Shown: positions 1 to 64,000, counted from the first letter of the stretch. The stretch: 64,000 nt of DNA from a virus (IMGVR_UViG_2645727545_000002:72329-136328); one strand, 5' to 3'. The notes: generated by a model from the letters alone, not told the origin. Made by a program: numbers and translations.

Positions 1-195
1 TTTATCTAATAAACTTCCGCCTTTACCTATCATAAATCCAGGTTTATCTGTACAAACTTTAATTGTATCTCTTAATTCTGGGAATACTCCAAGGAGAATC
101 ATTCCTTTTACTCCTGCTTCTTTCTTCCATTCTTTAAAAATGCTTGAAATTTCTTCTCTCATACTATATAAACCTCTTTTCTTGAAATACGAGTT

Positions 196-378
196 TCAAA
201 GAAAACCCATCAACTGATTTTCTAACATTTCTTCCAATTCATCATCTACACTACAATTATGATCACATTCTGGATTGCAGCAAACACACCGTACTTCTGG
301 ATAATGTTTGCATTGTCCTGTTTTATTAATATTCTTTCTATAACTTTTTCCATCTTTTTCGATTATTTGAAAAGCCAT
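196..378 (-). CDS. Small Cys-rich hypothetical protein
   Basis: 60-aa ORF with RBS-like sequence and a C-x-x-C cluster. Confidence 0.6.
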   Translation of the reverse strand: MAFQIIEKDGKSYRKNINKTGQCKHYPEVRCVCCNPECDHNCSVDDELEEMLENQLMGFL

Positions 379-519
379 ATTAAAAGCCCCCTTAGATAAA
401 TTTCCGATTTTATCTTGAGATACTATCCTTTGTAGCCTTCGTATTTACACAATAATCAACTTCAATTTCTGCCACTTCTCCGTCTTGTAAATTACTAAAT
501 ACAGTTCTCTCATAATTAT

Positions 520-903
520 CTAATGTGATAATTTTGTGATTTTAACAATCCCATCTTCGTTATATACTTTTATTTTCATATCAAACCTCCTAATAAAATC
601 CTGATTTCCTATTATTATTTTATTTTTAATTTCTGTTCCGCATATAGGACAGAATTTTACTTTATCCATATCTGTTCCAAAATCATAACCACAACAAGAA
701 GTTACACCGTCTACTAGATATGAAAACTCATTCATTTCATTTGTTTCGAACCATGAATTTGTACAATTATATGGTGCTTGTCTACGTCCTTCAAAAATAT
801 CATTCTCTACAATCTCTTCCGCTTCTTCTTTACTATTTGCTTCTACTTCATATGATTTGCTATATGTTTCATAATAATCTACAATATATTTTGCCATAAT
901 CAT
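520..903 (-). CDS. DpnD/PcfM-like protein with zinc ribbon (3' end probably fused artefactually to the next small gene starting at ~579)
   Basis: YEVEANSKEEAEEIV motif and CPICG; an internal AGGAGG-ATG at ~579 marks a second gene. Confidence 0.5.
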   Translation of the reverse strand: MIMAKYIVDYYETYSKSYEVEANSKEEAEEIVENDIFEGRRQAPYNCTNSWFETNEMNEFSYLVDGVTSCCGYDFGTDMDKVKFCPICGTEIKNKIIIGNQDFIRRFDMKIKVYNEDGIVKITKLSH

Positions 904-909
904 TTCCTC

Positions 910-1720
910 CTATAATCCCATCAAATCTTTTCCGACACTAACACCATAAGTTTCTTCAAACCACTCCCAAATTTCCTCTCGGTGTGTTCCTGCGGCAAAT
1001 CCGTTCCACTCTTCCTCAATACATTCTGTTTCAGGATTCATTGGAACGTCTCCGAATTCTAACCACAAATTCTCGATATATTCTGCACGCCTGTATTCAA
1101 AGCTATCGTTCAGACCACGATTAACGATACATGCTAAATCAGCATCTGTGATTAAGAATTTCCGTTCTGTGCAATAGTCCATTATCGCATTGTATTCCTT
1201 ATCACAAAATTCTGTATCATCTTCAATCTGATCAATTTTCAGTTCTTTTAGATATTCTCTTAATGACATACTATTTTCCCTCTTTCCAATGTTCCATATC
1301 TTCATTTTTCAATGCGATCATTTCCAACATTTGCAGCGTACTGAAACATTCATTTTGTTTTAAAATTTCCAGTTCTTCTGTGATACACTTTACTTCTTCA
1401 TCTTTGTATTCTAAAGAGTCCGCATAATCCATATCTAAAGACAGATTATATAATATTTTCGCAATTTTCTGTGTGTCCATGTTGTTTCCCTCTCTAAAAT
1501 CTGTATTTCAATTAGAATCGCTTATTGCACACGAATCAGCTATGAAAAGTTTTCCATTATATATACTTGCATTTGTATCACTGTCTTGATACATTCTTTC
1601 ATTTTGAAAATCGTAATTACTATATCCCTCACAACAAACAAAAACTTGCGTATCGTCTGACATATCTTTAATAAATTCTCTTAATTCCCCTACTGTCACT
1701 ATTTTCTTATTTTCGTTCAT
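910..1720 (-). CDS. Three small hypothetical phage proteins (910-~1269, 1271-1480, 1508-1720)
   Basis: Tightly packed co-oriented ORFs with RBS-like sequences. Confidence 0.65.
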
Positions 1721-2191
1721 AATCTTTCCATCCTATCATGTAAATTTTATAAAAATTCATTCCCGGTAATCACAAGCAGCACATTATATAACACTCTGAA
1801 GCAATCCTTATTATATTCTTTCTGTGCCATTGCTTGTAAAAGTGTTACAACGCATTTTATTTGATGCTATAATTTGCAGAATTCGGAAAATTAAAAACAT
1901 CCCATTTTTAGCCTTGTTATAACGGTAATAATTTTTTCTATTACTGTTATAACAAGGATTCCGGGGGTTCGGGGGATGGAAGATCCCCGTATTATTTCTG
2001 CACTATTTATTTTTCTGAAAATGGCATATTATAATGTGCTGATCAACATAAAAGATCTAAACCATTTTTCAATTCTTGTTTCAATTCTTCTGATCGTTCC
2101 AGATTAGATAATTCAATCAACTGTTCTACCACATCTTCAATGTCATAATATGAATTTTCTCTGTACTGCTTTAGTTCTTCCATAATCATTT

Positions 2192-2446
2192 TTATACTTT
2201 TTCACCTTTTCTTTCTAATAAGTTAATTCCTTTATCAAGTAGATAAAATGTATCTGCTTGAATTGATTTACATCCTTTATCTACATATCCTAATTCACAT
2301 AGTTTTATTAATTTTCTATATGTAGTTGGTCTTGATGTTTTTGTAATTTTCATAATTTCCTGAATTGTCATACCCTCAATAAAATTAGTACACTCATTCT
2401 TTTTCAGTAACTTCATAATAACAACGTCTAATCTGCTAATTTCCAT
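2192..2446 (-). CDS. Winged-helix (MarR-like) DNA-binding protein
   Basis: MTIQEI...SRPTTYRKLIKLCELGYV pattern. Confidence 0.7.
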   Translation of the reverse strand: MEISRLDVVIMKLLKKNECTNFIEGMTIQEIMKITKTSRPTTYRKLIKLCELGYVDKGCKSIQADTFYLLDKGINLLERKGEKV

Positions 2447-2496
2447 TATTTCTCTACCCTTTTCACTTTATCGTTTGAAAGCGTTCTTTTATTGTG

Positions 2497-2754
2497 TTAC
2501 TGGATATAGGCAATCAGATTATTTTCTGTTTCGTCTGCAATCTGATAATCTAACCACCATTCGTGTATGGTTTCTTCTAACTGTTCTTTAGATATTGTAC
2601 GCTTTAGATCATCCACTTTAGGCTTTAATTTTTCCGTTTCATATTCAACTACGAGACGTTCCTGTTCTAACGTCATGTCATCGTATGTAATAGTTTTTAA
2701 TAACGATTCAATTAGTTTTGTTTTAATTTCTTCCATAGTAATGTCTCCTTTCAA
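2497..2754 (-). CDS. Hypothetical protein
   Basis: ORF in the leftward array. Confidence 0.55.
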   Translation of the reverse strand: MKGDITMEEIKTKLIESLLKTITYDDMTLEQERLVVEYETEKLKPKVDDLKRTISKEQLEETIHEWWLDYQIADETENNLIAYIQ

Positions 2755-2769
2755 AAGATATAGCAGCCG

Positions 2770-3938
2770 TTAAGCTGCTCTATCAAGTTGTGTTTTAAAA
2801 TTTTCAATATAATTTTCTCCAGCAATATTGATCGGAAGAATCAAGAAATTGTACCCGTTTCCATCAATGTACATTGGAGCATTTCCTTGGCTTCCTCTGA
2901 ATACCGGATTCTCTGAATCAATAACTGATAATGCATCCATAAGATAATGTGAATTGAATCCAATAAATAAGTCCTCGTCCATTACAAGATTTTTCGTTTC
3001 AATCTCGTCAAAAGTTTGATATCTGGAAGTCTGCAAATATGTGTAAAGTTTTCCGTTCTCACTATGAAAGATAGTAGGTTTCTTTTCTTCTTTTACCATA
3101 TCTGCGTTATACTTCATAATTTTTAACATTTCTTCCCTATCAGCATTGAATACAAAATCTCTGCTATCGCACAACATCTGTTCAATATTGAAATATTGTC
3201 CATCAATTCTTCTGATAACGTATGTAAAATCTTTTCCGGAAATTCTGATATATTTCTGATCCTGATATACTTTGACTCCCGCATCTGATTTTTTATCCAT
3301 GATTTTCTTGAATACTGGCAAGCATTTCACATGGAGTTTTACAGTGTCAAATGGATTTTCCGTCACTGTTATAATCTCCTGGCTATCAAGTGATCTCATC
3401 CCAATTCTGCGATTGTCCATAGCCTCTACACGCTTCCGCTTTGTGTTGAAGTTGAATACATTCAGCATTTTATTAACGTCATCTCCTGTAACAAATAAAG
3501 AAAGATTGGCGATTGTTTCCAATAACCAACTCTCCGTTGTTGTAATAATGTGCGCTTCTGTATCATCCATTGCTGGAAGAAAAATATCTGTATTCGCATA
3601 CCGTGGAATAGTAACAATCTTTTTTCCGCACTTTATGTTTATTCTCTGCTGCATTTCCGCGCTAACATCTTCCAGCGTAACATCTCCGCTCATTTTGGAA
3701 ATGATCTTGATATCGTCAATGTCAATCCCCAAACGCCTGGACTTGTGTTCCATGTGTTGTCTGTCTTGACTTCTGCAAAATGTTCCATATCAGTTCCCCA
3801 CATTTTCACCGTTCCATCTTCTTCGACCTGAATATATAACTTTTTCAAGCTGTCAAGTGTTGCTTTCTTGTTAATAGCTGCCATTCCTTTTCTCATAATT
3901 TCTTTTAAATCTTTTGCATTCATTGTAAATTTTAACAT
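2770..3938 (-). CDS. dnaN: DNA polymerase III beta-clamp-like protein (split near 3755, likely read error)
   Basis: N-terminal MLKFTMNAKDL...GTDME and C-terminal IGFNSHYLMDAL...LILPI typical of sliding clamps. Confidence 0.75.
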
Positions 3939-3977
3939 TATTACCTCTCCTGCTCCTTATATAAAACATCACTTTCC

Positions 3978-5172
3978 TTATTGCACGAATTCGATTTCCC
4001 ACACATTAGATTGTTTGCAAACACCATCTTCAAATTTCCAATCAGAGGACTTTCCGTATTCTATCCAACTTCCTTTTCCATTGTTAGCTAATGTAATTTT
4101 GCTACCTGGTTTTCCATCTTCAATACTGTAAAATCCGTTTGTCTGTACTACATTCGGCTTTCTAATCTGCCCCTCACATTCTGATCTGATATAGTGTTTT
4201 CTAATAATAAATTTACGTCCCTCTTTGATTACTCTTTTTAACTGTGCTAAATTTTTAATTTCCATGTTTATTTCCTCCCAATAACTAATCCCTGTTACAA
4301 TAATCTAAAAAAGCGCCTATTGTTTCTTCTGCTTCGCACCTAGTCAAATATCTTCGCTTTTTACTTTTCTTTCTATGTAATGGTAATCCACACATCTTGC
4401 GTTCATTATTTCTTAATAACATTTTGTCCGTTTTTTGTTTCTTCCTGGTATTTATGTTCATACTCATTTCACCTCTTAAAATCGTGCTTTCATCTTATTT
4501 ACATTTTCATACACTCAATACAATTTTCAGCAATGTTACTCTCTGTTTTCCACTCGTCAATTCCAATACAACGATTTTCACATGTTTCTTTCTCGTTACA
4601 ACAAATACAACATTTTTTACATTTATCATTTTCTGGAACTGATATATCAATTAAGCATCTAAGCATTTTTACTACCTCTCTATTTAAAATTATCTTTTCA
4701 TAGGTATCAATTCATCTTTATCAGCCACAAATTGATTAGCATTTTTTCTGTCGTTACAGTTTGGAAAATCATCAACAGACACTTTTACTCTATCCATTGT
4801 TTCTAGCCCAATAACAGTAACAATTTTCCCGCAATGAGGATGTTCTACTTCAACCTGCTTCGTTGCTCTATTCATAGGATGCCATATAAATTTCATTCCT
4901 TCTTTGTATTCCAAACCATCTTTCATGTACTCTTTGCCTTGCCACTTATCAAAAGGAGTCCAATCATTTACTACAAAACCACATCCATAAAAAGAACCTT
5001 CTGATACAAGATAATAATTTCCAGCTTTGCATACTCCAAAATCTTTCTTACAATAAATAACTTCACTTCCATCAATGAAAAAATATTTTTTTAAATCCTG
5101 ATATCCATAATCTTTTCTTTTATTACTAAATCTATAGGAATTACATTTCCAATTTTTAAATCTTTCCATCAT
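3978..5172 (-). CDS. Four small hypothetical proteins (3978-4265, 4285-4467, ~4495-4665, 4690-5172)
   Basis: Co-oriented ORFs, most bounded by the junction repeat. Confidence 0.6.
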
Positions 5173-5256
5173 TATTTCCTCCTAATAAAATCATTATTTG
5201 TTTCCATAACATACGGAACAGCAAAAAGCTGTTCCTGACTGTTCCAAAGTTCTACG

Positions 5257-5898
5257 TTATTCAACAGATACACAGATTGAAGAATCTAAAGAACAAAACG
5301 GACGAACCCCACAAACGTTCCAATCGCAACCGTAGTAGCGCACGAAACCATCACAGTAAACAACCTGAACATAGGAAGATGAACACCCGTCTGGTGTATC
5401 TAACCAAAACGGTTTTTCATTTTCTGTCCTAAACATACCATTCTTTCTGGCTTTTCTGTAATCATCAAAAGTTCCTAAATGTACTTTACAATTACATGTT
5501 CCGTAAGTGTCCAACCCATCCATAGAAAGTAAATCAACTGTATCTAATAATACATTTTCTTTTCCAAATCCTTTGTAGATATCAGACAGAATTTTCCCAT
5601 TTTCATCATTCAGTACATTCTTGATTTCAGAAGTTCTAAAGTCATTTGACCCATTGTCAAATTTATAAGTTCCGTCAATAAGCTCTTTTTTCCAAACTTT
5701 GGTTCTATTGTTCTCAATATCCTGTTCCACCACATACCATTCATTTCCAATGTCGTCTACAATCACGTTTCCAACCTTGCATTCATAAAGTGGTTTGCTC
5801 TGTCTTATTCCTAAAGATTTCCTTAATTCTTCCGTTAATTCGATCACCAGGTTATTTCCTTCTACTTTTACATTTGTCTTATTTACTTCGATATTCAT
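5257..5898 (-). CDS. DUF6273-like / C-type-lectin-fold protein
   Basis: FWLDTP...GVRP C-terminus and SEIKNVLN motif. Confidence 0.6.
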   Translation of the reverse strand: MNIEVNKTNVKVEGNNLVIELTEELRKSLGIRQSKPLYECKVGNVIVDDIGNEWYVVEQDIENNRTKVWKKELIDGTYKFDNGSNDFRTSEIKNVLNDENGKILSDIYKGFGKENVLLDTVDLLSMDGLDTYGTCNCKVHLGTFDDYRKARKNGMFRTENEKPFWLDTPDGCSSSYVQVVYCDGFVRYYGCDWNVCGVRPFCSLDSSICVSVE

Positions 5899-5930
5899 AA
5901 TATTTTCCTCTACTTTCTTTCTAATAATTC

Positions 5931-6179
5931 TTACTTACAAAATGGTTTCCAGTACACGATCAGCGCCACACCTAATACAGTAATATATACTTTTGCATCC
6001 GTTTCTGTCATAAACAACGCGATAAGAAGCAAAATCAATCCAGAAAACTTTTGAAAGTTCAGTCTGCGCTTCCACCGTTTAAACTTCTGGCTCGTAGCAG
6101 CTATAACATATCCTTCTAACCATTCTTTATTATGTTTCTTCCATTCTTTTTCCGTCATAACTGTTTCAATCACATTCAT
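5931..6179 (-). CDS. Small membrane protein
   Basis: Two hydrophobic C-terminal segments. Confidence 0.6.
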   Translation of the reverse strand: MNVIETVMTEKEWKKHNKEWLEGYVIAATSQKFKRWKRRLNFQKFSGLILLLIALFMTETDAKVYITVLGVALIVYWKPFCK

Positions 6180-6421
6180 TTCTTATTTCCTCCATTCCTC
6201 ATATACTTGTTCACTACGTTGTTATACTCCCATTTTTCCACCACTGATACACTGCCTTTTGTTCTTACTGTACAATATTTCTTTCCGTCAATTGTAAATT
6301 CGCTCAAAATCTCCATTGTATTATTCTCCTTTTGTTGTTGTGTTTATTTGTTGTATTTTTTATTTCCCTGAAATCATTCTGCAAGCTGTGACACTCACAG
6401 AACGTAATATGTAAGTTTTTC

Positions 6422-7366
6422 TTATGCAGTCTTTGCTACTGCTTTTCTTGATGTTCTTTTTCGTGTTGTCTTAGACTCAATTGCCAGAATATCAATATTT
6501 CTTTCGATCACACCGGAAAGGAAATCAAATAATGAATCTTGCCACTTCTCTGATAAATTATCATTAAAATATTTACTTCCTTTACAGTTATTCAACAGAA
6601 CTCTTTCCATGTCTGTCTCTCTTCCAGAGTAGTAGGCATATAATTTTCTAAATACTCTTAATACTTTCGCGCTGAATGCCTTTCCTTCGCGATAAGTTTT
6701 ACCTCCGTTCCATTGTAGTTTTACGATAAGTTGTAAAATTCTGTCTAATAAATCCGGACAAACTCTCGACATCTTTGCACCGTCAGAGACAGAAGTTAAA
6801 ATACCAATAGGATTTTTTACTGGGTTCCTGTCTCCCTTAACAGCAATGTGGTTTCTGTCACAGATAGATTTTAATGTAACATATTCTTCTTTTTTAGCTA
6901 CAAGCGCCGCACTGTAGATATCGACAGGAGTCATGGTTTTTCGATCGTCTTGCTGTGACAAGAATAAGTCAACCGCTTCTGCTTCTGTAATTCCGATCAA
7001 TACTTCAACCTGAATCAATTTCATGTTTCCAAAATAAGCGCCAATGATTCTGTGCATACCGTCAACAACATAAAATTTATCATTCTTGCACATAATCTTA
7101 GGCAAATCCCACTTATAAGAGCTAAATTCAGATCCGATTTTCTTTGCAATAGATACCCTTAATTCTCTTTGCCAGTTTGGTACATGGATAAGCAATGGAT
7201 TAATGCTGATAATTGCCTTTTCTCTTCCATCATGTTTCGATCTTGCTTCTTCCATCTTGTCAGATACGATCATTCTTTCTCCAACTTCAATGATATTGTT
7301 TAGCATTCTTGCTTCATTCATCATTGTTTCCACTTCCATAGGTTCAAGTTTTCCGTTTCTACTCAT
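6422..7366 (-). CDS. ParB/Srx-like (DUF6551-like) protein
   Basis: WQR motif and YVVDGMHR motif; likely start ATG at 7366 after AGGAG. Confidence 0.7.
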   Translation of the reverse strand: MSRNGKLEPMEVETMMNEARMLNNIIEVGERMIVSDKMEEARSKHDGREKAIISINPLLIHVPNWQRELRVSIAKKIGSEFSSYKWDLPKIMCKNDKFYVVDGMHRIIGAYFGNMKLIQVEVLIGITEAEAVDLFLSQQDDRKTMTPVDIYSAALVAKKEEYVTLKSICDRNHIAVKGDRNPVKNPIGILTSVSDGAKMSRVCPDLLDRILQLIVKLQWNGGKTYREGKAFSAKVLRVFRKLYAYYSGRETDMERVLLNNCKGSKYFNDNLSEKWQDSLFDFLSGVIERNIDILAIESKTTRKRTSRKAVAKTA

Positions 7367-7434
7367 TTTTCTAATCTCCTTTAATATGTAAAGTTTTCTA
7401 TAATAAAAAGCACCTGTATAATTACAAGTGCTTT

Positions 7435-10400
7435 CTATACGTATACATCTATGTTGCATTGTCGTTCTTCATTTTCGATATGAACATCTATCCATGTTCT
7501 ACCGCGTCTGTATGAACTGCTTCCCAAAATATCCAGTGTTACGAGAGGATTCTCCCGAATCTGCTCACACTCTTCATTCGTTAGTATATTCTTATCCAAG
7601 GCTTCCAATTCATCAAACGTATAATCTGCTAAAGATTTTCCTACTGTTATCATAATCATGGCTCCTTTCCTTCTGCTTCGTTTCGCTTCTTTCAACCGAG
7701 ATCAGCTCAATCTTGTGTTTCCTCTGTGTAATATTGATCAACTGTATCTGATGCTTGTTATAAAAATTTTCCATCATGTCTCTTCCTATTCCATTCTTTC
7801 CGCTTTCGTATTTGTTGTATATGGCTCTTTGCTGATTATCCAATCACCTACAGATAGATATACTTTTTCATCATCGTTCCAGGTTTCCCAACCTTTTATA
7901 TCATTTACATTGATATATCCGCTATCCGGTGTAACGTCTGTTTCGATATAATAGCCAGTTCCGTCCGTAAAATTTAACTCCAATCCCTCTGTTCCTATAG
8001 TAACGCTTTCGATTTCTTCTGTATCGATATATGTCTCCGGCATTTCTGTGACTGTTTCTTGAGCTTGTTCCGATGTGTTTTCAATCGAGTTTCTTCCTAT
8101 TATAAATGTGGTAAAAGAAATAATTGCAACAGCACCGATATATAATATTTTCCGCTTCATCATTCAAACCTCTTTCTATAAATCCTTTACGTTTCCGACT
8201 ACTTCCCAATCTGTTATTGAGTCCGTTGTATTTAGCTTTTCCAGTGGTAGACGCTCAATATTTCCATTTCCGGCATTATATGTATATCTGTATTTCCGTG
8301 TATCAATGATTGATTCACTGACAACACGTCTTAAAAATCTATTTGTCATAGTTTATTTCTCCTTACTATGCGTAAATTTTCCCATTTGTGCCTGTTTTAT
8401 AATTCTTAAAGATAACAACTGGATTTTTAAAACAGTTCTCTAAATCATCAATATACCTACTGTCAAAGCAGCCATATTTTGATTTTTGTAATTTTTACAT
8501 TTTTTATTATCTTCAAGAGTTTCTTTTATTTCCTCTTCTTTTAAATCCTGCCAACCTTCAAAAATCATCATAGAACAGTTATAGAAGAGTTTTCTATATT
8601 GTGTTCTTTTTCGGTATGGTGTAAAAATCATTTCCATAACATCACTATACTGTGCATATGTTTTTGCTTTCATGGAATGGAAAGTAATTTTTTGAGCTAC
8701 TGGGAAGCCGAATTCGTTCAGATATACAAGTGTATATCTTTTTCCTTCCTGTAATTTGTTATAAAGTGCTTTCTGTAATGGTTCCGCGTATTTCATAAAC
8801 AGATCATCAAATACTTTGATAGCTTCGATTTCCGTTGATACTGTTTTACTTTCTAATTCTTCGTCATCTTCATACATTGCCATGATTTCAAATTCTCCGA
8901 AAATCTCACAGGCATCAATGATTGTTTTCTTTCCCATTGTATACCCTCCTTTTAACTCTTCGTGTTTGATTGTTCTTTTTAACATTCTATTTTCCTCCTA
9001 TTTTACTTGTGTATGCTTTTCCGCTTATAAAAAAGACAAATGTTCAAATTAGAATTAAAACTATCTTCTAAATGATCCATATTGCCCACTTTTATAAGCG
9101 GAAAATTTCCGCCTATATTCTATATTAGGTCTATTAATCTTACTCCATGATATTCTGATAATTTTATGATTTTTTTAAATCCATTTTCAATCATCCAATT
9201 TTTCAAAAACTTTTTTCGTTGTTTTAAATTTTGTAGATCCGAAAAATGGAAACGGATTATAACCGCTTATCTCTATCCATTCCTCTGTATTTGTGCTTTT
9301 TATCCACACATTAGTTATTTTACCGTCCTTAATCCATTTTGTCTGTTTGATTGTCATTATCTTTTCCTCCTAATATGTAATAATTCTATTTAAAAGTAGA
9401 AAAACTTATACTTCTACTGTAAAAATCCTTCCTTTATCCCAATTTGCTTTTTGTAAAGCCTGATCAGATACAGATATTCTTACTTCTAATTCGCCATTAT
9501 TATTGATATAATAGCTAGTATTATCATATTTTTGATTGAACAATTTTGAAAAATATTTCTTCATGTCCTCTACTTTTTCAATTCTTTTTTCCGTCAATTC
9601 CTTGTTATAGTTAAATTCATCACCGTAATTATATCCTGCAAATGTATCTCGTTTCCCATCTGAAAAAACTCTGAACCCTGCCAAATCATCAAGTATAACT
9701 ATTTCATCGAAATCAGCGTTGCAATATTTATTAACAAAATTTAAAATATTTTCTTTAGTGTATTTAACTTTTTCGATGTTGGAATTTCTTTCGCATTCTA
9801 ATCTTGATTTATTGCAATCATCAATTTTCGGATCATCTGTAATATAATGACAATAATCGCAAGTCAAGTAACCTTTTTCCGAAATTGTTTTCGGTTGTTT
9901 TAATTTCCTTCCGTTCTTACCATATTCAACAACTGTATGTTTGTAACCGCTTATAAATTCAATATAAATCTTTTTTCCTTCTTTATTAGTAAATGCTGTT
10001 CTGATTCTACAATTTTCCACGTCATTACATGGTACCCAACCTGCACCTTCAAAATACAATACTTTCTTGCTCATAATTTCCACCTTTTTAACCTTTCTTT
10101 TATATATCTGCTTTGTTATTCTCTGTACATCGCTGAATTATCTCAAATTTTTTATATTTCCAAATCATCCATTGACTCACTATAAAGCGATTTGTATTTT
10201 ACCTGCATGTTTCCGTATTCATCATATATGCTGTTACGCTCTGAATGAGTGTGTATAATGCTTGTAAACTGCATAATGTTGTATAAATGTTTTCCCTCCT
10301 TTGAAAATACTTTATGAGGAATATATAAGGCTCTTCCAATACAATTTTTAAATAAATCATATTCAGCGCCGTAGAATGATTCTTTACTAAAAGAACATAC

Positions 10401-11002
10401 ATTTTTTAGCGCATCATTCTTGATTATATCTTTTTCCCATTCCTCAAGATTTATATTATCCAGTTCTGAGAAGTCAAACAGTGTTTTAGTAGTTGCAAGA
10501 TTATTTTCCGCTATTAATAAATTATTTTCCTCCGCTGTCTTCTTTACTGTTTTAAAAAGTTTATATTGCTTTGTCATAAATTTTTCCTCCTTACCATTTA
10601 TAAATATTTCCTTCAAAGTCATATAAAATTACTGTTTCTCCATCATCAGCAAGTTCCCATTGTGAAATATTTTCCAATGCATACTCCATTCGCTCAATGT
10701 GTGATTCTGGCTTTGCATGATCTGATGTGTTTTTTCCAACAAAAAAGCAACCGATTGCAACGGCTGCTAAAGTGACTATATATGCAATTTTCTTTTTCAT
10801 ATGTTTTTCCTCCATTTTATTATCTATGTAATATTAATCCACTTTTTATCATGTCAAAAAACCATTCCTGAAAGTCATGGTATTCTGTTTTATCTACAAT
10901 ATCACGATAAACCTCTTTGAGCTGATCCTCTGTGAATGATCTGTCCATTACTTCCGGAAGTGATTCCCGGTTATCTTCAGAAAAATAATATTTGTTTACC
11001 AT
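7435..11002 (-). CDS. Cluster of hypothetical early proteins (7435-7659, ~7665-8163, 8440-8937, 9406-10083, 10152-10578, 10591-10815, 10820-11002)
   Basis: Co-oriented ORFs with RBSs; the 8163 and 10815 genes start with signal or TM segments. Confidence 0.55.
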
Positions 11003-11039
11003 CGTCTTAATCTCCTTTGCTTATTTGATTATTCGCTGT

Positions 11040-11760
11040 TTTTATTCTCATCTATGCAAGCCATGTGTGAAAATGTTATGCCTTGCATAGTCAAAATAAA
11101 AATGAGAGTTGCGCTTTCATCGGGTTAGTTGGCGCTCCCACTGCTCCGGCTCTCTCGTTCCGGCTTATTTGTTTTCAGTACTCTTTATAATACTTTAGGA
11201 AGTTACCGGCTTTTTAACACTCCTTAAAGTGAACCGGTTTCGCTCATTATGTTCGCTCCCTGCCTGCATTTTCTACCCCGTTCTACGTAGGCTGACGGCT
11301 TTTAACTTTTTCGGCTGTTCTCATACCGTGTATAATCTGTTTTAAAAAGGAGATATACAAGCTCCTTAATGTCAGCACAACTATGAGGCATTGCTGATCT
11401 TGAGCCTTTCGGAAGTGTTAGCCGTTCCGATGCTTTTGCAATTCCTAGTTATTTTTATGTGTACTCCTTGCAACCGTCACATATCTTTCGCATTGTTTTA
11501 CTTCCTGGAAAATCTTAATATGGAAGTATTTCACTTGTAAGGACTTACTCGTGTCGTGCCTATACAAGATTTTGCTTTTTGTAATATTATTTTTTAAATA
11601 GTTGACTTATGCAAAATCATGTTCGCTTGTCAATCTTATATGCGTTTGAGTGTCTACATTTTTCAGAACCGCCTAACCTGTGGACACTACAATAATTGTA
11701 GCGGTTATATTTTTCATATAACAGATTCAAGGTACGTTTCATTTCGCTTCACTCTTTCCC
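11040..11760 (-). ncRNA. Candidate large structured RNA / 5' leader of the leftward operon
   Basis: No ORF of 60 aa or more over ~1 kb, raised GC, many helices (see findings). Confidence 0.55.
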
Positions 11761-11863
11761 TTATAAGATAGAGAAATCACCTTATACCTACATTTCGCAT
11801 AATTATTTTACTGTTAGCAATACAAACTATTTTCGTATCGGTTTTAAGTTTAGGATTTTGTAA

Positions 11864-11892
11864 TTGACTTTTACCAAAGAAATGACTATAAT
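11864..11892 (+). promoter_or_regulatory. Sigma-A-type promoter for a short antisense RNA
   Basis: TTGACT-17-TATAAT. Confidence 0.7.
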
Positions 11893-11928
11893 AGAATATG
11901 TCAATAACACATAGAGTTATTTGTACAT

Positions 11929-11975
11929 TAAAGAGGTTGATGAACTTTGGTCGGTTAGCAACCTCTTTTTTGTTT
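11929..11975 (+). terminator. Intrinsic terminator
   Basis: AAAGAGGTTG...CAACCTCTTT stem followed by a T-run. Confidence 0.7.
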
Positions 11976-11994
11976 AACTCGTTTCCCTTAACTT

Positions 11995-12029
11995 GATTAT
12001 ATCTTACTACATTTTTATGTAGTTGTCAA
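11995..12029 (-). promoter_or_regulatory. Leftward promoter with palindromic operator in the spacer
   Basis: Minus strand TTGACA-17-TAAGAT, overlapping ACTACAT-AAAA-ATGTAGT. Confidence 0.65.
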
Positions 12030-12053
12030 TATATTTTTTAAAGTTTTTTATTT

Positions 12054-12269
12054 TTATTTTGTAGTTTTATCATCTGGAATATACTCTAATATATCTCCGG
12101 GTTGACAATTTAAAACTTTACATATTGAATCAATCGTTGTAAGGTTTACTGGTCTATTTTTTGAAATACTTGCCATAGTGACAGGACTACACCCAATCGC
12201 ATTTTGCAGATCAATTTTTTTCATGCCCTTACGATTGAGCATATCAATTAATTTATAATATGCTATCAC
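12054..12269 (-). CDS. Cro/C1-type HTH (YozG/HTH_26-like) regulator
   Basis: TIDSICKVLNCQPGDILEY C-terminus. Confidence 0.85.
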   Translation of the reverse strand: MIAYYKLIDMLNRKGMKKIDLQNAIGCSPVTMASISKNRPVNLTTIDSICKVLNCQPGDILEYIPDDKTTK

Positions 12270-12534
12270 GTTTTAACCTCCTATTATATAATAAAGTAAT
12301 TATACCAAAAATACTCCGGCATTGCCATACTCTATTATAGCCACATCTTCAGTTGTCAAAGTACAAAAGTTTGGGGATCACTCAGTCAGATTTGACTTTG
12401 TTTTTCAGATATGCTACACTTTAGTTGACTGATTTATGTATTGTGCAGTGTATCTGTACACCCTATACAAGTTTTACGGCTGGTATCTTGTTTACAATCT
12501 CATTTGTTATCTGTATGCCTGTCGTTTAACTTGT

Positions 12535-12568
12535 ATTTATAATAGCATAGGTTTAACCTATAGTCAAT
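12535..12568 (-). promoter_or_regulatory. Leftward promoter with palindromic operator
   Basis: Minus strand TTGACT-17-TATTAT, spacer contains ATAGGTT-A-AACCTAT. Confidence 0.6.
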
Positions 12569-12655
12569 AGGTAAAACCTGTTTTATTGTTTTAATTTAGT
12601 ATAATATTATTTTATTAATTATTGTTATGTGTTTTTTGAAAGAAAGTGGGATATT

Positions 12656-12832
12656 ATGTCATATAATGCAAAAGCTGACGAAAATTATAGAAAAAAGTGT
12701 AAAACAATCGGACTCAAATTTACTTTGAATGAATTAGATTTTTATGAAAATATTGTTAAACATTGTGAAAATAACAATTTATCTCTACAGGGATATATAA
12801 AAAATCTAATACGCAAAGATTTAGACAAGTAA
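12656..12832 (+). CDS. Small ribbon-helix-helix-like DNA-binding protein
   Basis: KTIGLKF...SLQGYIKNLIRKDL pattern. Confidence 0.6.
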   Translation: MSYNAKADENYRKKCKTIGLKFTLNELDFYENIVKHCENNNLSLQGYIKNLIRKDLDK

Positions 12833-12892
12833 GAAAATACTGCTATTGCTTCATATTTTAAAAATAAAAGATTTAGATAAAGAGGTATTACA

Positions 12893-13159
12893 ATGAATAA
12901 ACATGATTTTTATACAATTATTACATCTATTTTAAGTGCAAAAAATTTAACTTTTGCCGATCTGGCAAAATATTTAGAAATAAGTGAATTGAGTTTAGCA
13001 AGAAATATAACTAAAAACAAAACAATTAATATTGACTTATTGTTAAAAATATTTGATTTTTTAGATATATCTTTTGTGGATAATAAAACTGGTAATATAA
13101 TTACGCTCAAAACCAATGAAGATATTTTATCAGACGCACTAAATGATATTAACTCGTAA
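12893..13159 (+). CDS. XRE-family HTH protein
   Basis: LTFADLAKYLEISELSL helix-turn-helix. Confidence 0.7.
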   Translation: MNKHDFYTIITSILSAKNLTFADLAKYLEISELSLARNITKNKTINIDLLLKIFDFLDISFVDNKTGNIITLKTNEDILSDALNDINS

Positions 13160-13354
13160 CAAAACAATAATTTACATATAAAATAAGAAGCAATAGTGTA
13201 TTGTATAAAGTGTTAAAATCTTTTTTATATGTATTATTATGCTATGACCCTTTAGACGGCAACGCATTACTACTATTATATAGATAGTATGTGCTAATTT
13301 GATTTTATTGTGATATAATTATTTATATAATGATAGTAAAGGAATAATATAATA

Positions 13355-13558
13355 ATGTTTTTATATAAAATAGATATATTAGATACACTCAAAGAAAAAG
13401 GATACAATACAAATAGGTTGAGAAAAGAAAAGCTACTAGGAGAAAACGCAATACAATCAATACGGAATAATAAAATAGTCGGAATGAGTGCGCTTGAAAA
13501 GATATGCAGTTTATTAGACTGTCAGCCAGGTGATTTGATTGAGTATATAAAAGAATAG
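13355..13558 (+). CDS. Cro/C1-type HTH (YozG/HTH_26-like) regulator
   Basis: LEKICSLLDCQPGDLIEY; paralog of 12054-12269. Confidence 0.85.
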   Translation: MFLYKIDILDTLKEKGYNTNRLRKEKLLGENAIQSIRNNKIVGMSALEKICSLLDCQPGDLIEYIKE

Positions 13559-13560
13559 AA

Positions 13561-13615
13561 TTACATTACTAATAATGTAATTTGCATTGACTTTACATTA
13601 TTAGTAATGTAATAT
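13561..13615 (+). promoter_or_regulatory. Promoter with two palindromic operators upstream of the TA pair
   Basis: TTACATTA-N4-TAATGTAA at 13561-13580 and 13593-13612; TTGACT at 13587. Confidence 0.65.
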
Positions 13616-13659
13616 GATTGTAGTTAGTAAATGTCTCATATATTATTAAGAAAGGATGA

Positions 13660-13980
13660 TTGTACTTGATTGACATTGAAGTATTGCAGAAATTAAATGT
13701 ACCTAATAGGATAGTATTGACAAAACATGCAAAGGAAAGGTTGATAGAAAGAAATATCGCTATCACGGATATTATAAACGGCATTAAGACTGGCGAAATT
13801 ATAAAACAATATGAAGATGATAAACCTTTACCTAGCTGTTTGATACTAGGATTTTCGGTAAATAATAAATATATTCATATTGTAGTTAGTCACGATAGTG
13901 ATTATATTTATTTGATAACAGCATACTACCCTAACACAGATCAGTGGGAAATGGATTTCAAAACAAGAAAGAAGGTTTGA
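13660..13980 (+). CDS. DUF4258 family protein (putative type II toxin)
   Basis: TKHAKERLIERNI...GEIIKQYEDDKPLPSCLILG...IHIV...LITAYYP. Confidence 0.8.
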   Translation: MYLIDIEVLQKLNVPNRIVLTKHAKERLIERNIAITDIINGIKTGEIIKQYEDDKPLPSCLILGFSVNNKYIHIVVSHDSDYIYLITAYYPNTDQWEMDFKTRKKV

Positions 13981-13984
13981 TAAT

Positions 13985-14221
13985 ATGTTATGTATTGAAT
14001 GTGGCGCAGTTACTGAAAAGGGATATACAACGGACGTTACGGACTTAGGAAACTGCCTTGTTATTATTCGGAATGTACCATGCTATAAATGTACAGAGTG
14101 TAATGAGATTATTTATACTGGAGACGTTGTACAAGAGATAGAAAAAATTGTTAATACGGCCAAACAATGTTTTCAGGAAGTATCTATCATTGATTATAAT
14201 AATTACAAACAAGTTGCATAA
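13985..14221 (+). CDS. YgiT/MqsA-type zinc-finger protein (putative antitoxin)
   Basis: CIECG...IIRNVPCYKCTECNE. Confidence 0.8.
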   Translation: MLCIECGAVTEKGYTTDVTDLGNCLVIIRNVPCYKCTECNEIIYTGDVVQEIEKIVNTAKQCFQEVSIIDYNNYKQVA

Positions 14222-14487
14222 ATATGATAGCGATACTGTTATGGTGTCGCTATTTTTTGTATGTTATCGTGTCAGTGTGTATGTTAGTGTATATTAACTT
14301 GTGTTATGACTGTATAGTTATAGTATGTTATATGATACACATGTAATACTTGTGTAATAATAGTGAGTATAGTTGTGTGTTTGTGTGGACTGCATCACGT
14401 TGTTGTGTAGGATGTTTAGGTAAACTAAACTAGGAATTATTACTTTTATTAGTGTAGTATTGTTTTGTGTATTGTTTTGATGTATAT

Positions 14488-14722
14488 TTATACACAAATT
14501 ATTGCATAGTTATACACATGATGTGGATAAGTTTAATTTTAAAAAATGGTATAAAAGTGGTGATGTGGTACTCATTTGTAGGTTATTTTGGATTGCAAGT
14601 GGGGAATATGTGTTGGTTTTGGTTTGATTTTGTGTGTCTAGTGGGAAATTTTGTTTTGAGGTAAGTTTTAAGGCAAAAAGTTATCCACATATTATTTTGA
14701 GTTATCCACATTATGTGGATAA
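14488..14722. promoter_or_regulatory. Cluster of six DnaA boxes (putative origin)
   Basis: TTATNCACA matches at 14488, 14510, 14522(rc), 14681, 14702 and 14714(rc). Confidence 0.7.
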
Positions 14723-15521
14723 GTTTTTTATTATTAAAAATTTTCACCAAAAATCCGAACTTGTCCAGAAATCCATGAATTTGAGTCTAAAATCCCACCT
14801 GATGCAATGTTTCATTGCTACGTAAAAGACACACACAAAAATCAACAGATTGTCCATAAAATCTCTATATACCGCCCCCTGTTTTCAGATCTTTACAATC
14901 AAAACTTTTGCACTTTTCATCAATGTGCCAAAAGTCCCTAAAGCAACATAATAGTGTAGTATTATGCCATTCCATAATAGGGGCGGTATTAAACATTTTT
15001 GACGTATGTTATGCATCAAATATAGCAGGTATGGGTTCTATCCACACCTCACTACCAAAATTTCGACCTCCGATTTCCACACCAAAATTTTCATCTCCCA
15101 CTTCAAAAAAACTCAAAAATTACCAAAAAATACTTCGGTAACTCTCTCGACTAACAAGGCATAAACACTGCATTTCTACCATTCTAAACAGTCCAAAAAT
15201 AACCAAAATCCACCACAATATCCATTCAAACCCCAAACAAACTCTTGCCGTTACTGCATTTTCCCGAACTCAACTTATATTCCAAAAAATTACATATAAA
15301 ACACACTATCAAAATCCAGAAAACCACGTCGCCTTATCCCTCAGTGTACCCACATAAATACTGGCATCCCCCGGTATAAAAACATTACACAAAATTACCT
15401 CTCTACCGAAGTGCCATATTTTCAAAATTACTGACACAAAAAATAAGCAGCCAATTCCTAAGATAAGTCCTTAAAAACCAACTGCTATTATTCATAATCA
15501 CCCTATAATCATCCAATACCT

Positions 15522-15950
15522 TCAATAATATTTATTAAATATATCCCCATCTATATCACTAATATCATGAACCGGTACCTCAGTTCCATTTTCAAATATT
15601 ACAACATTTCTGTATTCGTGTACCTTCTTCACTCTCCCACTCATTGTAATATACTTTCCACCATCTTTCTTTAAATCTTTTTCAAAATATGTGATTCTAA
15701 CATCCGGATCAACATCGCCGTCATCTAAACATTTTCTTAAAATACTCACTCTCTCATTCAGTCTATTCAAAACATCCTCATCAAATTCAATCCTTTTATC
15801 TGTTAATCTTGCAGTCTCTTTAATTTCTGCATCATAACCTGTCAATGCAGCAAATGGAGAAAATTGAGCAGCTCTATCTCGCATACTCATTTGAGGATAT
15901 TTTTTAGAGACAAAATGTGGCAAATCAATAATATCATCGTATTTACCCAT
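15522..15950 (-). CDS. YolD-like protein
   Basis: YDDIIDLPH...MSMRDRAAQFSPFAALTG; downstream of the Y-family polymerase. Confidence 0.85.
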   Translation of the reverse strand: MGKYDDIIDLPHFVSKKYPQMSMRDRAAQFSPFAALTGYDAEIKETARLTDKRIEFDEDVLNRLNERVSILRKCLDDGDVDPDVRITYFEKDLKKDGGKYITMSGRVKKVHEYRNVVIFENGTEVPVHDISDIDGDIFNKYY

Positions 15951-15959
15951 AACACACTC

Positions 15960-17490
15960 CTATGCTTTATGCCCACCAATTTGATTATTCCTATCTATTG
16001 CAGTAGCTCCTTCCTGTAAGCTCATACCTTTTAAAATTGCATTCTTCCCAAATTTTTTTCTTTATGTCTAAAACAGCTTTTTGTATATCTTTTTCTTTCT
16101 GAAGTTTCTCCTGGTCAACTTTCTTTTCATCAGATTCAATCATATCAAACAAATTGATCTGTTCATATCTATCTTGCTTTGCCTCCTTTTCATTGATCAC
16201 ATGATTTGCTGACATATTAATTCTTCTAACAAGTAAATCTTCATCCACAATTCTATTAAATAAATCAAGCACTGCTCTTACAATCACATTAGTAGACGAT
16301 GTATAGCTGTCTAAGTTTATTGTACCATGTGCATGTTTTGGAATTTTTCTTCCGTATTGATCAATAGAATACTCCCCTTTATAATTTCTCATCCTCACAG
16401 GATCCATTAAATTTTCTCTATCATACCCTACTGTCAATACAATCTGATCTGTTACAAGATTTTTGCTCACCAAATCTAAAACCAACATTTCCGTCATTTC
16501 ACGCACAATAATTTTCGTTTTATCAAAATCGGTTCCACAGTGTAGAATTTGTCCACTTCCTATGCTATTATTGTCTGGTTTATAGTTCTTAATATCTGTA
16601 ATTGTAACAGGCTCCCATCCCCAAGCATGATCAATCAAAAGTTCTGTATTCTTGCCAAACATTCTACGCAGCAAACCTTCATTATAATAATCCTCCTCTT
16701 TTCCAAGAGAACATCTTGCAATATCTCCCATTGTATATAACCCAACAGATTCCAACTTTTTTGTATATCCTCTTCCAATACGCCAAAAATCTGTCAATGG
16801 TTTGTGCTCCCACAATTGTTTTCTGTAAGATATTTCGTCCAGTTCTGCAATTCTTACACCGTGTTCATCAGCAGGAATATGCTTTGCTACAACATCCATT
16901 GCAATCTTAGCCAAATACAAATTCGTTCCAATACCTGCGGTCGCTGTAATTCCTGTTTCATGCAGCACATCCAGTATAATTTTCTGTACCAATTCTTTTG
17001 CAGATAACCCATACGTATTTAAATAAGAAGTTGCATCTATAAACACTTCATCAATAGAATATACATGGATATCTTCTGGAGCAATATATTTTAAATAAAC
17101 ATTATAGATTCTGGTACTGTATTCCATGTAAAACGACATTCTAGGAGGAGCTACAATATAATCAAGTTTTAGATTTAAATCATCATCCAATTCTTTCTTA
17201 TTATAGGAGAAATCAGAGAATTCACGCTTTCTTAAGTTATACAATCTTGTAGCATTGATTTCTCTTACACGTTGCACAACTTCAAATAGTCTTGGTCTTC
17301 CGGATACACCATATGATTTTAAAGACGGAGTTACTGCAAGACAAATTGTTTTCTCTGTTCTGCTATTATCAGCAACAACTAGATTTGTTGTCAATGGATC
17401 AAGTCCACGTTCTATACACTCTACTGATGCATAAAAGCTTTTCAAATCAATTGCAATATATGTCCTATTCACGACAATAACTCCTTCCAT
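15960..17490 (-). CDS. umuC: Y-family (UmuC/UvrX-like) DNA polymerase (frameshift near 16055, likely read error)
   Basis: IDLKSFYASVE, YSIDEVFID and a C-terminal QIGGH in the shifted frame. Confidence 0.9.
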
Positions 17491-17800
17491 TTTTCTTTCT
17501 TAATATTTATGATACCAGAAAGCTATAAATTTATCCACAACAAAATCGAAGTATGTTCAGTATTGTTATAAAACGTTTTCAATGGTAAATTTCGATTTTA
17601 TGTTGTTACTCTATAAAGTGTCCACATTATTATACAAAATTGATTTTATATATTAAAAACATGTTTTTACTCAACAGATTACATATATAAAATTTTCTTG
17701 CCTATGTGGAACGCATGAGTGAATAAGTATATGCACCTAGAAAACAGCAAATTATTCAGTTATAATAGACGATATAAAATATTATGACTGGAGGAATACG

Positions 17801-18538
17801 ATGGAGGAATTATACGATTTTATGGTTTGGGGAGATTATGATGCTAAAATAGAATATTTAGCAAATATGACAGATGAAAACTGGAATTTTCATGGAAAAA
17901 CAAATAACCTTATTTTGAAAAATTACTTAAAGTATACCACAAAAAAATTAGAAGAAGAAAATAAGATTATGACAACAGACAACCACTGTATTATCAACAC
18001 AGGATTATTTACACCATATTATGAGCCGATATATATTTATGCTGAAAAAAATTTGTCTGATAGTAAACAAGATTGGTGGTTTAAATCATTTTCCACATCT
18101 TATGATTTAGGAAATCTTGGTATCACAGAATTACCGGAAAGAGCAAATTACTTTCAGGATCCGTCACAACTTGTATTTGATGTAAACTGTAAAATTAACG
18201 TGCAGTTTAAGCACATTTATGATGATGAAGATAATAGAAACAGAATTCCGAAAGAAATCGTTAATAGCAAAAATATTCATTCTATATTTAAAGGTGCTAT
18301 TGATACAATGGTGAAGAAAGTAACAGCAAACTATAAAATAGCGGTTCCACAATACTTTAACGGCAAAATACAATTACTTCTTCCTCTATGTTTAGTAGAT
18401 GAATCCATTCCTGATTTGGCTCTTGTTGTTACAAAAGTCAATAATGTATATCAAGGTCATACCTGTCTTACGATGGAAATGGCTTACAACAATGCTAGAC
18501 TGATTGCAAAACCAGAAAGTAACTGGTTAGTTCCTTAA
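17801..18538 (+). CDS. DUF3825 domain protein
   Basis: INTGLFT...IQLLLPLCL...TCLTMEMAYNNARLIAKP. Confidence 0.8.
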   Translation: MEELYDFMVWGDYDAKIEYLANMTDENWNFHGKTNNLILKNYLKYTTKKLEEENKIMTTDNHCIINTGLFTPYYEPIYIYAEKNLSDSKQDWWFKSFSTSYDLGNLGITELPERANYFQDPSQLVFDVNCKINVQFKHIYDDEDNRNRIPKEIVNSKNIHSIFKGAIDTMVKKVTANYKIAVPQYFNGKIQLLLPLCLVDESIPDLALVVTKVNNVYQGHTCLTMEMAYNNARLIAKPESNWLVP

Positions 18539-18658
18539 ACAAAAAAAGAGAAAGCGGCTGATTTCACGAAGGGGAGTGAAAACCAAACTGCTTTCTCTTA
18601 AGCAACTATGTATTTATAATATCAGATGTTTCGACAAATAACAAGCATTTTCTACAAA

Positions 18659-19173
18659 TTAAAATTCGATGCTACATTTTAATCTTATTGAAAAATCAAT
18701 ATCAAACACTTTTCTTTCAAGAATAATCCCCTCTAATGGATCAAATTCAATTTTATGTGTCGAATCTTCAAACACACCAACTACTTCTGCTTTAATATTT
18801 TCTTTTTTAGACAACTGGTTGAGTGTATCCATATATCCATAATAATAATCCTGATCGTATATATTATAATATACTCTCACACGATAATCACCTTGTCGAT
18901 TAAAAATTCCAACATTCTCCCTATATTCGTATTTCTTATATTTTCCAAATAAATAACTAGATGGATATAAATCGTCAGCATAAAATTTCATATATCTTTT
19001 TCCGCATATTGTTTCGTAATCTCCATTTTTAGCCTTTTCTCTGATCACATTTTTAATATGATCTATTGTGCTTATCGCCCATTTCTTTCCATCATTATAT
19101 GATTCTATCTTCTTTTCTGCAGCAGCTTCTTCCGGTGTTTTTGATATTTCATTCAATTCATCTAAAAACTCAT
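18659..19173 (-). CDS. Hypothetical protein
   Basis: 165+ aa ORF, convergent with DUF3825. Confidence 0.6.
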
Positions 19174-19867
19174 AGCGCTACTCTCCTACTTCTTTTGATA
19201 TTTACATAATAACACAACAGTGTAAGTTTTCACAGATATTTTTATATTGATAAGAGAATAAATGTATGAAATAAAGAAGCCGTTAAAATATTTTAATAAA
19301 AGGAGAAATGATATGAAGAAATTATAAAAAATTTTTTCTATTTCAATTTAAATTGTATCTTTGCGTCAGCAAAGACTTTGCGAAGCAAAGTGAAACGGAG
19401 ACACGAAGAAAGGGTCGCTTGCGGCTCTTTCTGAAGTGGATCCAATATTACCTAGATCTCTCTATATATAAGTAATTACAAATTTATATAAAAATTATTT
19501 ATAAAGAGAGAATTATTAACTGGGGGAAAGAAGACCAAATTCATAAGTCTTACTACGCAGCTTGTTCGCCAAGGCTCACAACCAGCTAGTGCGACTAAAT
19601 GAATTATGATCTTTTTTGCATTTCCCCCAGACCCCCTTTGCGTACTATTTTATGGATAAAAGAGATAATTTTTTTCAACTAAAATCCTTGTAAACCCTTA
19701 TAAACACTGGGTTTGTGACGAAAAACATCATTCAAAGTCTCCCTATATTATATATATATTAGGGAGAAATGGAATGATGCGAAAACTCTGTAAACCTTAT
19801 AAACACTGGGGAAATTGACATTTTAGGTGTGCAAAAAATGAAAAAAACTAATTTAAGGAGAAAACAC

Positions 19868-20973
19868 ATGAACAAATTAAAATATCAAAAAAGGAAAAAT
19901 TACAGAAAAAAAGTTAGTAGATTTATACGGAAGTGATGCACAAAAAAAATCTTATAAAGAATATGGTAGATTCATTGGTAACTATAAAAAGACTTTACTT
20001 ACAAAAATGTCTCGATATTGTAACATTGAAGATTTAGGTGGTAGAACATATAGAATCACAAAAGTATACGACTATCCTCTTCCATCAAATTTCAATAAGA
20101 TGACAAAATCCTTGTATCAATATATTGTACCACTATTACTTACAAATCTGATTAATGGTCACGATGAGAATAATAAAATTGATATTACAGTCGGTAAATG
20201 GGCTAGAGAAATAAATATGGTAAACAAAAATTACAACCTTGTTAAATACAACAAAGAAGACACTAGTAAAGAAACACAATGCTCTCTTGATACCATTAAT
20301 GAATTTTATGACAAAGCAGATGACATGATTGAATGGTACATAACAAATGCACTTGATTATTTAAAATCTGCAGGATTAGTTATCTGGAGAGAAGTTTATA
20401 GAGTAAACGAAGAAATATCAAGCGGTAAAAATATTATTGATGAAAGCGGGAATATACACGTTGATATTTCTATTGATAGTCATCAAGCATCTGAAGATGA
20501 AATGAACTACTACTCTCATTGTGTTTCAATTGCTGATAAAGCAGCAAAAATAGAAAATGCTGGAGAACGATATTATAGCAAAAAATCAAAATTATTTGGA
20601 GAAGTATTAAAGAAAGAACTATATAAAAAGAAAAATCAAATGTGTTTTCAAAACATATGAAGCATATTATGTAGATCTTAATAAATGTAATTTTATATTA
20701 AAACAGTTTGGTAAATTCAAAATGAATAATTTAATAAGTGAATTTAATAAAGAGTTTACAGATTTATTGGTTGGAAATGCAGAAAAAAGGTTTGATAAAA
20801 ATCCGGATAAATATTTTTCTTATGCGGAAAAGGATGACTACAGCTTATGTTTTCAAAATTTATGCGAAATAACGATTGATAAAAATACAGAATATCTTGG
20901 AAACAGAATAAGAGAAAAAACAATTGACGATAATTATACCTTAAAAATCACATCATCAAAGAAAGGAAAATAG
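19868..20973 (+). CDS. Hypothetical protein, possibly a replication initiator (split by homopolymer frameshifts)
   Basis: Fragments 20007-20660 and 20722-20973; lies between an ori-like repeat region and the helicase; function is inference only. Confidence 0.45.
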
Positions 20974-20977
20974 ATAT

Positions 20978-22823
20978 ATGAATTTTAATAAACAACAAGA
21001 AGAAACTATTAACACAATAGAAGGAAACGTGGCAGTTATTGCATCTGCCGGTTCCGGGAAAACAACTGTTCTTACGAATAGAATCAAAAAAATGGTTGAA
21101 GAACATAATATATTACCATCTTCTATCCTGGCAATTACCTTTAGTAAAAAAGCAAAAGAGAATATAATCGAAAAACTAATGGGACTTAATATATCGAATG
21201 TATCTGTAGAAACTTTTCATTCATTTGCATTGAAGATCATCTCCTCTGTGTATGGAATCAAAAAATTTAAAATATGGACAGCTTCATGGGAAAAAGAGAA
21301 AACAATAAAATGGATTTGTAGCGACTCTTTGTTACTTTGTGATTCTGATAATGTTCCATACAACGAAATTACATCGTTTATTGCATTGCAGAAAAATAAC
21401 ATGAAAACGCCAAATGATGATTTAATTTACACTCCTGATATCCCATTTAAAGAAGAGGATATGAGACAAATATACAAAACTTATGAAGAGTATAAAGAAA
21501 TCAATTCACTTATTGAGTTTGATGATTTTTTGAACATGGCAAATAAAATTTTTGATACTGATTATTATACTTTAGAAAAGTATCGAAATATTTTTCAGTA
21601 TATATTAGTTGATGAATTTCAGGATATTTCAATTTCTCAAGCATTACTTTTAAGAAAATTAAACACAAAAAACACAATGATCGTCGGAGATCCTCTTCAG
21701 GCTATTTATTCATTTAGAGGTGGTGATAGCAGATTTATTCTAAATTTTGATACTGATTATAAAGATGTAAAAGTTATTAATCTAAATACAAATTATAGAT
21801 GTAGCAAAGATATTGTATTTACAGCAAATAAACTTGCGTTAAGTATTCCTGATTCTCAACACAAAAATTATGTAGAGAGTATTTCAAATAAAGAAAATTT
21901 TCAAATTCCTGAGTTAAGACATTTCCCTGATGATTATGAAGAATGTTTATGGGTTGCATCAAAAATAGGAGAATTAAAATTTAAAGGATACGATTACAAC
22001 GACATTGCCATCCTCGCCAGAACAAATGCTCAATTACAAAAACTAGAGTCAACGCTGCATGATGAAGATATAGCATTTGAAATTGTTGATGGTAAAACTT
22101 TTACAGAATTACCAGAGATCAAATTGATAATTTCTTACTTTAAACTTGCGTTAAACACAAATGATAATGAATCGTTTTCTTATCTATACAATAAACCAAA
22201 TCGATGGTTAGATAAAAAATTTTTAAAAAGAAGTAACAGATAACAGTTTTAAAAGAAATATATCATTATACAATTCAATGTTCACGATTGATAGGAGAAA
22301 TTGGAGATTCAAAAAAGGTATCGATGAAATCATTGAAGTAATAAATTATTTACAAAACAATCAGAATTCCAACATTTCAGATTTGGTAAGATTTTTGAGA
22401 AACAGATTAGACATTGATAAATTTGTTACAAAAGGAAAGCAATCAGATGATGGAAGTTATATTGAACAAATCGACAACCTTAACAGTTTTGAAAATATTT
22501 GTTCCAAATACTCTTCCATTAAAGAATTTGTTTCATACATAGATGAGTTAAATACAGAAATGGAGAATAAAGATAATGATAAAGTCAAATTACTTACAAT
22601 TCATAAGTCAAAAGGTATGGAATATCCTGTCGTGTTTATCATTGGATGCAATGAAGAAATCCTGCCACACTATAAGAATGAAAATGTTGATGATGAACGT
22701 AGGTTATTCTATGTCGCAATTACAAGAGCCGAAAAAGAATTATATCTATCATATGTTGATTTATATAATGGTCAAACAAAATTGATAAGCTCTTTTATTA
22801 AAGATGTTGAAAATACAAATTAA
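20978..22823 (+). CDS. UvrD/PcrA superfamily I helicase (frameshift near 22225)
   Basis: ASAGSGKT, VDEFQD, GDPLQAIYSFRG, TIHKSKGMEY, ERRLFYVAITRA. Confidence 0.95.
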
Positions 22824-23285
22824 AAATTATAAAAAACGAAAAAATAAGTGGTGAATAATAAGTAATCCTACTTTATGTATTTTGTTTCTAAATGGTGAAT
22901 TAAAATATGTCCCACATTCAATAAACATCATTTAGGAATTTGTAACTTGAAAATCAAATTTCATTTCATTTAAAGAAAGGAGTTATGTGAATGAAAACAT
23001 AATTATATTTTCTATCACATTAGAATTGCAGCGAAGATATCCCTAGAAAATATCTTCCATCGCACAAGTTTTTGTGGATGTTTCATCCACGGTTGGTTTG
23101 GATTATTGCGGTAAGTCAGAATCTAACGTTCCAGACTGCTGCTCTGATCCAAAAGAAATGATGCAATTAGTTAATAGTCAAATTTAAATAAAGAGAATAA
23201 ATATATGAAACTTATAGTCATCACTCAATTAAAGGAGCGAGTCCAATGACAAACAAAAATTATGAAAACAGAGGAGATTTAATTT

Positions 23286-23513
23286 ATGAAAACAAGTACA
23301 TATGTAACACCAGGAAGCCATAATCTTCAGATTCCAAATCGGAGCGAATTACACAAGTATCTAATTGAAAACATTACAGTTGGTGATTTTAGTACAGGTG
23401 GTTGTGCAGATGGTGGAACAAAAATTAAGAAAATTGCACACGCAATCAATTGGTCAAAGGCTATGCATAATAAATACTATATTAAGAAATTTTCAGAAGA
23501 AAATAGAAAATAA
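23286..23513 (+). CDS. Hypothetical protein
   Basis: AGGAG RBS and 75-aa ORF. Confidence 0.55.
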   Translation: MKTSTYVTPGSHNLQIPNRSELHKYLIENITVGDFSTGGCADGGTKIKKIAHAINWSKAMHNKYYIKKFSEENRK

Positions 23514-23529
23514 GTTTGAAAGTGAGGTC

Positions 23530-24652
23530 ATTACTATTTTAACTTGTAAATTAGGAAACGAAATCATCAATTGTTATGATGGAACACATGATAAGGAGCA
23601 GCTAAAAAAGTGGGCAGAAAAGAAAATTCTACTTTGTACTGTTTGCAATAAACCATACGAATACTGTCATGGTAAAATCAAAACACCATATTTTAGACAT
23701 ATGGAAAAGATGTCGTGTGATTATCAATATAATGAACCTGAAACCGAAGAGCATTTAAAAGGAAAACGAGATCTATTTGAATGGATTAAAAAACAGCCAA
23801 AACGTTAAAAATGCAGTTTTGGAAGGTTGGATACCAGAAACAAAACAACGACCAGACATTATGTTTGAATATAAAAATAAGCAATATGTAATTGAATATC
23901 AATGTTCTCCTATTGCAACAGAATATACAGAAAGACACGAATTATATAAAGCTGTAGGTATACATGACATATGGATTTGTGGAACACAGAAATATCTACA
24001 ACAAAATATGAGAAAGAAATTTTTAGAAAATGTAGCATATGCTTTTTATTCATCTGAAAATCAGATTGTTTTCCCAATAGAACATAATCATTTATTTGGG
24101 AGAACTTGTTTGATAAAAAATGAATTGAGAGTAAATCATAATTATTTTTATGGTCTTTCGCTGGGCGAATTTTCATTTGATTATGAAATATTTAATAAAA
24201 AGTTTGGAAAACCTAATGAAGTTATTAAAAAAATGGAATATAGAAAAAATATAAGAAAAAATGCTTCATTTAAAAAAGAACAAGATTATTATTTATTTTT
24301 ACAAAACAAAAAACTAAACCGGGATTTAGATACTAAGTTATATCAATTATCTAATAACAACTGGAAGTTCTATATAATGACAAATTATAGTAAGTATAAA
24401 TCTTTTGAATATATACTTGCAGAACCAGTGGTGTCGTATAACATACATAAATATGATTTCCATACAAAATTCAGAAATAAGAAATACAAGAAAATTATGA
24501 TTAGTAAAATGGATTATAGTGAATACAAAAGATGTTGTCGTGATATTGAATATTTGAAGCGAATATTATATGAAATGATGATAGAAAACAAAAGACAGTT
24601 AATGAAATATACAAGTGAAAATATTAGATTTTTGGAGGTATTGGATAATTGA
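23530..24652 (+). CDS. CoiA-like nuclease (frameshift near 23795)
   Basis: CTVC...PYFRH, ETEEHLKGK, RPDI...IEYQCS. Confidence 0.8.
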
Positions 24653-27600
24653 GTAAACATTTAACATCACAAAGATACGTTTTTAAAATACATTCTTCTC
24701 GTCTTAGAAGAGCAAAATGGGATTTGCAGCTATCAATAAAACAAGCACGAGAAAACAAGGAATTAATCGCATTAAGCGAAAGTCAAATGATGAGATTTAT
24801 AGATGAATTGAATGGAATAACAAATCCTGAATTACATATTTCAGATATAAAATCTAAAATTAAAAATTTGAAATATGAAAAGAATTTATCTGTATCAAGA
24901 CCAAAAATTAAAAAACTGTATGAAGAATTAGATACTTATCAATTTAAAAAAGATTATGTATGTGTTGTTATAGATAATAATAAAGACTATTACAAAATGT
25001 ACAAACACGGTTTTAAAAATAAATAAAATTACATACAGACGATTACTTGGAACTACTGGTGGAGTTAAAAATAATACAATTGTTTTTGTAAACGAAAAAT
25101 TATTACCAGAATTAAAAAGAAGAATTGACAATGGAAGAGATAAAACTAAAGAGTTTCTCCGGCAAAATTAGAAGCATATAACGCATTAGTCTGCAGTTCT
25201 TCTACTCCTGTTTCATATCCAAATGGTGTTGTTGTTGTACATGACTGCATTACACACTTCAAATCTGACATTATCGAGTTAGACGATACAAATCTTGAAG
25301 AACCAAGCATGAAATATATTAAAAATAAAGAAATGGAATTAAATGACAGTGATGGGTATGGATTAGCAATGCCGCAGCTCATGAAAAGATGGGGAGAAGA
25401 AATTGGAGAAGATTTTTTGTTGCCTGGATGCGTGATAAGAAATTCATTTTGTAAAGGGGCAGTTTTTCCTATCGATTTTCAAAAATTCGCCAGTGATAAT
25501 AATATAGATTCGATAACTGATGTTTGGGGGGATACTCATAATATAAATGATATAGAGCTAATACTGACAGAATCAATGTTAAAATTGTGGGACTCGTATT
25601 CATCCATTGAAGATTATTTAGAAAACTGCGAAAAAAATCATTATAGCTTTTCTATTACAAAGAATTCCGAAAAAGAATTAGAAAATATTAGAACAATGAA
25701 CTATCAGTTTCTCCAAAGTTATGATTTTAATGAGGAAGAAATCGATGAGCTTATTGAACCCACTGTTTCAGAAATATGTGATATTTTGTCAGATGATTAT
25801 AGGAAAACTATTTTATATACAAAAGGTATTGGATTAAATAGTGATACCGTTCAGAATTTAGACAATTCGTTTTCAACAGCATTGATGATTGAGCCGGAAA
25901 TGAAAAATGATCCATTTATCAAATCACAAATTTATTCTATGATTAGAAAACGAATTGATGATGCAAAAGTTGGCGTTTTAAATGTCCCGGCTAATTACTC
26001 TTTGGTTTCCGGAGACCCTTACTCATTATGTCAATCTATGTTTGGATTGAAGGTCACAGGATTGTTAAAGTCCGGAGAAATTTATTCGAAATACTGGATT
26101 GATAAAGGGGTAGACCAGATTGTAAGTTTTAGAGCGCCAATGACCTCTCATAATAATATTAGAAAACTAAATGTGGTTCATAACGAAAAGATGGACGAGT
26201 TCTATAAATATATGACAACGCCAACAATATTCAATAGTTGGGATACATGTGCAGATGCTATGAACGGCTTCGATAAGGATGGCGACTGTGTAATCAATAC
26301 TTCTCTCCCGCTGCTTGTTAAAAAAACACAAGAATTACCAGCGGTGGTATGTGTGCAGCGGAAAGCACCAAAATGTATTCCCACAGAAGACGATATCATG
26401 AAGTCTAACATCAATAGTTTTGGAAATGCAGTTGGTGCCGTTACAAATAAAATTACATCCATGTTTGAAGTTCAAGCAAATTTCCCAAAAGATAGTCGTG
26501 AATATAGAATTCTAGATTATCGTATTAAATGTGGACAATTATACCAGCAGAACTCGATCGATTAACTTTAGTCGCTTTACACAGCGATGTGTATCGAATA
26601 ACAAGGTGAACTTATAAATATAAGGTGTACATTACACGTATAGGAATTACAGGAAATGGTAATTAGGTAATGTGCTAACTGGAGAAGTCTAAGTATATAA
26701 CAATAAAATATGCGTAAAAAATTTAAAAGAAAGAATGTGATTATATAAGTTTATATAACAATTATGGAATTTATGGAATAAGAAATAAAATCAATAACAA
26801 GATTTATGTTGGAAAAACAGAAATGAATTTTGGCGACAGAAAAGATTGTCATTTTGCAAGTCTTCGTGGTGGATATCATATAAATCCGCATTTGCAAAAA
26901 TCATTCAATAAATACGGAGAAGATAATTTTGAATTTATTGTATTGTATCAATGTAATAACAATGAAGATAGTAATATGGTCAATGAATTAGAGAAAAAAT
27001 ATATCAAGTTATATAAGGACAAAGAACTTGCTTATAATATTGGAGATGGTGGTGACGGTGGACATAATTTAGGAAAGCATTTGTCAGAAGAAACCAAAAG
27101 AAAAATTGGAGACAAAAATAGAATCAACATGACTGGTCGTAAAGCCACTATTGAAACTAAGAAAAAAATGTCAGAAGCTCAAAAAAACGTTTTGATAGAA
27201 TGTCTGATGAAGAACTCAAGGAATATGGGAAACGAATTTCTCAATATGCTTCAGGATATAAATGGTCAGAAGAGTCAAAAGAAAAATTTTCAAAAATTCA
27301 GCAATCTAAACCTAACGGCGCAAAATATGATGTGGAAACAGTAAAAAAGATAAGACATTTGCACGAAGACAAGAATTTGACTTATACAGAAATCGCAAAA
27401 TTATTAAATATGCACAGACATACTGTGTATTTAATCGCTACATATAGAAGATGGAAATACGCATAACCCATCACACTGTTATATATATGATGATCCAGTG
27501 CCAAGCTAAAGCAGCAATGCTTTAGAAGGTCAAACGAGCAAGACATACAATCTCTACGAGATTATGAAGTCTGTATGATTAAGGTGGAACTCCTTGATCA

Positions 27601-28542
27601 GAAGTGCCTTGCCCTCATTTTAAATGAGGTGATGATGTGCTCTACTCCCTAATAAATATCGGGAAACCGAGGGTATTAAGGAAAACTAAAGGGATTGAGT
27701 CAAAACCTATGCCGAGCGAGTGGTATAATTGGATTGCAAATAAAATTTCAAACGGAAAGAGTTCTTCTGAGAAGAAGAAATACTGGATGAATAGAAAACT
27801 TGTTGCGGATAAAAAACCGTATTTTATGCAATACATTTATCCTGCAGAAAAAACAAAGATGTTAGAGTATATTAAGCGTAATAATGAAAAATGTATTATG
27901 AAGTTTAGAATCACACTTGATGAGCTTTTAGAAAAAGAAACTTTGACACTTGATGAGGAGAAGTTTATACAATGTTATTACAAAAGAATGCCTTTAGGAA
28001 TGTCTCCTTGTACTATTAACAAAATATGTTGGGCTATTGAAAACAAATTTTCTGATTTAAAATACGTCAATGATTCTGATTTTGACTACTCTATTATGAA
28101 ATGCAATGTTGTCTATTCTAAGCAGTTGTTTAATAAAATTAAAAAGATTTATGAAAGTTATAAAAAAGAACTTTCAAACTATATGCAGTTTGCAAAATCT
28201 GAAAGAATAAAATCAGACGAAAGACAGATTCAAAAATATACATTAAAAGAAGATTTTAAACGGCGGTGCTTAGAACAGTGCCCCAATGAAGAATATTTAT
28301 GCGATATTGTTTTAGATCTATGTTATTCAAAAAGTAAATCTAGCAAGCAATTTGCATGGGATATATGTGGAGATATGATTATCTCAAATCTTCTTAAAAG
28401 GAATAATTACAAGGTTACTTATCCAACGCAAGACATAAATGGCGATATTGATTTTGCAGGGAAAAAGTTTTCACTAGAAACAACAGAAATTAAATTTGAT
28501 ATGGGTATTAAAGACGAGGAGGACGATGAATGGTTGTACTAA
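24649..28542 (+). CDS. yonO: YonO-like single-subunit (RdRP-related) DNA-dependent RNA polymerase; exons 24649-26562 and 27682-28542
   Basis: SDGYG, FRAP and catalytic GFDKDGD motifs; splicing restores NSID|KTKGI; two small frameshifts near 25015 and 25150. Confidence 0.85.
26563..27681 (+). ncRNA. Group I intron in the RNA polymerase gene
   Basis: P1 CGAU/GUCG with U.G at the 5' splice site; P7 GAGCA/UGCUC; terminal G at 27681; P10 CUUUAGU/ACUAAAG. Confidence 0.9.
26740..27466 (+). CDS. Intron-encoded GIY-YIG homing endonuclease with NUMOD3 and HTH (start approximate; frameshift ~27185)
   Basis: GIYGIRNKINNKIYVGKT; LGKHLSEETKRKIG. Confidence 0.85.
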
Positions 28543-29290
28543 ATGAGACAAAAGAAGCAGAAAGACTTATTTCTGAAGGGGAGGTTGGCAACAAGCCAAC
28601 TTCTACCCTATTTCTATTATCTAGGTATTATAGACAAAAAGTAAATTTAAATAAACAAGACACTATTTGTAAATTAAATGATTTTATGGGCAAACATTAT
28701 AAAAATTATAATGCTGCTTTATGGGAAGATGTTATTGAAAATACTGTAAATAAAGCACACAAATATCCATTGAGAGAAATAGAATGTATTGAAATATTTC
28801 AATCTGAATTAGACACAATTTCAAGAGTTAACACTACGAAATATAGAAAGCTTTTATTTGTAATGTTATGTTTCGCGAATTATACAACACATTATCTGAA
28901 ACAAATAATGGATGGATTAATACGGATATAAAAGAAATATATAAAATTTCTAGAGTACATGTAAAACATAGGAATGATAAATTTTTATATTTGAACGATT
29001 TGGAACAATTGGGACTAATCTCTTTTTCAAATAAAAATGACAACCTGAATCTAAAAGTAAATTTTGTTAATAAAACTGGTGAAACTGCTTTAAAAATAAC
29101 CGATTTTCGTGAATTAGGATATGAGTATTTAAATTTTGTTGGGGAAGGAAAATTTGAAAGGTGTAAACGATGCGGGAAATTATTCAAAAAGAATAGCAAC
29201 AATATGAACTATTGTAATGACTGTCAAAAAGAAATTACAAAAGAAAAAACAAGAATTAGAGTGAAAAAGTATAGAGAAAACAACATGTAA
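28530..29290 (+). CDS. Hypothetical protein with C-terminal zinc finger, coupled to the RNA polymerase gene (frameshift ~28875)
   Basis: Overlaps the polymerase stop; CKRCGK...YCNDC. Confidence 0.65.
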
Positions 29291-29369
29291 CGATTCAGAA
29301 AACCCTTGAAACCCTTGTAAACACTGGGTTTCTGGGCATCATGCCCGTTTTTCTTTATATGTAGATAAT

Positions 29370-29976
29370 ATAAGCACTTGCTTATAAATACAAATAACTC
29401 AGTGCAGATTGGCTTGTCACCATGCTGAGAATATATGAATAGTGAGTTACGGTATAATGCGATAGTTTTATACTGCAGCTTCTGGAATGATGTGAATCAT
29501 AAACAGAAAGACGGAAACTGTCAAAACTAAATATATGTACAATAATATATTGCCGTAAAACGCAATTGCCAGATCGCTGACATAATAGACGACTCCAGTG
29601 GAGTAATAATCGTGATGCCTGTATCGGTGGAATGTTACAGAGAGATAAGTAGCGAAAATCCAAATAAGTCAGTTGCGTCGTTGATCGGAAGAAATTCCAG
29701 TATAAGATCTGTCGAATGTACGAGTAGCCCAAAGTGACGTGAGATTAATACATAAAGAACAAAAAAATTAAATCTTATTATGAATTTTCTTAATACGCTG
29801 AATGACATGGGTGAAAGTTTCTCGTAATCAGTCGAGGCTACAATTGCTGTTTATCAGATGTAAAGGAAGTCTAAGGGTAGCTCCTTATTCTCAGCCTTTA
29901 CAAGTAGTGGCGGAATATTATGACGATATATTTGAGTAGGAAGAAGTTCCATTTGTATTTATAATCAAGTGCTTAT
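29370..29976 (+). ncRNA. ROOL-like large non-coding RNA (~607 nt)
   Basis: 25/26-bp closing helix 29370-29395 with 29951-29976; internal hairpins; adjacent to tRNAs; size and context match ROOL. Confidence 0.7.
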
Positions 29977-30065
29977 GCGCGCACTTGACGATTTCTAATC
30001 TCCTTTTCAGTTAGTAATAGCATTGCTGTTCTGGTAGTGCTGTTGCTAACATCTTAGGAGTATTT

Positions 30066-30139
30066 TAGCCCCATCGCCAAGCGGTAAGGCACAGGACTTT
30101 GACTCCTGCATTCAGTAGTTCGAATCTACTTGGGGCTGC
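30066..30139 (+). tRNA. tRNA-Gln(TTG)
   Basis: Cloverleaf, CAGGA-CTTTGAC-TCCTG anticodon arm, GTTCGAAT. Confidence 0.9.
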
Positions 30140-30322
30140 TATCATCCGAAGTGTTGCGCTGACCGTCAATCAGTGGCGCATAAAAACCTATCCCAGTATA
30201 AATCCAGGTGACACTGGCTTATATGAAGATACGCTCTAGGTTTACTACGTTTTATATAACTATTCACATAACAATTATTTTGTCGTCCTTGTGGATGGGT
30301 GTTTTGGACGAGCAAACAATAA

Positions 30323-30413
30323 GCTGCATTAATCCTCTGTGGTAAGGGGTCGATCTTGAAAAATCGATAGTAGCCGCTTATGCGGTGTCTAAGTTCAAAT
30401 CTTAGGTGCAGCG
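30323..30413 (+). tRNA. tRNA-Ser(TGA)
   Basis: GCTGCA/TGCAGC acceptor, long variable arm, GTTCAAAT; anticodon loop has one extra A. Confidence 0.75.
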
Positions 30414-30418
30414 TTATA

Positions 30419-30493
30419 TGCAGGCGAGTGGAACGGATTACTACGTCAGACCCATAATCTGAAAATACTGGGTTCGACTCCCAGGCTCTGCAA
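30419..30493 (+). tRNA. tRNA-Met/Ile2(CAT), atypical
   Basis: TCAGA-CCCATAA-TCTGA arm, GGTTCGACTCC; bulged acceptor stem. Confidence 0.7.
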
Positions 30494-30784
30494 TACTCTC
30501 CCACTGTGGAGAAATATACAACGAAAGGAATGTTTTATCATAGTTCTTATTACAGACAAAGAATGTAAATTTTGTTAAGCAAAGGATGGAAATGGAGAGA
30601 TCATATTCATCGCACTGTATCCGGAGCAAACAAAAATATGCAACAGAAAATTATCGATTGATGCAAGATTTAGAAAATTTTAGATCACAGTCGATTAAAG
30701 AAACAACACATACAAAGAAACATACAAACAGAAAACGTAAAAATAACTAGAATTAAAACTAGAAGGAAAGGTGGTTTTTTACAA

Positions 30785-32217
30785 TCGCCAAGAAGAAAAA
30801 AGATTTTATTAAAATTTCTTTTATAGACTCCCCATCATCAGAAGATGTAACAGGAAGTCTCATTTACATTTCTACACCAAATCATAAATTCCTCGTTGAT
30901 GCCGGGCTTTATCAAACAAATGATAGATATGAGGATTTCTTGGTAAACAATCGCAAATATAAAGAATTCAAACCAAAAGAATTGGATTATGTATTTATCA
31001 CTCATAATCATGGAGATCATTGTTTGTTGCTTCCTAAATTGTTTAAAGATGGATGCAAAGCAAATGTAATTATTGCAGATGGCTCTGCAGAAGTTTTAAA
31101 AGATATGGCTGAAGATTGTGCAGAAATAAACGAACGCGATGTAATAATTATCAATAATCAGCACGATAAGCATTATGAATCTTTATATGATCTAACGATG
31201 TTCATAATATGATAAACCATACTGTAGAATTCCCAATGGAAGAAAAATTAAAATTGATGATGAATTATCATTTGAATTAATTCCAAGTGGTCATTTACTT
31301 GGAAGCTGTCAAGTGATGTTATATCTTACAGTTAACAATGTAACTAAAACAGTTTTAATAACTGGAGATATAGGAAATAAAATTGTTGGAAATCGATTTG
31401 TTGGAGAATACAAGCAAGTCAAAAATGCTGATTATGTTATTGCAGAATCTACTTATGGAGATAAACCAGATATTAAAACTGGTCGAAAAGAAAAGAAAAA
31501 ACGATTTAGAAAAGTTTAAATCAATTATTGATACACAGATTCATGATTTAAAAGGTCGTGTGATTATACCAAGTTTTGCACAGTCTCGCAGTGCTCAACT
31601 TGTGCTTATGGTTTATCAATTATATAAAGATAGTGATTGGAAACCGAAAGTGTACATCGATTCACCATTAGCAATTAAATTGTTTAAGGATTATGAAAAC
31701 TGTCTGGATGGAAAAGATAAAGAAGACTTCGATGAAATGCTGCATAGTGGAATGTTTCATTTTGTAAAAGAACCTGTGGATAGCAAAACACTTGTAGCAA
31801 GCAATGAACCATGTCTGATAATCTCAACGAGTGGTATGTGTCAAGTCGGTCGCATTCGCCACCATTTAAAAAAATGTGTAATTGATCCAAATGCAACTGT
31901 TCTGTTTGTAGGATTTAGTACAGATGGAAGTTTAGCTTCTTTACTTAAAGATAATAAACGAAAAACAATTACAATTGATCAAAAAGAATATCCTTGTAGA
32001 TGTGCATCGTATTCATTGAAATCTATGAGCGGACATGCTCCGTTCAATCAACTTGTTGAGAATTATACAGAAATAAATAGTCAGAAAATAATTCTACATC
32101 ACGGTTCAAAAAAGGCAAAAGAAATTTTAAAACAAAACTTTAGAAAAAGAATATGAAAAGAAATGTAAATCAACTCGTGTTGTAATTGCAAATTCGAGTC
32201 TAAAAATTACGATATAA
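30785..32217 (+). CDS. Metallo-beta-lactamase / beta-CASP ribonuclease (several frameshifts; start approximate)
   Basis: HNHGDH, SGHLLGS, TGD, ESTYG, PSFA and SGH motifs. Confidence 0.85.
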
Positions 32218-32234
32218 GTATAAATCAGGAAAAT

Positions 32235-32419
32235 ATGAACGATAATAGAAGATTTGATAAAGAATACTCAACTCAATATACTCCAGAAATGAAGTATCTT
32301 CTATCAAAGGGGATTAAGTATTCTTTTGTAAAAGACGTTTATGGAGTAACAACATATAAGTATAAAAAGACATCAGAGTTATTTAAAGCACTGATGTCTT
32401 TTATATGGAGAATAAGTAG
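32235..32419 (+). CDS. Small DUF5659-like protein
   Basis: YLLSKGIKYSFVK...TYKYKKTSEL; similar to 55439-55630. Confidence 0.6.
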
Positions 32420-32452
32420 ACATGCGAAAGGATAGACAATAGGTGATAATAA

Positions 32453-33573
32453 ATGATATATAAAGAAATTGTAAATGTAAAGATATGTCATCAGAATTAT
32501 AAACATTATGAAAACAAGGGGTATTTTGTAAATAGGATATACGACATTAAAAATAGACCAAGTGTTCCAGAACAATATATAGATGTGAATTGGGAAGATA
32601 TCCCACATAGTAGTAAAGAAAAGATATTATTAAAATGTGATATTTGTGGAAAGATATTTGAAAGAAAAATTTTAGATTATTATCATTCGCATAAAAGCAA
32701 TGATATAGATACTTGTTGTAAAAAATGCCAATATATAAAATCTAATAAAACAAAAATAGAAAAATATGGGACTACTAATCCGGCTGAAATTGCAAAACAA
32801 ATAAATGGAACATAGGTCGTTCATTAAAATATGGAAGACAAGATATTGAAGACATGTGTAAAAATAAGGATTATAAAATATTTAAAAAAAATAATGATGT
32901 GCGATATACCGTAAAATCAAAAATTAAATTATTTTGCACAATACATAACTGCGAGTTCGAAACTTCTGTCGAATGTTTAATGAATAAAAATAGAACGAAT
33001 TGCCCTATGTGCAATGGTGAAAAAATTTCTAAAAGACAGTCTAAATCTACGATTGAAGAAGTAAAGAAAATATGTGACGAAAAAGGTTATACTCTATTAA
33101 CTGATCATATTAGTAATTGCGATGATAGAATAGAATATATTTGTAACAAACATAAAGATTATGGAGCTCAAAAAACTTCTTTATATGGATTAAGGAAGTA
33201 CTCCAATAATTGCAGAATGTGTAGAATTCCTAAAAATGAAAACCATTGGCATTGGAATGGAGGAATTTCTTCTGATCGAGACAGAATAAAAAATACTCCT
33301 CAGTATAAAAAATGGATTAAAGATGTGTTTGAAAGAGATGATTATACTTGTCAATGCTGTGGAAAAAAGGGGACTTATCTTGAAGCGCACCATTTGTATA
33401 ATTTTTCAGAGTATCCAGAATTAAGAATGGACGTAGACAATGGCATAACATTATGTCATGAATGTCATTCGATATCTGTCCCAACAAGCTTTCATGGTGT
33501 ATATACACAATTTCATAATACTCCAGAACAACTATTTGAATACATAGAAAATTATAAAAATGAAAAAATGTAG
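32453..33573 (+). CDS. Free-standing HNH endonuclease with zinc-finger repeats (frameshift ~32812)
   Basis: RDDYTCQCCG...LEAHH...NGITLCHECH. Confidence 0.9.
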
Positions 33574-33650
33574 TTAAAATAAATAGAAAATAAAATTGTA
33601 ATTTTTAGGAAGATGAATATTATAGATTAGACTTATTGCAGGTAACGCAT

Positions 33651-33911
33651 ATGAAAAAAAATAAAACATTATTATCATATATATTAGGTGCATGTACAAT
33701 CGTAATATTTCTTCCAATTGTAGAAGAAATAGTTAATGTAATTCTGTCTTGGATTGAATATCTGAAAATTCTTCCGGGAAAACTTGTTATAAAAGGCAAT
33801 GCAGAATTACAAGAGTTGCAGTCGGATTTTGAGGTTGAATCGACAGATACATGCGCTATCGGGTTTCATTATGAACCAGAAACTGAAGAATATTATGACG
33901 AGGAAGAGTAG
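33651..33911 (+). CDS. Small membrane protein
   Basis: N-terminal hydrophobic helix, acidic tail. Confidence 0.6.
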   Translation: MKKNKTLLSYILGACTIVIFLPIVEEIVNVILSWIEYLKILPGKLVIKGNAELQELQSDFEVESTDTCAIGFHYEPETEEYYDEEE

Positions 33912-34029
33912 TCTAATACTGCTCTTCTATTTTTATTGAAACAGAACCCAACACACCTCTCAACGATGCGAACCACGTTGAGTAGTTCACATTTAATCGA
34001 AAATATAGATAATGAAAGGATTAATTGAT

Positions 34030-34245
34030 ATGGCAAATTTTGTATTTAAAGTAACAACAACAAAAAAATTGAAAGCTACAGGAATGCTTGACTTAGAAAA
34101 TATGACAATTGAAATTAACGGCGAGGATAAGAAACTTTCTACACTTCTTAGTGAGTATGATGGATGTGAAGTTAATCTTACTGTTGATGTTAAATCTGAA
34201 GAAGATTTAGATATGCCGGAAGAAGATTCCGAAGACGATATGTAA
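34030..34245 (+). CDS. YonK-like protein
   Basis: KATGMLDLENMTIE...LLSEYDGCEVNLTV; position upstream of the YonJ-like gene. Confidence 0.6.
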   Translation: MANFVFKVTTTKKLKATGMLDLENMTIEINGEDKKLSTLLSEYDGCEVNLTVDVKSEEDLDMPEEDSEDDM

Positions 34246-34259
34246 GGTGGTGTGTCAAA

Positions 34260-35493
34260 CTGTATAATTTTGAAAAAGAATTAGAAAAATACGGATTAAC
34301 AACTGAATCTTATGAAGCTGCATGTAGAGATATTGAAAATAAAATTGAACAGCACAAATGATATGGACTGGGGTGAAATCAAAGATAAATATAATATTCA
34401 ATGTGCGGTTGATACAATCAGAAAGTCATCTTCTACTATTTTCGGTGGACAATTCAGAGAAGAATATTTAAAGAGTAAAATCTATACTGATGTAGATGAA
34501 TTTTCTAAATTAAGAGAATTAGATAAGAAATTAGAAGAATTACGCAAAGAGCGGATAAAAATTCAAACAGCTAATATTGAAAGAAATAGACTTGACAGAA
34601 GTGAGTCGCGTCAGGAATTGTATTACGAATATATTGGAAGTGTTATTGATACTCTTCCATTACCGGAATTTAGACCGATTTTATACGATGAAATACATAC
34701 TATAAATTATTTGGTCGGGATTGCAGATGTGCATTATGGAGCTTGTTTTAAAAGTGTAAATAATGAATATTCTCCGGCAATCGCTAAGAAAAGATTTGAA
34801 TATTTGACTCATAGATTGATTGATTTTATTCAAGATAAAAAGATTGGAAAGCTAACAATTGTATCGCTGGGAGATCTTTTACAAGGCGTTTTACGTTTGA
34901 GTGATTTAAAAATTAATGATACGTCTATCATGAAAGCAACGGTTGAAGTGTGTAGATTAATTGCAATTATGTTGAATGAACTTTCGGCATATGTGGAAAT
35001 CACTTACTACCACACACCATCGGCAAATCATACTCAAATTAGAGTTCTTAACGCTAAACCAAGTGAATTAGCAGATGAAGATTTAGAATATTTGATGGGT
35101 AATTATATTCATGATTTATGTGCAAACAATAAAAGAATTCATGTACATCTTGCGAAAAATGGCGAAGATTTTGTTGATATATATATGCCAGGAAATGACA
35201 TTCTTGCAATGCATGGTCATCAAATTAAGAATGTGGAAACCGCCATTAAAGACAAAAGTGTTCTACACCAAAAATTTTATGACACACTCATTGTTGGACA
35301 TTTACATAATGGAAAAGTAATCCCATCACATGAGGGAATCTTTGGAGATGCAGAAATATTAATTAGTCCTTCATTTGTTGGAAGTGACCCGTACAGTGAT
35401 TCTTTAAACAAAGGGAGCAAAGCTAGTGTGCAGATATGGGGATTTGATAAAGTATATGGTCATACTGAGACATATAAGATTATTTTGAATTAG
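34260..35493 (+). CDS. Calcineurin-like metallophosphoesterase (YonJ-like; start approximate)
   Basis: ADVHYG, LGD, ANH, HGH and GHLH motifs. Confidence 0.85.
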
Positions 35494-35504
35494 AGGTTAA
35501 ATAC

Positions 35505-35677
35505 ATGAAAGTTGAATTATATTGTTGCTACTCTCTTCCACTTAGAGATTATCTATATAAAATGGGATGAGATATAAATTAGCGGCATTAAATCCAAATA
35601 GCAAAAAATTATTTTGGGTTTATATAAAAAATAAAAAATTAAATGAGTTATTGGATAAGTGGTCTGCGAATAAGTAG
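35505..35677 (+). CDS. Small DUF5659-like protein (one frameshift)
   Basis: CYSLPLRDYL...LNPNSKKLFWVY. Confidence 0.55.
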
Positions 35678-35726
35678 ACCACTTTTTAAATGGAGAATAA
35701 TTTATGTAGAAATATTGGAGGTGCTT

Positions 35727-36674
35727 ATGGATAAAACATATTATGTTTATTGTCACACAAATAATATCAATGGTAAAAATATATAGGAATAACAGGATTA
35801 GAAAAACCTTTGTATAGATGGCATAAAGATGGTTCTGGATACTCCGGACAAGTATTTGGTAAAGCCATTGAAAAATATGGGTGGAATAATTTTAAACATG
35901 AAATATTATTTGAAGGACTTGCTTATGAAGATGCTTGTAAAAAAGAAAAAGACCTTATAAGAAAATATAAAAACCACAGATAGAAAATATGGATATAATA
36001 TATCTATAGGTGGAGACAATGGTGCTATTGGAGCATTTAATAATAGATTATCGAAAAAAGTTTATTTGTATGACATTGAAGGAAATTATATAAGAGAATT
36101 TCCTTCAATGATGGAAGCAGAAAGAATTACTGGAATTAATAATTCTGCTATATGTTCCTGCTGTAAAGGCAAAATTGCATACACAAAAGATTATAGATGG
36201 TCTTACGAAAAAGAAGATAAGTTAATTCCTATTGATAAAGAAAACCATTTTTTTAATACAGTAATAAAAGAACAATGCAAAGAAATTTTTCAGTATACTT
36301 TAGAAGGAAACTATATTCAAAAGTTTAATTCTTTATCCGAGGCATCGTTAAAGACAAATTCTGATTACAGACTTGTTTCTGCATGTTGTTTAGGTAAAAG
36401 AAATCAAGCAAATGGATACATTTGGGCATATCAATATTATAATTCGTTTGAAAATTTAAAAAACAGGGAAAACGATATAATTCCAAAAGGAAAACCAGTA
36501 ATTCAATATAGTAAAGATGGGATATTTATGAATGAATATAAATCTATTATGGATGCGGTTAGAAAAACAGGAGTATCAAAAGGAAAAATTTCACGTTGTT
36601 GTAACAATAAAGTATCTATTGTTGATAATAAATATAAATTTGTTTTTAAGGATAGTGAATTATGTGCATCTTAA
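35727..36674 (+). CDS. Free-standing GIY-YIG endonuclease with three NUMOD1/IENR1 repeats (frameshifts)
   Basis: YVYCHTN...YIGIT; repeated Y..G.YI..F.S..EA...CC.GK. Confidence 0.85.
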
Positions 36675-37016
36675 GTTTAAAAGTTAAATATCTATATCAA
36701 ACATTGTAGTTACTCAGAATTGAAAAACTAACGAGAGAGTTCAATCCGCGGCTCAGGATAAGCAGATTTACAGATTACCTATGTGGCAATCTACGCCAGT
36801 GCTCACGTACATGTTCCCACTTATTAAAGCGGAATCTGTCGTATGCACTAACATGTACAGGAGTTTCTATAGAATAAAAACTTGCCATACGTATCACCTG
36901 CCTTCCAAAATAAACTGCATCATCTTGGAGAACCGATATCCTAGAATGTGGAGAAATCCACGAAATAAATTATAAAAATTTACAAATTAGTTGATAGAAA
37001 AGGAGACATTTTAAAA

Positions 37017-37295
37017 ATGACAAGATCAGATTTAATTAAAACAATTGCAGAAAAAGTAGACGGAGTAACACAGGAAAAAGCAAAAGAGATTGTTGCTGTA
37101 ACTCTTGATTCAATTGCAGATGCACTTACCGCTGGAGATAAAGTACAGTTCGTCGGATTTGGAAGTTTTGAAGTAAGAGAAAGAGCTGGAAGAACTGGAC
37201 GAAATCCACAGGATGGAAGTGAAATTTATATTGAGCCATCTAAAAATGTAAAATTCAAAGCAGGAAAAGAATTAAAAGATAAAGTAAATGCTTAA
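37017..37295 (+). CDS. hup: HU family DNA-binding protein
   Basis: VQFVGFGSFEVRERAGRTGRNPQ...FKAGKELK. Confidence 0.95.
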   Translation: MTRSDLIKTIAEKVDGVTQEKAKEIVAVTLDSIADALTAGDKVQFVGFGSFEVRERAGRTGRNPQDGSEIYIEPSKNVKFKAGKELKDKVNA

Positions 37296-37313
37296 GATTG
37301 GCGGTGTATCTAT

Positions 37314-37946
37314 TTGAAAAAAGAAATGATTAAGAAAACATATGATAATATCTATGAATTATGTGAAGATGTTGTAGATACATATGATGTACTAGAATCA
37401 AACTACGACAATAATATTGTTTCTATTATTGCTAAATACGATGAGGCAAGTCTCATTGTTTCGGAATTATGTACAATGGACTTCTCCCTTTTTTCATGCG
37501 AATTACATGATCCGGAGTTTGCTGGATATACTGATGAATATTTGATTGAGATTATTGAAGATAAAATCTTTTGTAAGCCAGCAAAACGAAACGGTGAATA
37601 TATTTGTTCTGATAGTTCCATTGTGTATGTATTAGATGATTGCAACTCGAAAGCCCTCTCTAAATTTGAAGCAGACTATACATATGAAGTACATTTGTAT
37701 GATGAGAATGATGAAGATGATATGGAATATGATTGTGATGGATGTATCTTCTGTGATGAGTGCGACGAGTATGATGACCATGATGAGTATGGTTTTTTGT
37801 TGGATGATTGTGTAGATAACAAAGACATGCATGGATTTTCTGCCAGCAAGAGTGATGATTATGGTTATCACTCCGTATCATTTTATTCAACAGAGCGAGT
37901 TAATCATGATGATATGATGGATTTACTTCGTATTTTTGGATTATAA
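37314..37946 (+). CDS. Acidic hypothetical protein
   Basis: 210-aa ORF, Asp/Glu-rich, followed by a terminator. Confidence 0.7.
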   Translation: MKKEMIKKTYDNIYELCEDVVDTYDVLESNYDNNIVSIIAKYDEASLIVSELCTMDFSLFSCELHDPEFAGYTDEYLIEIIEDKIFCKPAKRNGEYICSDSSIVYVLDDCNSKALSKFEADYTYEVHLYDENDEDDMEYDCDGCIFCDECDEYDDHDEYGFLLDDCVDNKDMHGFSASKSDDYGYHSVSFYSTERVNHDDMMDLLRIFGL

Positions 37947-38181
37947 ATTTTCTGTTATATATGTACATTTCAAAGATCCGTAGGTGTCAAAACTTACGGG
38001 TCTATTTTTGTGTTCTCAGTTAGGAGAATAAGAATTAGAAACATCAGCGAAAGGAATGTGTCGGGTAAGCTCCGACCGCGCTGTATGTTCAATTGGTCAG
38101 ATGGAGAATCTGGTAAAGAGTTAAAGTAGGACGGTTAACACTCTCCTATCTCTACCTTCAATTAAAAATATTGGAGGAAAT

Positions 38182-38970
38182 ATGAACGAATTAAAAATTT
38201 TTGAGAATGAAGAATTTGGACAAGTAAGAACAATTTTGATTAACAACGAACCGTGGTTTGTTGGAAAAGATGTTGCATCAGCATTAGGATATTCAAATAC
38301 GAGAGATGCTCTTGCTACACATGTAATGAAAGAAGACAAGAATACCGTCGTGATTTCCGACGGAAAAAGAGGAAACCCAAATCAAGTTGTAATTAACGAA
38401 TCTGGTCTTTACGCTTTAATCTTTGGAAGCAAATTGGAATCAGCAAAATGTTTTAAACATTGGGTGACATCTGAAGTATTACCATCTATTAGAAAAACTG
38501 GTGGATACGTAGACAATGATGAATTATTTATAAATACATATTTACCATTTGCTGACGATGCTACGAAAATGTTGTTTTCGTCAACATTGGAAACTGTCAG
38601 AAAACAAAATGATTTAATTAAAAAACAAAATGATGAAATACTACATCAAAAAGAAGTTATAACAGGTCTTACAGACGATGTTGATATTTATAAAAAACGT
38701 TCAATTATAAATAGAATTTGTAAACGAAGACAAGGTAATTATGCAAATAGATATAAGGAATTATATAAATGTTTTAGAGAAAGTTATCATGTTGACTTAG
38801 AAGCAAGATGTGAAGGTTTTAACTTAAGACAGAATAAAAAGAAAGATAAACTCACAACAATTGCGTATGCGGAACAATTCGGATTTATTGATGATTTATT
38901 TGAATGTTGTGCGAAATTATATGAGACAGAAGTAAAAGAAGTTTTAAATCAAATGATTGAAGCTCAGTAA
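38182..38970 (+). CDS. BRO-N domain (antirepressor-like) protein
   Basis: FENEEFGQVR...PWFVGKDVA...INESGLY...WVTSEVLPSIRKTG. Confidence 0.9.
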   Translation: MNELKIFENEEFGQVRTILINNEPWFVGKDVASALGYSNTRDALATHVMKEDKNTVVISDGKRGNPNQVVINESGLYALIFGSKLESAKCFKHWVTSEVLPSIRKTGGYVDNDELFINTYLPFADDATKMLFSSTLETVRKQNDLIKKQNDEILHQKEVITGLTDDVDIYKKRSIINRICKRRQGNYANRYKELYKCFRESYHVDLEARCEGFNLRQNKKKDKLTTIAYAEQFGFIDDLFECCAKLYETEVKEVLNQMIEAQ

Positions 38971-39063
38971 ATATATATATGGTTTGTCAGTTTGACAAGT
39001 AAAGAGAATTGTAAACTAATCGTTCGTCTCTACCATAAAAATATCCAATAAACATTAAAGGAA

Positions 39064-40109
39064 GTGATTAAAATAGCACGAAGTACAGTTTATAATCAGA
39101 TTACTTCTTCTGAAAAATTAGAACAAGTAAACCCTGAAAATAAAGAATTAGGAGAAGATTGGTTAGAGTATTTGGAATCTATTGATCGCTCTCCTCAAAG
39201 CATTGTTGCGTATAGAAGTGACCTAAATATATTTTGGGTATGGAATTTACAATACAATAAAAATAAATTCTTTGCTGATTTAACAAAACGTGAAGTTGCA
39301 AAATTCCAGAATCATGCATTAAATACATGGGGCTGGAGTCCAAACAGAATCCGTAGAGTTAAATCATGTCTGTCATCTTTGTCAAATTACATTGAAAATG
39401 TTTTAGATGATGAAGAAGAATTTGAAAATTATAGAGGGATTATAAGAAAAATTGAAAACCCAGCTAAAGAAGTTGTTAGAGAAAAAACTATTTTATCTGA
39501 TGAACAAGTGGATTTCTTGTTGCAGGAATTAGTGAACAGAAAAGAATTCGAAAAAGCTTGCGCCGTTGCAATAGCAGCTTACTCTGGAATGCGAAAAGGT
39601 GAGTTGTTACAGATGAAAGTAGAATTCTTTAATGATGACCATTTTGTATATGATTCCATGTGGAAAACTGATAAAGTCAGGGCAAAAGGGTTCGGGAAAT
39701 TAGGACATCAATTAAATAAATTTGTATTATATGGAGCAAAACCTTATATAGATTCATGGTTAGAGTATAGAAAAGAAAATGGAATTGAATCTGAATGGAT
39801 GTTTGTATCATCTTATAGAGACGAAAACAATAATAAATGTTATAGGAAAAGAAAAAACTTGAGTGAATGGACATATGAATTTAGCGAAATTTTAAACGAA
39901 GATTTCTATTTTCATAGCCTGAGACATTTCACATGCACCAAACTACATCGCTTAAACTTGCCCTCACACGTTATTCAAGAATTTTTTGGTTGGCAAAGCG
40001 CAGAGATGTTAAAATCTACAATGATCTTACTGCTGAAGACGAATTTAGCAAATATTTTGATAAAGATGGAATTAAAGAGGTGACACAGGGTTATTTGTCT
40101 GATGTTTAA
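39064..40109 (+). CDS. Tyrosine recombinase (frameshift ~40010)
   Basis: YSGMRKGE, HSLRH, FFGW; catalytic Tyr in the shifted frame (IYNDL). Confidence 0.9.
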
Positions 40110-40197
40110 TTCCATATTTCCCATAATTTACCAGATCAATACTCTTCTATTCTGTGTTATACTGTTTCCGAGAATCATAGCACCGGAGGTTTATAGA

Positions 40198-40548
40198 ATG
40201 GAAAGACTGGTAAAAACAGGATACGTCAAAATGATTGCAATTGATGTTCATGATTTGGAATCAAAAATTGTAGATGAACGAAATACAAATTTTCTGTGTG
40301 ATATAGAAAATTTTCAAAATAAGTATTCTAGTATATCTACAGTAAAATGTGTGTATATACATATGGACGATAATTATGATATCACCTTCTTAGATTATAA
40401 GAAAGTTCATCCACATATACATCCATTTGATTATATGAGAGACATCGTCAAAAAGCATGATGGAAAGTTAATCAAGGGAAGTGATTATTTGCGGATCACA
40501 CACGAAGATGATTATGTAGAATTAATCGAAATAGATTTGAGAGATTAA
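40198..40548 (+). CDS. Hypothetical protein
   Basis: GGAGG RBS and ORF. Confidence 0.55.
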   Translation: MERLVKTGYVKMIAIDVHDLESKIVDERNTNFLCDIENFQNKYSSISTVKCVYIHMDDNYDITFLDYKKVHPHIHPFDYMRDIVKKHDGKLIKGSDYLRITHEDDYVELIEIDLRD

Positions 40549-40582
40549 TGGAGAGCTGTGCTGCTCTCCTATTTTTGTATTT

Positions 40583-40654
40583 GGCTCCATGGTCAAGAGG
40601 CTAAGACATCGCCCCTTCACGGAGGTAACACTGGTTCAATTCCAGTTGGAGTCA
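40583..40654 (+). tRNA. tRNA-Glu(TTC)
   Basis: GGCTCCA/TGGAGTC acceptor, CC-TTC-AC loop, GGTTCAATTCC. Confidence 0.8.
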
Positions 40655-40731
40655 TTATTATATTCCGGCTTTCAAAAGAAATGCCGGTTTCATATCGGCA
40701 GAAAATAGAAAAAAGAAAGCGAGGGAAAATA

Positions 40732-41649
40732 ATGGTAACATTACAGAAAATTGGTGGTGACATGAATCGTAATGTATTAGAGATTACTGGATTATCTACA
40801 GACGAAAAACCTGTTGAATTTATCGAAACAACATACATTACCAATGGAAGCACATATGAAGAAATTGATACTGGTACAGTGTATAAATATAACGAATCTG
40901 GCAAGAAATGGATAGAGCAACCTGCAATTGGTGGTTCAGGCGGAAATATTTCTCTTGATTATACTGCATTAACAAATAAGCCACAAATTTCCGGAATTGA
41001 ATTAACTGGAAATAAAACCTTGGATGATCTTGGTATTCAGAAAAAAGGTACTTATATTACAAAAGAAACTGATCCAACTGTACCGGCATGGGCGAAAACT
41101 GAAGCAAAACCGACATATACCGCAGACGAAGTTGGAGCCTTACCAAAAACTACGACTACACTTCCAAATCCTAAAAAGATTAAATTTACAGGTGCAGTAA
41201 CAGATGAGTATGACGGTTCTGTCGAAAAAACAATTAACATTCCGACAGGAAGTTCTTATACTCTTCCACAGGCAACTGATCAGGTTCTTGGTGGTGTGAA
41301 AGCAAAAGCAAAGACAAACGAAACCGTAGAAGTTGCAATTGATACTACAACAGGCAAATTATTCGTCCCGGCTTATCCAACTGGTGCAGGAGCTGAACTT
41401 GACAAAACACTTGCTGTGGAAGGAAAAGCTGCGGATGCAAAAGCTGTTGGAGATGCATTGAAAACTAAGATTGGATCCGATGCTCTTGCACCATATATGA
41501 AGACAGTTGATGCAGATAAAAAGTATGCATTAAAAACTGAATTACCACAAAAGGGAGTTGCTGTCGCAGACGCTGGAGATGCAGATGTAAAAGATAAACT
41601 TAATGCTTTGTTGGCAAGCCTCAGAACTGCTGGGATTATTGCTCAGTAA
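40732..41649 (+). CDS. Head-fibre / decoration-like structural protein
   Basis: DYTALTNKP, ETDPTVPAWAK, YTLPQAT..LGGVK, AADAKAVG modules and LNALLASLRTAGII C-terminus. Confidence 0.65.
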   Translation: MVTLQKIGGDMNRNVLEITGLSTDEKPVEFIETTYITNGSTYEEIDTGTVYKYNESGKKWIEQPAIGGSGGNISLDYTALTNKPQISGIELTGNKTLDDLGIQKKGTYITKETDPTVPAWAKTEAKPTYTADEVGALPKTTTTLPNPKKIKFTGAVTDEYDGSVEKTINIPTGSSYTLPQATDQVLGGVKAKAKTNETVEVAIDTTTGKLFVPAYPTGAGAELDKTLAVEGKAADAKAVGDALKTKIGSDALAPYMKTVDADKKYALKTELPQKGVAVADAGDADVKDKLNALLASLRTAGIIAQ

Positions 41650-41692
41650 ATATGTATAAAACAGGACGGCGCTACTGCCGTCCTATTATTAT

Positions 41693-41762
41693 GCTTGGAT
41701 AGTTTAATGGAAAAACGATTGACTTGTAATCAATTGTTCCCAGTTCAAATCTGGTCTGAGCT
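41693..41762 (+). tRNA. tRNA-Thr(TGT)
   Basis: ATTGA-CTTGTAA-TCAAT arm, GTTCAAAT. Confidence 0.7.
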
Positions 41763-41803
41763 TTTATTGATATATAAATTAGTTGAGAAAGAAGGGATAA
41801 ATT

Positions 41804-42843
41804 TTGTCAGAAGAAAAATCAACAAGAAGTCTAACGATAACAACACCAAAAGACACGACCTCTGTTAAAAAATACGATATTCCAAAACAGATGAACCAGA
41901 TTTTTATAAATGTACAGTTTGTGGGACACCGTATAAAAACTTAGATGGCAATTTTCCTGCATCTCAAAGCGAATTATACTCTGGATGGGATTATCATATT
42001 TCAACATGTAGAAAATGTCTTGACAGATTGTTTGAACATTATACCGAAGCTTATGGTGGAGATGAAGATATGGCAATACGTATAATTTGTCAAAAATATG
42101 ATATTTATTACGATGTAAGCCTATTAAACGCAAGTAGAAAAATTACAAAAACAAGATCTCGAATCCATAATTACATTTCGAAATCTAACTTACGACAGTA
42201 TGCGGGAAAAACTTTTGATACAACATTAGATGAAGAAAGAAAGGGCAATGTAATTGAAAACATTGATGATTTAAAAGAAAATAAATCAAAAATAAGAATA
42301 AAGACTGTAAAATTTTGGGGAACAGGTTTTACAGATGATGACTATGATTATTTGCAAGAGCAATATGACGATTGGACAAGTCGTCATGAGTGTAAAACTA
42401 AAACACAAGAAGAAGTATTTAAAAGAATTTGTTTCAAACAGCTAGAGATACTAAAAACCACTCGTGCAGGAAAAGATACAAAAGAACTTGATAAAACATT
42501 TCAAAATTATCTTGATACAGCTAATCTAAAACCATGTCAGAACACGAATGCATTATCAGATGCACAAACTCTTGGAACGTTAATCCAAAAATGGGAAAAT
42601 GAAAAACCTCTTCCGGATATTGATCCAGAATTAGAAGACGTAGATAAAATTGGATTATATATCGATGTATTTTTCAAAGGTCATTTAGCAAAAATGATGG
42701 GATTAAAAAATGGATTATCTAATTTGTATAATAAATTTATGAAAAAATATACCGTTGAAAAACCAGAATATAAAGATGACGAAAATAATGAAGCACTTTT
42801 TGATGCTATTTTCGGAAATGATGAGAAATTTGAGGATTTTTAA
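41804..42843 (+). CDS. Zinc-finger protein upstream of the terminase (possible small terminase; frameshift ~41870)
   Basis: CTVCG...CRKC; abuts the terminase start. Confidence 0.55.
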
Positions 42844-45630
42844 ATGGCTACATCGAGAAAAATGACAGAACAAGAAGTTGCAAATGAGAAAGCAGAAAGG
42901 TTAATGAACGGTGTTGCTTATTGGGCAGCTTTTTACAGAAAAAACCCACAACGTTTTTGTAAAGATTATTTAAATATAACTCTCAAATTATTCCAAAAGA
43001 TATTGCTATATGCAATGATGTGCAATAATTATTTTATGTATATTGCCTCTCGTGGACAGGGTTTGTAAAAATATCACGAGTGGAGGAAATAACAAATGAG
43101 TAAATATGTTTACAATAAAGATTATTTCGAAAAAAATTAACACATCAGAAAAAGCATATTGGCTAGGTTTTTTATATGCAGATGGATGTATTACAAGATT
43201 TTATAAGGGAGAAGTATTAAAATCTATGTCTTTAGAAATTACTTTAAAAGACGCAGATTGTGAACATCTTATTAAATTTAAAAACGCTTTAGAAAGTAAT
43301 ATTCCTATTCAACATAGAATTATTACCGGGAAATATAAAGCAGATAGAATAGTTGTTAATTGCACAAAAATATGTAATGATTTAATCAAATTAGGTTGTA
43401 CTCCGACTAAAAGTCTAACATTAGAATTTCCTAAAAAAGATATAATACCTCAAGATTTTATAAGAGACTTTATTAGAGGTTATTTTGATGGAGATGGTGG
43501 TGTATCTTATACTGAAGGTAAATATTATAATAATGCTAGAAAAAAATATTACAAACAGCATCACTATCGATGCTATTTTTGTGGAAACATACAATTTTTA
43601 ACTGAATTAAAAAAAATATTGAATTCTAATGGAATTAAAACATCTGATCTAAAAAAAGACAATAGAAGTAATGCAATTAATATTTATATATATGGAAGAG
43701 AAAATATAGAGAAATTTAAAAATTATATATATACAGAGGGGTGTGTGAACTTATCAAGAAAATTTGATAAGTTCTTTTTTATTTCCCACAATAGCGATCT
43801 TCATATAAATAGATAACGCCATGTTTAGCCCTGTCTAAATTGGGGAAAATCGGTGAAGACTAAATTTATTTAAAATATAAAATAAATATGTTAATACCGA
43901 GATAACTTAATAGATTTCGTAAGGCTATTAAGCATTGTAGAGAGTAGAGATTGAATAAATATAATATCTCCAAGAGTCCCCAACTACATTATTGTAGAAA
44001 ATGTACTCCAAGCTGAGTTGGAAATGACCAACTGATGAAAATGAAGGAAACTTCCAGAGCATAGGATAAAAAACCTATGGTTAATAACATACTGAAAACA
44101 TGGCTTACTGCTCTATTCTGCGTCGTTCGTTGCATATTATTCCCAGGAAGCAAGATATGCATTGCTTCTTCAACAAGACCACAGGCGAATCAAGTCCTTT
44201 TGAAAATAACCGATGATTTTTGTAAAAACTATGGATGGGGTTCAGATAATTTGAATAATGAAATAGGGTACAAATCAGTTGGTGCGAATAATGCGGTGAT
44301 TGAATTTAAAAATGGGTCATGGATAAGGGTTGTGACCGCATCTGACAGTGGACGAGGCGCACGTGCAAATATTCTAATTGTAGACGAATTTCGTATGGTT
44401 GATTTAAATGTTATTAATACTGTTCTTAGAAAATTCTTAACAGCTCCGCGCACCCCAGGATATTTAAATATAAAAAAATATTCTCATCTAACTGAGCGTA
44501 ATAAAAGAAATATTTATGTCCAGCGCATGGTATAAATCTCATTGGTCATTTGAAAAAGCGAAAGCATATGTCGTAAATTTTTTTAGATAATAGTAAAAAA
44601 TATTTTATTTGCGGACTACCGTATCAAATAGCAATCAAAGAAAATTTATTATCAAAAGAACAGGTTGAAGATGAATTTTCTGAGCAAGACTTTGATCAAA
44701 CATCTTTTGATATGGAGATGGGATGTTTATGGTTTGGTGATACGGACGGTTCGTTTTTTACATTTGATGATTTATCTAAATGTAGAAAAATAAAAACACC
44801 GATGGAGACACATTTTTTCAAAAATAAAAAAATACCAGACTTAGCCCTTAATGAAAAAAGAATTATGTCTGTAGATATTGCATTAATGGGTTCTAGTAAA
44901 TCAAAGAATAATGATGCAAGTTCAATTTTAATTAATAGTGCTCTTCCAACAGAAAGCAATGAGTACATTTCAAATATTGTATTCTTAGAAAATCATGAAG
45001 GACTTACAACTGACGAATTAGGAATTATTGTCATGAGATTGTTCTATAGGTATAAATGTACAGATTTGGTAATCGATACAAATGGAGCCGGTTTAGGTGT
45101 ATATGATTTTATTATAAAGAATCAGTTAGATCAAGAAACAGGTGATGTGTATAAAGCTCTTACTTGTTGTAATGATAAAGACATGGCAGAAAGATGTAAA
45201 GTCGAATCGGCAAATCCATGTATATGGTCGATAAAAGCCAATGCTGCTTTTAATAACGAGATGTGTGTTATGCTTCGTGCAGGAATACAAAATGGGAAGA
45301 TCAATCTTCTTGTATCAGAATTTGAAGCAGAGGAAATATTAAGAGACAAGATTAAGTCATATTCAAAGATGCAATCTTTTGAACAATTAAAATATAAAAC
45401 ACCATATATTCAAACAACATTGCTGATATATGAACTCATAAATTTACAGCATAAGATAGAAGGAACAAACAATTAAAATAAAGGAAAAATCTGGTATGAG
45501 AAAAGATAGATATAGTTCTTTGGGATATAATTATCACATATTAAGAACATTAGAAAAAAATCTTAACACAGATTCTTATTCTTCAGATTTTTCAAATTTT
45601 ACCCCATGTATTTCTTCTATATCATTTTAG
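42844..45630 (+). CDS. Terminase large subunit; exons 42844-43062 and 44095-45630 (frameshifts in exon 2)
   Basis: Spliced Walker A ASRGQG|KT, Walker B LIVDE, nuclease SVDIA, IDTNGAG and RKDRYSS. Confidence 0.9.
43063..44094 (+). ncRNA. Group I intron in the terminase gene
   Basis: P1 GACAGGGU/GCCCUGUC (43828-43835); P10 GCCAUGUUU/AAACAUGGC; P7 GAGUA/UACUC; terminal G at 44094. Confidence 0.9.
43096..43816 (+). CDS. Intron-encoded double-motif LAGLIDADG homing endonuclease
   Basis: [11 protein letters not shown] and [10 protein letters not shown]; GGAGG RBS before ATG 43096, with an A-run frameshift ~43135. Confidence 0.9.
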
Positions 45631-45645
45631 AAAGGACGGTGAATA

Positions 45646-47330
45646 ATGTCAGATAATATTAACGAATCACAAGTTGATGACATTAAAAACTATAAAATAT
45701 CTTTCGCATCAGATATTAAAGACAGCATCAGTTCTGACGATGAAACCGTCATTGTATCAGGATTTGATGTTCAGCTATCAGAACAAGAGACAAATTGGAT
45801 GCGCGACGCATTGCAGAGATTTGACAAAGGTGGAAGTCAATATTCTGTTGTGTTAAACGAAGAATCATCATCCGGAACAGCAAAAACCACAACATTAGAT
45901 GATATTGATGATTTAGCTTTTAACGCGCAAAGTGATATTTCAAAAATACAAAAAATAAATGCATTAGTACGGCAAGCATCAAATGAAGATGATATAATTG
46001 GAAAAGTTCATGAGGCTGTTGAATCAAACCTTAATTCTAACGTAAGAATATCTTTTGATACACTCCCATCAGACTATGACGAAGGAATAAAACTCGAAGC
46101 AGAATCAGAAATTGAACGTTTTCACAAAGAGATAAATGTAAATGACATCGTAACTATTGCAATTACTACAACATATGATGAAGGTAATTGTATACAATAC
46201 TTGAGATCAAAAAAATCTAAAGGTATTTATCATCATGTTGTTGATAGATATCCATTAGGAGTTGCTTTAATAAGCGACTATTCTATGAACACAATTCCTT
46301 ACGTGTTGATTGACACATCCGAGCTAACAAACAGACTGCAGAAAACAATGCTAAAAAGCAAAAAGAATAAACCTTTATTTTTCAAAAATACTGCAGAAGA
46401 GATCAAAAATAATTATCCAAAAGAAGTTACGAAAGCTTACACATCGAAAGAAAAATACGCCATTCTTGATGTTCAAAGGACTGGAGTAAATCGATTTGGC
46501 AATATGAATCGTAAATATGGAATTTCGCCAGTTTTTAAAGCGTTGAAGCCTAAAATTATGCTTGATACATTTGATAAAACAGACAATGTTAATGCTAAAG
46601 CAAAGGCAAAAAAAATAATTGCCCAATATCTAAAAAAAGAAGTTTTAGGACAGCGTGGCGAAAAAAAGGGACTTGAGGATATGCATATGCCCATGATTGC
46701 CTTGTACAGGCTTTTAAAAATAAAACTGTGCTGTATACTCCACCAGGCAGCGTTGAAAAGATTGAATATGTAGAACCAAAAGTAGAAATGACTAATACAG
46801 AAACGATTACACAATATAGGTCTAGGGTTACATCTGCATTAGGCATATCATTTTTGAACACTGACGGAAAACAAACTGTAAGCACAGCAAATATTTCTAT
46901 TAAACAACTCATGAAAACAATTAACAAAATTGCAGAAAGACAGGAAAAAATTTTGCAACGTTGGTATGAAGTTGTCTTATCTGAAGCAGGTATACCAATA
47001 GAGTATTGCCCTACTCCACATATTTTAGATTCAGAAATGTTAGAGTTTGAAATCAAAAAGGATCTTGTAGAATTCCTATTTTCAAAACTCAATTGCTCAT
47101 ATCAAACAGCGTATGAATTTCTTGGCATGGATTTTGATAATGAGGTTGTTCGTAGAAAATCCGAAAAAGAGAATGGTTATGATTTAATACTGACTCCTCA
47201 TCCAACTTCTTACAATACATCTGGCTCAGATGAAATTGGTGCAGGCCGACCAATGGGAGGAACAAACGAGGATAATGATGTGAATGAGGAAAAACAGGAA
47301 TATGATAAAAATTATCGAGAATCTAAATAG
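45646..47330 (+). CDS. Portal protein (frameshift ~46680)
   Basis: Position after the terminase, ~560 aa joined, YGISP motif, GRP in the tail. Confidence 0.7.
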
Positions 47331-47369
47331 TCAAATCTAACTTATATTTAAATATATGAAGGTGAAAAA

Positions 47370-48953
47370 ATGGTTAATAAAACAGAAATATTTTCTAGTT
47401 CACCTATTTCTATTGCAAGTCATGACAATTATAAAGAGGCAGTTTTTTAATTAGCGTCTTAGACCAGCCAGACAGGATAAATCGTATTATACCTGTCGAA
47501 TCAGGTAAAAAATACCATAAAACAATAATTGGATATCCGCTTGTTGCAAAACTAAAAAAGGCAACTTCTGATTTTGGCGGTCATGAAATGAAAATAACAA
47601 AAAACAAAAAAAAGGAAAAAAGTTTTCTTTTGATACATTCCCTATTGGAAGCATTACAGATTCGTGGATTGAAGAACGTGAAGTTGATGGATATAACGGA
47701 AAACAAAAATGCATCCTGGCAAAAACCAAATTATGGACAAGTAGACTTCCCGAATATTTTAAAGTGTTCGATAAATTATGGATGATGGAGAATTGTCTTC
47801 TTCTTGGGAGATGACGGTAACTGACTCAGAAAAAGATGGTGACTACACAATTCTTAAAGTGTTTGAATTTATTGGAAATGCATGTTTGGGAAGACTTAAA
47901 ACTCCATGCGTTCCAGGCGCTGGTGTCATAGAATATGCTGAACTAGAAAAAGATATTGATACAGAATTAGCCGAGGCTTTAGAAAAGGACTTGGTTAATT
48001 TAGATATAGAAGAAAATGATGTAAAGGAGGATATAGGCTTGGCAGAAAATACAAAAAAGAAAATAGAAAACGAAGAGACAGAAGATACAAAAACTTCTGT
48101 CAAAGAGACAGATGATAAAGAAAAAAAGACAGAAGAAACTGCCTCTTGTGGATCAGATTCTACAAAGAAAAAGACAAAAGTTGCAGAAGAAACAAAAGAG
48201 ATCTCAGAAGAAAATGCTGAAGTAACAGAAATTGCATCTCTGACTCAATGGGATCTTGAAAGTAAAATCAGGAAAGCTTGTGACGAAAAAATTGGGAAAA
48301 GAGTTTATGGATATGTCGCATTTTGGTTCCCAGAAGATAATACTGTTTGGTATAAAACAGATGATAGCGAAAACCAACTTGATTACAAATTATTTACATA
48401 TGAAGTTTCTGGAGATGAAGTTTTTGTTTCTGAACCAGTAGACGTTAAGCTTACAGTTGCAGTAAAAGATGTAAATATGGAAATTGCAAGTAAAGATGAA
48501 GAGATTGGAAATCTAAAAGCTGAATTAGATATTAAAAATGATGCTGTGATCAACGCAGGTAAAACAATTAATACCTTAAAAACCAAAATTGCTGAATTGG
48601 AACCTTTTAAAGAAAAGGTAGAAAAGGCAGAACAAGAAAAAATTGAAGCAGAAATTGCTGAAGAAAAAGATGCTCTTAGATGCAAGATGTTAAAAGGTAA
48701 TTTGTTTACAGAATCTGAAATTGCCGAAACAGAAATTGCTGAATTAATTGAATCAAGAAATGTTTCAGAAATCAATAATTTAATTGCTGAAAGATATATT
48801 GAGCGCATTGATAATGCTGCAGCAGAAGTCGCAGAATTCGAGAAAGCATCAAATGAAGAGTCTGTCGCAACAGCAAGTTTAGAAACTGATGACATTGCAG
48901 ATGATTCTGTGTCATTTATGAGCAAATTTTTAAATGGTAGAAAACATAATTAA
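47370..48953 (+). CDS. Prohead protease / scaffold-like protein (multiple frameshifts)
   Basis: SSSWEM...FIGNACLG N-domain plus a long acidic coiled coil; lies between portal and capsid. Confidence 0.6.
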
Positions 48954-48967
48954 GGAGGATTGGCTAC

Positions 48968-49453
48968 ATGTTAAGAGATATTCGTAGAAATGGCGCACAG
49001 CCAAAAGACACAATGCACAAAGCAAAAGTTGCAATGGTAACTGGGATGGGTGTAGTAAAAGAAGATAGAAAAAATACAAAAAGAGGTAAAGTTGCCTACT
49101 GCTGAGACAACAACAAATATCTACCTTGTAACAAAAGAAAGAATTCCTACAGGAATTAATGCAGCAAGACAGGAAATGTCTGATTACGATGATGATTTTA
49201 CATCAGTAAAATCGGAGAGTTTGTTGGTCTGGAAGTCTATACAGATGGAGAAAAATTTGGAACAGACCAGTTTAAGGCTGCTGATTTTGGAGACGAAGCG
49301 GAACCAGGATTTGCAATGTCTGTTGGAGCAGATGGAAAATGGCAAAAAGCAACAAAAGGAACTTCAAGATATGTATTTGCAGGAACAATGAAAGATAACG
49401 GTCATAAACTTGTGCTCGTAGAAGTTGTTGCTGATGCAGTATCTGTTGCGTAA
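48968..49453 (+). CDS. Putative head decoration/cement protein (frameshifted)
   Basis: AGGAGG RBS; immediately upstream of the capsid gene. Confidence 0.5.
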
Positions 49454-49477
49454 ATAAAATAAGGAGGACTTGATAAG

Positions 49478-50470
49478 ATGGCTATTAGAACAGAAATCGC
49501 AGAACTCATGGATAAAGATGGTGTTCTGTTTGAAGTTGCTGAAAAGGTAAATTATAAAAGAGAGCTTAACTCTGAAGAAAAAGAAATTGCTGAAATTTCC
49601 GATGCATGGGCAAGAGAAATCGGTAAAACAGGAAAGGATCCTAATTGCGAAATCGCAGAGTTTGTAACTAGAACTGTACAGGAAGAAGTGTACAACGCAC
49701 CGGACGAACTTCTTGATCAGATTTTTGAAAGAGGTTCTGTTGGAGAGTTTGATGATTTAGAAGGAACAAAGGAGCCAAAAAATACACTTGTAGCACATGA
49801 AGCTGCAAAAGGCGGTAATGTAGATCGTTCTTACATTGATATTGAAACTGTAAAACCTACATGGAAAAATCGTCAGGTTGAAACTGATATCTCATATGTA
49901 GATTTAAGAAAAAATGGTTTTAAATCCATCGCAACCTTAACTACATTTATGAAAGAAGCTTGTCAGAATGCGTTATTTTACGATGCGCTTTCTATGGCGG
50001 ATAACGCGGTTACAGGAGGAGAAGCTCTTATTGAGGTTACAGGAGCAACACCTACTCTTGAGGCTATGGATAAATTATCTCTTTATCTGAATGATAGGGG
50101 TGATGATAATGTTATTGTTACTTTGAATAAATATGCTCAGGCAATTAGACGTATGCCTAATTTTGCTCAGTATTTGTCAGGAGCTATGAAAGACGATTTT
50201 AACAGATATGGTTTAGTAAAAACATATGATGGAATTGGCATTGCAGGTATTTCAGGAGCAAAGAAAACTGGAACTGGACAGCTGCTCCTGCCAGACAAGA
50301 GAATCTATGGTATCGCAGATAAAATCGGAACACTGGATATGAAAGGTGAAATTCACGTATATCAGGATATGAATAATCAAGGTGAAAAAGTTCATATTAT
50401 GTTGAAAGATTTTACATACGGCTTTATGCTCACACATATCGAAAACTTTGCAAAGGTTACTTTGAAATAA
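49478..50470 (+). CDS. Major capsid protein
   Basis: 330 aa, strong RBS, high-expression-like codon usage, position, followed by a terminator. Confidence 0.75.
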   Translation: MAIRTEIAELMDKDGVLFEVAEKVNYKRELNSEEKEIAEISDAWAREIGKTGKDPNCEIAEFVTRTVQEEVYNAPDELLDQIFERGSVGEFDDLEGTKEPKNTLVAHEAAKGGNVDRSYIDIETVKPTWKNRQVETDISYVDLRKNGFKSIATLTTFMKEACQNALFYDALSMADNAVTGGEALIEVTGATPTLEAMDKLSLYLNDRGDDNVIVTLNKYAQAIRRMPNFAQYLSGAMKDDFNRYGLVKTYDGIGIAGISGAKKTGTGQLLLPDKRIYGIADKIGTLDMKGEIHVYQDMNNQGEKVHIMLKDFTYGFMLTHIENFAKVTLK

Positions 50471-50547
50471 GGTAGTCTTTTTTTTATTTGTTTAAATTTC
50501 TATCGGAGGGATTCCTTCGATAGAAATTATGAAGAGGAGGAGATTTT

Positions 50548-53500
50548 ATTAGTAGTAAATTTGGAATCACAAAACATTTTCAGGTTTTAAATTATAATGA
50601 ACATTCTGTATGCATTACAATTGCGCCAGGTAAAACATGTGTAATTGAATCCGCAGTAGATGGATCACCAACTACTCTTCCGCTTACGTGGGATGAAATT
50701 GTATACGCAAATAACAGTAACGTATTTAAAAGCGGATCACTTGAATTCCAAGGAGATGTCGAAAATGATATCTATAACGAATTAGGAATTGTAAAAGAAA
50801 AATGTTTTAAAATATGAAGAAATAAAAGAAATTTTACTTCATCCAGACAAGGATGGACTGAAAAAAATTTTAAAAATAAAAACGTTATCAGATTTTGATA
50901 GAGTTCGTGAAATTTTTCAAAAATTAAAATTTGAAGGTTATTCAATTACTCTTGATGTAAATAATCTTGTAAAAAAAGAACAGAAGAATTGTTTATGGGG
51001 AAATCATCTTCTTCCATTTTTGTTGATGACCCAGAAAATAAATCTTCAGATTCTAAGAAGGTTAAAGACTTGGAAAAACAGCTTGAGGAAATGAAAGCAA
51101 TGATGGAATCTTTGCTTAAATCAAATGACACGGTAAAAACTGATTCTGTCGAAAATACTCAGGTTAAAAAAACAGGAAGACCGAAAAAGTCTGATTAGAT
51201 AACAGGGAGGTAATTTGGCATGAAGTCAAATTCTTATACTCCATTTAGTGAAATTTGTGATAGATTCTATGATCGATTAGAAAAGGATGATAAATTTTTT
51301 AATTATTATAACGTAGATGAATTAGAAGCAATTCAAATTGCACATGAAAGGTCTAAAAGATATCTTATTGAATCATTAGATGACTTAACATCTCTTGGAA
51401 ATATGCAAGTAGATTTTTCTGATTATGACACAGAAATTGAACGTATAAACTTCCAACTATTACCAAAAGAAATTAAAATCATTGTTGATATGATGTTTAT
51501 TAAATACATGGAAAGAGATTTAGCATTGTTACACGCTATGGAAATAAATTTTACACCATCTGATTTAACTGTGTTTTCTCCAGCAAATGAAAGAACAAGT
51601 TATCGCAATTTTATTGAAACACTAAAATTAAATTTGCAAGATGAATTGGCTAATTATCAAGACAGGGATAGAAAAACAGGCAAATTAAAAGCGGTACTTG
51701 ATTATTCTTTATATGACGAGTGAGGTGATAAAAATGAATTTGAATTATTTCAGAAAAATTCAGAATAGTTATCGTGTATCGTCAAAGAAAGAACAACAAC
51801 TTAATATAATCAACAAGGAATCTGAAAAGCATTGGAATAATATTGATTGCGAAGATGTTGTTATAAATGGTGAAAATAGAAAATTAATGGTGGTAAAAGA
51901 CACCGATAATAATGCCTCAAAAAAGAAAATTAAATCAATACATAGTGAGCCATTTAATCTTGGAGATTATATATACTGGAATAACCAAGTATGGATTGTA
52001 ACAGTATTAGATCCTAATGAAAAGGCGTGGCATTCTGGATATATGTATTTATGTACACTATTGCTAAATACAATAGATGAAAATGGAAGGCTTGTTCAAA
52101 AATGGTGCTATTCAGAAGATTTTACTAAGTATTCTTCTGGCGAAACAGGGAATACAAGTATCAAAGTCGGGGATTATCAATATGGATTGACATTGCCTGT
52201 TGATAATGACACCAAACGTTGGCGGCGCGACAAAAGATTTTGCATTGATTTTGATGATTCGATTGAGCCAGACACATATCGATTAACAAATAGAAAATTG
52301 TTTTTATCAGATAATTCATATTTTAATCGAGGTGGTCTTATTCAACTTACACTTTCTCTCTCATCATTTAACAAAGAAACAGATGCGCTTGTTGACTTTG
52401 ATGGAAAAAAGTATTGGATAGCGGATTATATTAAATCAGATATTTCTCAAGAAAAAAATAACACGTGCAAGATTTCTTATAAGGGCAAAAACCAAGTTGG
52501 TGTTGGCGATATTGAAAAGAAATTTTTGGGCGAGTTTTATTCTGGAAATGAAAAGATAGAGAACAAAGTTGGAAAATGGTATTTGAGCGATAACGTAAAA
52601 GATAAAGTGCATTTAAAAACAGAAAACAACACTGCGTTTATATGGATAGAAACAGAACAATTTGATCTAATTGGTGAAAAATTTAATTTATTTTTCGGTG
52701 ACGATTTAGTTACAACAAATATAGAGCTTGAAATAGTTTACTTATAATGAGGTGTCATTTTGTGGGATAAAAATATAAAAGATCTTGGGACAGTATTATC
52801 AAAAGTTATTTCAGCATTCAAGCATTCTGATGAAATCCGAGATGTACTGTTTGGCAGTCAAATTAATGAAAATGATTTTGATTTACAAAAGGCTTATGAG
52901 GATTGTATATGGGATTGTCTTTATATAAAAGGAATTCAAACAGAAGCAAAAACATATATTTGTGCAGATACAACAGTCTCACGAATAAATTCTAGCACAA
53001 AAAATGTTAAGCTTATTATACAGGTTTTTTGTGAAAAGTCGTTACTTAAGTATTCCAAAAAGGGATATGTTGGGAACAGACCTACTATCCTGGCAGAAAT
53101 AATTGAGGAAATATTAATTAAAGACGAAGAATTTTCGAGAAATTTTGGCATAGGAAAATTAGAATTGAATAATGTAAACATTTTTACAAATGGCGAAAAC
53201 CATTATGGTAAAACCTTGGAATTTACCATTACAACTTTTAGATAAGGATTTTAATTATGAAATTAGATTATTTTGATCTAATCTCCCCTCTCCCACTTGA
53301 TCTTGTTGGAATTGGAAGAATTAAATCTCCAAAGCTTATTGAGATTGCTGACATATCTTATTACGTCTATGCACAATATGTGTCATATCTAAGAATGACT
53401 CCAGATGATTATATTGATACTTTTAAAATAGAAGATTCAGATATTGAACTATATACGAAATTTGACATTATTCTGTATGATCCAAATTTTAGAAACATGA

Positions 53501-54036
53501 TTAAAAATGCTCTCAATTTTTTCTTTTATTGAAAATTTTGAATGGTTTGATGAATATCAATCTTTTTTATGTACAGAAGAAATTGTCATGGAAAACGGAG
53601 AATCTGAACTTCTAGCAAAAGGAATTATAAATTCAAAGAATTATTTTGATGTGTTGGATATCATTCTGCAACGGGTACACATTACTCCAGATAAAACAGA
53701 AGTGACTGACATTACAAAGATCAAAAATAAGCGCGGATTAAAAATATACAAGAGGATGCAACAGGTAAAACGTAAATTCAAAAAACATCTGGCGGAAATC
53801 CAGACTTATCTTTGCCTAATATCATATCATCCGTTGCTGTAAGAAGTTTATCTTTAAATTGGATAAATATATGGGATATTACAATTTATCAATTATTCAA
53901 TGAATTTGAAAGACTTCAAATAATTGATCAATATGACATTGCTTCTACACAAGTATCTGTATGGGGAGACAAAGAAAAGAAATTCAAGTTTGGTGCTTGG
54001 AGTTCAAATATATATAACGAAAACGACGCTGAATAA
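50548..54036 (+). CDS. Head-completion and neck/tail-completion genes (~50548-51198, 51220-51723, 51734-52747, 52760-53245, 53257-54036)
   Basis: Co-oriented, closely coupled ORFs between capsid and major tail; individual roles inferred from position only. Confidence 0.55.
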
Positions 54037-54089
54037 TTCAGTGTCTTTTTTATTGCAAAAAATTAAATTTTATACAGGAGGTAAAAAAT

Positions 54090-54857
54090 ATGGCAAATCA
54101 ATTTGGAAAACAGATGGCGAACCGTGAAGTTTGCGATATGGTCTTTGTAGATTATAAAACAAAAGAACCATTTCTTTTCTGTGATTACGCAAATACATCA
54201 AGTCAGGAACTAACGGGTGAAAACGTTTTCGCTTACGGTGGAAAAAATCATCCGAAGAAAATTACATTCTCTGGAGAACGTGCGGGTACTCTTACAATTG
54301 AAACACAGATTCAGACACCTAAGCTTTGGGAACTGATGACAGGTGGTAAAAGCTCTAAAACAGCAGAGATCATGAAGAGAGTTAAAACAAAAGTTGGAGA
54401 AAGCAACAAAATTAGCATTTCTGATGCTAAAGTTACTCTTTCAAAAGAAAATGTATGGGTTTATGACGGGGCAGATTCTAACCTTGAAACAAAACTTGAG
54501 GTAACTACAGTTTCTGGTCAAGACATTACATTAAAAGATCAAAAGAATGAAGGTGCAGAAGTTGTTGTATTCTATCTTGCCACAAGAAGTGATGTATACA
54601 ATCTAAGCATTAAATCTACTAGCTTCCCGAAAGCGTTTACTGTTTACGGTGATACATATATGAGAACAACAGATGAGGATGTACTTCCATATCTGTTTAA
54701 AGCATATAAAGTAGTTCCGCAGGCGAATATGTCTCTGTCCTTTGCAAGTTCAGGAGATCCTGGTACTGTAACACTTACTTGTGACATGATGGTTGATGAT
54801 GATGGAAACATGCTTGATCTGACTCTGTTACCAGATGAGGACGACCAGGGGGAATAG
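54090..54857 (+). CDS. Major tail (tube) protein
   Basis: AGGAGG RBS, beta-rich, MSLSFASSGDP..VTLTCD near the C-terminus. Confidence 0.7.
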   Translation: MANQFGKQMANREVCDMVFVDYKTKEPFLFCDYANTSSQELTGENVFAYGGKNHPKKITFSGERAGTLTIETQIQTPKLWELMTGGKSSKTAEIMKRVKTKVGESNKISISDAKVTLSKENVWVYDGADSNLETKLEVTTVSGQDITLKDQKNEGAEVVVFYLATRSDVYNLSIKSTSFPKAFTVYGDTYMRTTDEDVLPYLFKAYKVVPQANMSLSFASSGDPGTVTLTCDMMVDDDGNMLDLTLLPDEDDQGE

Positions 54858-54941
54858 CACCCCCTGAAGATCTCGCCTTGGTAGGCAGGGGGAAAATTGG
54901 AAAGGCAAAAATAGGAAAATCAGAATAAGGAGTGAGTAAAA

Positions 54942-55349
54942 ATGGCATATACACCAACGACATGGAGTGATGGAGATGTTATTACTGCTGAAAAGATGAA
55001 CAAGCTGGAGCAAGGTGTAAAAAATGAACAGGTTGGCGCACCTGGAGCAGCCGCAGGATTCGGAACACCAACTGCAACGGTTGACGCAAATACTGGAGTT
55101 CCATCTGTAACTGTAACAGCAAGTGGAGCAAACACAGCAAAGGTATTTAATTTTGCTTTCAAAAATTTAAAAGGAGCAAAAGGAGATCCTGGTGCGACAT
55201 ACACTCTTCCGGCTGCAAATAAAACAACATTTGGAGGAGTAAAACAGTCTACTTTGGTTCCTGAAGCTGCAGGAGAAAATGTTACAAAGGCTGAGTTCAA
55301 AGCTTTGCTGGACGCTTTGAAAGCAGCTGGTATTATGGCTACATCTTAA
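54942..55349 (+). CDS. Fibre/decoration protein with a short collagen-like stretch
   Basis: MAYTPTTWSDGDVITAEKMNKLEQG start, KGAKGDPG, FKALLDALKAAGIM end. Confidence 0.7.
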   Translation: MAYTPTTWSDGDVITAEKMNKLEQGVKNEQVGAPGAAAGFGTPTATVDANTGVPSVTVTASGANTAKVFNFAFKNLKGAKGDPGATYTLPAANKTTFGGVKQSTLVPEAAGENVTKAEFKALLDALKAAGIMATS

Positions 55350-55438
55350 AATAACGAGTGATAGATATTTAGTGTGAAGAAGGGGGGTAAATATCTATTA
55401 TCGGTATTTGCCCCATTTTTTTACTCTGCTCCGAATAA

Positions 55439-55630
55439 GTGAGGAGTGAACTCGAAATTAGAAAGTTAGATAACGAATACCGCACAGAATCTTCTCACGA
55501 AGTGTGTTATTTATCAGAATACGGAATTAAATATACATTCGTAAAAAAAGAAGATGGTGTGACGGTGTGGAAATACAAAAAGACAAAAGAACTTGGACTT
55601 GCTTTAGCTAAGTTCTGGGAACAGAGATAA
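55439..55630 (+). CDS. Small DUF5659-like protein
   Basis: YLSEYGIKYTFVK...VWKYKKTKEL; paralog of 32235. Confidence 0.6.
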   Translation: MRSELEIRKLDNEYRTESSHEVCYLSEYGIKYTFVKKEDGVTVWKYKKTKELGLALAKFWEQR

Positions 55631-55757
55631 AATAGGTTGTTCAAGATGATGAATATAAAGGTGGGTGTCATATTTTTGAGCGCAGTGTCATGCAGTACAT
55701 CGGCAATAGTATTAAAGGACTGCCACTACCCTATTTATTTAGAAAAGGGATGGTTAA

Positions 55758-56073
55758 ATGAAAAAATTAAAACTTAAAAGGAGTTACTGCTGAAGCGGTA
55801 ACTGGTATTGCATTACTTGTTCTTGCCCTTATTAATGCTGTTTTACAAATGTTTGGAATGAACGTTTTGCCAATTCAGAACGATGACATCAGTAACATTG
55901 TTTCTGTAATTTTCTTAATTGTAACGGCGGCATGGAATACATGGAAAAACAGAAACTTTACCAAAGCCTCACAGGAAGCACAGGCATTAACAGATATGAT
56001 TAAGAATGGCGAAATTTTAATTGATCAGATCGAAGACGTTATTCAAAAATTTAAAGACGACAATAAAGGATAA
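55758..56073 (+). CDS. SPP1-type holin (frameshift ~55780)
   Basis: LALINAVLQMFG..LPI...WNTWKNRNFTKASQ. Confidence 0.85.
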
Positions 56074-56081
56074 GCAGAAAT

Positions 56082-56768
56082 ATGGAATATATTGAAAATT
56101 TTTTCGAATTGGATTTTGTTTCTCTGGTTATTGGTTTGACCATTTCTGGTTTAGCACTTGTGTTTATGTATGAATTAGTTATTAAAGTTATGAAGATATT
56201 CGGAATTGAACTTACTCATATTAGGCAGAGGCGTGAAGAACATGAGTTATTGGTAAAAACAGTTGAAAATCTTGCTAAATTACAAGAAAAGCAGGATGTG
56301 GATAGAGCAAGGTCTGATAAACACGATGAAGAGATTCGTAAGGAAATTGCAACTATTACAACGGAATTAAAAGAGGCTTTAGTTGAGCAAAAACAGCAAA
56401 TGAATACATATACTGAAAACAGAGTAAAGGATCGTGAGAAATCTCGCGAAATAAGACAGGAACTTAATGAATCTATTGATAAATTAGCCGAAGGAGCCGT
56501 AGAAAGAAAAGAGCAGATTAAAGCTCTTATGTGTGGAACAATGGAATTACTTGGTGATAAAATTGATCAAAGATTCAGTAAGTATATTGCAATGAAAGGC
56601 ATTCCGGAAAATGAAGTCGCAGAGTTTGACGGACTGTGGAATGCTTATCATAATGAATTGAACGGGAATCATGGAAGAACACAAAAATATAAATATGTAA
56701 AAGAACATTTACCAGTTCTTCCAATTGAAATTAATCCAATCTATGAAGAAGATAATACAGGAAAATAA
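56082..56768 (+). CDS. Membrane-anchored coiled-coil protein (lysis module)
   Basis: N-terminal TM, coiled coil, C-terminal AYHNELNGNH. Confidence 0.6.
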   Translation: MEYIENFFELDFVSLVIGLTISGLALVFMYELVIKVMKIFGIELTHIRQRREEHELLVKTVENLAKLQEKQDVDRARSDKHDEEIRKEIATITTELKEALVEQKQQMNTYTENRVKDREKSREIRQELNESIDKLAEGAVERKEQIKALMCGTMELLGDKIDQRFSKYIAMKGIPENEVAEFDGLWNAYHNELNGNHGRTQKYKYVKEHLPVLPIEINPIYEEDNTGK

Positions 56769-56815
56769 TAAGTTGAGAAGTTGCTTTTGTGTGACTTCTC
56801 TTCTTATTTAAAGAG

Positions 56816-57265
56816 GTGATAAAAATAAATAGATCAAAATTTAATGTAGATAAAGATAAAAGTAAACGAACACATAATGGAATCGTATTTGATTCTGTAT
56901 TAGAAATGAAATACTATCGTGACGTTCTTTGCCCGGCAGTGGAGAGTGGTGATGTGGTTAGTTATGAATTACAAAAACCATATGAACTACAACCAAAGTT
57001 CCGTCATGATGAAAAATCAGTCCAGTCAATTAAATATGTAGCTGACTTTTTTATTGTTTATAAAGACGGACATGAAGAAGTTATTGACACGAAAGGATGT
57101 CCAGATTCAGTCGCATTATTAAAAAGAAAACTATTTTGGTATAAATTCCCAGAAGTTGATTATAAATGGGTTACTTGGGTGGAGAAATTTGGAGGCTGGA
57201 TTGAATATGAAGAATATAAACGACTCAAACGTGAAGAAAAGAAAAATAAAGTTTCTGATATCTAG
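56816..57265 (+). CDS. DUF1064 family PD-(D/E)XK endonuclease
   Basis: GIVFDSVLE...LQKPYELQP...YVADF...IDTKG. Confidence 0.85.
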   Translation: MIKINRSKFNVDKDKSKRTHNGIVFDSVLEMKYYRDVLCPAVESGDVVSYELQKPYELQPKFRHDEKSVQSIKYVADFFIVYKDGHEEVIDTKGCPDSVALLKRKLFWYKFPEVDYKWVTWVEKFGGWIEYEEYKRLKREEKKNKVSDI

Positions 57266-57740
57266 TTATTAATTTTGTCAAAATCTGCGTAACAAAATAT
57301 CTTTACTACTCTCCTATTCAGTGATATGCTTGTATTATATAATATAAGGAGGTACAAGTCATGGAAGAAAAAAGAAGAGGAAGACGTAAAAAAATTGTAG
57401 AAAAGAATTATGATGTTTTGATTCATCAGTGCAACCAAGAAATTTTAACCATTCAAAATAAAATGGACGAATTAAAAGTTCAGATGAAAGAGAAGAAAAT
57501 TGAAAATTAAAAAACTGGAAAAAGAAAAAGCTATCTATGACGAGATGAAAGCTGAACAAGAAAAATCTGAACGTATTCGTGAACTTGCAGAAATGATTGA
57601 TAAATCAGAATATTCTTTAGATGAAATTAAGGAATTATTAAATCCTAAAAACTAGAATTATAAATTAGATTTAAATCATAAAATGATAATTAATAGAGTC
57701 GGTCAACCGGCTCTTTTTTGATACAAAAGGAGTATGTTGC

Positions 57741-58091
57741 ATGGAAATAGAATTACGTGAAAAACCAAGAGGATTTTCTATTTATAAAAGAGTTCAATTT
57801 CAACGGGATATGTCAAAAGAACTTAATAAATATTTATTTAATATTGGCTTGTGCGTGTTTAATAATAAAGAAGAACCGGAAATAATTAATACTCATATTA
57901 TATGCACTAGAGAACAGGCGAACGATTATTTAAACTGTTTGATTGATAAATGTATTGATGAACTTGGATATAAAAGACATCATATTTTCGACTCATGGAT
58001 CAAGTCATTAACGAAGGTGGACGATTATGACATTATATTACAAAAAGAATTTCAACCTATTATAATCGACCACAGACAATCTAACGTTTGA
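57741..58091 (+). CDS. Hypothetical protein
   Basis: AGGAG RBS; followed by a copy of the junction repeat (58096-58111). Confidence 0.6.
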   Translation: MEIELREKPRGFSIYKRVQFQRDMSKELNKYLFNIGLCVFNNKEEPEIINTHIICTREQANDYLNCLIDKCIDELGYKRHHIFDSWIKSLTKVDDYDIILQKEFQPIIIDHRQSNV

Positions 58092-58221
58092 TATATAAAA
58101 TTTCGCTTTCATTTAGAAATGAGAAGAGAATAAGAGATATGGTGCTACTAAAATAGTAACACCATAATGGAAGTGAGTTGATGATGTGATAAGCATCGCC
58201 AACATTATTGTACCAATCTTA

Positions 58222-58413
58222 TCACTTGGTACTGTTCTCACTTGCAAATTCGCAATTAACTTCTACAAAACCTTCCTTAAAGTTAGTAATAGCATGAAGT
58301 GAAGTCGGATTGTTTTGCAGAACCATCCATACTATTCCAAGAACAGTCATGGACAAAAAGGTAAAGATGATTGCGAGTTTTGCAAGTCTGAACGAATTTT
58401 TGCTGTCTGTCAT
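58222..58413 (-). CDS. Small single-TM protein (type I toxin-like)
   Basis: 63 aa, LAIIFTFLSMTVLGIVWMVL; GGAGG RBS pairable with upstream CTCCC. Confidence 0.65.
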   Translation of the reverse strand: MTDSKNSFRLAKLAIIFTFLSMTVLGIVWMVLQNNPTSLHAITNFKEGFVEVNCEFASENSTK

Positions 58414-58676
58414 TTTTCACCTCCCTTCCGATTGTATAGTAATCAACTATCATGGGGAGATCAGAATGAGCAGATCGCTCAGAATTGTATAAACTTCTGA
58501 TGACTTTCACCTATCTTTCTGACTTATTATATAGTCGTGGTGATTGGTTTGTAGGTTCCTTGTATGTAGGAGCGTAACAGCCGTGGTTACGCACACGGCT
58601 TCCTGCATATAGATATTATACTACTTATAGAAAATAAAAACATCCAGAACATTTGTTTTAAAGGAGATAGATAATC

Positions 58677-59378
58677 ATGAAAAAAGAAAATATGAAAATT
58701 AAAGATATTATTACATTCGAAGATAAAGCAAACGCTATTGAATATATTTGCAACAGTTTATTTGATTTTGGAGAAAATGGTGAAATTACCGACTACTCCC
58801 CTTATTATATTGAACCAGCGCAGGTTTGTGCTATTATGAATTACTTTGTAGAGGGAATTGACTTTGAAGATGGAGAATCTGTTTACGATGTTGCAATTGC
58901 AGACAAAGAAGTTAATGATATTGTAAATCAGTTTTTCATCAAGAATACTACAACAGCAAAAAATCCAAAATTAACATATCCACAGGAGATTATGAAATTC
59001 GTCATGTCTCATGTTGTAGAAAAAGTTGAATATATGAAACAGAAAGCTATTCATGCTCCATCATATAGAAAAGATATGGTTGGAGAAGCTCTTGTTGATT
59101 TGATCAACGTATTGTCTTCAAAGGCAGAAGAATTAAATGTATCTGAGGCGAATAAATTTATCGAGAAGTATAACTCGCCAGACAAATCTATGGAAGATAT
59201 TGCGAAGCAGTTTATGAAAGAGGAATTTGAAAAACGTACTGCTGAACTCGAAAATGCAAATACACAACCAATTAATAAGCCGGATAATGAAGAAAAGGCT
59301 ACTAAAAATGAAAAGATGAGAGAGACGCTTAAACGCGCAATGGAAATTCATGAAACAGCCGAAAATCTTCCTTATTAG
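58677..59378 (+). CDS. Hypothetical tail-region protein (possible assembly chaperone)
   Basis: Position before the tape measure gene. Confidence 0.5.
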   Translation: MKKENMKIKDIITFEDKANAIEYICNSLFDFGENGEITDYSPYYIEPAQVCAIMNYFVEGIDFEDGESVYDVAIADKEVNDIVNQFFIKNTTTAKNPKLTYPQEIMKFVMSHVVEKVEYMKQKAIHAPSYRKDMVGEALVDLINVLSSKAEELNVSEANKFIEKYNSPDKSMEDIAKQFMKEEFEKRTAELENANTQPINKPDNEEKATKNEKMRETLKRAMEIHETAENLPY

Positions 59379-59389
59379 AAGGTAATGTT

Positions 59390-59794
59390 ATGGCTAAAAA
59401 AGTCGTGTCAAGTTTTTTAGAAGTAAAGAACTTAATTGAAAAAAATGTACGTTCTGGTATGAATGCCGCAAGGGATGAAGTTGAAATAAAATTAGAAGAT
59501 AATGTCCTTGGATATTATGATTTTGGAAACCCAATTAAATATGAAAGAACGGGAACATTATTAGAATCCCCTAATACTACTCCTGTTTCTGGTGGGGGAA
59601 ATCATTTTGAATTTAAAACAGAAATGCAAGACAATATTTCTTATCATACTGGAAAATTTTCTGGATCGGATGTTATTGAAGCAACGGAAACTGGAGCGTT
59701 TGGAAATACGTTGGGAAATCACAGATATTTTGAAGCAACAAGAAAGGCTGTTCCTGAAATTGTGGATAGGAATATGTCGAAGTATTTGAAGTGA
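59390..59794 (+). CDS. HK97 gp10-like tail completion protein
   Basis: YERTGTLLES motif. Confidence 0.55.
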   Translation: MAKKVVSSFLEVKNLIEKNVRSGMNAARDEVEIKLEDNVLGYYDFGNPIKYERTGTLLESPNTTPVSGGGNHFEFKTEMQDNISYHTGKFSGSDVIEATETGAFGNTLGNHRYFEATRKAVPEIVDRNMSKYLK

Positions 59795-59883
59795 AAATAA
59801 TTACCCAGGATGTTAGCCGCATCCTGGGGTTTAAAAAATAGATGATTAAATTTAGTACAAATTTCACAAATTGAAAATTATAA

Positions 59884-60060
59884 TTAATTGTTGATGCTGT
59901 TTCTAAATGACGCAAAGATTTCAAATTTTACATTTTTAGCAAACCGAACCTTATATTTTATTTCTTTTACATTTCGATGAAATGAATTAGAAACAAAAAT
60001 GAGAATAATTATAAGAGCTAATATTATTGCAATTAGACTTAAAATTATAATTGTCGTCAT
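59884..60060 (-). CDS. Small single-TM protein, 58 aa (not in the ORF track)
   Basis: MTTIIILSLIAIILALIIILIFVSNSFHRNVKEIKYKVRFAKNVKFEIFASFRNSINN; RBS inside a hairpin. Confidence 0.65.
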   Translation of the reverse strand: MTTIIILSLIAIILALIIILIFVSNSFHRNVKEIKYKVRFAKNVKFEIFASFRNSINN

Positions 60061-60519
60061 TTCCTACCCCTTTCTGTACAATAATACGAAAAGGGATACA
60101 TACATTTTGTAAGTAATATTTCAAATTATAATTTCCTTTCTGTGTATACTGTTTTCATTTCGTATACAAGATGTATACTTCCACAGACGCTTCTGCCAGA
60201 CACATACCCGTGGCAACGGATTGGTTGTGGTAGATCCAATCGATATGTATCCAATTACATTATAACAGAATTTCACTGGAATTAAATATAGATTTTCTTT
60301 ATTTTATATAGTATGATGAAATAAACTATTATGAAATGGAGAATAATGTTATGTGTGAAAATTCAAGAAACCGTGAACCTGTCAGATGGGAAATATCAAG
60401 CAAAAATCCTTCAAGAGGAACTGCTCCATCTCCTATCGATATTTTCAATCAAGACATTTCTATGAATCAGGAAGGAGAAACCGAAGATTAGTATAAATAT
60501 AAATGAACTATTATACCAA

Positions 60520-61071
60520 ATGCCGCTCTTGTTGGAATTCCTGGTACCTGGTTTTTTATTTATGACAATGTTTAATTATTTTACATCGTCAAAAATAGAA
60601 CATTCAATTCTATGGAGCGTTGCAATAAGCTACATATTAAAAGCATCATGTAGTTCTTTACATGAATTCTTTTTTGTTGATATTGTTTTTAAATGGAATG
60701 AACGTGTTATTGTTCTTGTTTTAATATCGATTATTATGGCAATTATTTTAATTCGATTTTATGAATCAGAATGGTTGAATAAAATATTTACATTCATTAA
60801 TTTCAAAACACAACATGATTGTATTTGGAATGATGTAATTGATATGAAAAGAGGAACAACATTGAAAATTATTTGTGATGATGCTATTTATATCGGAATA
60901 TTGGATATGTTTGAAGAACATGGAAAAGATTCTTGGTTTGTATTGTCTGATTGTATTATACAAGAAAATGAAGAATCTTACGATTCAAGTAAATCAAATT
61001 TTCCATGCAAAATTGCAATTAATTTAAATGATGTAAAAAGAATAGAATTATATTATGAAAACACAGAGTAG
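60520..61071 (+). CDS. DUF6338-like membrane protein (moron)
   Basis: FLVPGFL start, three TM helices, YIG beta domain. Confidence 0.6.
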   Translation: MPLLLEFLVPGFLFMTMFNYFTSSKIEHSILWSVAISYILKASCSSLHEFFFVDIVFKWNERVIVLVLISIIMAIILIRFYESEWLNKIFTFINFKTQHDCIWNDVIDMKRGTTLKIICDDAIYIGILDMFEEHGKDSWFVLSDCIIQENEESYDSSKSNFPCKIAINLNDVKRIELYYENTE

Positions 61072-61405
61072 ATTTATTTCTTCTCTGTGTTTTATTTTAT
61101 TTTTGTAAATTCTTAAAATTATTTTAACTGAATATAAATTTGTAAACTAGAAAAAGCACCTGTTTTCAGATGCTCTTTCTAGTACTCTTGCATAATCCGT
61201 TTACCAGACGGATCTTAGATGAATATAACTTAACTCTATTGGATTTTAATTATAACATATGACGGTGAAAAATGCAATGTTTTATGTCACTTTATTAAAC
61301 TTCTATTACAATTGACGACGTTTGTTTATAGGTTTGCGATTTGAAAGGTGGTAAGTTTTTCAATGTAACTATAATTTTAAGCAACATAAAACAATTGTGT
61401 AAATC

Positions 61406-61504
61406 TTATTTGTGTCTTTCTTTTAAGTAGTCGCGAATTGCAACATAGACAAAACGTGCTATGTTAACTGCAATCATGACAGACCAATAGAGTTCTTCTG
61501 TCAT
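61406..61504 (-). CDS. 32-aa hydrophobic peptide (type I toxin-like; not in the ORF track)
   Basis: MTEELYWSVMIAVNIARFVYVAIRDYLKERHK with an upstream AGGA. Confidence 0.5.
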   Translation of the reverse strand: MTEELYWSVMIAVNIARFVYVAIRDYLKERHK

Positions 61505-61688
61505 ACCATCCTGCTTTCTCATCGTCATCGCAAGTTATGTTATTATAAAAGCAATTCAGTTACAATAACGAATCTATTTTACCACAAATATAATTATATG
61601 TATAGCATGGGATTTATAAAACTGCTACTGCTCTCCTTTCGTGAGGGCTTTTTTTGTTGTCCAAATTTGAGAGGAGTGATTTTAAAAA

Positions 61689-63055
61689 ATGAGTGAATAT
61701 GAAGTACGGGTTAACACGAATGTTGATACAAGTGAACTAGATGCTGCACAGAAAAAGTTAGATAATTTAGTTAAAAATGGAAAGCATATTAAAGTTGATT
61801 TTGATATTCAGGGAATGAAGAATCTGAATAAGATCAACGGTATGTTTAAGAATATAGAGAAATCATTTGGTTCTGCAGGAAAAATTGCTGGACAAAATTT
61901 TAATAAAGGATTTGAAAATACACAAAACAAATCTGGTTCAAATAAGTTCTCAGGAATAGATAAAGAATTAGAGAAGTTGAAAAAAGGTTTGGGTAATTTC
62001 AAATACGATTCCGTTTCGGCAAAAATGGAAAGCCAACTTAATAAGTATGCAAAACAGAGCGGAAATAAAATGCTTGAAGAAGCTCGTGCTGCAAAAAAAA
62101 TATATGATGATTCTATTAAATCAATAAAAGAATTGTCCTCTAAAGGAAAGTTAGACTTTAATGATGTAAATGTTCAGAATACATTTTCTAATTTGACTAA
62201 ATCTAGTGAAAGATTTAAAAATGCAATGTCTGCTGTTAATTCAGAATTATCAAAGACAATTTCTGTATCAGAAGCACATTCTGCTGCGAATAAGACTTTA
62301 TCTTGGCTACAAGCAAACACAAAAGCGGCGGATAAATATGGTGATCAATTAGAGGAATTAGCAAATAAGCAACGGAACGCATTAACAGCTGGAGATTTAA
62401 AAGAATATACATCACAGGTAAGAGCTATCCAGTCTGCTGCAAGTGCTGAAGGCTTAACCGGAATGAGTAAGATCGCAGAATTGAAACGTGCGGTTACTCA
62501 AATCGGAGAGTTTGTCGGAATTTATGGCGTATTACAGAATGTTGTAATGGACGGAAGTCGAATGATGGTTCAATCAGTAATGGATGTGGACAAAGCAATG
62601 ATTGAACTTACAAAAGTAAGCAATGCATCGCCTACCGATTTGTCAAATTATTTTGATGAAGCTGCTGATAGTGCAAAAAATATGGGGCTACTATTAGCGA
62701 TGTAATACAAAGTACTGCGGATTGGTCACGGCTCGGATATGGTCTTAAAGATGCAAAACAATTATCTGAGACTACAACTTTATTGGAGAAAATTGGAGAT
62801 AACATGACACAGGAATCTTCGTCTGAAGGTCTTATTTCCACTTTAAAAGGTTTTAATCTCCAAGCAGATGAAGCAATGTCTGTTGTAGACAAAGTTAATG
62901 AAATTGCCAATACTCAACCCATAGATACGTCGGGAATATTTGAAGCCCTTAAAAGATCAGCATCATCAATGAGTGCCGCAAATAATACGTTGTCTGAAAC
63001 AATTGGATTGATTACAGCTGCAAATAGTGTTGTTCAAGATCCAGCATCTGTCGGT
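61689..63055 (+). CDS. Tape measure protein, exon 1 (frameshift ~62680)
   Basis: Helical; VDKAMIELTKV, VVDKVNEIAN, ITAANSVVQDPASVG typical of the TP901-family tape measure core. Confidence 0.9.
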
Positions 63056-64000
63056 AAATAGCTTGCCGACATTAAAAGTAGCTATATCGGTTAAAAGCTA
63101 GAGGTAGTTAAGACCGAGGAAAGACTTAGTAGGTATATACACACCAGTTAGGAAGGGTGTGTATTTTTTATATACAAATTTAAGGAGATGATTTACATAC
63201 CAGCAAAAGGACAATTATCTGGATATTTTATAAACTGCGAAAATTGTGGAAAAGAAATATATCAAACAAAAACACAGTATAATAGAGCAAAACATCATTT
63301 TTGTAGCAATAAGTGTCAAAAAGATTTTCAGCATAATCAATTATTTGAAGACCGTGTTTGTGAAATATGTGGGAATGTATTTCATGTAAGTAAAAAATCA
63401 AAACAACGATTCTGTTCTATTCAATGTCAAGGAACATGGCAATCAAGTCTAGTTGGAAAATTGAACCCTAGAAACACAAGAGAGATAATAACATGCGAAT
63501 ATTGTAGTAAAGATTTTTACGAAAAAGCATATAAAATTAAATCTAAACAATATCACTTTTGTTCAAATGAATGCAGAAAATCTTGGTATTCAGAGGTGTT
63601 TAGCCAAAGTAATGATTGGAAAGAAAAATCCAGAGAACGAGCAGTAAATATATTGGCGAAAAGTAATGGAAACACTAATACAAAGCCACAAAGAATAATA
63701 AATTCTATATTAGACAATATGAATATTTCATATATAAATGAAAAAAGGATTTAAATACTATGCCGTTGATAACTACTTAGATAAATATAATTTAATAATC
63801 GAAGTAATGGGAGACTTTTGGCATTGTCATCCTTTAAAATACACAAAAGATACTATGAAAGAAATACATAAAAAAAAGAGTTCCAAAAAGATAAAGCAAA
63901 GCACACGTATTTTAAGAATAACTATGAAATTGAAATATTATACTTATGGGAAAATGACATTTATAATAATGTTGAAGTTTGCGTAGAACTAATTAAAGAA
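63056..64000 (+). ncRNA. Group I intron in the tape measure gene (3' end outside the window)
   Basis: P1 UGUCGGU/GCCGACA with U.G; in-frame stop right after; UAUCGGU...ACCGAGGAAAG core-like segment. Confidence 0.75.
63188..64000 (+). CDS. Intron-encoded zinc-finger-repeat + Vsr/DUF559-like endonuclease (frameshifts, truncated by the window)
   Basis: Three CxxC...FCS..C repeats; VDNYL...IIEVMGDFWH. Confidence 0.8.

Follow-up and report, generated by a model that had tools for sequence, protein, structure and literature searches.

A 16-base palindrome at the borders of exchangeable early-gene cassettes in a large gut phage

The attC sites of integrons are 57-141 bp long, carry paired R''-L''/L'-R' boxes, act as folded single strands and travel with their cassettes. 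In recombinase-mediated cassette exchange, an engineered use of Cre and Flp, heterospecific lox or FRT sites have 13-bp arms in common and differ in their 6-8 bp spacers; only like sites recombine, and order is kept. The stoperators of cluster A mycobacteriophages, sites of a known repressor (gp71 in L5), are 13 bp long, asymmetric and orientation-dependent. T4-type phages carry PeSLs (promoter-early stem-loops), repeated intergenic elements of about 100 bp that combine a strong sigma-70 promoter with a stable G+C-rich stem-loop terminator, and these have been proposed to drive modular shuffling via recombination between copies (Arbiol et al. 2010, PMC2839356; Comeau et al. 2014, PMC4122927). 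Single-recombinase Xer systems include XerH-difH and XerS-difSL (PMC5357621, PMC5241119), and the pdif 'dif modules' of Acinetobacter plasmids, which alternate in orientation, depend on host XerC/XerD (PMC6449649).

Here, we analysed a 64,000-nucleotide stretch (the window; positions 72329-136328 of IMGVR_UViG_2645727545_000002) of the 136-kb genome of a large gut phage with 31.7% GC. Between window positions 183 and 5201, a 16-bp palindrome, T[GA]AAA-N6-TTT[CT]A, lies between a stop codon and a ribosome-binding site at nine junctions of an array of small early genes. The sites, given in the sense of the array genes, and the array are as follows:

183..198, minus strand: junction site TGAAA-CTCGTA-TTTCA, between gene 196-378 and the gene reaching to 162; arm positions 1-3 are the TGA stop of gene 196-378
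397..412, minus strand: junction site with centre TCGGAA and right-arm variant AATTTA, before gene 196-378
594..609, minus strand: junction site GGAAA-TCAGGA-TTTTA, before a small gene starting at 579
1495..1510, minus strand: junction site TGAAA-TACAGA-TTTTA, before gene 1271-1480
2476..2491, minus strand: junction site TAAAA-GAACGC-TTTCA, separating gene 2497-2736 from the wHTH gene that follows it
3962..3977, minus strand: junction site GGAAA-GTGATG-TTTTA, before the sliding-clamp gene
4477..4492, minus strand: junction site TGAAA-GCACGA-TTTTA, before gene 4285-4467
4685..4700, minus strand: junction site TGAAA-AGATAA-TTTTA; the centre contains the stop of gene 4690-5172
5186..5201, minus strand: junction site ACAAA-TAATGA-TTTTA, with a degenerate left arm, before gene 4690-5172
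196..5172, minus strand: small early-gene (cassette) array, the genes between the sites
520-903, minus strand: DpnD/PcfM-like gene in the array
2192-2446, minus strand: wHTH gene in the array
2770-3938, minus strand: DNA polymerase III beta clamp gene in the array, conserved, split in this assembly

The nine 16-mers listed in an earlier note on this DNA were each found at their coordinates. Its observation that the site overlaps or follows a stop codon and precedes the next ribosome-binding site is true of all nine on the minus strand, which encodes the array genes, with 1-17 nt separating a site from the next gene's Shine-Dalgarno sequence. The note had also described conserved arms around centres that differ each time; the 6-bp centres do differ among copies, and one arm is degenerate in four of the nine sites (397, 594, 3962 and 5186). 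ORF 520-903 runs through site 594..609 in this assembly, probably because of an indel error, since relatives have TAA TAA TAG immediately before the site. The cluster extends upstream of the window, with more copies at genome positions 72228, 71953 and 67709.

The strict pattern TRAAA-N6-TTTYA has 10 matches in the window against 4.8 +/- 2.4 in shuffles, five of them within the first 5 kb. Across the whole genome, 130 early-gene junctions contain 13 copies of RAAA-N6-TTTY, where shuffles give 1.6 +/- 1.5 and none of 2000 reaches 13. The excess is restricted to a spacing of six, as other arm spacings occur 0-5 times at the same junctions, and coding DNA shows neither enrichment for the motif nor a preference for this spacing. 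Four relatives repeat the spacing-specific excess, one of them with a clamp protein only 54% identical. The sequence logo reads TGAAAt-N4-aTTTCA, with little information outside positions 1-16 save for the Shine-Dalgarno sequence, and the conserved unit is 12-16 nt, with a 12-nt core of AAA-N6-TTT.

In a genome this rich in A+T, a stop codon with an A-run, followed by a U-run before the Shine-Dalgarno sequence, might produce such a pattern by chance, and the five matches outside the array equal the number expected by chance. Two of these had been put forward as further copies:

22948..22963, no strand assigned: isolated match in a 420-nt non-coding stretch, at no gene junction
58096..58111, no strand assigned: isolated match, 5 nt past the stop of gene 57741-58091

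Both exist, but neither has a gene after it (at 58096, none follows on the same strand), and for these two chance is the best reading. For the array it is refuted by the spacing- and junction-specific excess and by its recurrence in relatives and in SPbeta, and as a general explanation we regard it as extremely improbable.

SPbeta, a phage of Bacillus subtilis, carries the palindrome TAAAA-N6-TTTTA in 22 copies against 2.2 expected in 49 kb and in 7 against 1.2 in 19 kb. It has the same arms, spacing and place at gene ends, its TAA is often the stop codon, and its centres differ from copy to copy. Unlike the mixed arms of our phage, those of SPbeta are almost only TAAAA/TTTTA. This element differs from the SPBRE palindrome, the binding site of the MrpR repressor, and we found no published description of it in the literature searched. 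The kinship of the two phages is remote, their DNA polymerases being 23% identical, and our phage shares with SPbeta the full pattern of TRAAA-N6-TTTYA at gene ends, far above chance and with differing centres. The junction palindrome is confirmed as a real element, and both this phage group and SPbeta have it after a stop codon and ahead of the following gene's ribosome-binding site.

Across 20 related IMG/VR phages, the 12-nt cores retain their individual centres and their slots in a fixed order, and the flanking genes are replaced by unrelated cassettes of one to four genes. The earlier suggestion that the sites delimit exchangeable units, each with one or a few unrelated genes, within the array is borne out by these alignments, in which gene gain, loss, replacement and some reordering break exactly at the sites. 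Homology between relatives stops at motif positions 2/3 and 14/15, in the two arms, with first mismatches concentrated at position 2 for the left flank and position 15 for the right. The ends of HSPs are most frequent at positions -6..4 and 12-17, and a second group, about 30% of the breakpoints at motif junctions, falls instead in the Shine-Dalgarno/start region. Blocks of 99.9% identity terminate exactly at sites, and high-identity blocks stay clean right up to them (46 clean versus 3 diverged). Homology ends at motif junctions are 2.5 times those at other junctions; many junctions lacking the motif are also breakpoints, and genome-wide these account for most junction breakpoints.

Individual sites illustrate this behaviour. 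At 183..198, whose centre occurs with several different flanks, homology ends in four relatives, and in four more it ends at the next start codon. The TCGGAA centre joins six left-flank to five right-flank gene families, with 12 combinations present and one 2 x 3 set (F050/F044 by F039/F060/F070) fully represented. Twelve homology ends fall at 594..609 and 11 at 2476..2491, where relatives have five different downstream genes. Site 4477..4492 has at least seven different upstream genes and three downstream contexts, and the AGATAA centre (4685..4700) has eight left and about nine right flanks. At the TAATGA site (5186..5201), exchange occurs mostly in the spacer between Shine-Dalgarno sequence and start codon, with nine ends at reference positions 8558-8579, and the spacer there is a crossover zone in its own right. 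Where copies with different centres have been joined, the junctions are in register, and the crossover lies at the right arm in 25 pairwise observations versus 4, probably about three events versus one. Where both flanks are homologous, the sites are no hotter than random positions (12.9% versus 14.0%). In addition, 314 divergence change-points fall within genes, and the centre evolves like linked flanking DNA, with no extra constraint of its own.

The comparison with integrons proposed in the earlier note holds in part. As in integrons, the cassettes are promoterless, share one orientation and have inverted-repeat sites as their boundaries, often with the stop codon inside the site, and some hybrid sites have their crossover at the right-hand repeat; the units are exchangeable and the breaks fall at the sites. 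Membership of the integron class fails on length, folding, covariation and the occurrence of the same site after many genes. Unlike attC, the phage sites are 16 bp long, unstructured and fixed in place while genes change, so that one and the same centre is found after 7-8 unrelated genes, in an unchanged array slot. No IntI-type integrase, attI or Pc promoter was found, and the recombinases give only weak matches to Xer models, far below cut-off. The likeness to PeSLs is one of position and of proposed function. The sites span the interval from upstream stop codon to downstream Shine-Dalgarno sequence, are concentrated in the hypervariable early-gene region and lie where insertions, deletions and replacements that distinguish close relatives begin or end. 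However, at 12-16 nt they are about six times shorter than PeSLs, show neither a promoter excess nor a stable stem-loop, and each copy has a private, position-specific centre.

It is the sequence of the arms that is read, and not a structure. A search for a stable hairpin gave folding energies of 0 to -3.8 kcal/mol, the same as shuffles, in line with the earlier judgement that the arms are too weak for terminators, and that role was rejected. No covariation was found between the arms, whose variants are uncompensated; positions 2 and 15 assort independently (59/60/31/34, p = 0.88), and the left arm tolerates TAG, TAA and TGA, the TAG variants being found in practice. A role as promoters was also rejected, as a search returned 27 promoter-like sites against 30 +/- 5 in shuffles, with none tied to the sites.

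Such sequence-read arms could point to a purely regulatory element, either an operator that a dimeric DNA-binding protein occupies as a roadblock, like a stoperator or a cre site, or a standard translational junction, with no role in recombination; it would then mark mosaic borders merely through its position at gene ends, where selection permits borders. The 5-N6-5 arrangement puts the centres of the half-sites about 11 bp apart, a geometry that is classic for helix-turn-helix dimers, as in 434 and CRP-type operators, and small HTH proteins are encoded within and beside the array. The tie to stop codons in both this phage and SPbeta, and the frequency of mosaic borders at motif-free junctions, fit as well. 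The likeness to stoperators, which also lie at gene ends within transcription units (dozens in one phage), is one of location only, the phage site being palindromic. Against this reading, illegitimate joining followed by selection would keep neither an identical 12-nt core between unrelated flanks nor yield in-register hybrids, and motif junctions are borders 2.5 times as often as others. Moreover, there are no copies at the early promoter or switch region, and the distance to the Shine-Dalgarno sequence varies (2 to 17 nt). We therefore consider a purely regulatory role quite improbable.

The main rival explanation is that the sites are minimal core sites of the Xer/dif type, used by a phage tyrosine recombinase for dedicated cassette exchange. 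The earlier note had named one candidate enzyme:

39064..40083, plus strand: Xer-like tyrosine recombinase with Pfam Phage_integrase and SAM_4 domains

This is a genuine Xer-like tyrosine recombinase, although its matches to Xer NCBIfam models are weak and below cut-off, and it has homologues in 171 phage records of Firmicutes. A XerH-like gene near the array is the better placed candidate. It lies beyond the array's 3' end, in the same orientation; in relatives it is intact, encodes 331 aa and lies 2-3 kb from the array, and in this assembly it is broken by homopolymer indels. The product carries the residues R, HxxR, H and Y, has XerH as its closest solved relative (E = 4.6e-11) and is found in 33 related contigs. 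All relatives checked encode one or more tyrosine recombinases, and no prophage form was found among 185,579 species genomes. The sites have 5-6 bp inverted arms around a 6-bp centre, and GAAA-N6-TTTC resembles the inner arms of difH (...ATGAAAA) and difSL (TTTCCGAAAA / TTTTCTTGAAA) (PMC5357621). As in pdif, many copies flank accessory modules. The breaks at arm/centre borders are compatible with such an enzyme but not diagnostic, and the in-register junctions of different centres, mostly at the right arm, also agree with it.

Several observations weigh against a dedicated recombinase. The conserved arm is just 5-6 bp, in contrast to 10-11 bp in dif and 10-13 bp in known Xer, Cre and Flp sites, and no extended dif-like palindrome occurs in three genomes. 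The left arm accepts any stop codon, as if it were simply one, and the sites lack hotspot behaviour and constraint on the centre. The crossovers at Shine-Dalgarno sequences and the many motif-free breakpoints also fit poorly. One 123-kb relative has the sites and two other tyrosine recombinases but lacks the array-adjacent homologue, and neither recombinase of our phage is detectably similar to YopP or YopR of SPbeta, which has the palindrome. Site-specific recombination at these sites is a tentative and rather unlikely explanation. Since strand exchange needs an identical overlap, the only partner for a site would then be the corresponding site of a co-infecting relative. It is tempting to speculate on a natural 'barcoded' cassette exchange, with private 6-bp centres and a Xer/XerH-like enzyme, shared by SPbeta-like phages of Firmicutes, though we hold this to be doubtful. 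If true, single genes or small sets would be swapped without scrambling the array, which would not delete itself. The arrangement would resemble heterospecific lox/FRT, except that a natural enzyme acting in this way on the phage sites is hypothetical.

The explanation we favour, at about an even chance, is that the sites are conserved junction 'linkers', short homology patches for the phage's own recombination. Copies and the adjacent Shine-Dalgarno sequence would serve as the patches, at which co-infecting relatives may cross over through the phage's relaxed homologous recombination or that of the host; the genome encodes a Sak4-like (AAA_24) annealing protein, a candidate phage factor. We propose that the private centre holds exchange in register, and therefore gene order is kept, while rare crossovers between different copies would use the arms only and lead to cassette loss, gain or slot change. 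The arms probably have a further sequence-specific role in double-stranded DNA, for example as a protein docking site. From the in-gene change-points, the non-motif breakpoints, the Shine-Dalgarno crossovers, the lack of a hotspot, the flank-like evolution of the centre and the Sak4-like gene, we infer that general homologous recombination is active and sufficient.

Some observations sit uneasily with the linker explanation. Known homologous recombination works inefficiently on an identity of just 12-16 nt between non-homologous flanks, whereas events of this kind appear to be about as numerous as ordinary change-points in some 15 kb of homologous DNA, and selection for new cassettes must therefore be invoked. 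Linkers also leave unexplained the conservation of the 5-N6-5 arms in distant relatives and in SPbeta. The right-arm crossover bias is easier to reconcile with a defined strand-exchange point than with symmetric microhomology, and two Xer-like recombinases are encoded with no prophage form that would give them an integration role.

It has long been asked how phages can swap unrelated genes with such precision at the borders between genes. In this large gut phage, a discrete 16-base element, whose arms are conserved and whose centre is specific to each copy, marks such borders, and in about 20 natural relatives the cassettes to its left and right have recombined in many combinations. Because the motif is real and unrelated genes are swapped exactly there, it provides a concrete, testable joint for phage gene shuffling; a dedicated integron-like enzyme acting on it is a candidate only. 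Moreover, since the same element is present in the tractable phage SPbeta, short homology and a dedicated recombinase can be separated by crosses and deletions. The cassettes are small early genes with no assigned function, a class that often holds anti-defence genes, and how fast genes of this kind spread may depend on these joints.

The contig is a single viral sequence of 136,328 bp with 31.7% GC, and the window is its final 64 kb. Genes in the window run on the minus strand to about 12,300 and on the plus strand beyond, so that the sites belong to an array of small early genes on the minus strand and must be read on that strand. All nine of the 16-mers reported in the earlier note are present at their positions, and the order on the sense strand is a stop codon, T[GA]AAA-N6-TTT[CT]A, 1-17 nt, a Shine-Dalgarno sequence and a start codon. 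The window contains 10 matches to the strict pattern (4.8 +/- 2.4 in shuffles), five of them within the first 5 kb. The enrichment at junctions that had been proposed as a check is clear: across all 130 early-gene junctions of the genome, 5.7 kb in total, RAAA-N6-TTTY occurs 13 times versus 1.6 +/- 1.5 after shuffling, a count reached by 0 of 2000 shuffles, while other spacings give 0-5. No preference for a spacing of 6 was seen across 74 kb of coding DNA. The spacing-specific excess recurs in four relatives, one of which has a sliding clamp only 54% identical and entirely different centres (the middle 6 nt of the site). Moreover, a logo of 28 distinct cores extends the arms, the conserved inverted halves, to TGAAAt-N4-aTTTCA. 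The cluster extends past the start of the window, with copies at genome 72228, 71953 and 67709; the further copies suggested at 22948 and 58096 are not at gene junctions, and their number is what chance predicts.

The motif is thus real, and it marks the places where unrelated early-gene cassettes are exchanged. We compared 20 loci of 21 kb, recovered from IMG/VR through a clamp-protein scan, and 33 more from a recombinase scan. Homology with each relative is a patchwork whose ends cluster at the sites, for example 11 within window 2472-2478 and 12 within 586-608. At the nucleotide level, an identical TAAAAGAACGCTTT precedes different genes, and one relative carries a hybrid site, made of the 2476 centre followed by the right arm and flank of site 1495, with the intervening genes deleted. 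Each site has a private centre and keeps a constant position among relatives, in the fixed order (TAATGA)-AGATAA-GCACGA-(GTGATG)-clamp-GAACGC...TACAGA...TCAGGA-TCGGAA-CTCGTA-(GTTATA)-GTCGCA-TTCACA. Unrelated cassettes, each of one to four genes, alternate in the slots between sites. AGATAA has 8 different left flanks and about 9 right ones; TCGGAA joins 6 left to 5 right gene families in 12 combinations, the set F050/F044 x F039/F060/F070 being complete. A few families (F030, F042, F005) change slots, and F026 and F029 occur in either order.

The breaks are also precise. When two sites share a centre but have unrelated flanks, they first differ at motif position 2 on the left in 112 of 258 pairs and at position 15 on the right in 79 of 237. 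HSP ends are most frequent at positions -6..4 and 12-17; another group lies some 20-25 nt beyond, at the Shine-Dalgarno and start region, and the ratio between the two is roughly 70:30. Relatives that have otherwise diverged share blocks of 99.9% identity that start and stop precisely at sites, where block margins are clean in 46 cases versus 3 diverged (16 versus 15 at non-motif junctions), and motif junctions collect 2.5 times as many homology ends per junction as other junctions. These breaks and combinations uphold the idea that the sites are cassette boundaries. Adjacency-level tests are weak (p between 0.035 and 0.2), chance AT-rich words dominated an unbiased 11-mer screen for two-sided islands, and a fixed-register scan for different-centre junctions was disturbed by 1-nt register shifts. 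Genome-wide, with two relatives only, 5 of 12 motif junctions versus 39 of 118 others are broken, which is not significant, and 39 of the 44 broken junctions lack the motif. Mosaicism is extreme across the genome and falls mostly at junctions without the palindrome. The part of the 136 kb alignable by blastn comes to 71 kb with relative G005 and 27 kb with G001, whose clamps are 93% and 90% identical.

What the arms are constrained for was sought in several ways. Folding energies of the sites as RNA (0 to -3.8 kcal/mol) equal those of shuffles, positions 2 and 15 combine at random with each other (G-C 59, G-T 60, A-C 31, A-T 34; p = 0.88), and compensated arm variants are almost absent; a hairpin of RNA or single-stranded DNA, or a terminator, is thereby ruled out. 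So is a sigma-70 promoter, since such sequences are not enriched (27 vs 30 +/- 5). The left arm is also found as TAGAA, so positions 1-3 act as any stop codon; in 18 of about 69 distinct junctions they serve as the upstream gene's in-frame stop, roughly the one in three expected from frame alone. With no signal of folding, covariation or promoter, the sequences point to arms constrained as double-stranded DNA, not as a hairpin, promoter or terminator. The integron-like part of the earlier proposal fails on the features that define attC: the site is 16 bp, has no structure and stays while the genes change. The defining features of the PeSLs of T4-type phages are likewise absent from these small sites, which have neither promoter nor hairpin.

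The reading we favour, at about even confidence, is a conserved junction linker that, with the adjacent Shine-Dalgarno sequence, offers recombination a brief stretch of identical DNA. Each site's private centre would then keep cassette exchange in register. Such a linker would work like PeSL shuffling, although the site is much smaller and without a promoter. It leaves the conserved arms unaccounted for. A purely regulatory site with no part in recombination is a less likely reading, and in our judgement quite improbable.

The same palindrome occurs in SPbeta DNA (Bacillus phage SPBc2, NC_001884, 66000-134416; our loci L078 and L079). The pattern count is 22 in 49 kb versus 2.2 +/- 1.4 expected (a level reached by 0 of 100 shuffles), and another 19 kb holds 7 copies versus 1.2 expected, making 29 palindromes of the TAAAA-N6-TTTTA type in 68 kb, about ten-fold above chance and mostly at gene ends; 9 of the 22 supply their own TAA as the annotated stop codon. 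SPBRE is a palindrome bound by the recombinase-fold repressor MrpR (PMC10516654). The junction motif is not this operator: the annotated SPbeta palindrome is TTGTAATGCATTACAA, and the SPbeta junction palindromes differ from the SPBRE-like palindrome annotated upstream of yopM. Orthology of either recombinase of our phage with SPbeta YopP or YopR/MrpR was ruled out, with no detectable similarity. The phage polymerase is remotely similar to SPbeta YorL (23% identity, E = 2e-16). We found no published description of the junction palindrome in a search that lay outside subscription journals, which is weak evidence of novelty.

No DNA-level relative among deposited phages was found when the array was compared with INPHARED by blastn, and searching 185,579 species genomes for the array-adjacent recombinase yielded no prophage form. 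The genome encodes a DNA polymerase III alpha-type polymerase, an NAD-dependent ligase, RecD2- and DnaB-like helicases and NrdD, along with the following features.

Features of the contig (window coordinates unless genome is stated; strand where assigned)
2770-3938: sliding clamp; the genome also has a Sak4-like annealing protein and two tyrosine recombinases
Genome 35173-37773, 49247-50638 and 23230-24147 (outside the window) and window 15991-17472: unusual phage cargo, namely an 866-aa P-type cation ATPase, a NAMPT-like phosphoribosyltransferase and a Y-family (ImpB/UmuC) polymerase; in addition, the Sak4-like (AAA_24) annealing protein
29374-29969, plus: full-length ROOL RNA (Rfam RF03087, 321.5 bits, model positions 1-574 of 574)
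30067-30139: tRNA-Gln, adjoining the ROOL RNA; further tRNA match at 30420-30492
40582-40655: tRNA-Glu
41691-41764: tRNA-Thr
1720-2040: gene-free 320-nt stretch within the array, differing among relatives, with a long hairpin; candidate antisense small RNA
1844-1873, plus: promoter-like site with TG-extended TATAAT, in this stretch
1970-1989: terminator-like hairpin, in this stretch
5215-5235 and 2762-2779, minus: two G+C-rich hairpins, terminator-like with poor T-tails, after gene 5257-5898 and the clamp gene, kept in relatives, just upstream of junction sites
L005:16216-17211 (relatives): 331-aa tyrosine recombinase, with small HTH proteins on its flanks; its broken counterpart in this genome is at 69187-70039 (genome)
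Genome 69187-70039 (immediately before the window); window 520-903, 2770-3938, 20978-22243 and 25309-26565: genes split or truncated relative to relatives or profiles (tyrosine recombinase, clamp, helicase, others)

In the alignment, the recombinase gene at genome 69187-70039 is interrupted by single-base insertions within A-runs, which look like assembly errors. Many of the split genes, and the sparse ORFs of the late region, are therefore probably homopolymer errors of the assembly and not recoding or introns; stop-codon recoding was rejected as their source, as recoding TAG or TGA brings little gain in ORFs.

A serious rival reading, less likely than the linker, is that a dedicated Xer-like system with heterospecific centres acts on the sites. 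In geometry the sites match a tyrosine-recombinase core site. Their inner arms, GAAA|N6|TTTC, are similar to those of the sites used by two single recombinases: difH (left arm AGTTATGAAAA) for XerH and difSL (TTTCCGAAAA / TTTTCTTGAAA) for XerS (PMC5357621). Relatives carry an intact tyrosine recombinase of 331 aa, 2-3 kb past the last site and in the same orientation; its closest solved relative is XerH (E = 4.6e-11), and it is kept in 33 related contigs with catalytic residues apparently intact. A second Xer-like gene, the enzyme suggested earlier, lies at 39064-40083. However, the conserved part of each arm is only 5-6 bp, and a search near the recombinase and across three genomes found no extended dif-like site or palindrome. 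The centre diverges like a control 6-mer of the linked flank (99 vs 92 identical pairs of 178), and divergence changes abruptly at 12.9% of sites with homologous flanks, versus 14.0% of random positions and 20.3% of other junctions. Divergence changes at 314 points within genes, a sign of very active general homologous recombination, and the Sak4-like protein belongs to a kind of annealing enzyme tolerant of short or diverged homology. Five unrelated genes have a common leader at the TAATGA site, up to and including GGAGGAAA, which makes the Shine-Dalgarno spacer a crossover zone in its own right, and the many broken junctions without the motif (39 of 44) also count against a dedicated enzyme. 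If true, a dedicated Xer-like exchange with heterospecific centres would be a new kind of natural system.

Follow-up and report, generated by a model that had tools for sequence, protein, structure and literature searches.

Which RNA is encoded at positions 29370-29976 of this phage contig, and does it work together with the tRNA and ribonuclease genes that lie beside it? The window that we analysed, a stretch of 64,000 nucleotides, is the last 64 kb of a 136-kb IMG/VR phage contig. An earlier reading made without database searches (here called the sequence-only reading) had described a ROOL-like RNA closed by a 26-bp helix, and had proposed that this RNA, three tRNAs and a beta-CASP RNase form one RNA-processing unit transcribed after a polymerase gene. 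For the large phage RNAs ROOL and GOLLD atomic structures exist and the function is still sought, and the present locus gives practical handles for that search.

A full-length ROOL gene

Searching the whole window against Rfam 15 gave a plus-strand match to ROOL (RF03087) at 29374-29969, with a score of 321.5 bits (E 3.5e-73; gathering score 99.1 bits). The match spans model positions 1-574 of 574, untruncated, and 29374-29969 is a full-length ROOL gene. Its length is 596 nt as bounded by the model, or 607 nt when the whole helix is counted, for a family whose members measure roughly 580 nt. It is the only ROOL copy in the 136-kb contig. The GOLLD covariance model (RF02032) had no match in the window or in the whole contig, and no match to the ROOL sequence was found by blastn in 50,697 GenBank phage records. 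When the window RNA was folded together with 20 other ROOLs (RNAalifold), compensatory changes were seen in 62 of the 73 predicted pairs, which makes it a regular member of the ROOL family, and the helices of the model are formed with few non-canonical pairs. The covariance-model search, which the sequence-only reading had named as a check, was thus positive for ROOL, and the description of the RNA as ROOL-like was borne out both by the model and by a discrete transcript of a near-identical copy (see below). The three internal stems that had been picked out, CTCAG/CTGAG (29398-29402/29425-29429), GACGGAAACTGTC (29511-29523) and ACTCCAGTGGAGT (29592-29604), all coincide with positions that are paired in the Rfam ROOL model. 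The RNA itself adds nothing that departs from the family; what this locus adds is the genomic context and the read evidence on the closing helix.

ROOLs solved by cryo-EM are protein-free hexameric or octameric hollow cages (PMC12286853; review PMC12990946), and by analogy the window ROOL would form a protein-free cage as well. Its A-rich variable linker (29735-29805, plus strand) aligns to an unpaired, poorly conserved stretch of the model with a posterior of about 0.5, contains a 17-nt insertion and is unalignable among ROOLs. This region is disordered in the solved cages and points into the cage interior (PMC12286853), and the linker of the window RNA presumably does the same. Near the 3' end, a conserved hairpin AAGGG-UAGCU-C(C)CUU (29873-29886, plus strand) carries a UAGCU loop, with a self-complementary AGCU, that was found in 14 of 21 ROOLs. 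This hairpin is a candidate counterpart of L18 (bridge B6), a conserved symmetric kissing loop that joins the two half-shells (PMC12286853). One C is missing from the hairpin in the contig, after 29882, and a second after 29894; both single C are found in the three closest relatives and in all RNA-seq runs, and the gaps of the covariance-model alignment coincide exactly with the two positions.

The closing helix and the ends of the RNA

The arms of the closing helix, 29370-29395 on the 5' side (P1 and its outward extension) and 29951-29976 on the 3' side, form a plus-strand inverted repeat of 26 nt, 25 of 26 positions being complementary, with the arms 555 nt apart. When 29300-30060 was shuffled 60 times with its dinucleotide content preserved, the longest distant inverted repeat (one mismatch or none) had a mean of 10.8 nt and a maximum of 13 nt, and the 26-bp helix is therefore real and lies where it had been placed. 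Of 25 ROOL loci, 20 had a closing helix of 21-35 bp, counted with G-U pairs and no more than one mismatch. These helices reach 5-15 nt past the ends of the Rfam model and their sequences differ widely among loci, and the five closing-helix pairs included in the alignment fold all show compensatory changes. The recurrence of closing helices with such divergent sequences, together with the compensatory changes, argues for selection for RNA pairing. As a side observation, four loci have a tRNA no more than 60 nt from ROOL, and in three of these the helix is short (10-17 bp). This small sample hints that the ROOL ends can be set either by tRNA punctuation or by a long stem.

Other structures and signals surround the helix. 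The outer part of the 3' arm (29965-29972) is also able to pair with 29981-29988, and the fold of 29951-30066 (z = -6.7) contains an 18-bp hairpin between ROOL and the tRNA-Gln gene (30010-30050, plus strand), where the RNA depth was 4.5. On the other side, a terminator-like hairpin with a T-run (29333-29357, plus strand) ends 12 nt upstream of the ROOL helix; positions 29332-29366 are skipped by the transcriptome contig of run X1, and two relatives (L003 and L004) carry another hairpin there. No sigma-70-like promoter with at least 9 of 12 matches was found just upstream of ROOL, in the interval between this hairpin and the gene. A candidate found by hand, TATAAA at 29383-29388 with weak -35 boxes, reached only 8 of 12.

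Parts of 29300-30800 are contained in 13 RNA runs, and four runs were mapped onto 28800-31300. Run X21, a stranded raw-read transcriptome of an isolate, comes from a cultured strain with a near-identical ROOL copy and not from the window phage. The expressed copy differs from the window ROOL by three substitutions and two one-base C insertions, and its homology to the window is confined to 29367-30757, the flanks beyond being different. Plus-strand depth in X21 was 0.5 over 29304-29387, rose to 728 over 29388-29471 and to approximately 1740-1870 over 29472-29723, and then fell to 492 (29808-29891), 128 (29892-29975) and 4.5 (29976-30059), with 7-20 in the tRNA region and 0 beyond 30732. The opposite orientation was 35-75 times lower, and a strand bias above 35:1 shows that the signal is RNA and not contaminating DNA. 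In a second study of the same organism (X5 contig) the mean depth was 878 on ROOL compared to 14 downstream. In the cultured strain ROOL is thus approximately 100 times more abundant than the flanking RNA, and the discrete transcript that the sequence-only reading had looked to was found, on the plus strand, in a sister element of this strain. Another raw-read run (X22) lacked the element, and only host tRNA-Gln reads mapped.

The abundant RNA body seen in the X21 coverage extends from 29398 to 29943 on the plus strand and excludes both helix arms, which are nearly uncovered by RNA-seq in the expressing strain. Fragment ends pile up just inside the 5' arm (29398 and 29407) and just inside the 3' arm (29914 and 29943). 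The X5 contig has 30 nt of foreign sequence at its 5' end; a circular junction was considered for it and rejected, as nothing in the window matches it. The ROOL of L. salivarius measured 520 nt in circular RACE, and its promoter was located 225-450 nt upstream in a reporter assay (PMC5643018), which implies that a longer precursor is processed. By analogy, the closing helix is most likely a processing stalk like the stems that flank rRNAs. A rare ROOL precursor would carry the helix, and host enzymes would remove or trim it to leave a mature ROOL of about 510-550 nt. The read ends inside the helix and the upstream promoter in L. salivarius point to excision of ROOL from a precursor, and this bears on which construct is physiological for structural work. 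As cultured bacteria strongly express a near-identical ROOL in public RNA-seq data, genetics and end-mapping could be done without a hunt for the host.

The same observations could be read in other ways. The dip in coverage over the arms could be technical, as priming and reverse transcription are blocked by a stable duplex of 26 bp. The 5' arm could also contain a weak promoter, where the TATAAA lies, from which transcription begins near 29396, and read ends do not tell a primary end from a processed one. It has further to be considered that the 26-bp repeat acts as DNA and bounds a mobile cassette of ROOL and tRNAs, either as its terminal inverted repeats or as its crossover sites. The island is indeed a mosaic, the outer 16 nt of each arm form a 7-2-7 near-palindrome, and homology to four viral relatives (L003, L004, L161 and L164) and to the cultured strains begins at 29367, three bases before the repeat. 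However, the downstream homology break is at 30757-30776 and not at the 3' arm, no transposase or recombinase adjoins the repeat, and the helix is part of the Rfam ROOL model, recurring in long and divergent form across the loci with compensatory changes in all five of its aligned pairs. We consider a role as DNA very improbable. Nearly negligible is the chance that the region codes for protein: an ORF of 116 aa does exist on the minus strand at 29382-29732, but transcription follows the plus strand with the bias given above, and the full-length covariance-model match comes with compensatory pair changes, so that the RNA strand and the covariation refute this ORF as the product. The processing stalk remains the reading of the helix that we prefer.

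The ribonuclease and the other genes around ROOL

The beta-CASP ribonuclease gene, of the CPSF73/TTHA0252 type, lies at 30771-32217 on the plus strand and is read here in three frames. Compared with the intact ORFs of relatives, it contains five indels of one base, each within a run of A or T. Three are insertions, of a T at 30775-30780 and of an A at both 31491 and 32134, and two are deletions of an A, one after 31193 and one after 31242. In the four closest relatives (L002-L005) the ORF is intact, with 481 aa and 95-96% protein identity. The lack of a visible start codon is explained by the extra T at 30775-30780: once it is removed, the GTG at 30771 becomes an in-frame start that has a good ribosome-binding site ahead of it. 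A recoded genetic code, considered for the broken frame and missing start, was ruled out by the homopolymer position of the indels and by this GTG. Because similar homopolymer errors occur in ROOL and in other genes of the contig, the indels of the RNase gene are probably assembly errors, and given the intact relatives we take the gene as functional in the real phage. The distance of 0.3 kb given in the sequence-only reading was right, the start being 0.28 kb after the last tRNA, although the frame found there is broken by the five indels.

The protein has Pfam matches to Lactamase_B, Beta-Casp and RMMBL, and its best solved relatives are TTHA0252 (E 5e-33 over about 430 residues), archaeal CPSF, CPSF73 and IntS11. 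An alignment of the L005 orthologue to TTHA0252 showed that the motifs HNHGDH, GH, GD, AESTYGD, RHH and SGHA are kept; retained are thus HxHxDH, beta-CASP motifs A and B, and motif C with its RNA-type His. Judged by these motifs, the phage enzyme is a real RNase of the CPSF73/TTHA0252 type, predicted to act on RNA. By tblastn against the 50,697 GenBank phage records it matched only uncultured human-gut phages, with at most 34% identity, and no cultured phage. Among prokaryotes, searched with a single genome for each species, the sole match was an unrelated one at 22%.

Between ROOL and the RNase gene, all on the plus strand, lie the tRNAs. A tRNA-Gln (anticodon UUG, 30067-30139), which starts 98 nt downstream of the ROOL match, was called by both Infernal (61.8 bits) and ARAGORN, and it is followed by a conserved spacer of 180 nt. 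A cloverleaf of the Ser(UGA) kind, in which the variable arm is long (30322-30413, z = -4.5), has the same sequence in L005 and L164 and differs by three changes in L003; it was missed by both programs because of its 8-nt anticodon loop. A weak tRNA with anticodon CAU (Met or Ile2) at 30420-30492 was found by Infernal (33.2 bits, cut-off 29) and not by ARAGORN. Thus, of the three tRNAs that had been counted before, tRNA-Gln is solid, the CAU tRNA is weak and the Ser-like one is called by neither tool. Same-strand tRNAs were present within 3 kb in 22 of the 25 ROOL loci. A small plus-strand ORF of 54 aa (30586-30750) follows the tRNAs, and most relatives have an ORF of 50-100 aa in the same place before the RNase gene.

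Upstream, a gene for a protein of about 900 aa (24649-28542, plus strand) is split by an insertion at 26562-27681, which carries a homing endonuclease (ORF 26823-27344, with GIY-YIG and NUMOD3 matches) and is absent from L005, L014 and L025. The counterpart in L005 is an uninterrupted ORF of 916 aa, to which the pieces in the window are 96-100% identical. This 916-aa protein has no sequence relative in the PDB and no Pfam match of its own. Its positional homologue L010:426-3194, to which the window protein has 25% identity (range 20-25%), matches the RdRP/two-barrel family PF05183 (E 2.3e-12), which we take to be the family of SPbeta YonO. YonO of Bacillus phage SPbeta is reportedly a single-subunit two-barrel RNA polymerase, and we infer that the split gene encodes a YonO-like single-subunit polymerase. 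The placing of the island after a polymerase gene is accordingly reasonable: the gene order fits, and the polymerase identity comes through a distant homologue. The host of the window ROOL is a large uncultured gut phage of the SPbeta/YonO type.

Between the polymerase-like gene and ROOL, a 253-aa gene (phrog_30716; 28530-29290, plus strand) appears as two overlapping ORFs owing to a one-base frameshift and is intact in L005:3159-3920. A UvrD-type helicase and a CoiA-like nuclease are encoded farther upstream. Beyond the RNase gene there is an insertion with an HNH endonuclease gene (32854-33573) at 32255-33633 on the plus strand, which is absent from the closest relatives.

Exchange within the tRNA island

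The co-occurrence of ROOL and the RNase was determined from both sides, with 32 viral contigs that carry an RNase orthologue (66-96% identity) and with 24 further ROOL records, obtained by a motif scan of the viral collection and confirmed with the covariance model. ROOL was present in only four of the 32 RNase phages, the four closest relatives, and was found nowhere in the eight near-complete RNase-bearing records, and none of the 24 other ROOL records contained a Beta-Casp domain (positive control 5 of 5); as the sampled phages are related, these tallies count non-independent events. In 27 of the 32 loci the RNase gene is preceded, at a distance of up to about 0.8 kb, by a tRNA; it usually lies approximately 240 nt before the gene, and its identity varied (Met, Ser, Lys, Asn, Pro, Ile, Phe or Glu). 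The 28 RNase phages without ROOL and the 24 ROOL records without Beta-Casp together show that the RNase goes with the tRNA island of a single phage lineage rather than with ROOL. The enzyme probably belongs to the phage backbone beside the island, and its likeliest targets would be phage tRNA precursors or host RNA.

Among the same 32 relatives, GOLLD was detected in nine, five of them above the gathering score and four at 75-105 bits (E at most 1e-20), and no relative had both ROOL and GOLLD. By coordinates converted by hand, each GOLLD or ROOL copy is followed by the final tRNA, the small ORF and the RNase gene. The loci have flanking genes in common, namely those for the polymerase-like protein, the RNase, a 393-aa protein and, in some, a ClpP-like protein. 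An unrelated ROOL phage (G067) has GOLLD as well, 4 kb away in a tRNA array, and the two RNAs are therefore not strictly interchangeable. Additionally, an element of about 500 nt with a closing stem of approximately 40 bp was found in L011, L014, L015 and L017, and beside GOLLD in L008. It is present in nine viral contigs and folds with z = -7.9 in comparison to shuffles; the changes in its stem are nearly all G-U-compatible, few being truly compensatory. Neither this element nor the gaps of the relatives without ROOL and GOLLD matched an Rfam family at E up to 1. We regard the element as a lead to an uncatalogued RNA. The island is a probable swap site, occupied by ROOL in close relatives and by GOLLD, other tRNAs or an uncatalogued stem-closed RNA in further syntenic ones.

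The enzyme gene is exchanged too. In L164 the ROOL-tRNA module matches window positions 29367-30776 at 97.8% identity, and a 415-aa PIN_4 and PhoH protein stands in place of the beta-CASP gene behind the same ribosome-binding site; the contig rejoins the window sequence with a 100% match to 33634-33935. The cultured expressing strains carry this PIN-PhoH version. PhoH did not score above the cut-off in any of the 27 beta-CASP records searched. Of the 24 other ROOL records, nine contained it, and in six of these the PhoH gene follows ROOL on the same strand at a distance of 1.2-1.6 kb. It looks, by domain matches, as if one predicted RNA-processing enzyme displaces another beside the island. 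In the literature searched, no paper named PhoH together with ROOL or GOLLD.

These data also bear on the proposed single processing unit, in which ROOL, the tRNAs and the RNase would be co-transcribed and the RNase would excise both ROOL and the tRNAs. All of its elements are adjacent and on one strand, the enzyme is of an RNA-acting type, and a tRNA closely precedes the RNase gene in most loci. The replacement of the RNase by an unrelated predicted one from the same ribosome-binding site, the mutual exclusion of beta-CASP and PhoH in the 51 records examined and the position of PhoH in the six other ROOL phages speak for it as well, and the replacement is the strongest point left in favour of such a functional tie of island and RNase. 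However, ROOL and the RNase mostly occur apart, as the counts above show, and in the expressing strain ROOL reaches a depth of approximately 1850 compared to 0-2 just before the downstream enzyme gene, so that its accumulation there needs little phage enzyme. The beta-CASP/PhoH pattern, including the adjacency of PhoH to ROOL, could moreover reflect the shared ancestry of these phages, in whose loci ClpP-like genes and large upstream ORFs recur. As stated, the unit is not supported and we find it unlikely; a weaker part of the idea survives, namely the persistent adjacency of the tRNA island and an RNase-type gene. Unlikely, too, is a broader version, in which the island is dedicated to RNA and has cage-forming RNAs as its modular cargo. 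ROOL, GOLLD and the 500-nt RNA would replace one another by recombination, each set free from a precursor by a long closing stem, a neighbouring tRNA or a ribozyme, and the adjacent ribonuclease would act on them; there, beta-CASP or PIN-PhoH may mature the island RNAs or control the release of phage tRNAs that are possibly held. The neighbouring RNase should not be annotated as a partner of ROOL.

The explanation that fits the whole locus best, and that we hold to be quite probable, is a ROOL cage gene in an island that serves as a swap site, giving an abundant, probably stalk-processed RNA next to an RNase that is not specific to ROOL. ROOL is a described family with solved structures, and what is new here is a set of testable surroundings: the slot flanked by the YonO-like polymerase module on one side and the RNase gene on the other, the exchange with GOLLD and the read evidence on the helix. 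The published idea on the role of the cages is that they package or sequester cargo of the size of a tRNA or a ribosome. Syntenic phages that differ mainly in having ROOL or GOLLD amount to a natural swap experiment, and the exchange supports the published guess that the two cages have related jobs, with the caveat of the one phage that carries both.

Comparison with known systems

The polymerase-like gene resembles SPbeta YonO in its length of about 900 aa, and it stands directly upstream of the island; the link runs through 20-25% identity to a positional homologue that matches the two-barrel family, the window copy itself having no Pfam or PDB match. The phage RNase has the metal-binding and beta-CASP motifs in common with TTHA0252, aCPSF, FttA, CPSF73 and IntS11. 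It differs from these minimal beta-CASP RNases in being encoded by a phage, with about 481 aa and without KH or extra domains.

The window RNA has the helices of the ROOL family and the variable linker in the same position (Weinberg et al. 2017, PMC5737381). The phage setting beside tRNAs is likewise that of the family, as is the very abundant discrete RNA seen for the sister copy. The mapped size of the L. salivarius ROOL, 520 nt (PMC5643018), is similar to the 510-550 nt estimated here. GOLLD is also a large phage RNA found beside tRNAs that forms RNA-only cages, and it occupies the same island in nine syntenic relatives, whereas its sequence and fold are unrelated to those of ROOL.

In bacterial rRNA operons, long-range helices between leader and spacer sequences, the processing stalks, are cut by RNase III. 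There, as at this locus, a structured RNA that is strongly expressed is enclosed by a long helix, and the ends of the abundant species fall just within that helix. The two differ in that cleavage by RNase III is known for the rRNA stalks, and in that the inner helix (P1) belongs to the folded RNA in the solved ROOLs.

A gene exchange beside the RNA island

The beta-CASP RNase gene (30771-32217) was found to be swapped for a gene encoding PIN_4 and PhoH domains (PhoH2-like) in the sister phage L164 (L164:953-2200, minus strand) and in the cultured strains that express a near-identical ROOL copy. Both genes start from a common ribosome-binding site, and in none of the 51 phage records checked did beta-CASP occur together with PhoH. 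One-base homopolymer indels were detected at about one per 250-300 nt in the RNase gene (30775-32134), in the gene for a 253-aa protein (28530-29290) and in ROOL (29882, 29894). Gene calls on this contig are expected to be broken up by these indels, and such fragments do not warrant a pseudogene label.

Within the island, positions 30322-30413 fold as a type II cloverleaf of the Ser(UGA) kind with an 8-nt anticodon loop, CUUGAAAA. This element is identical in two other viral loci (L005, L164) and carries three changes in a third (L003). Possible explanations are a tRNA mimic, a tRNA resembling a frameshift suppressor, and a sequencing error shared by these loci. L002 and L152 have a tRNA-Asn where this element and the weak tRNA(CAU) stand here. 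Between tRNA-Gln and the Ser-like element, a 180-nt spacer (30140-30320) ends in a terminator-like hairpin (30283-30298) and is kept even in L152, a locus that is divergent elsewhere; its fold gave a z-score of only -1.3.

A stem-closed element in relatives without ROOL

An element of about 500 nt with a closing stem of about 40 bp was observed in the RNA island of a related contig (L015:4247-4749). The same island of other relatives without ROOL (L011, L014, L017) also holds it, and in L008 (2582-3085) it lies beside GOLLD; with L171, L174, L177 and L178 it is present in nine viral contigs. Its fold was stable (z = -7.9), and an Rfam search at E-values up to 1 matched no family. Changes in the closing stem were for the most part G-U-compatible, with few true compensatory changes. 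The element is possibly a large phage RNA that has yet to be catalogued.

Insertions with endonuclease genes, and genes downstream

The YonO-like polymerase gene is interrupted by a 1.1-kb insertion (26562-27681) encoding a GIY-YIG/NUMOD3 homing endonuclease (26823-27344). The insertion is absent from L005, L014 and L025 and is probably a group I intron; none of the intron RNA models matched it at gathering score. Past the RNase gene, a block (32255-33633) that holds an HNH endonuclease gene (32854-33573) alongside an ORF of 120 aa is missing in the four closest relatives, and the homologous sequence in L024 forms one 388-aa ORF. Further downstream are a Bro-N domain gene (within 38182-40083), a gene for a tyrosine integrase or recombinase (39064-40083), tRNA-Glu(UUC) (40582-40655) and tRNA-Thr(UGU) (41691-41764).

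ROOL with GOLLD, and a motif in ROOL closing helices

One phage record, G067 (locus L157), carries both ROOL and GOLLD on the same strand with 4 kb between them (G067:C1:21328-21999 and 26039-26550), and the pair is set within a dense tRNA array. The ROOL 5' arm of the window has no clear copy of a boxA-like motif, CTTTGA(A/C/T)A or CCTTGAAAA, that was seen in many other ROOL 5' arms (L149, L150, L155, L156, L165 and L167-L169). This motif resembles boxA, a signal in the leaders of rRNA operons in Firmicutes.
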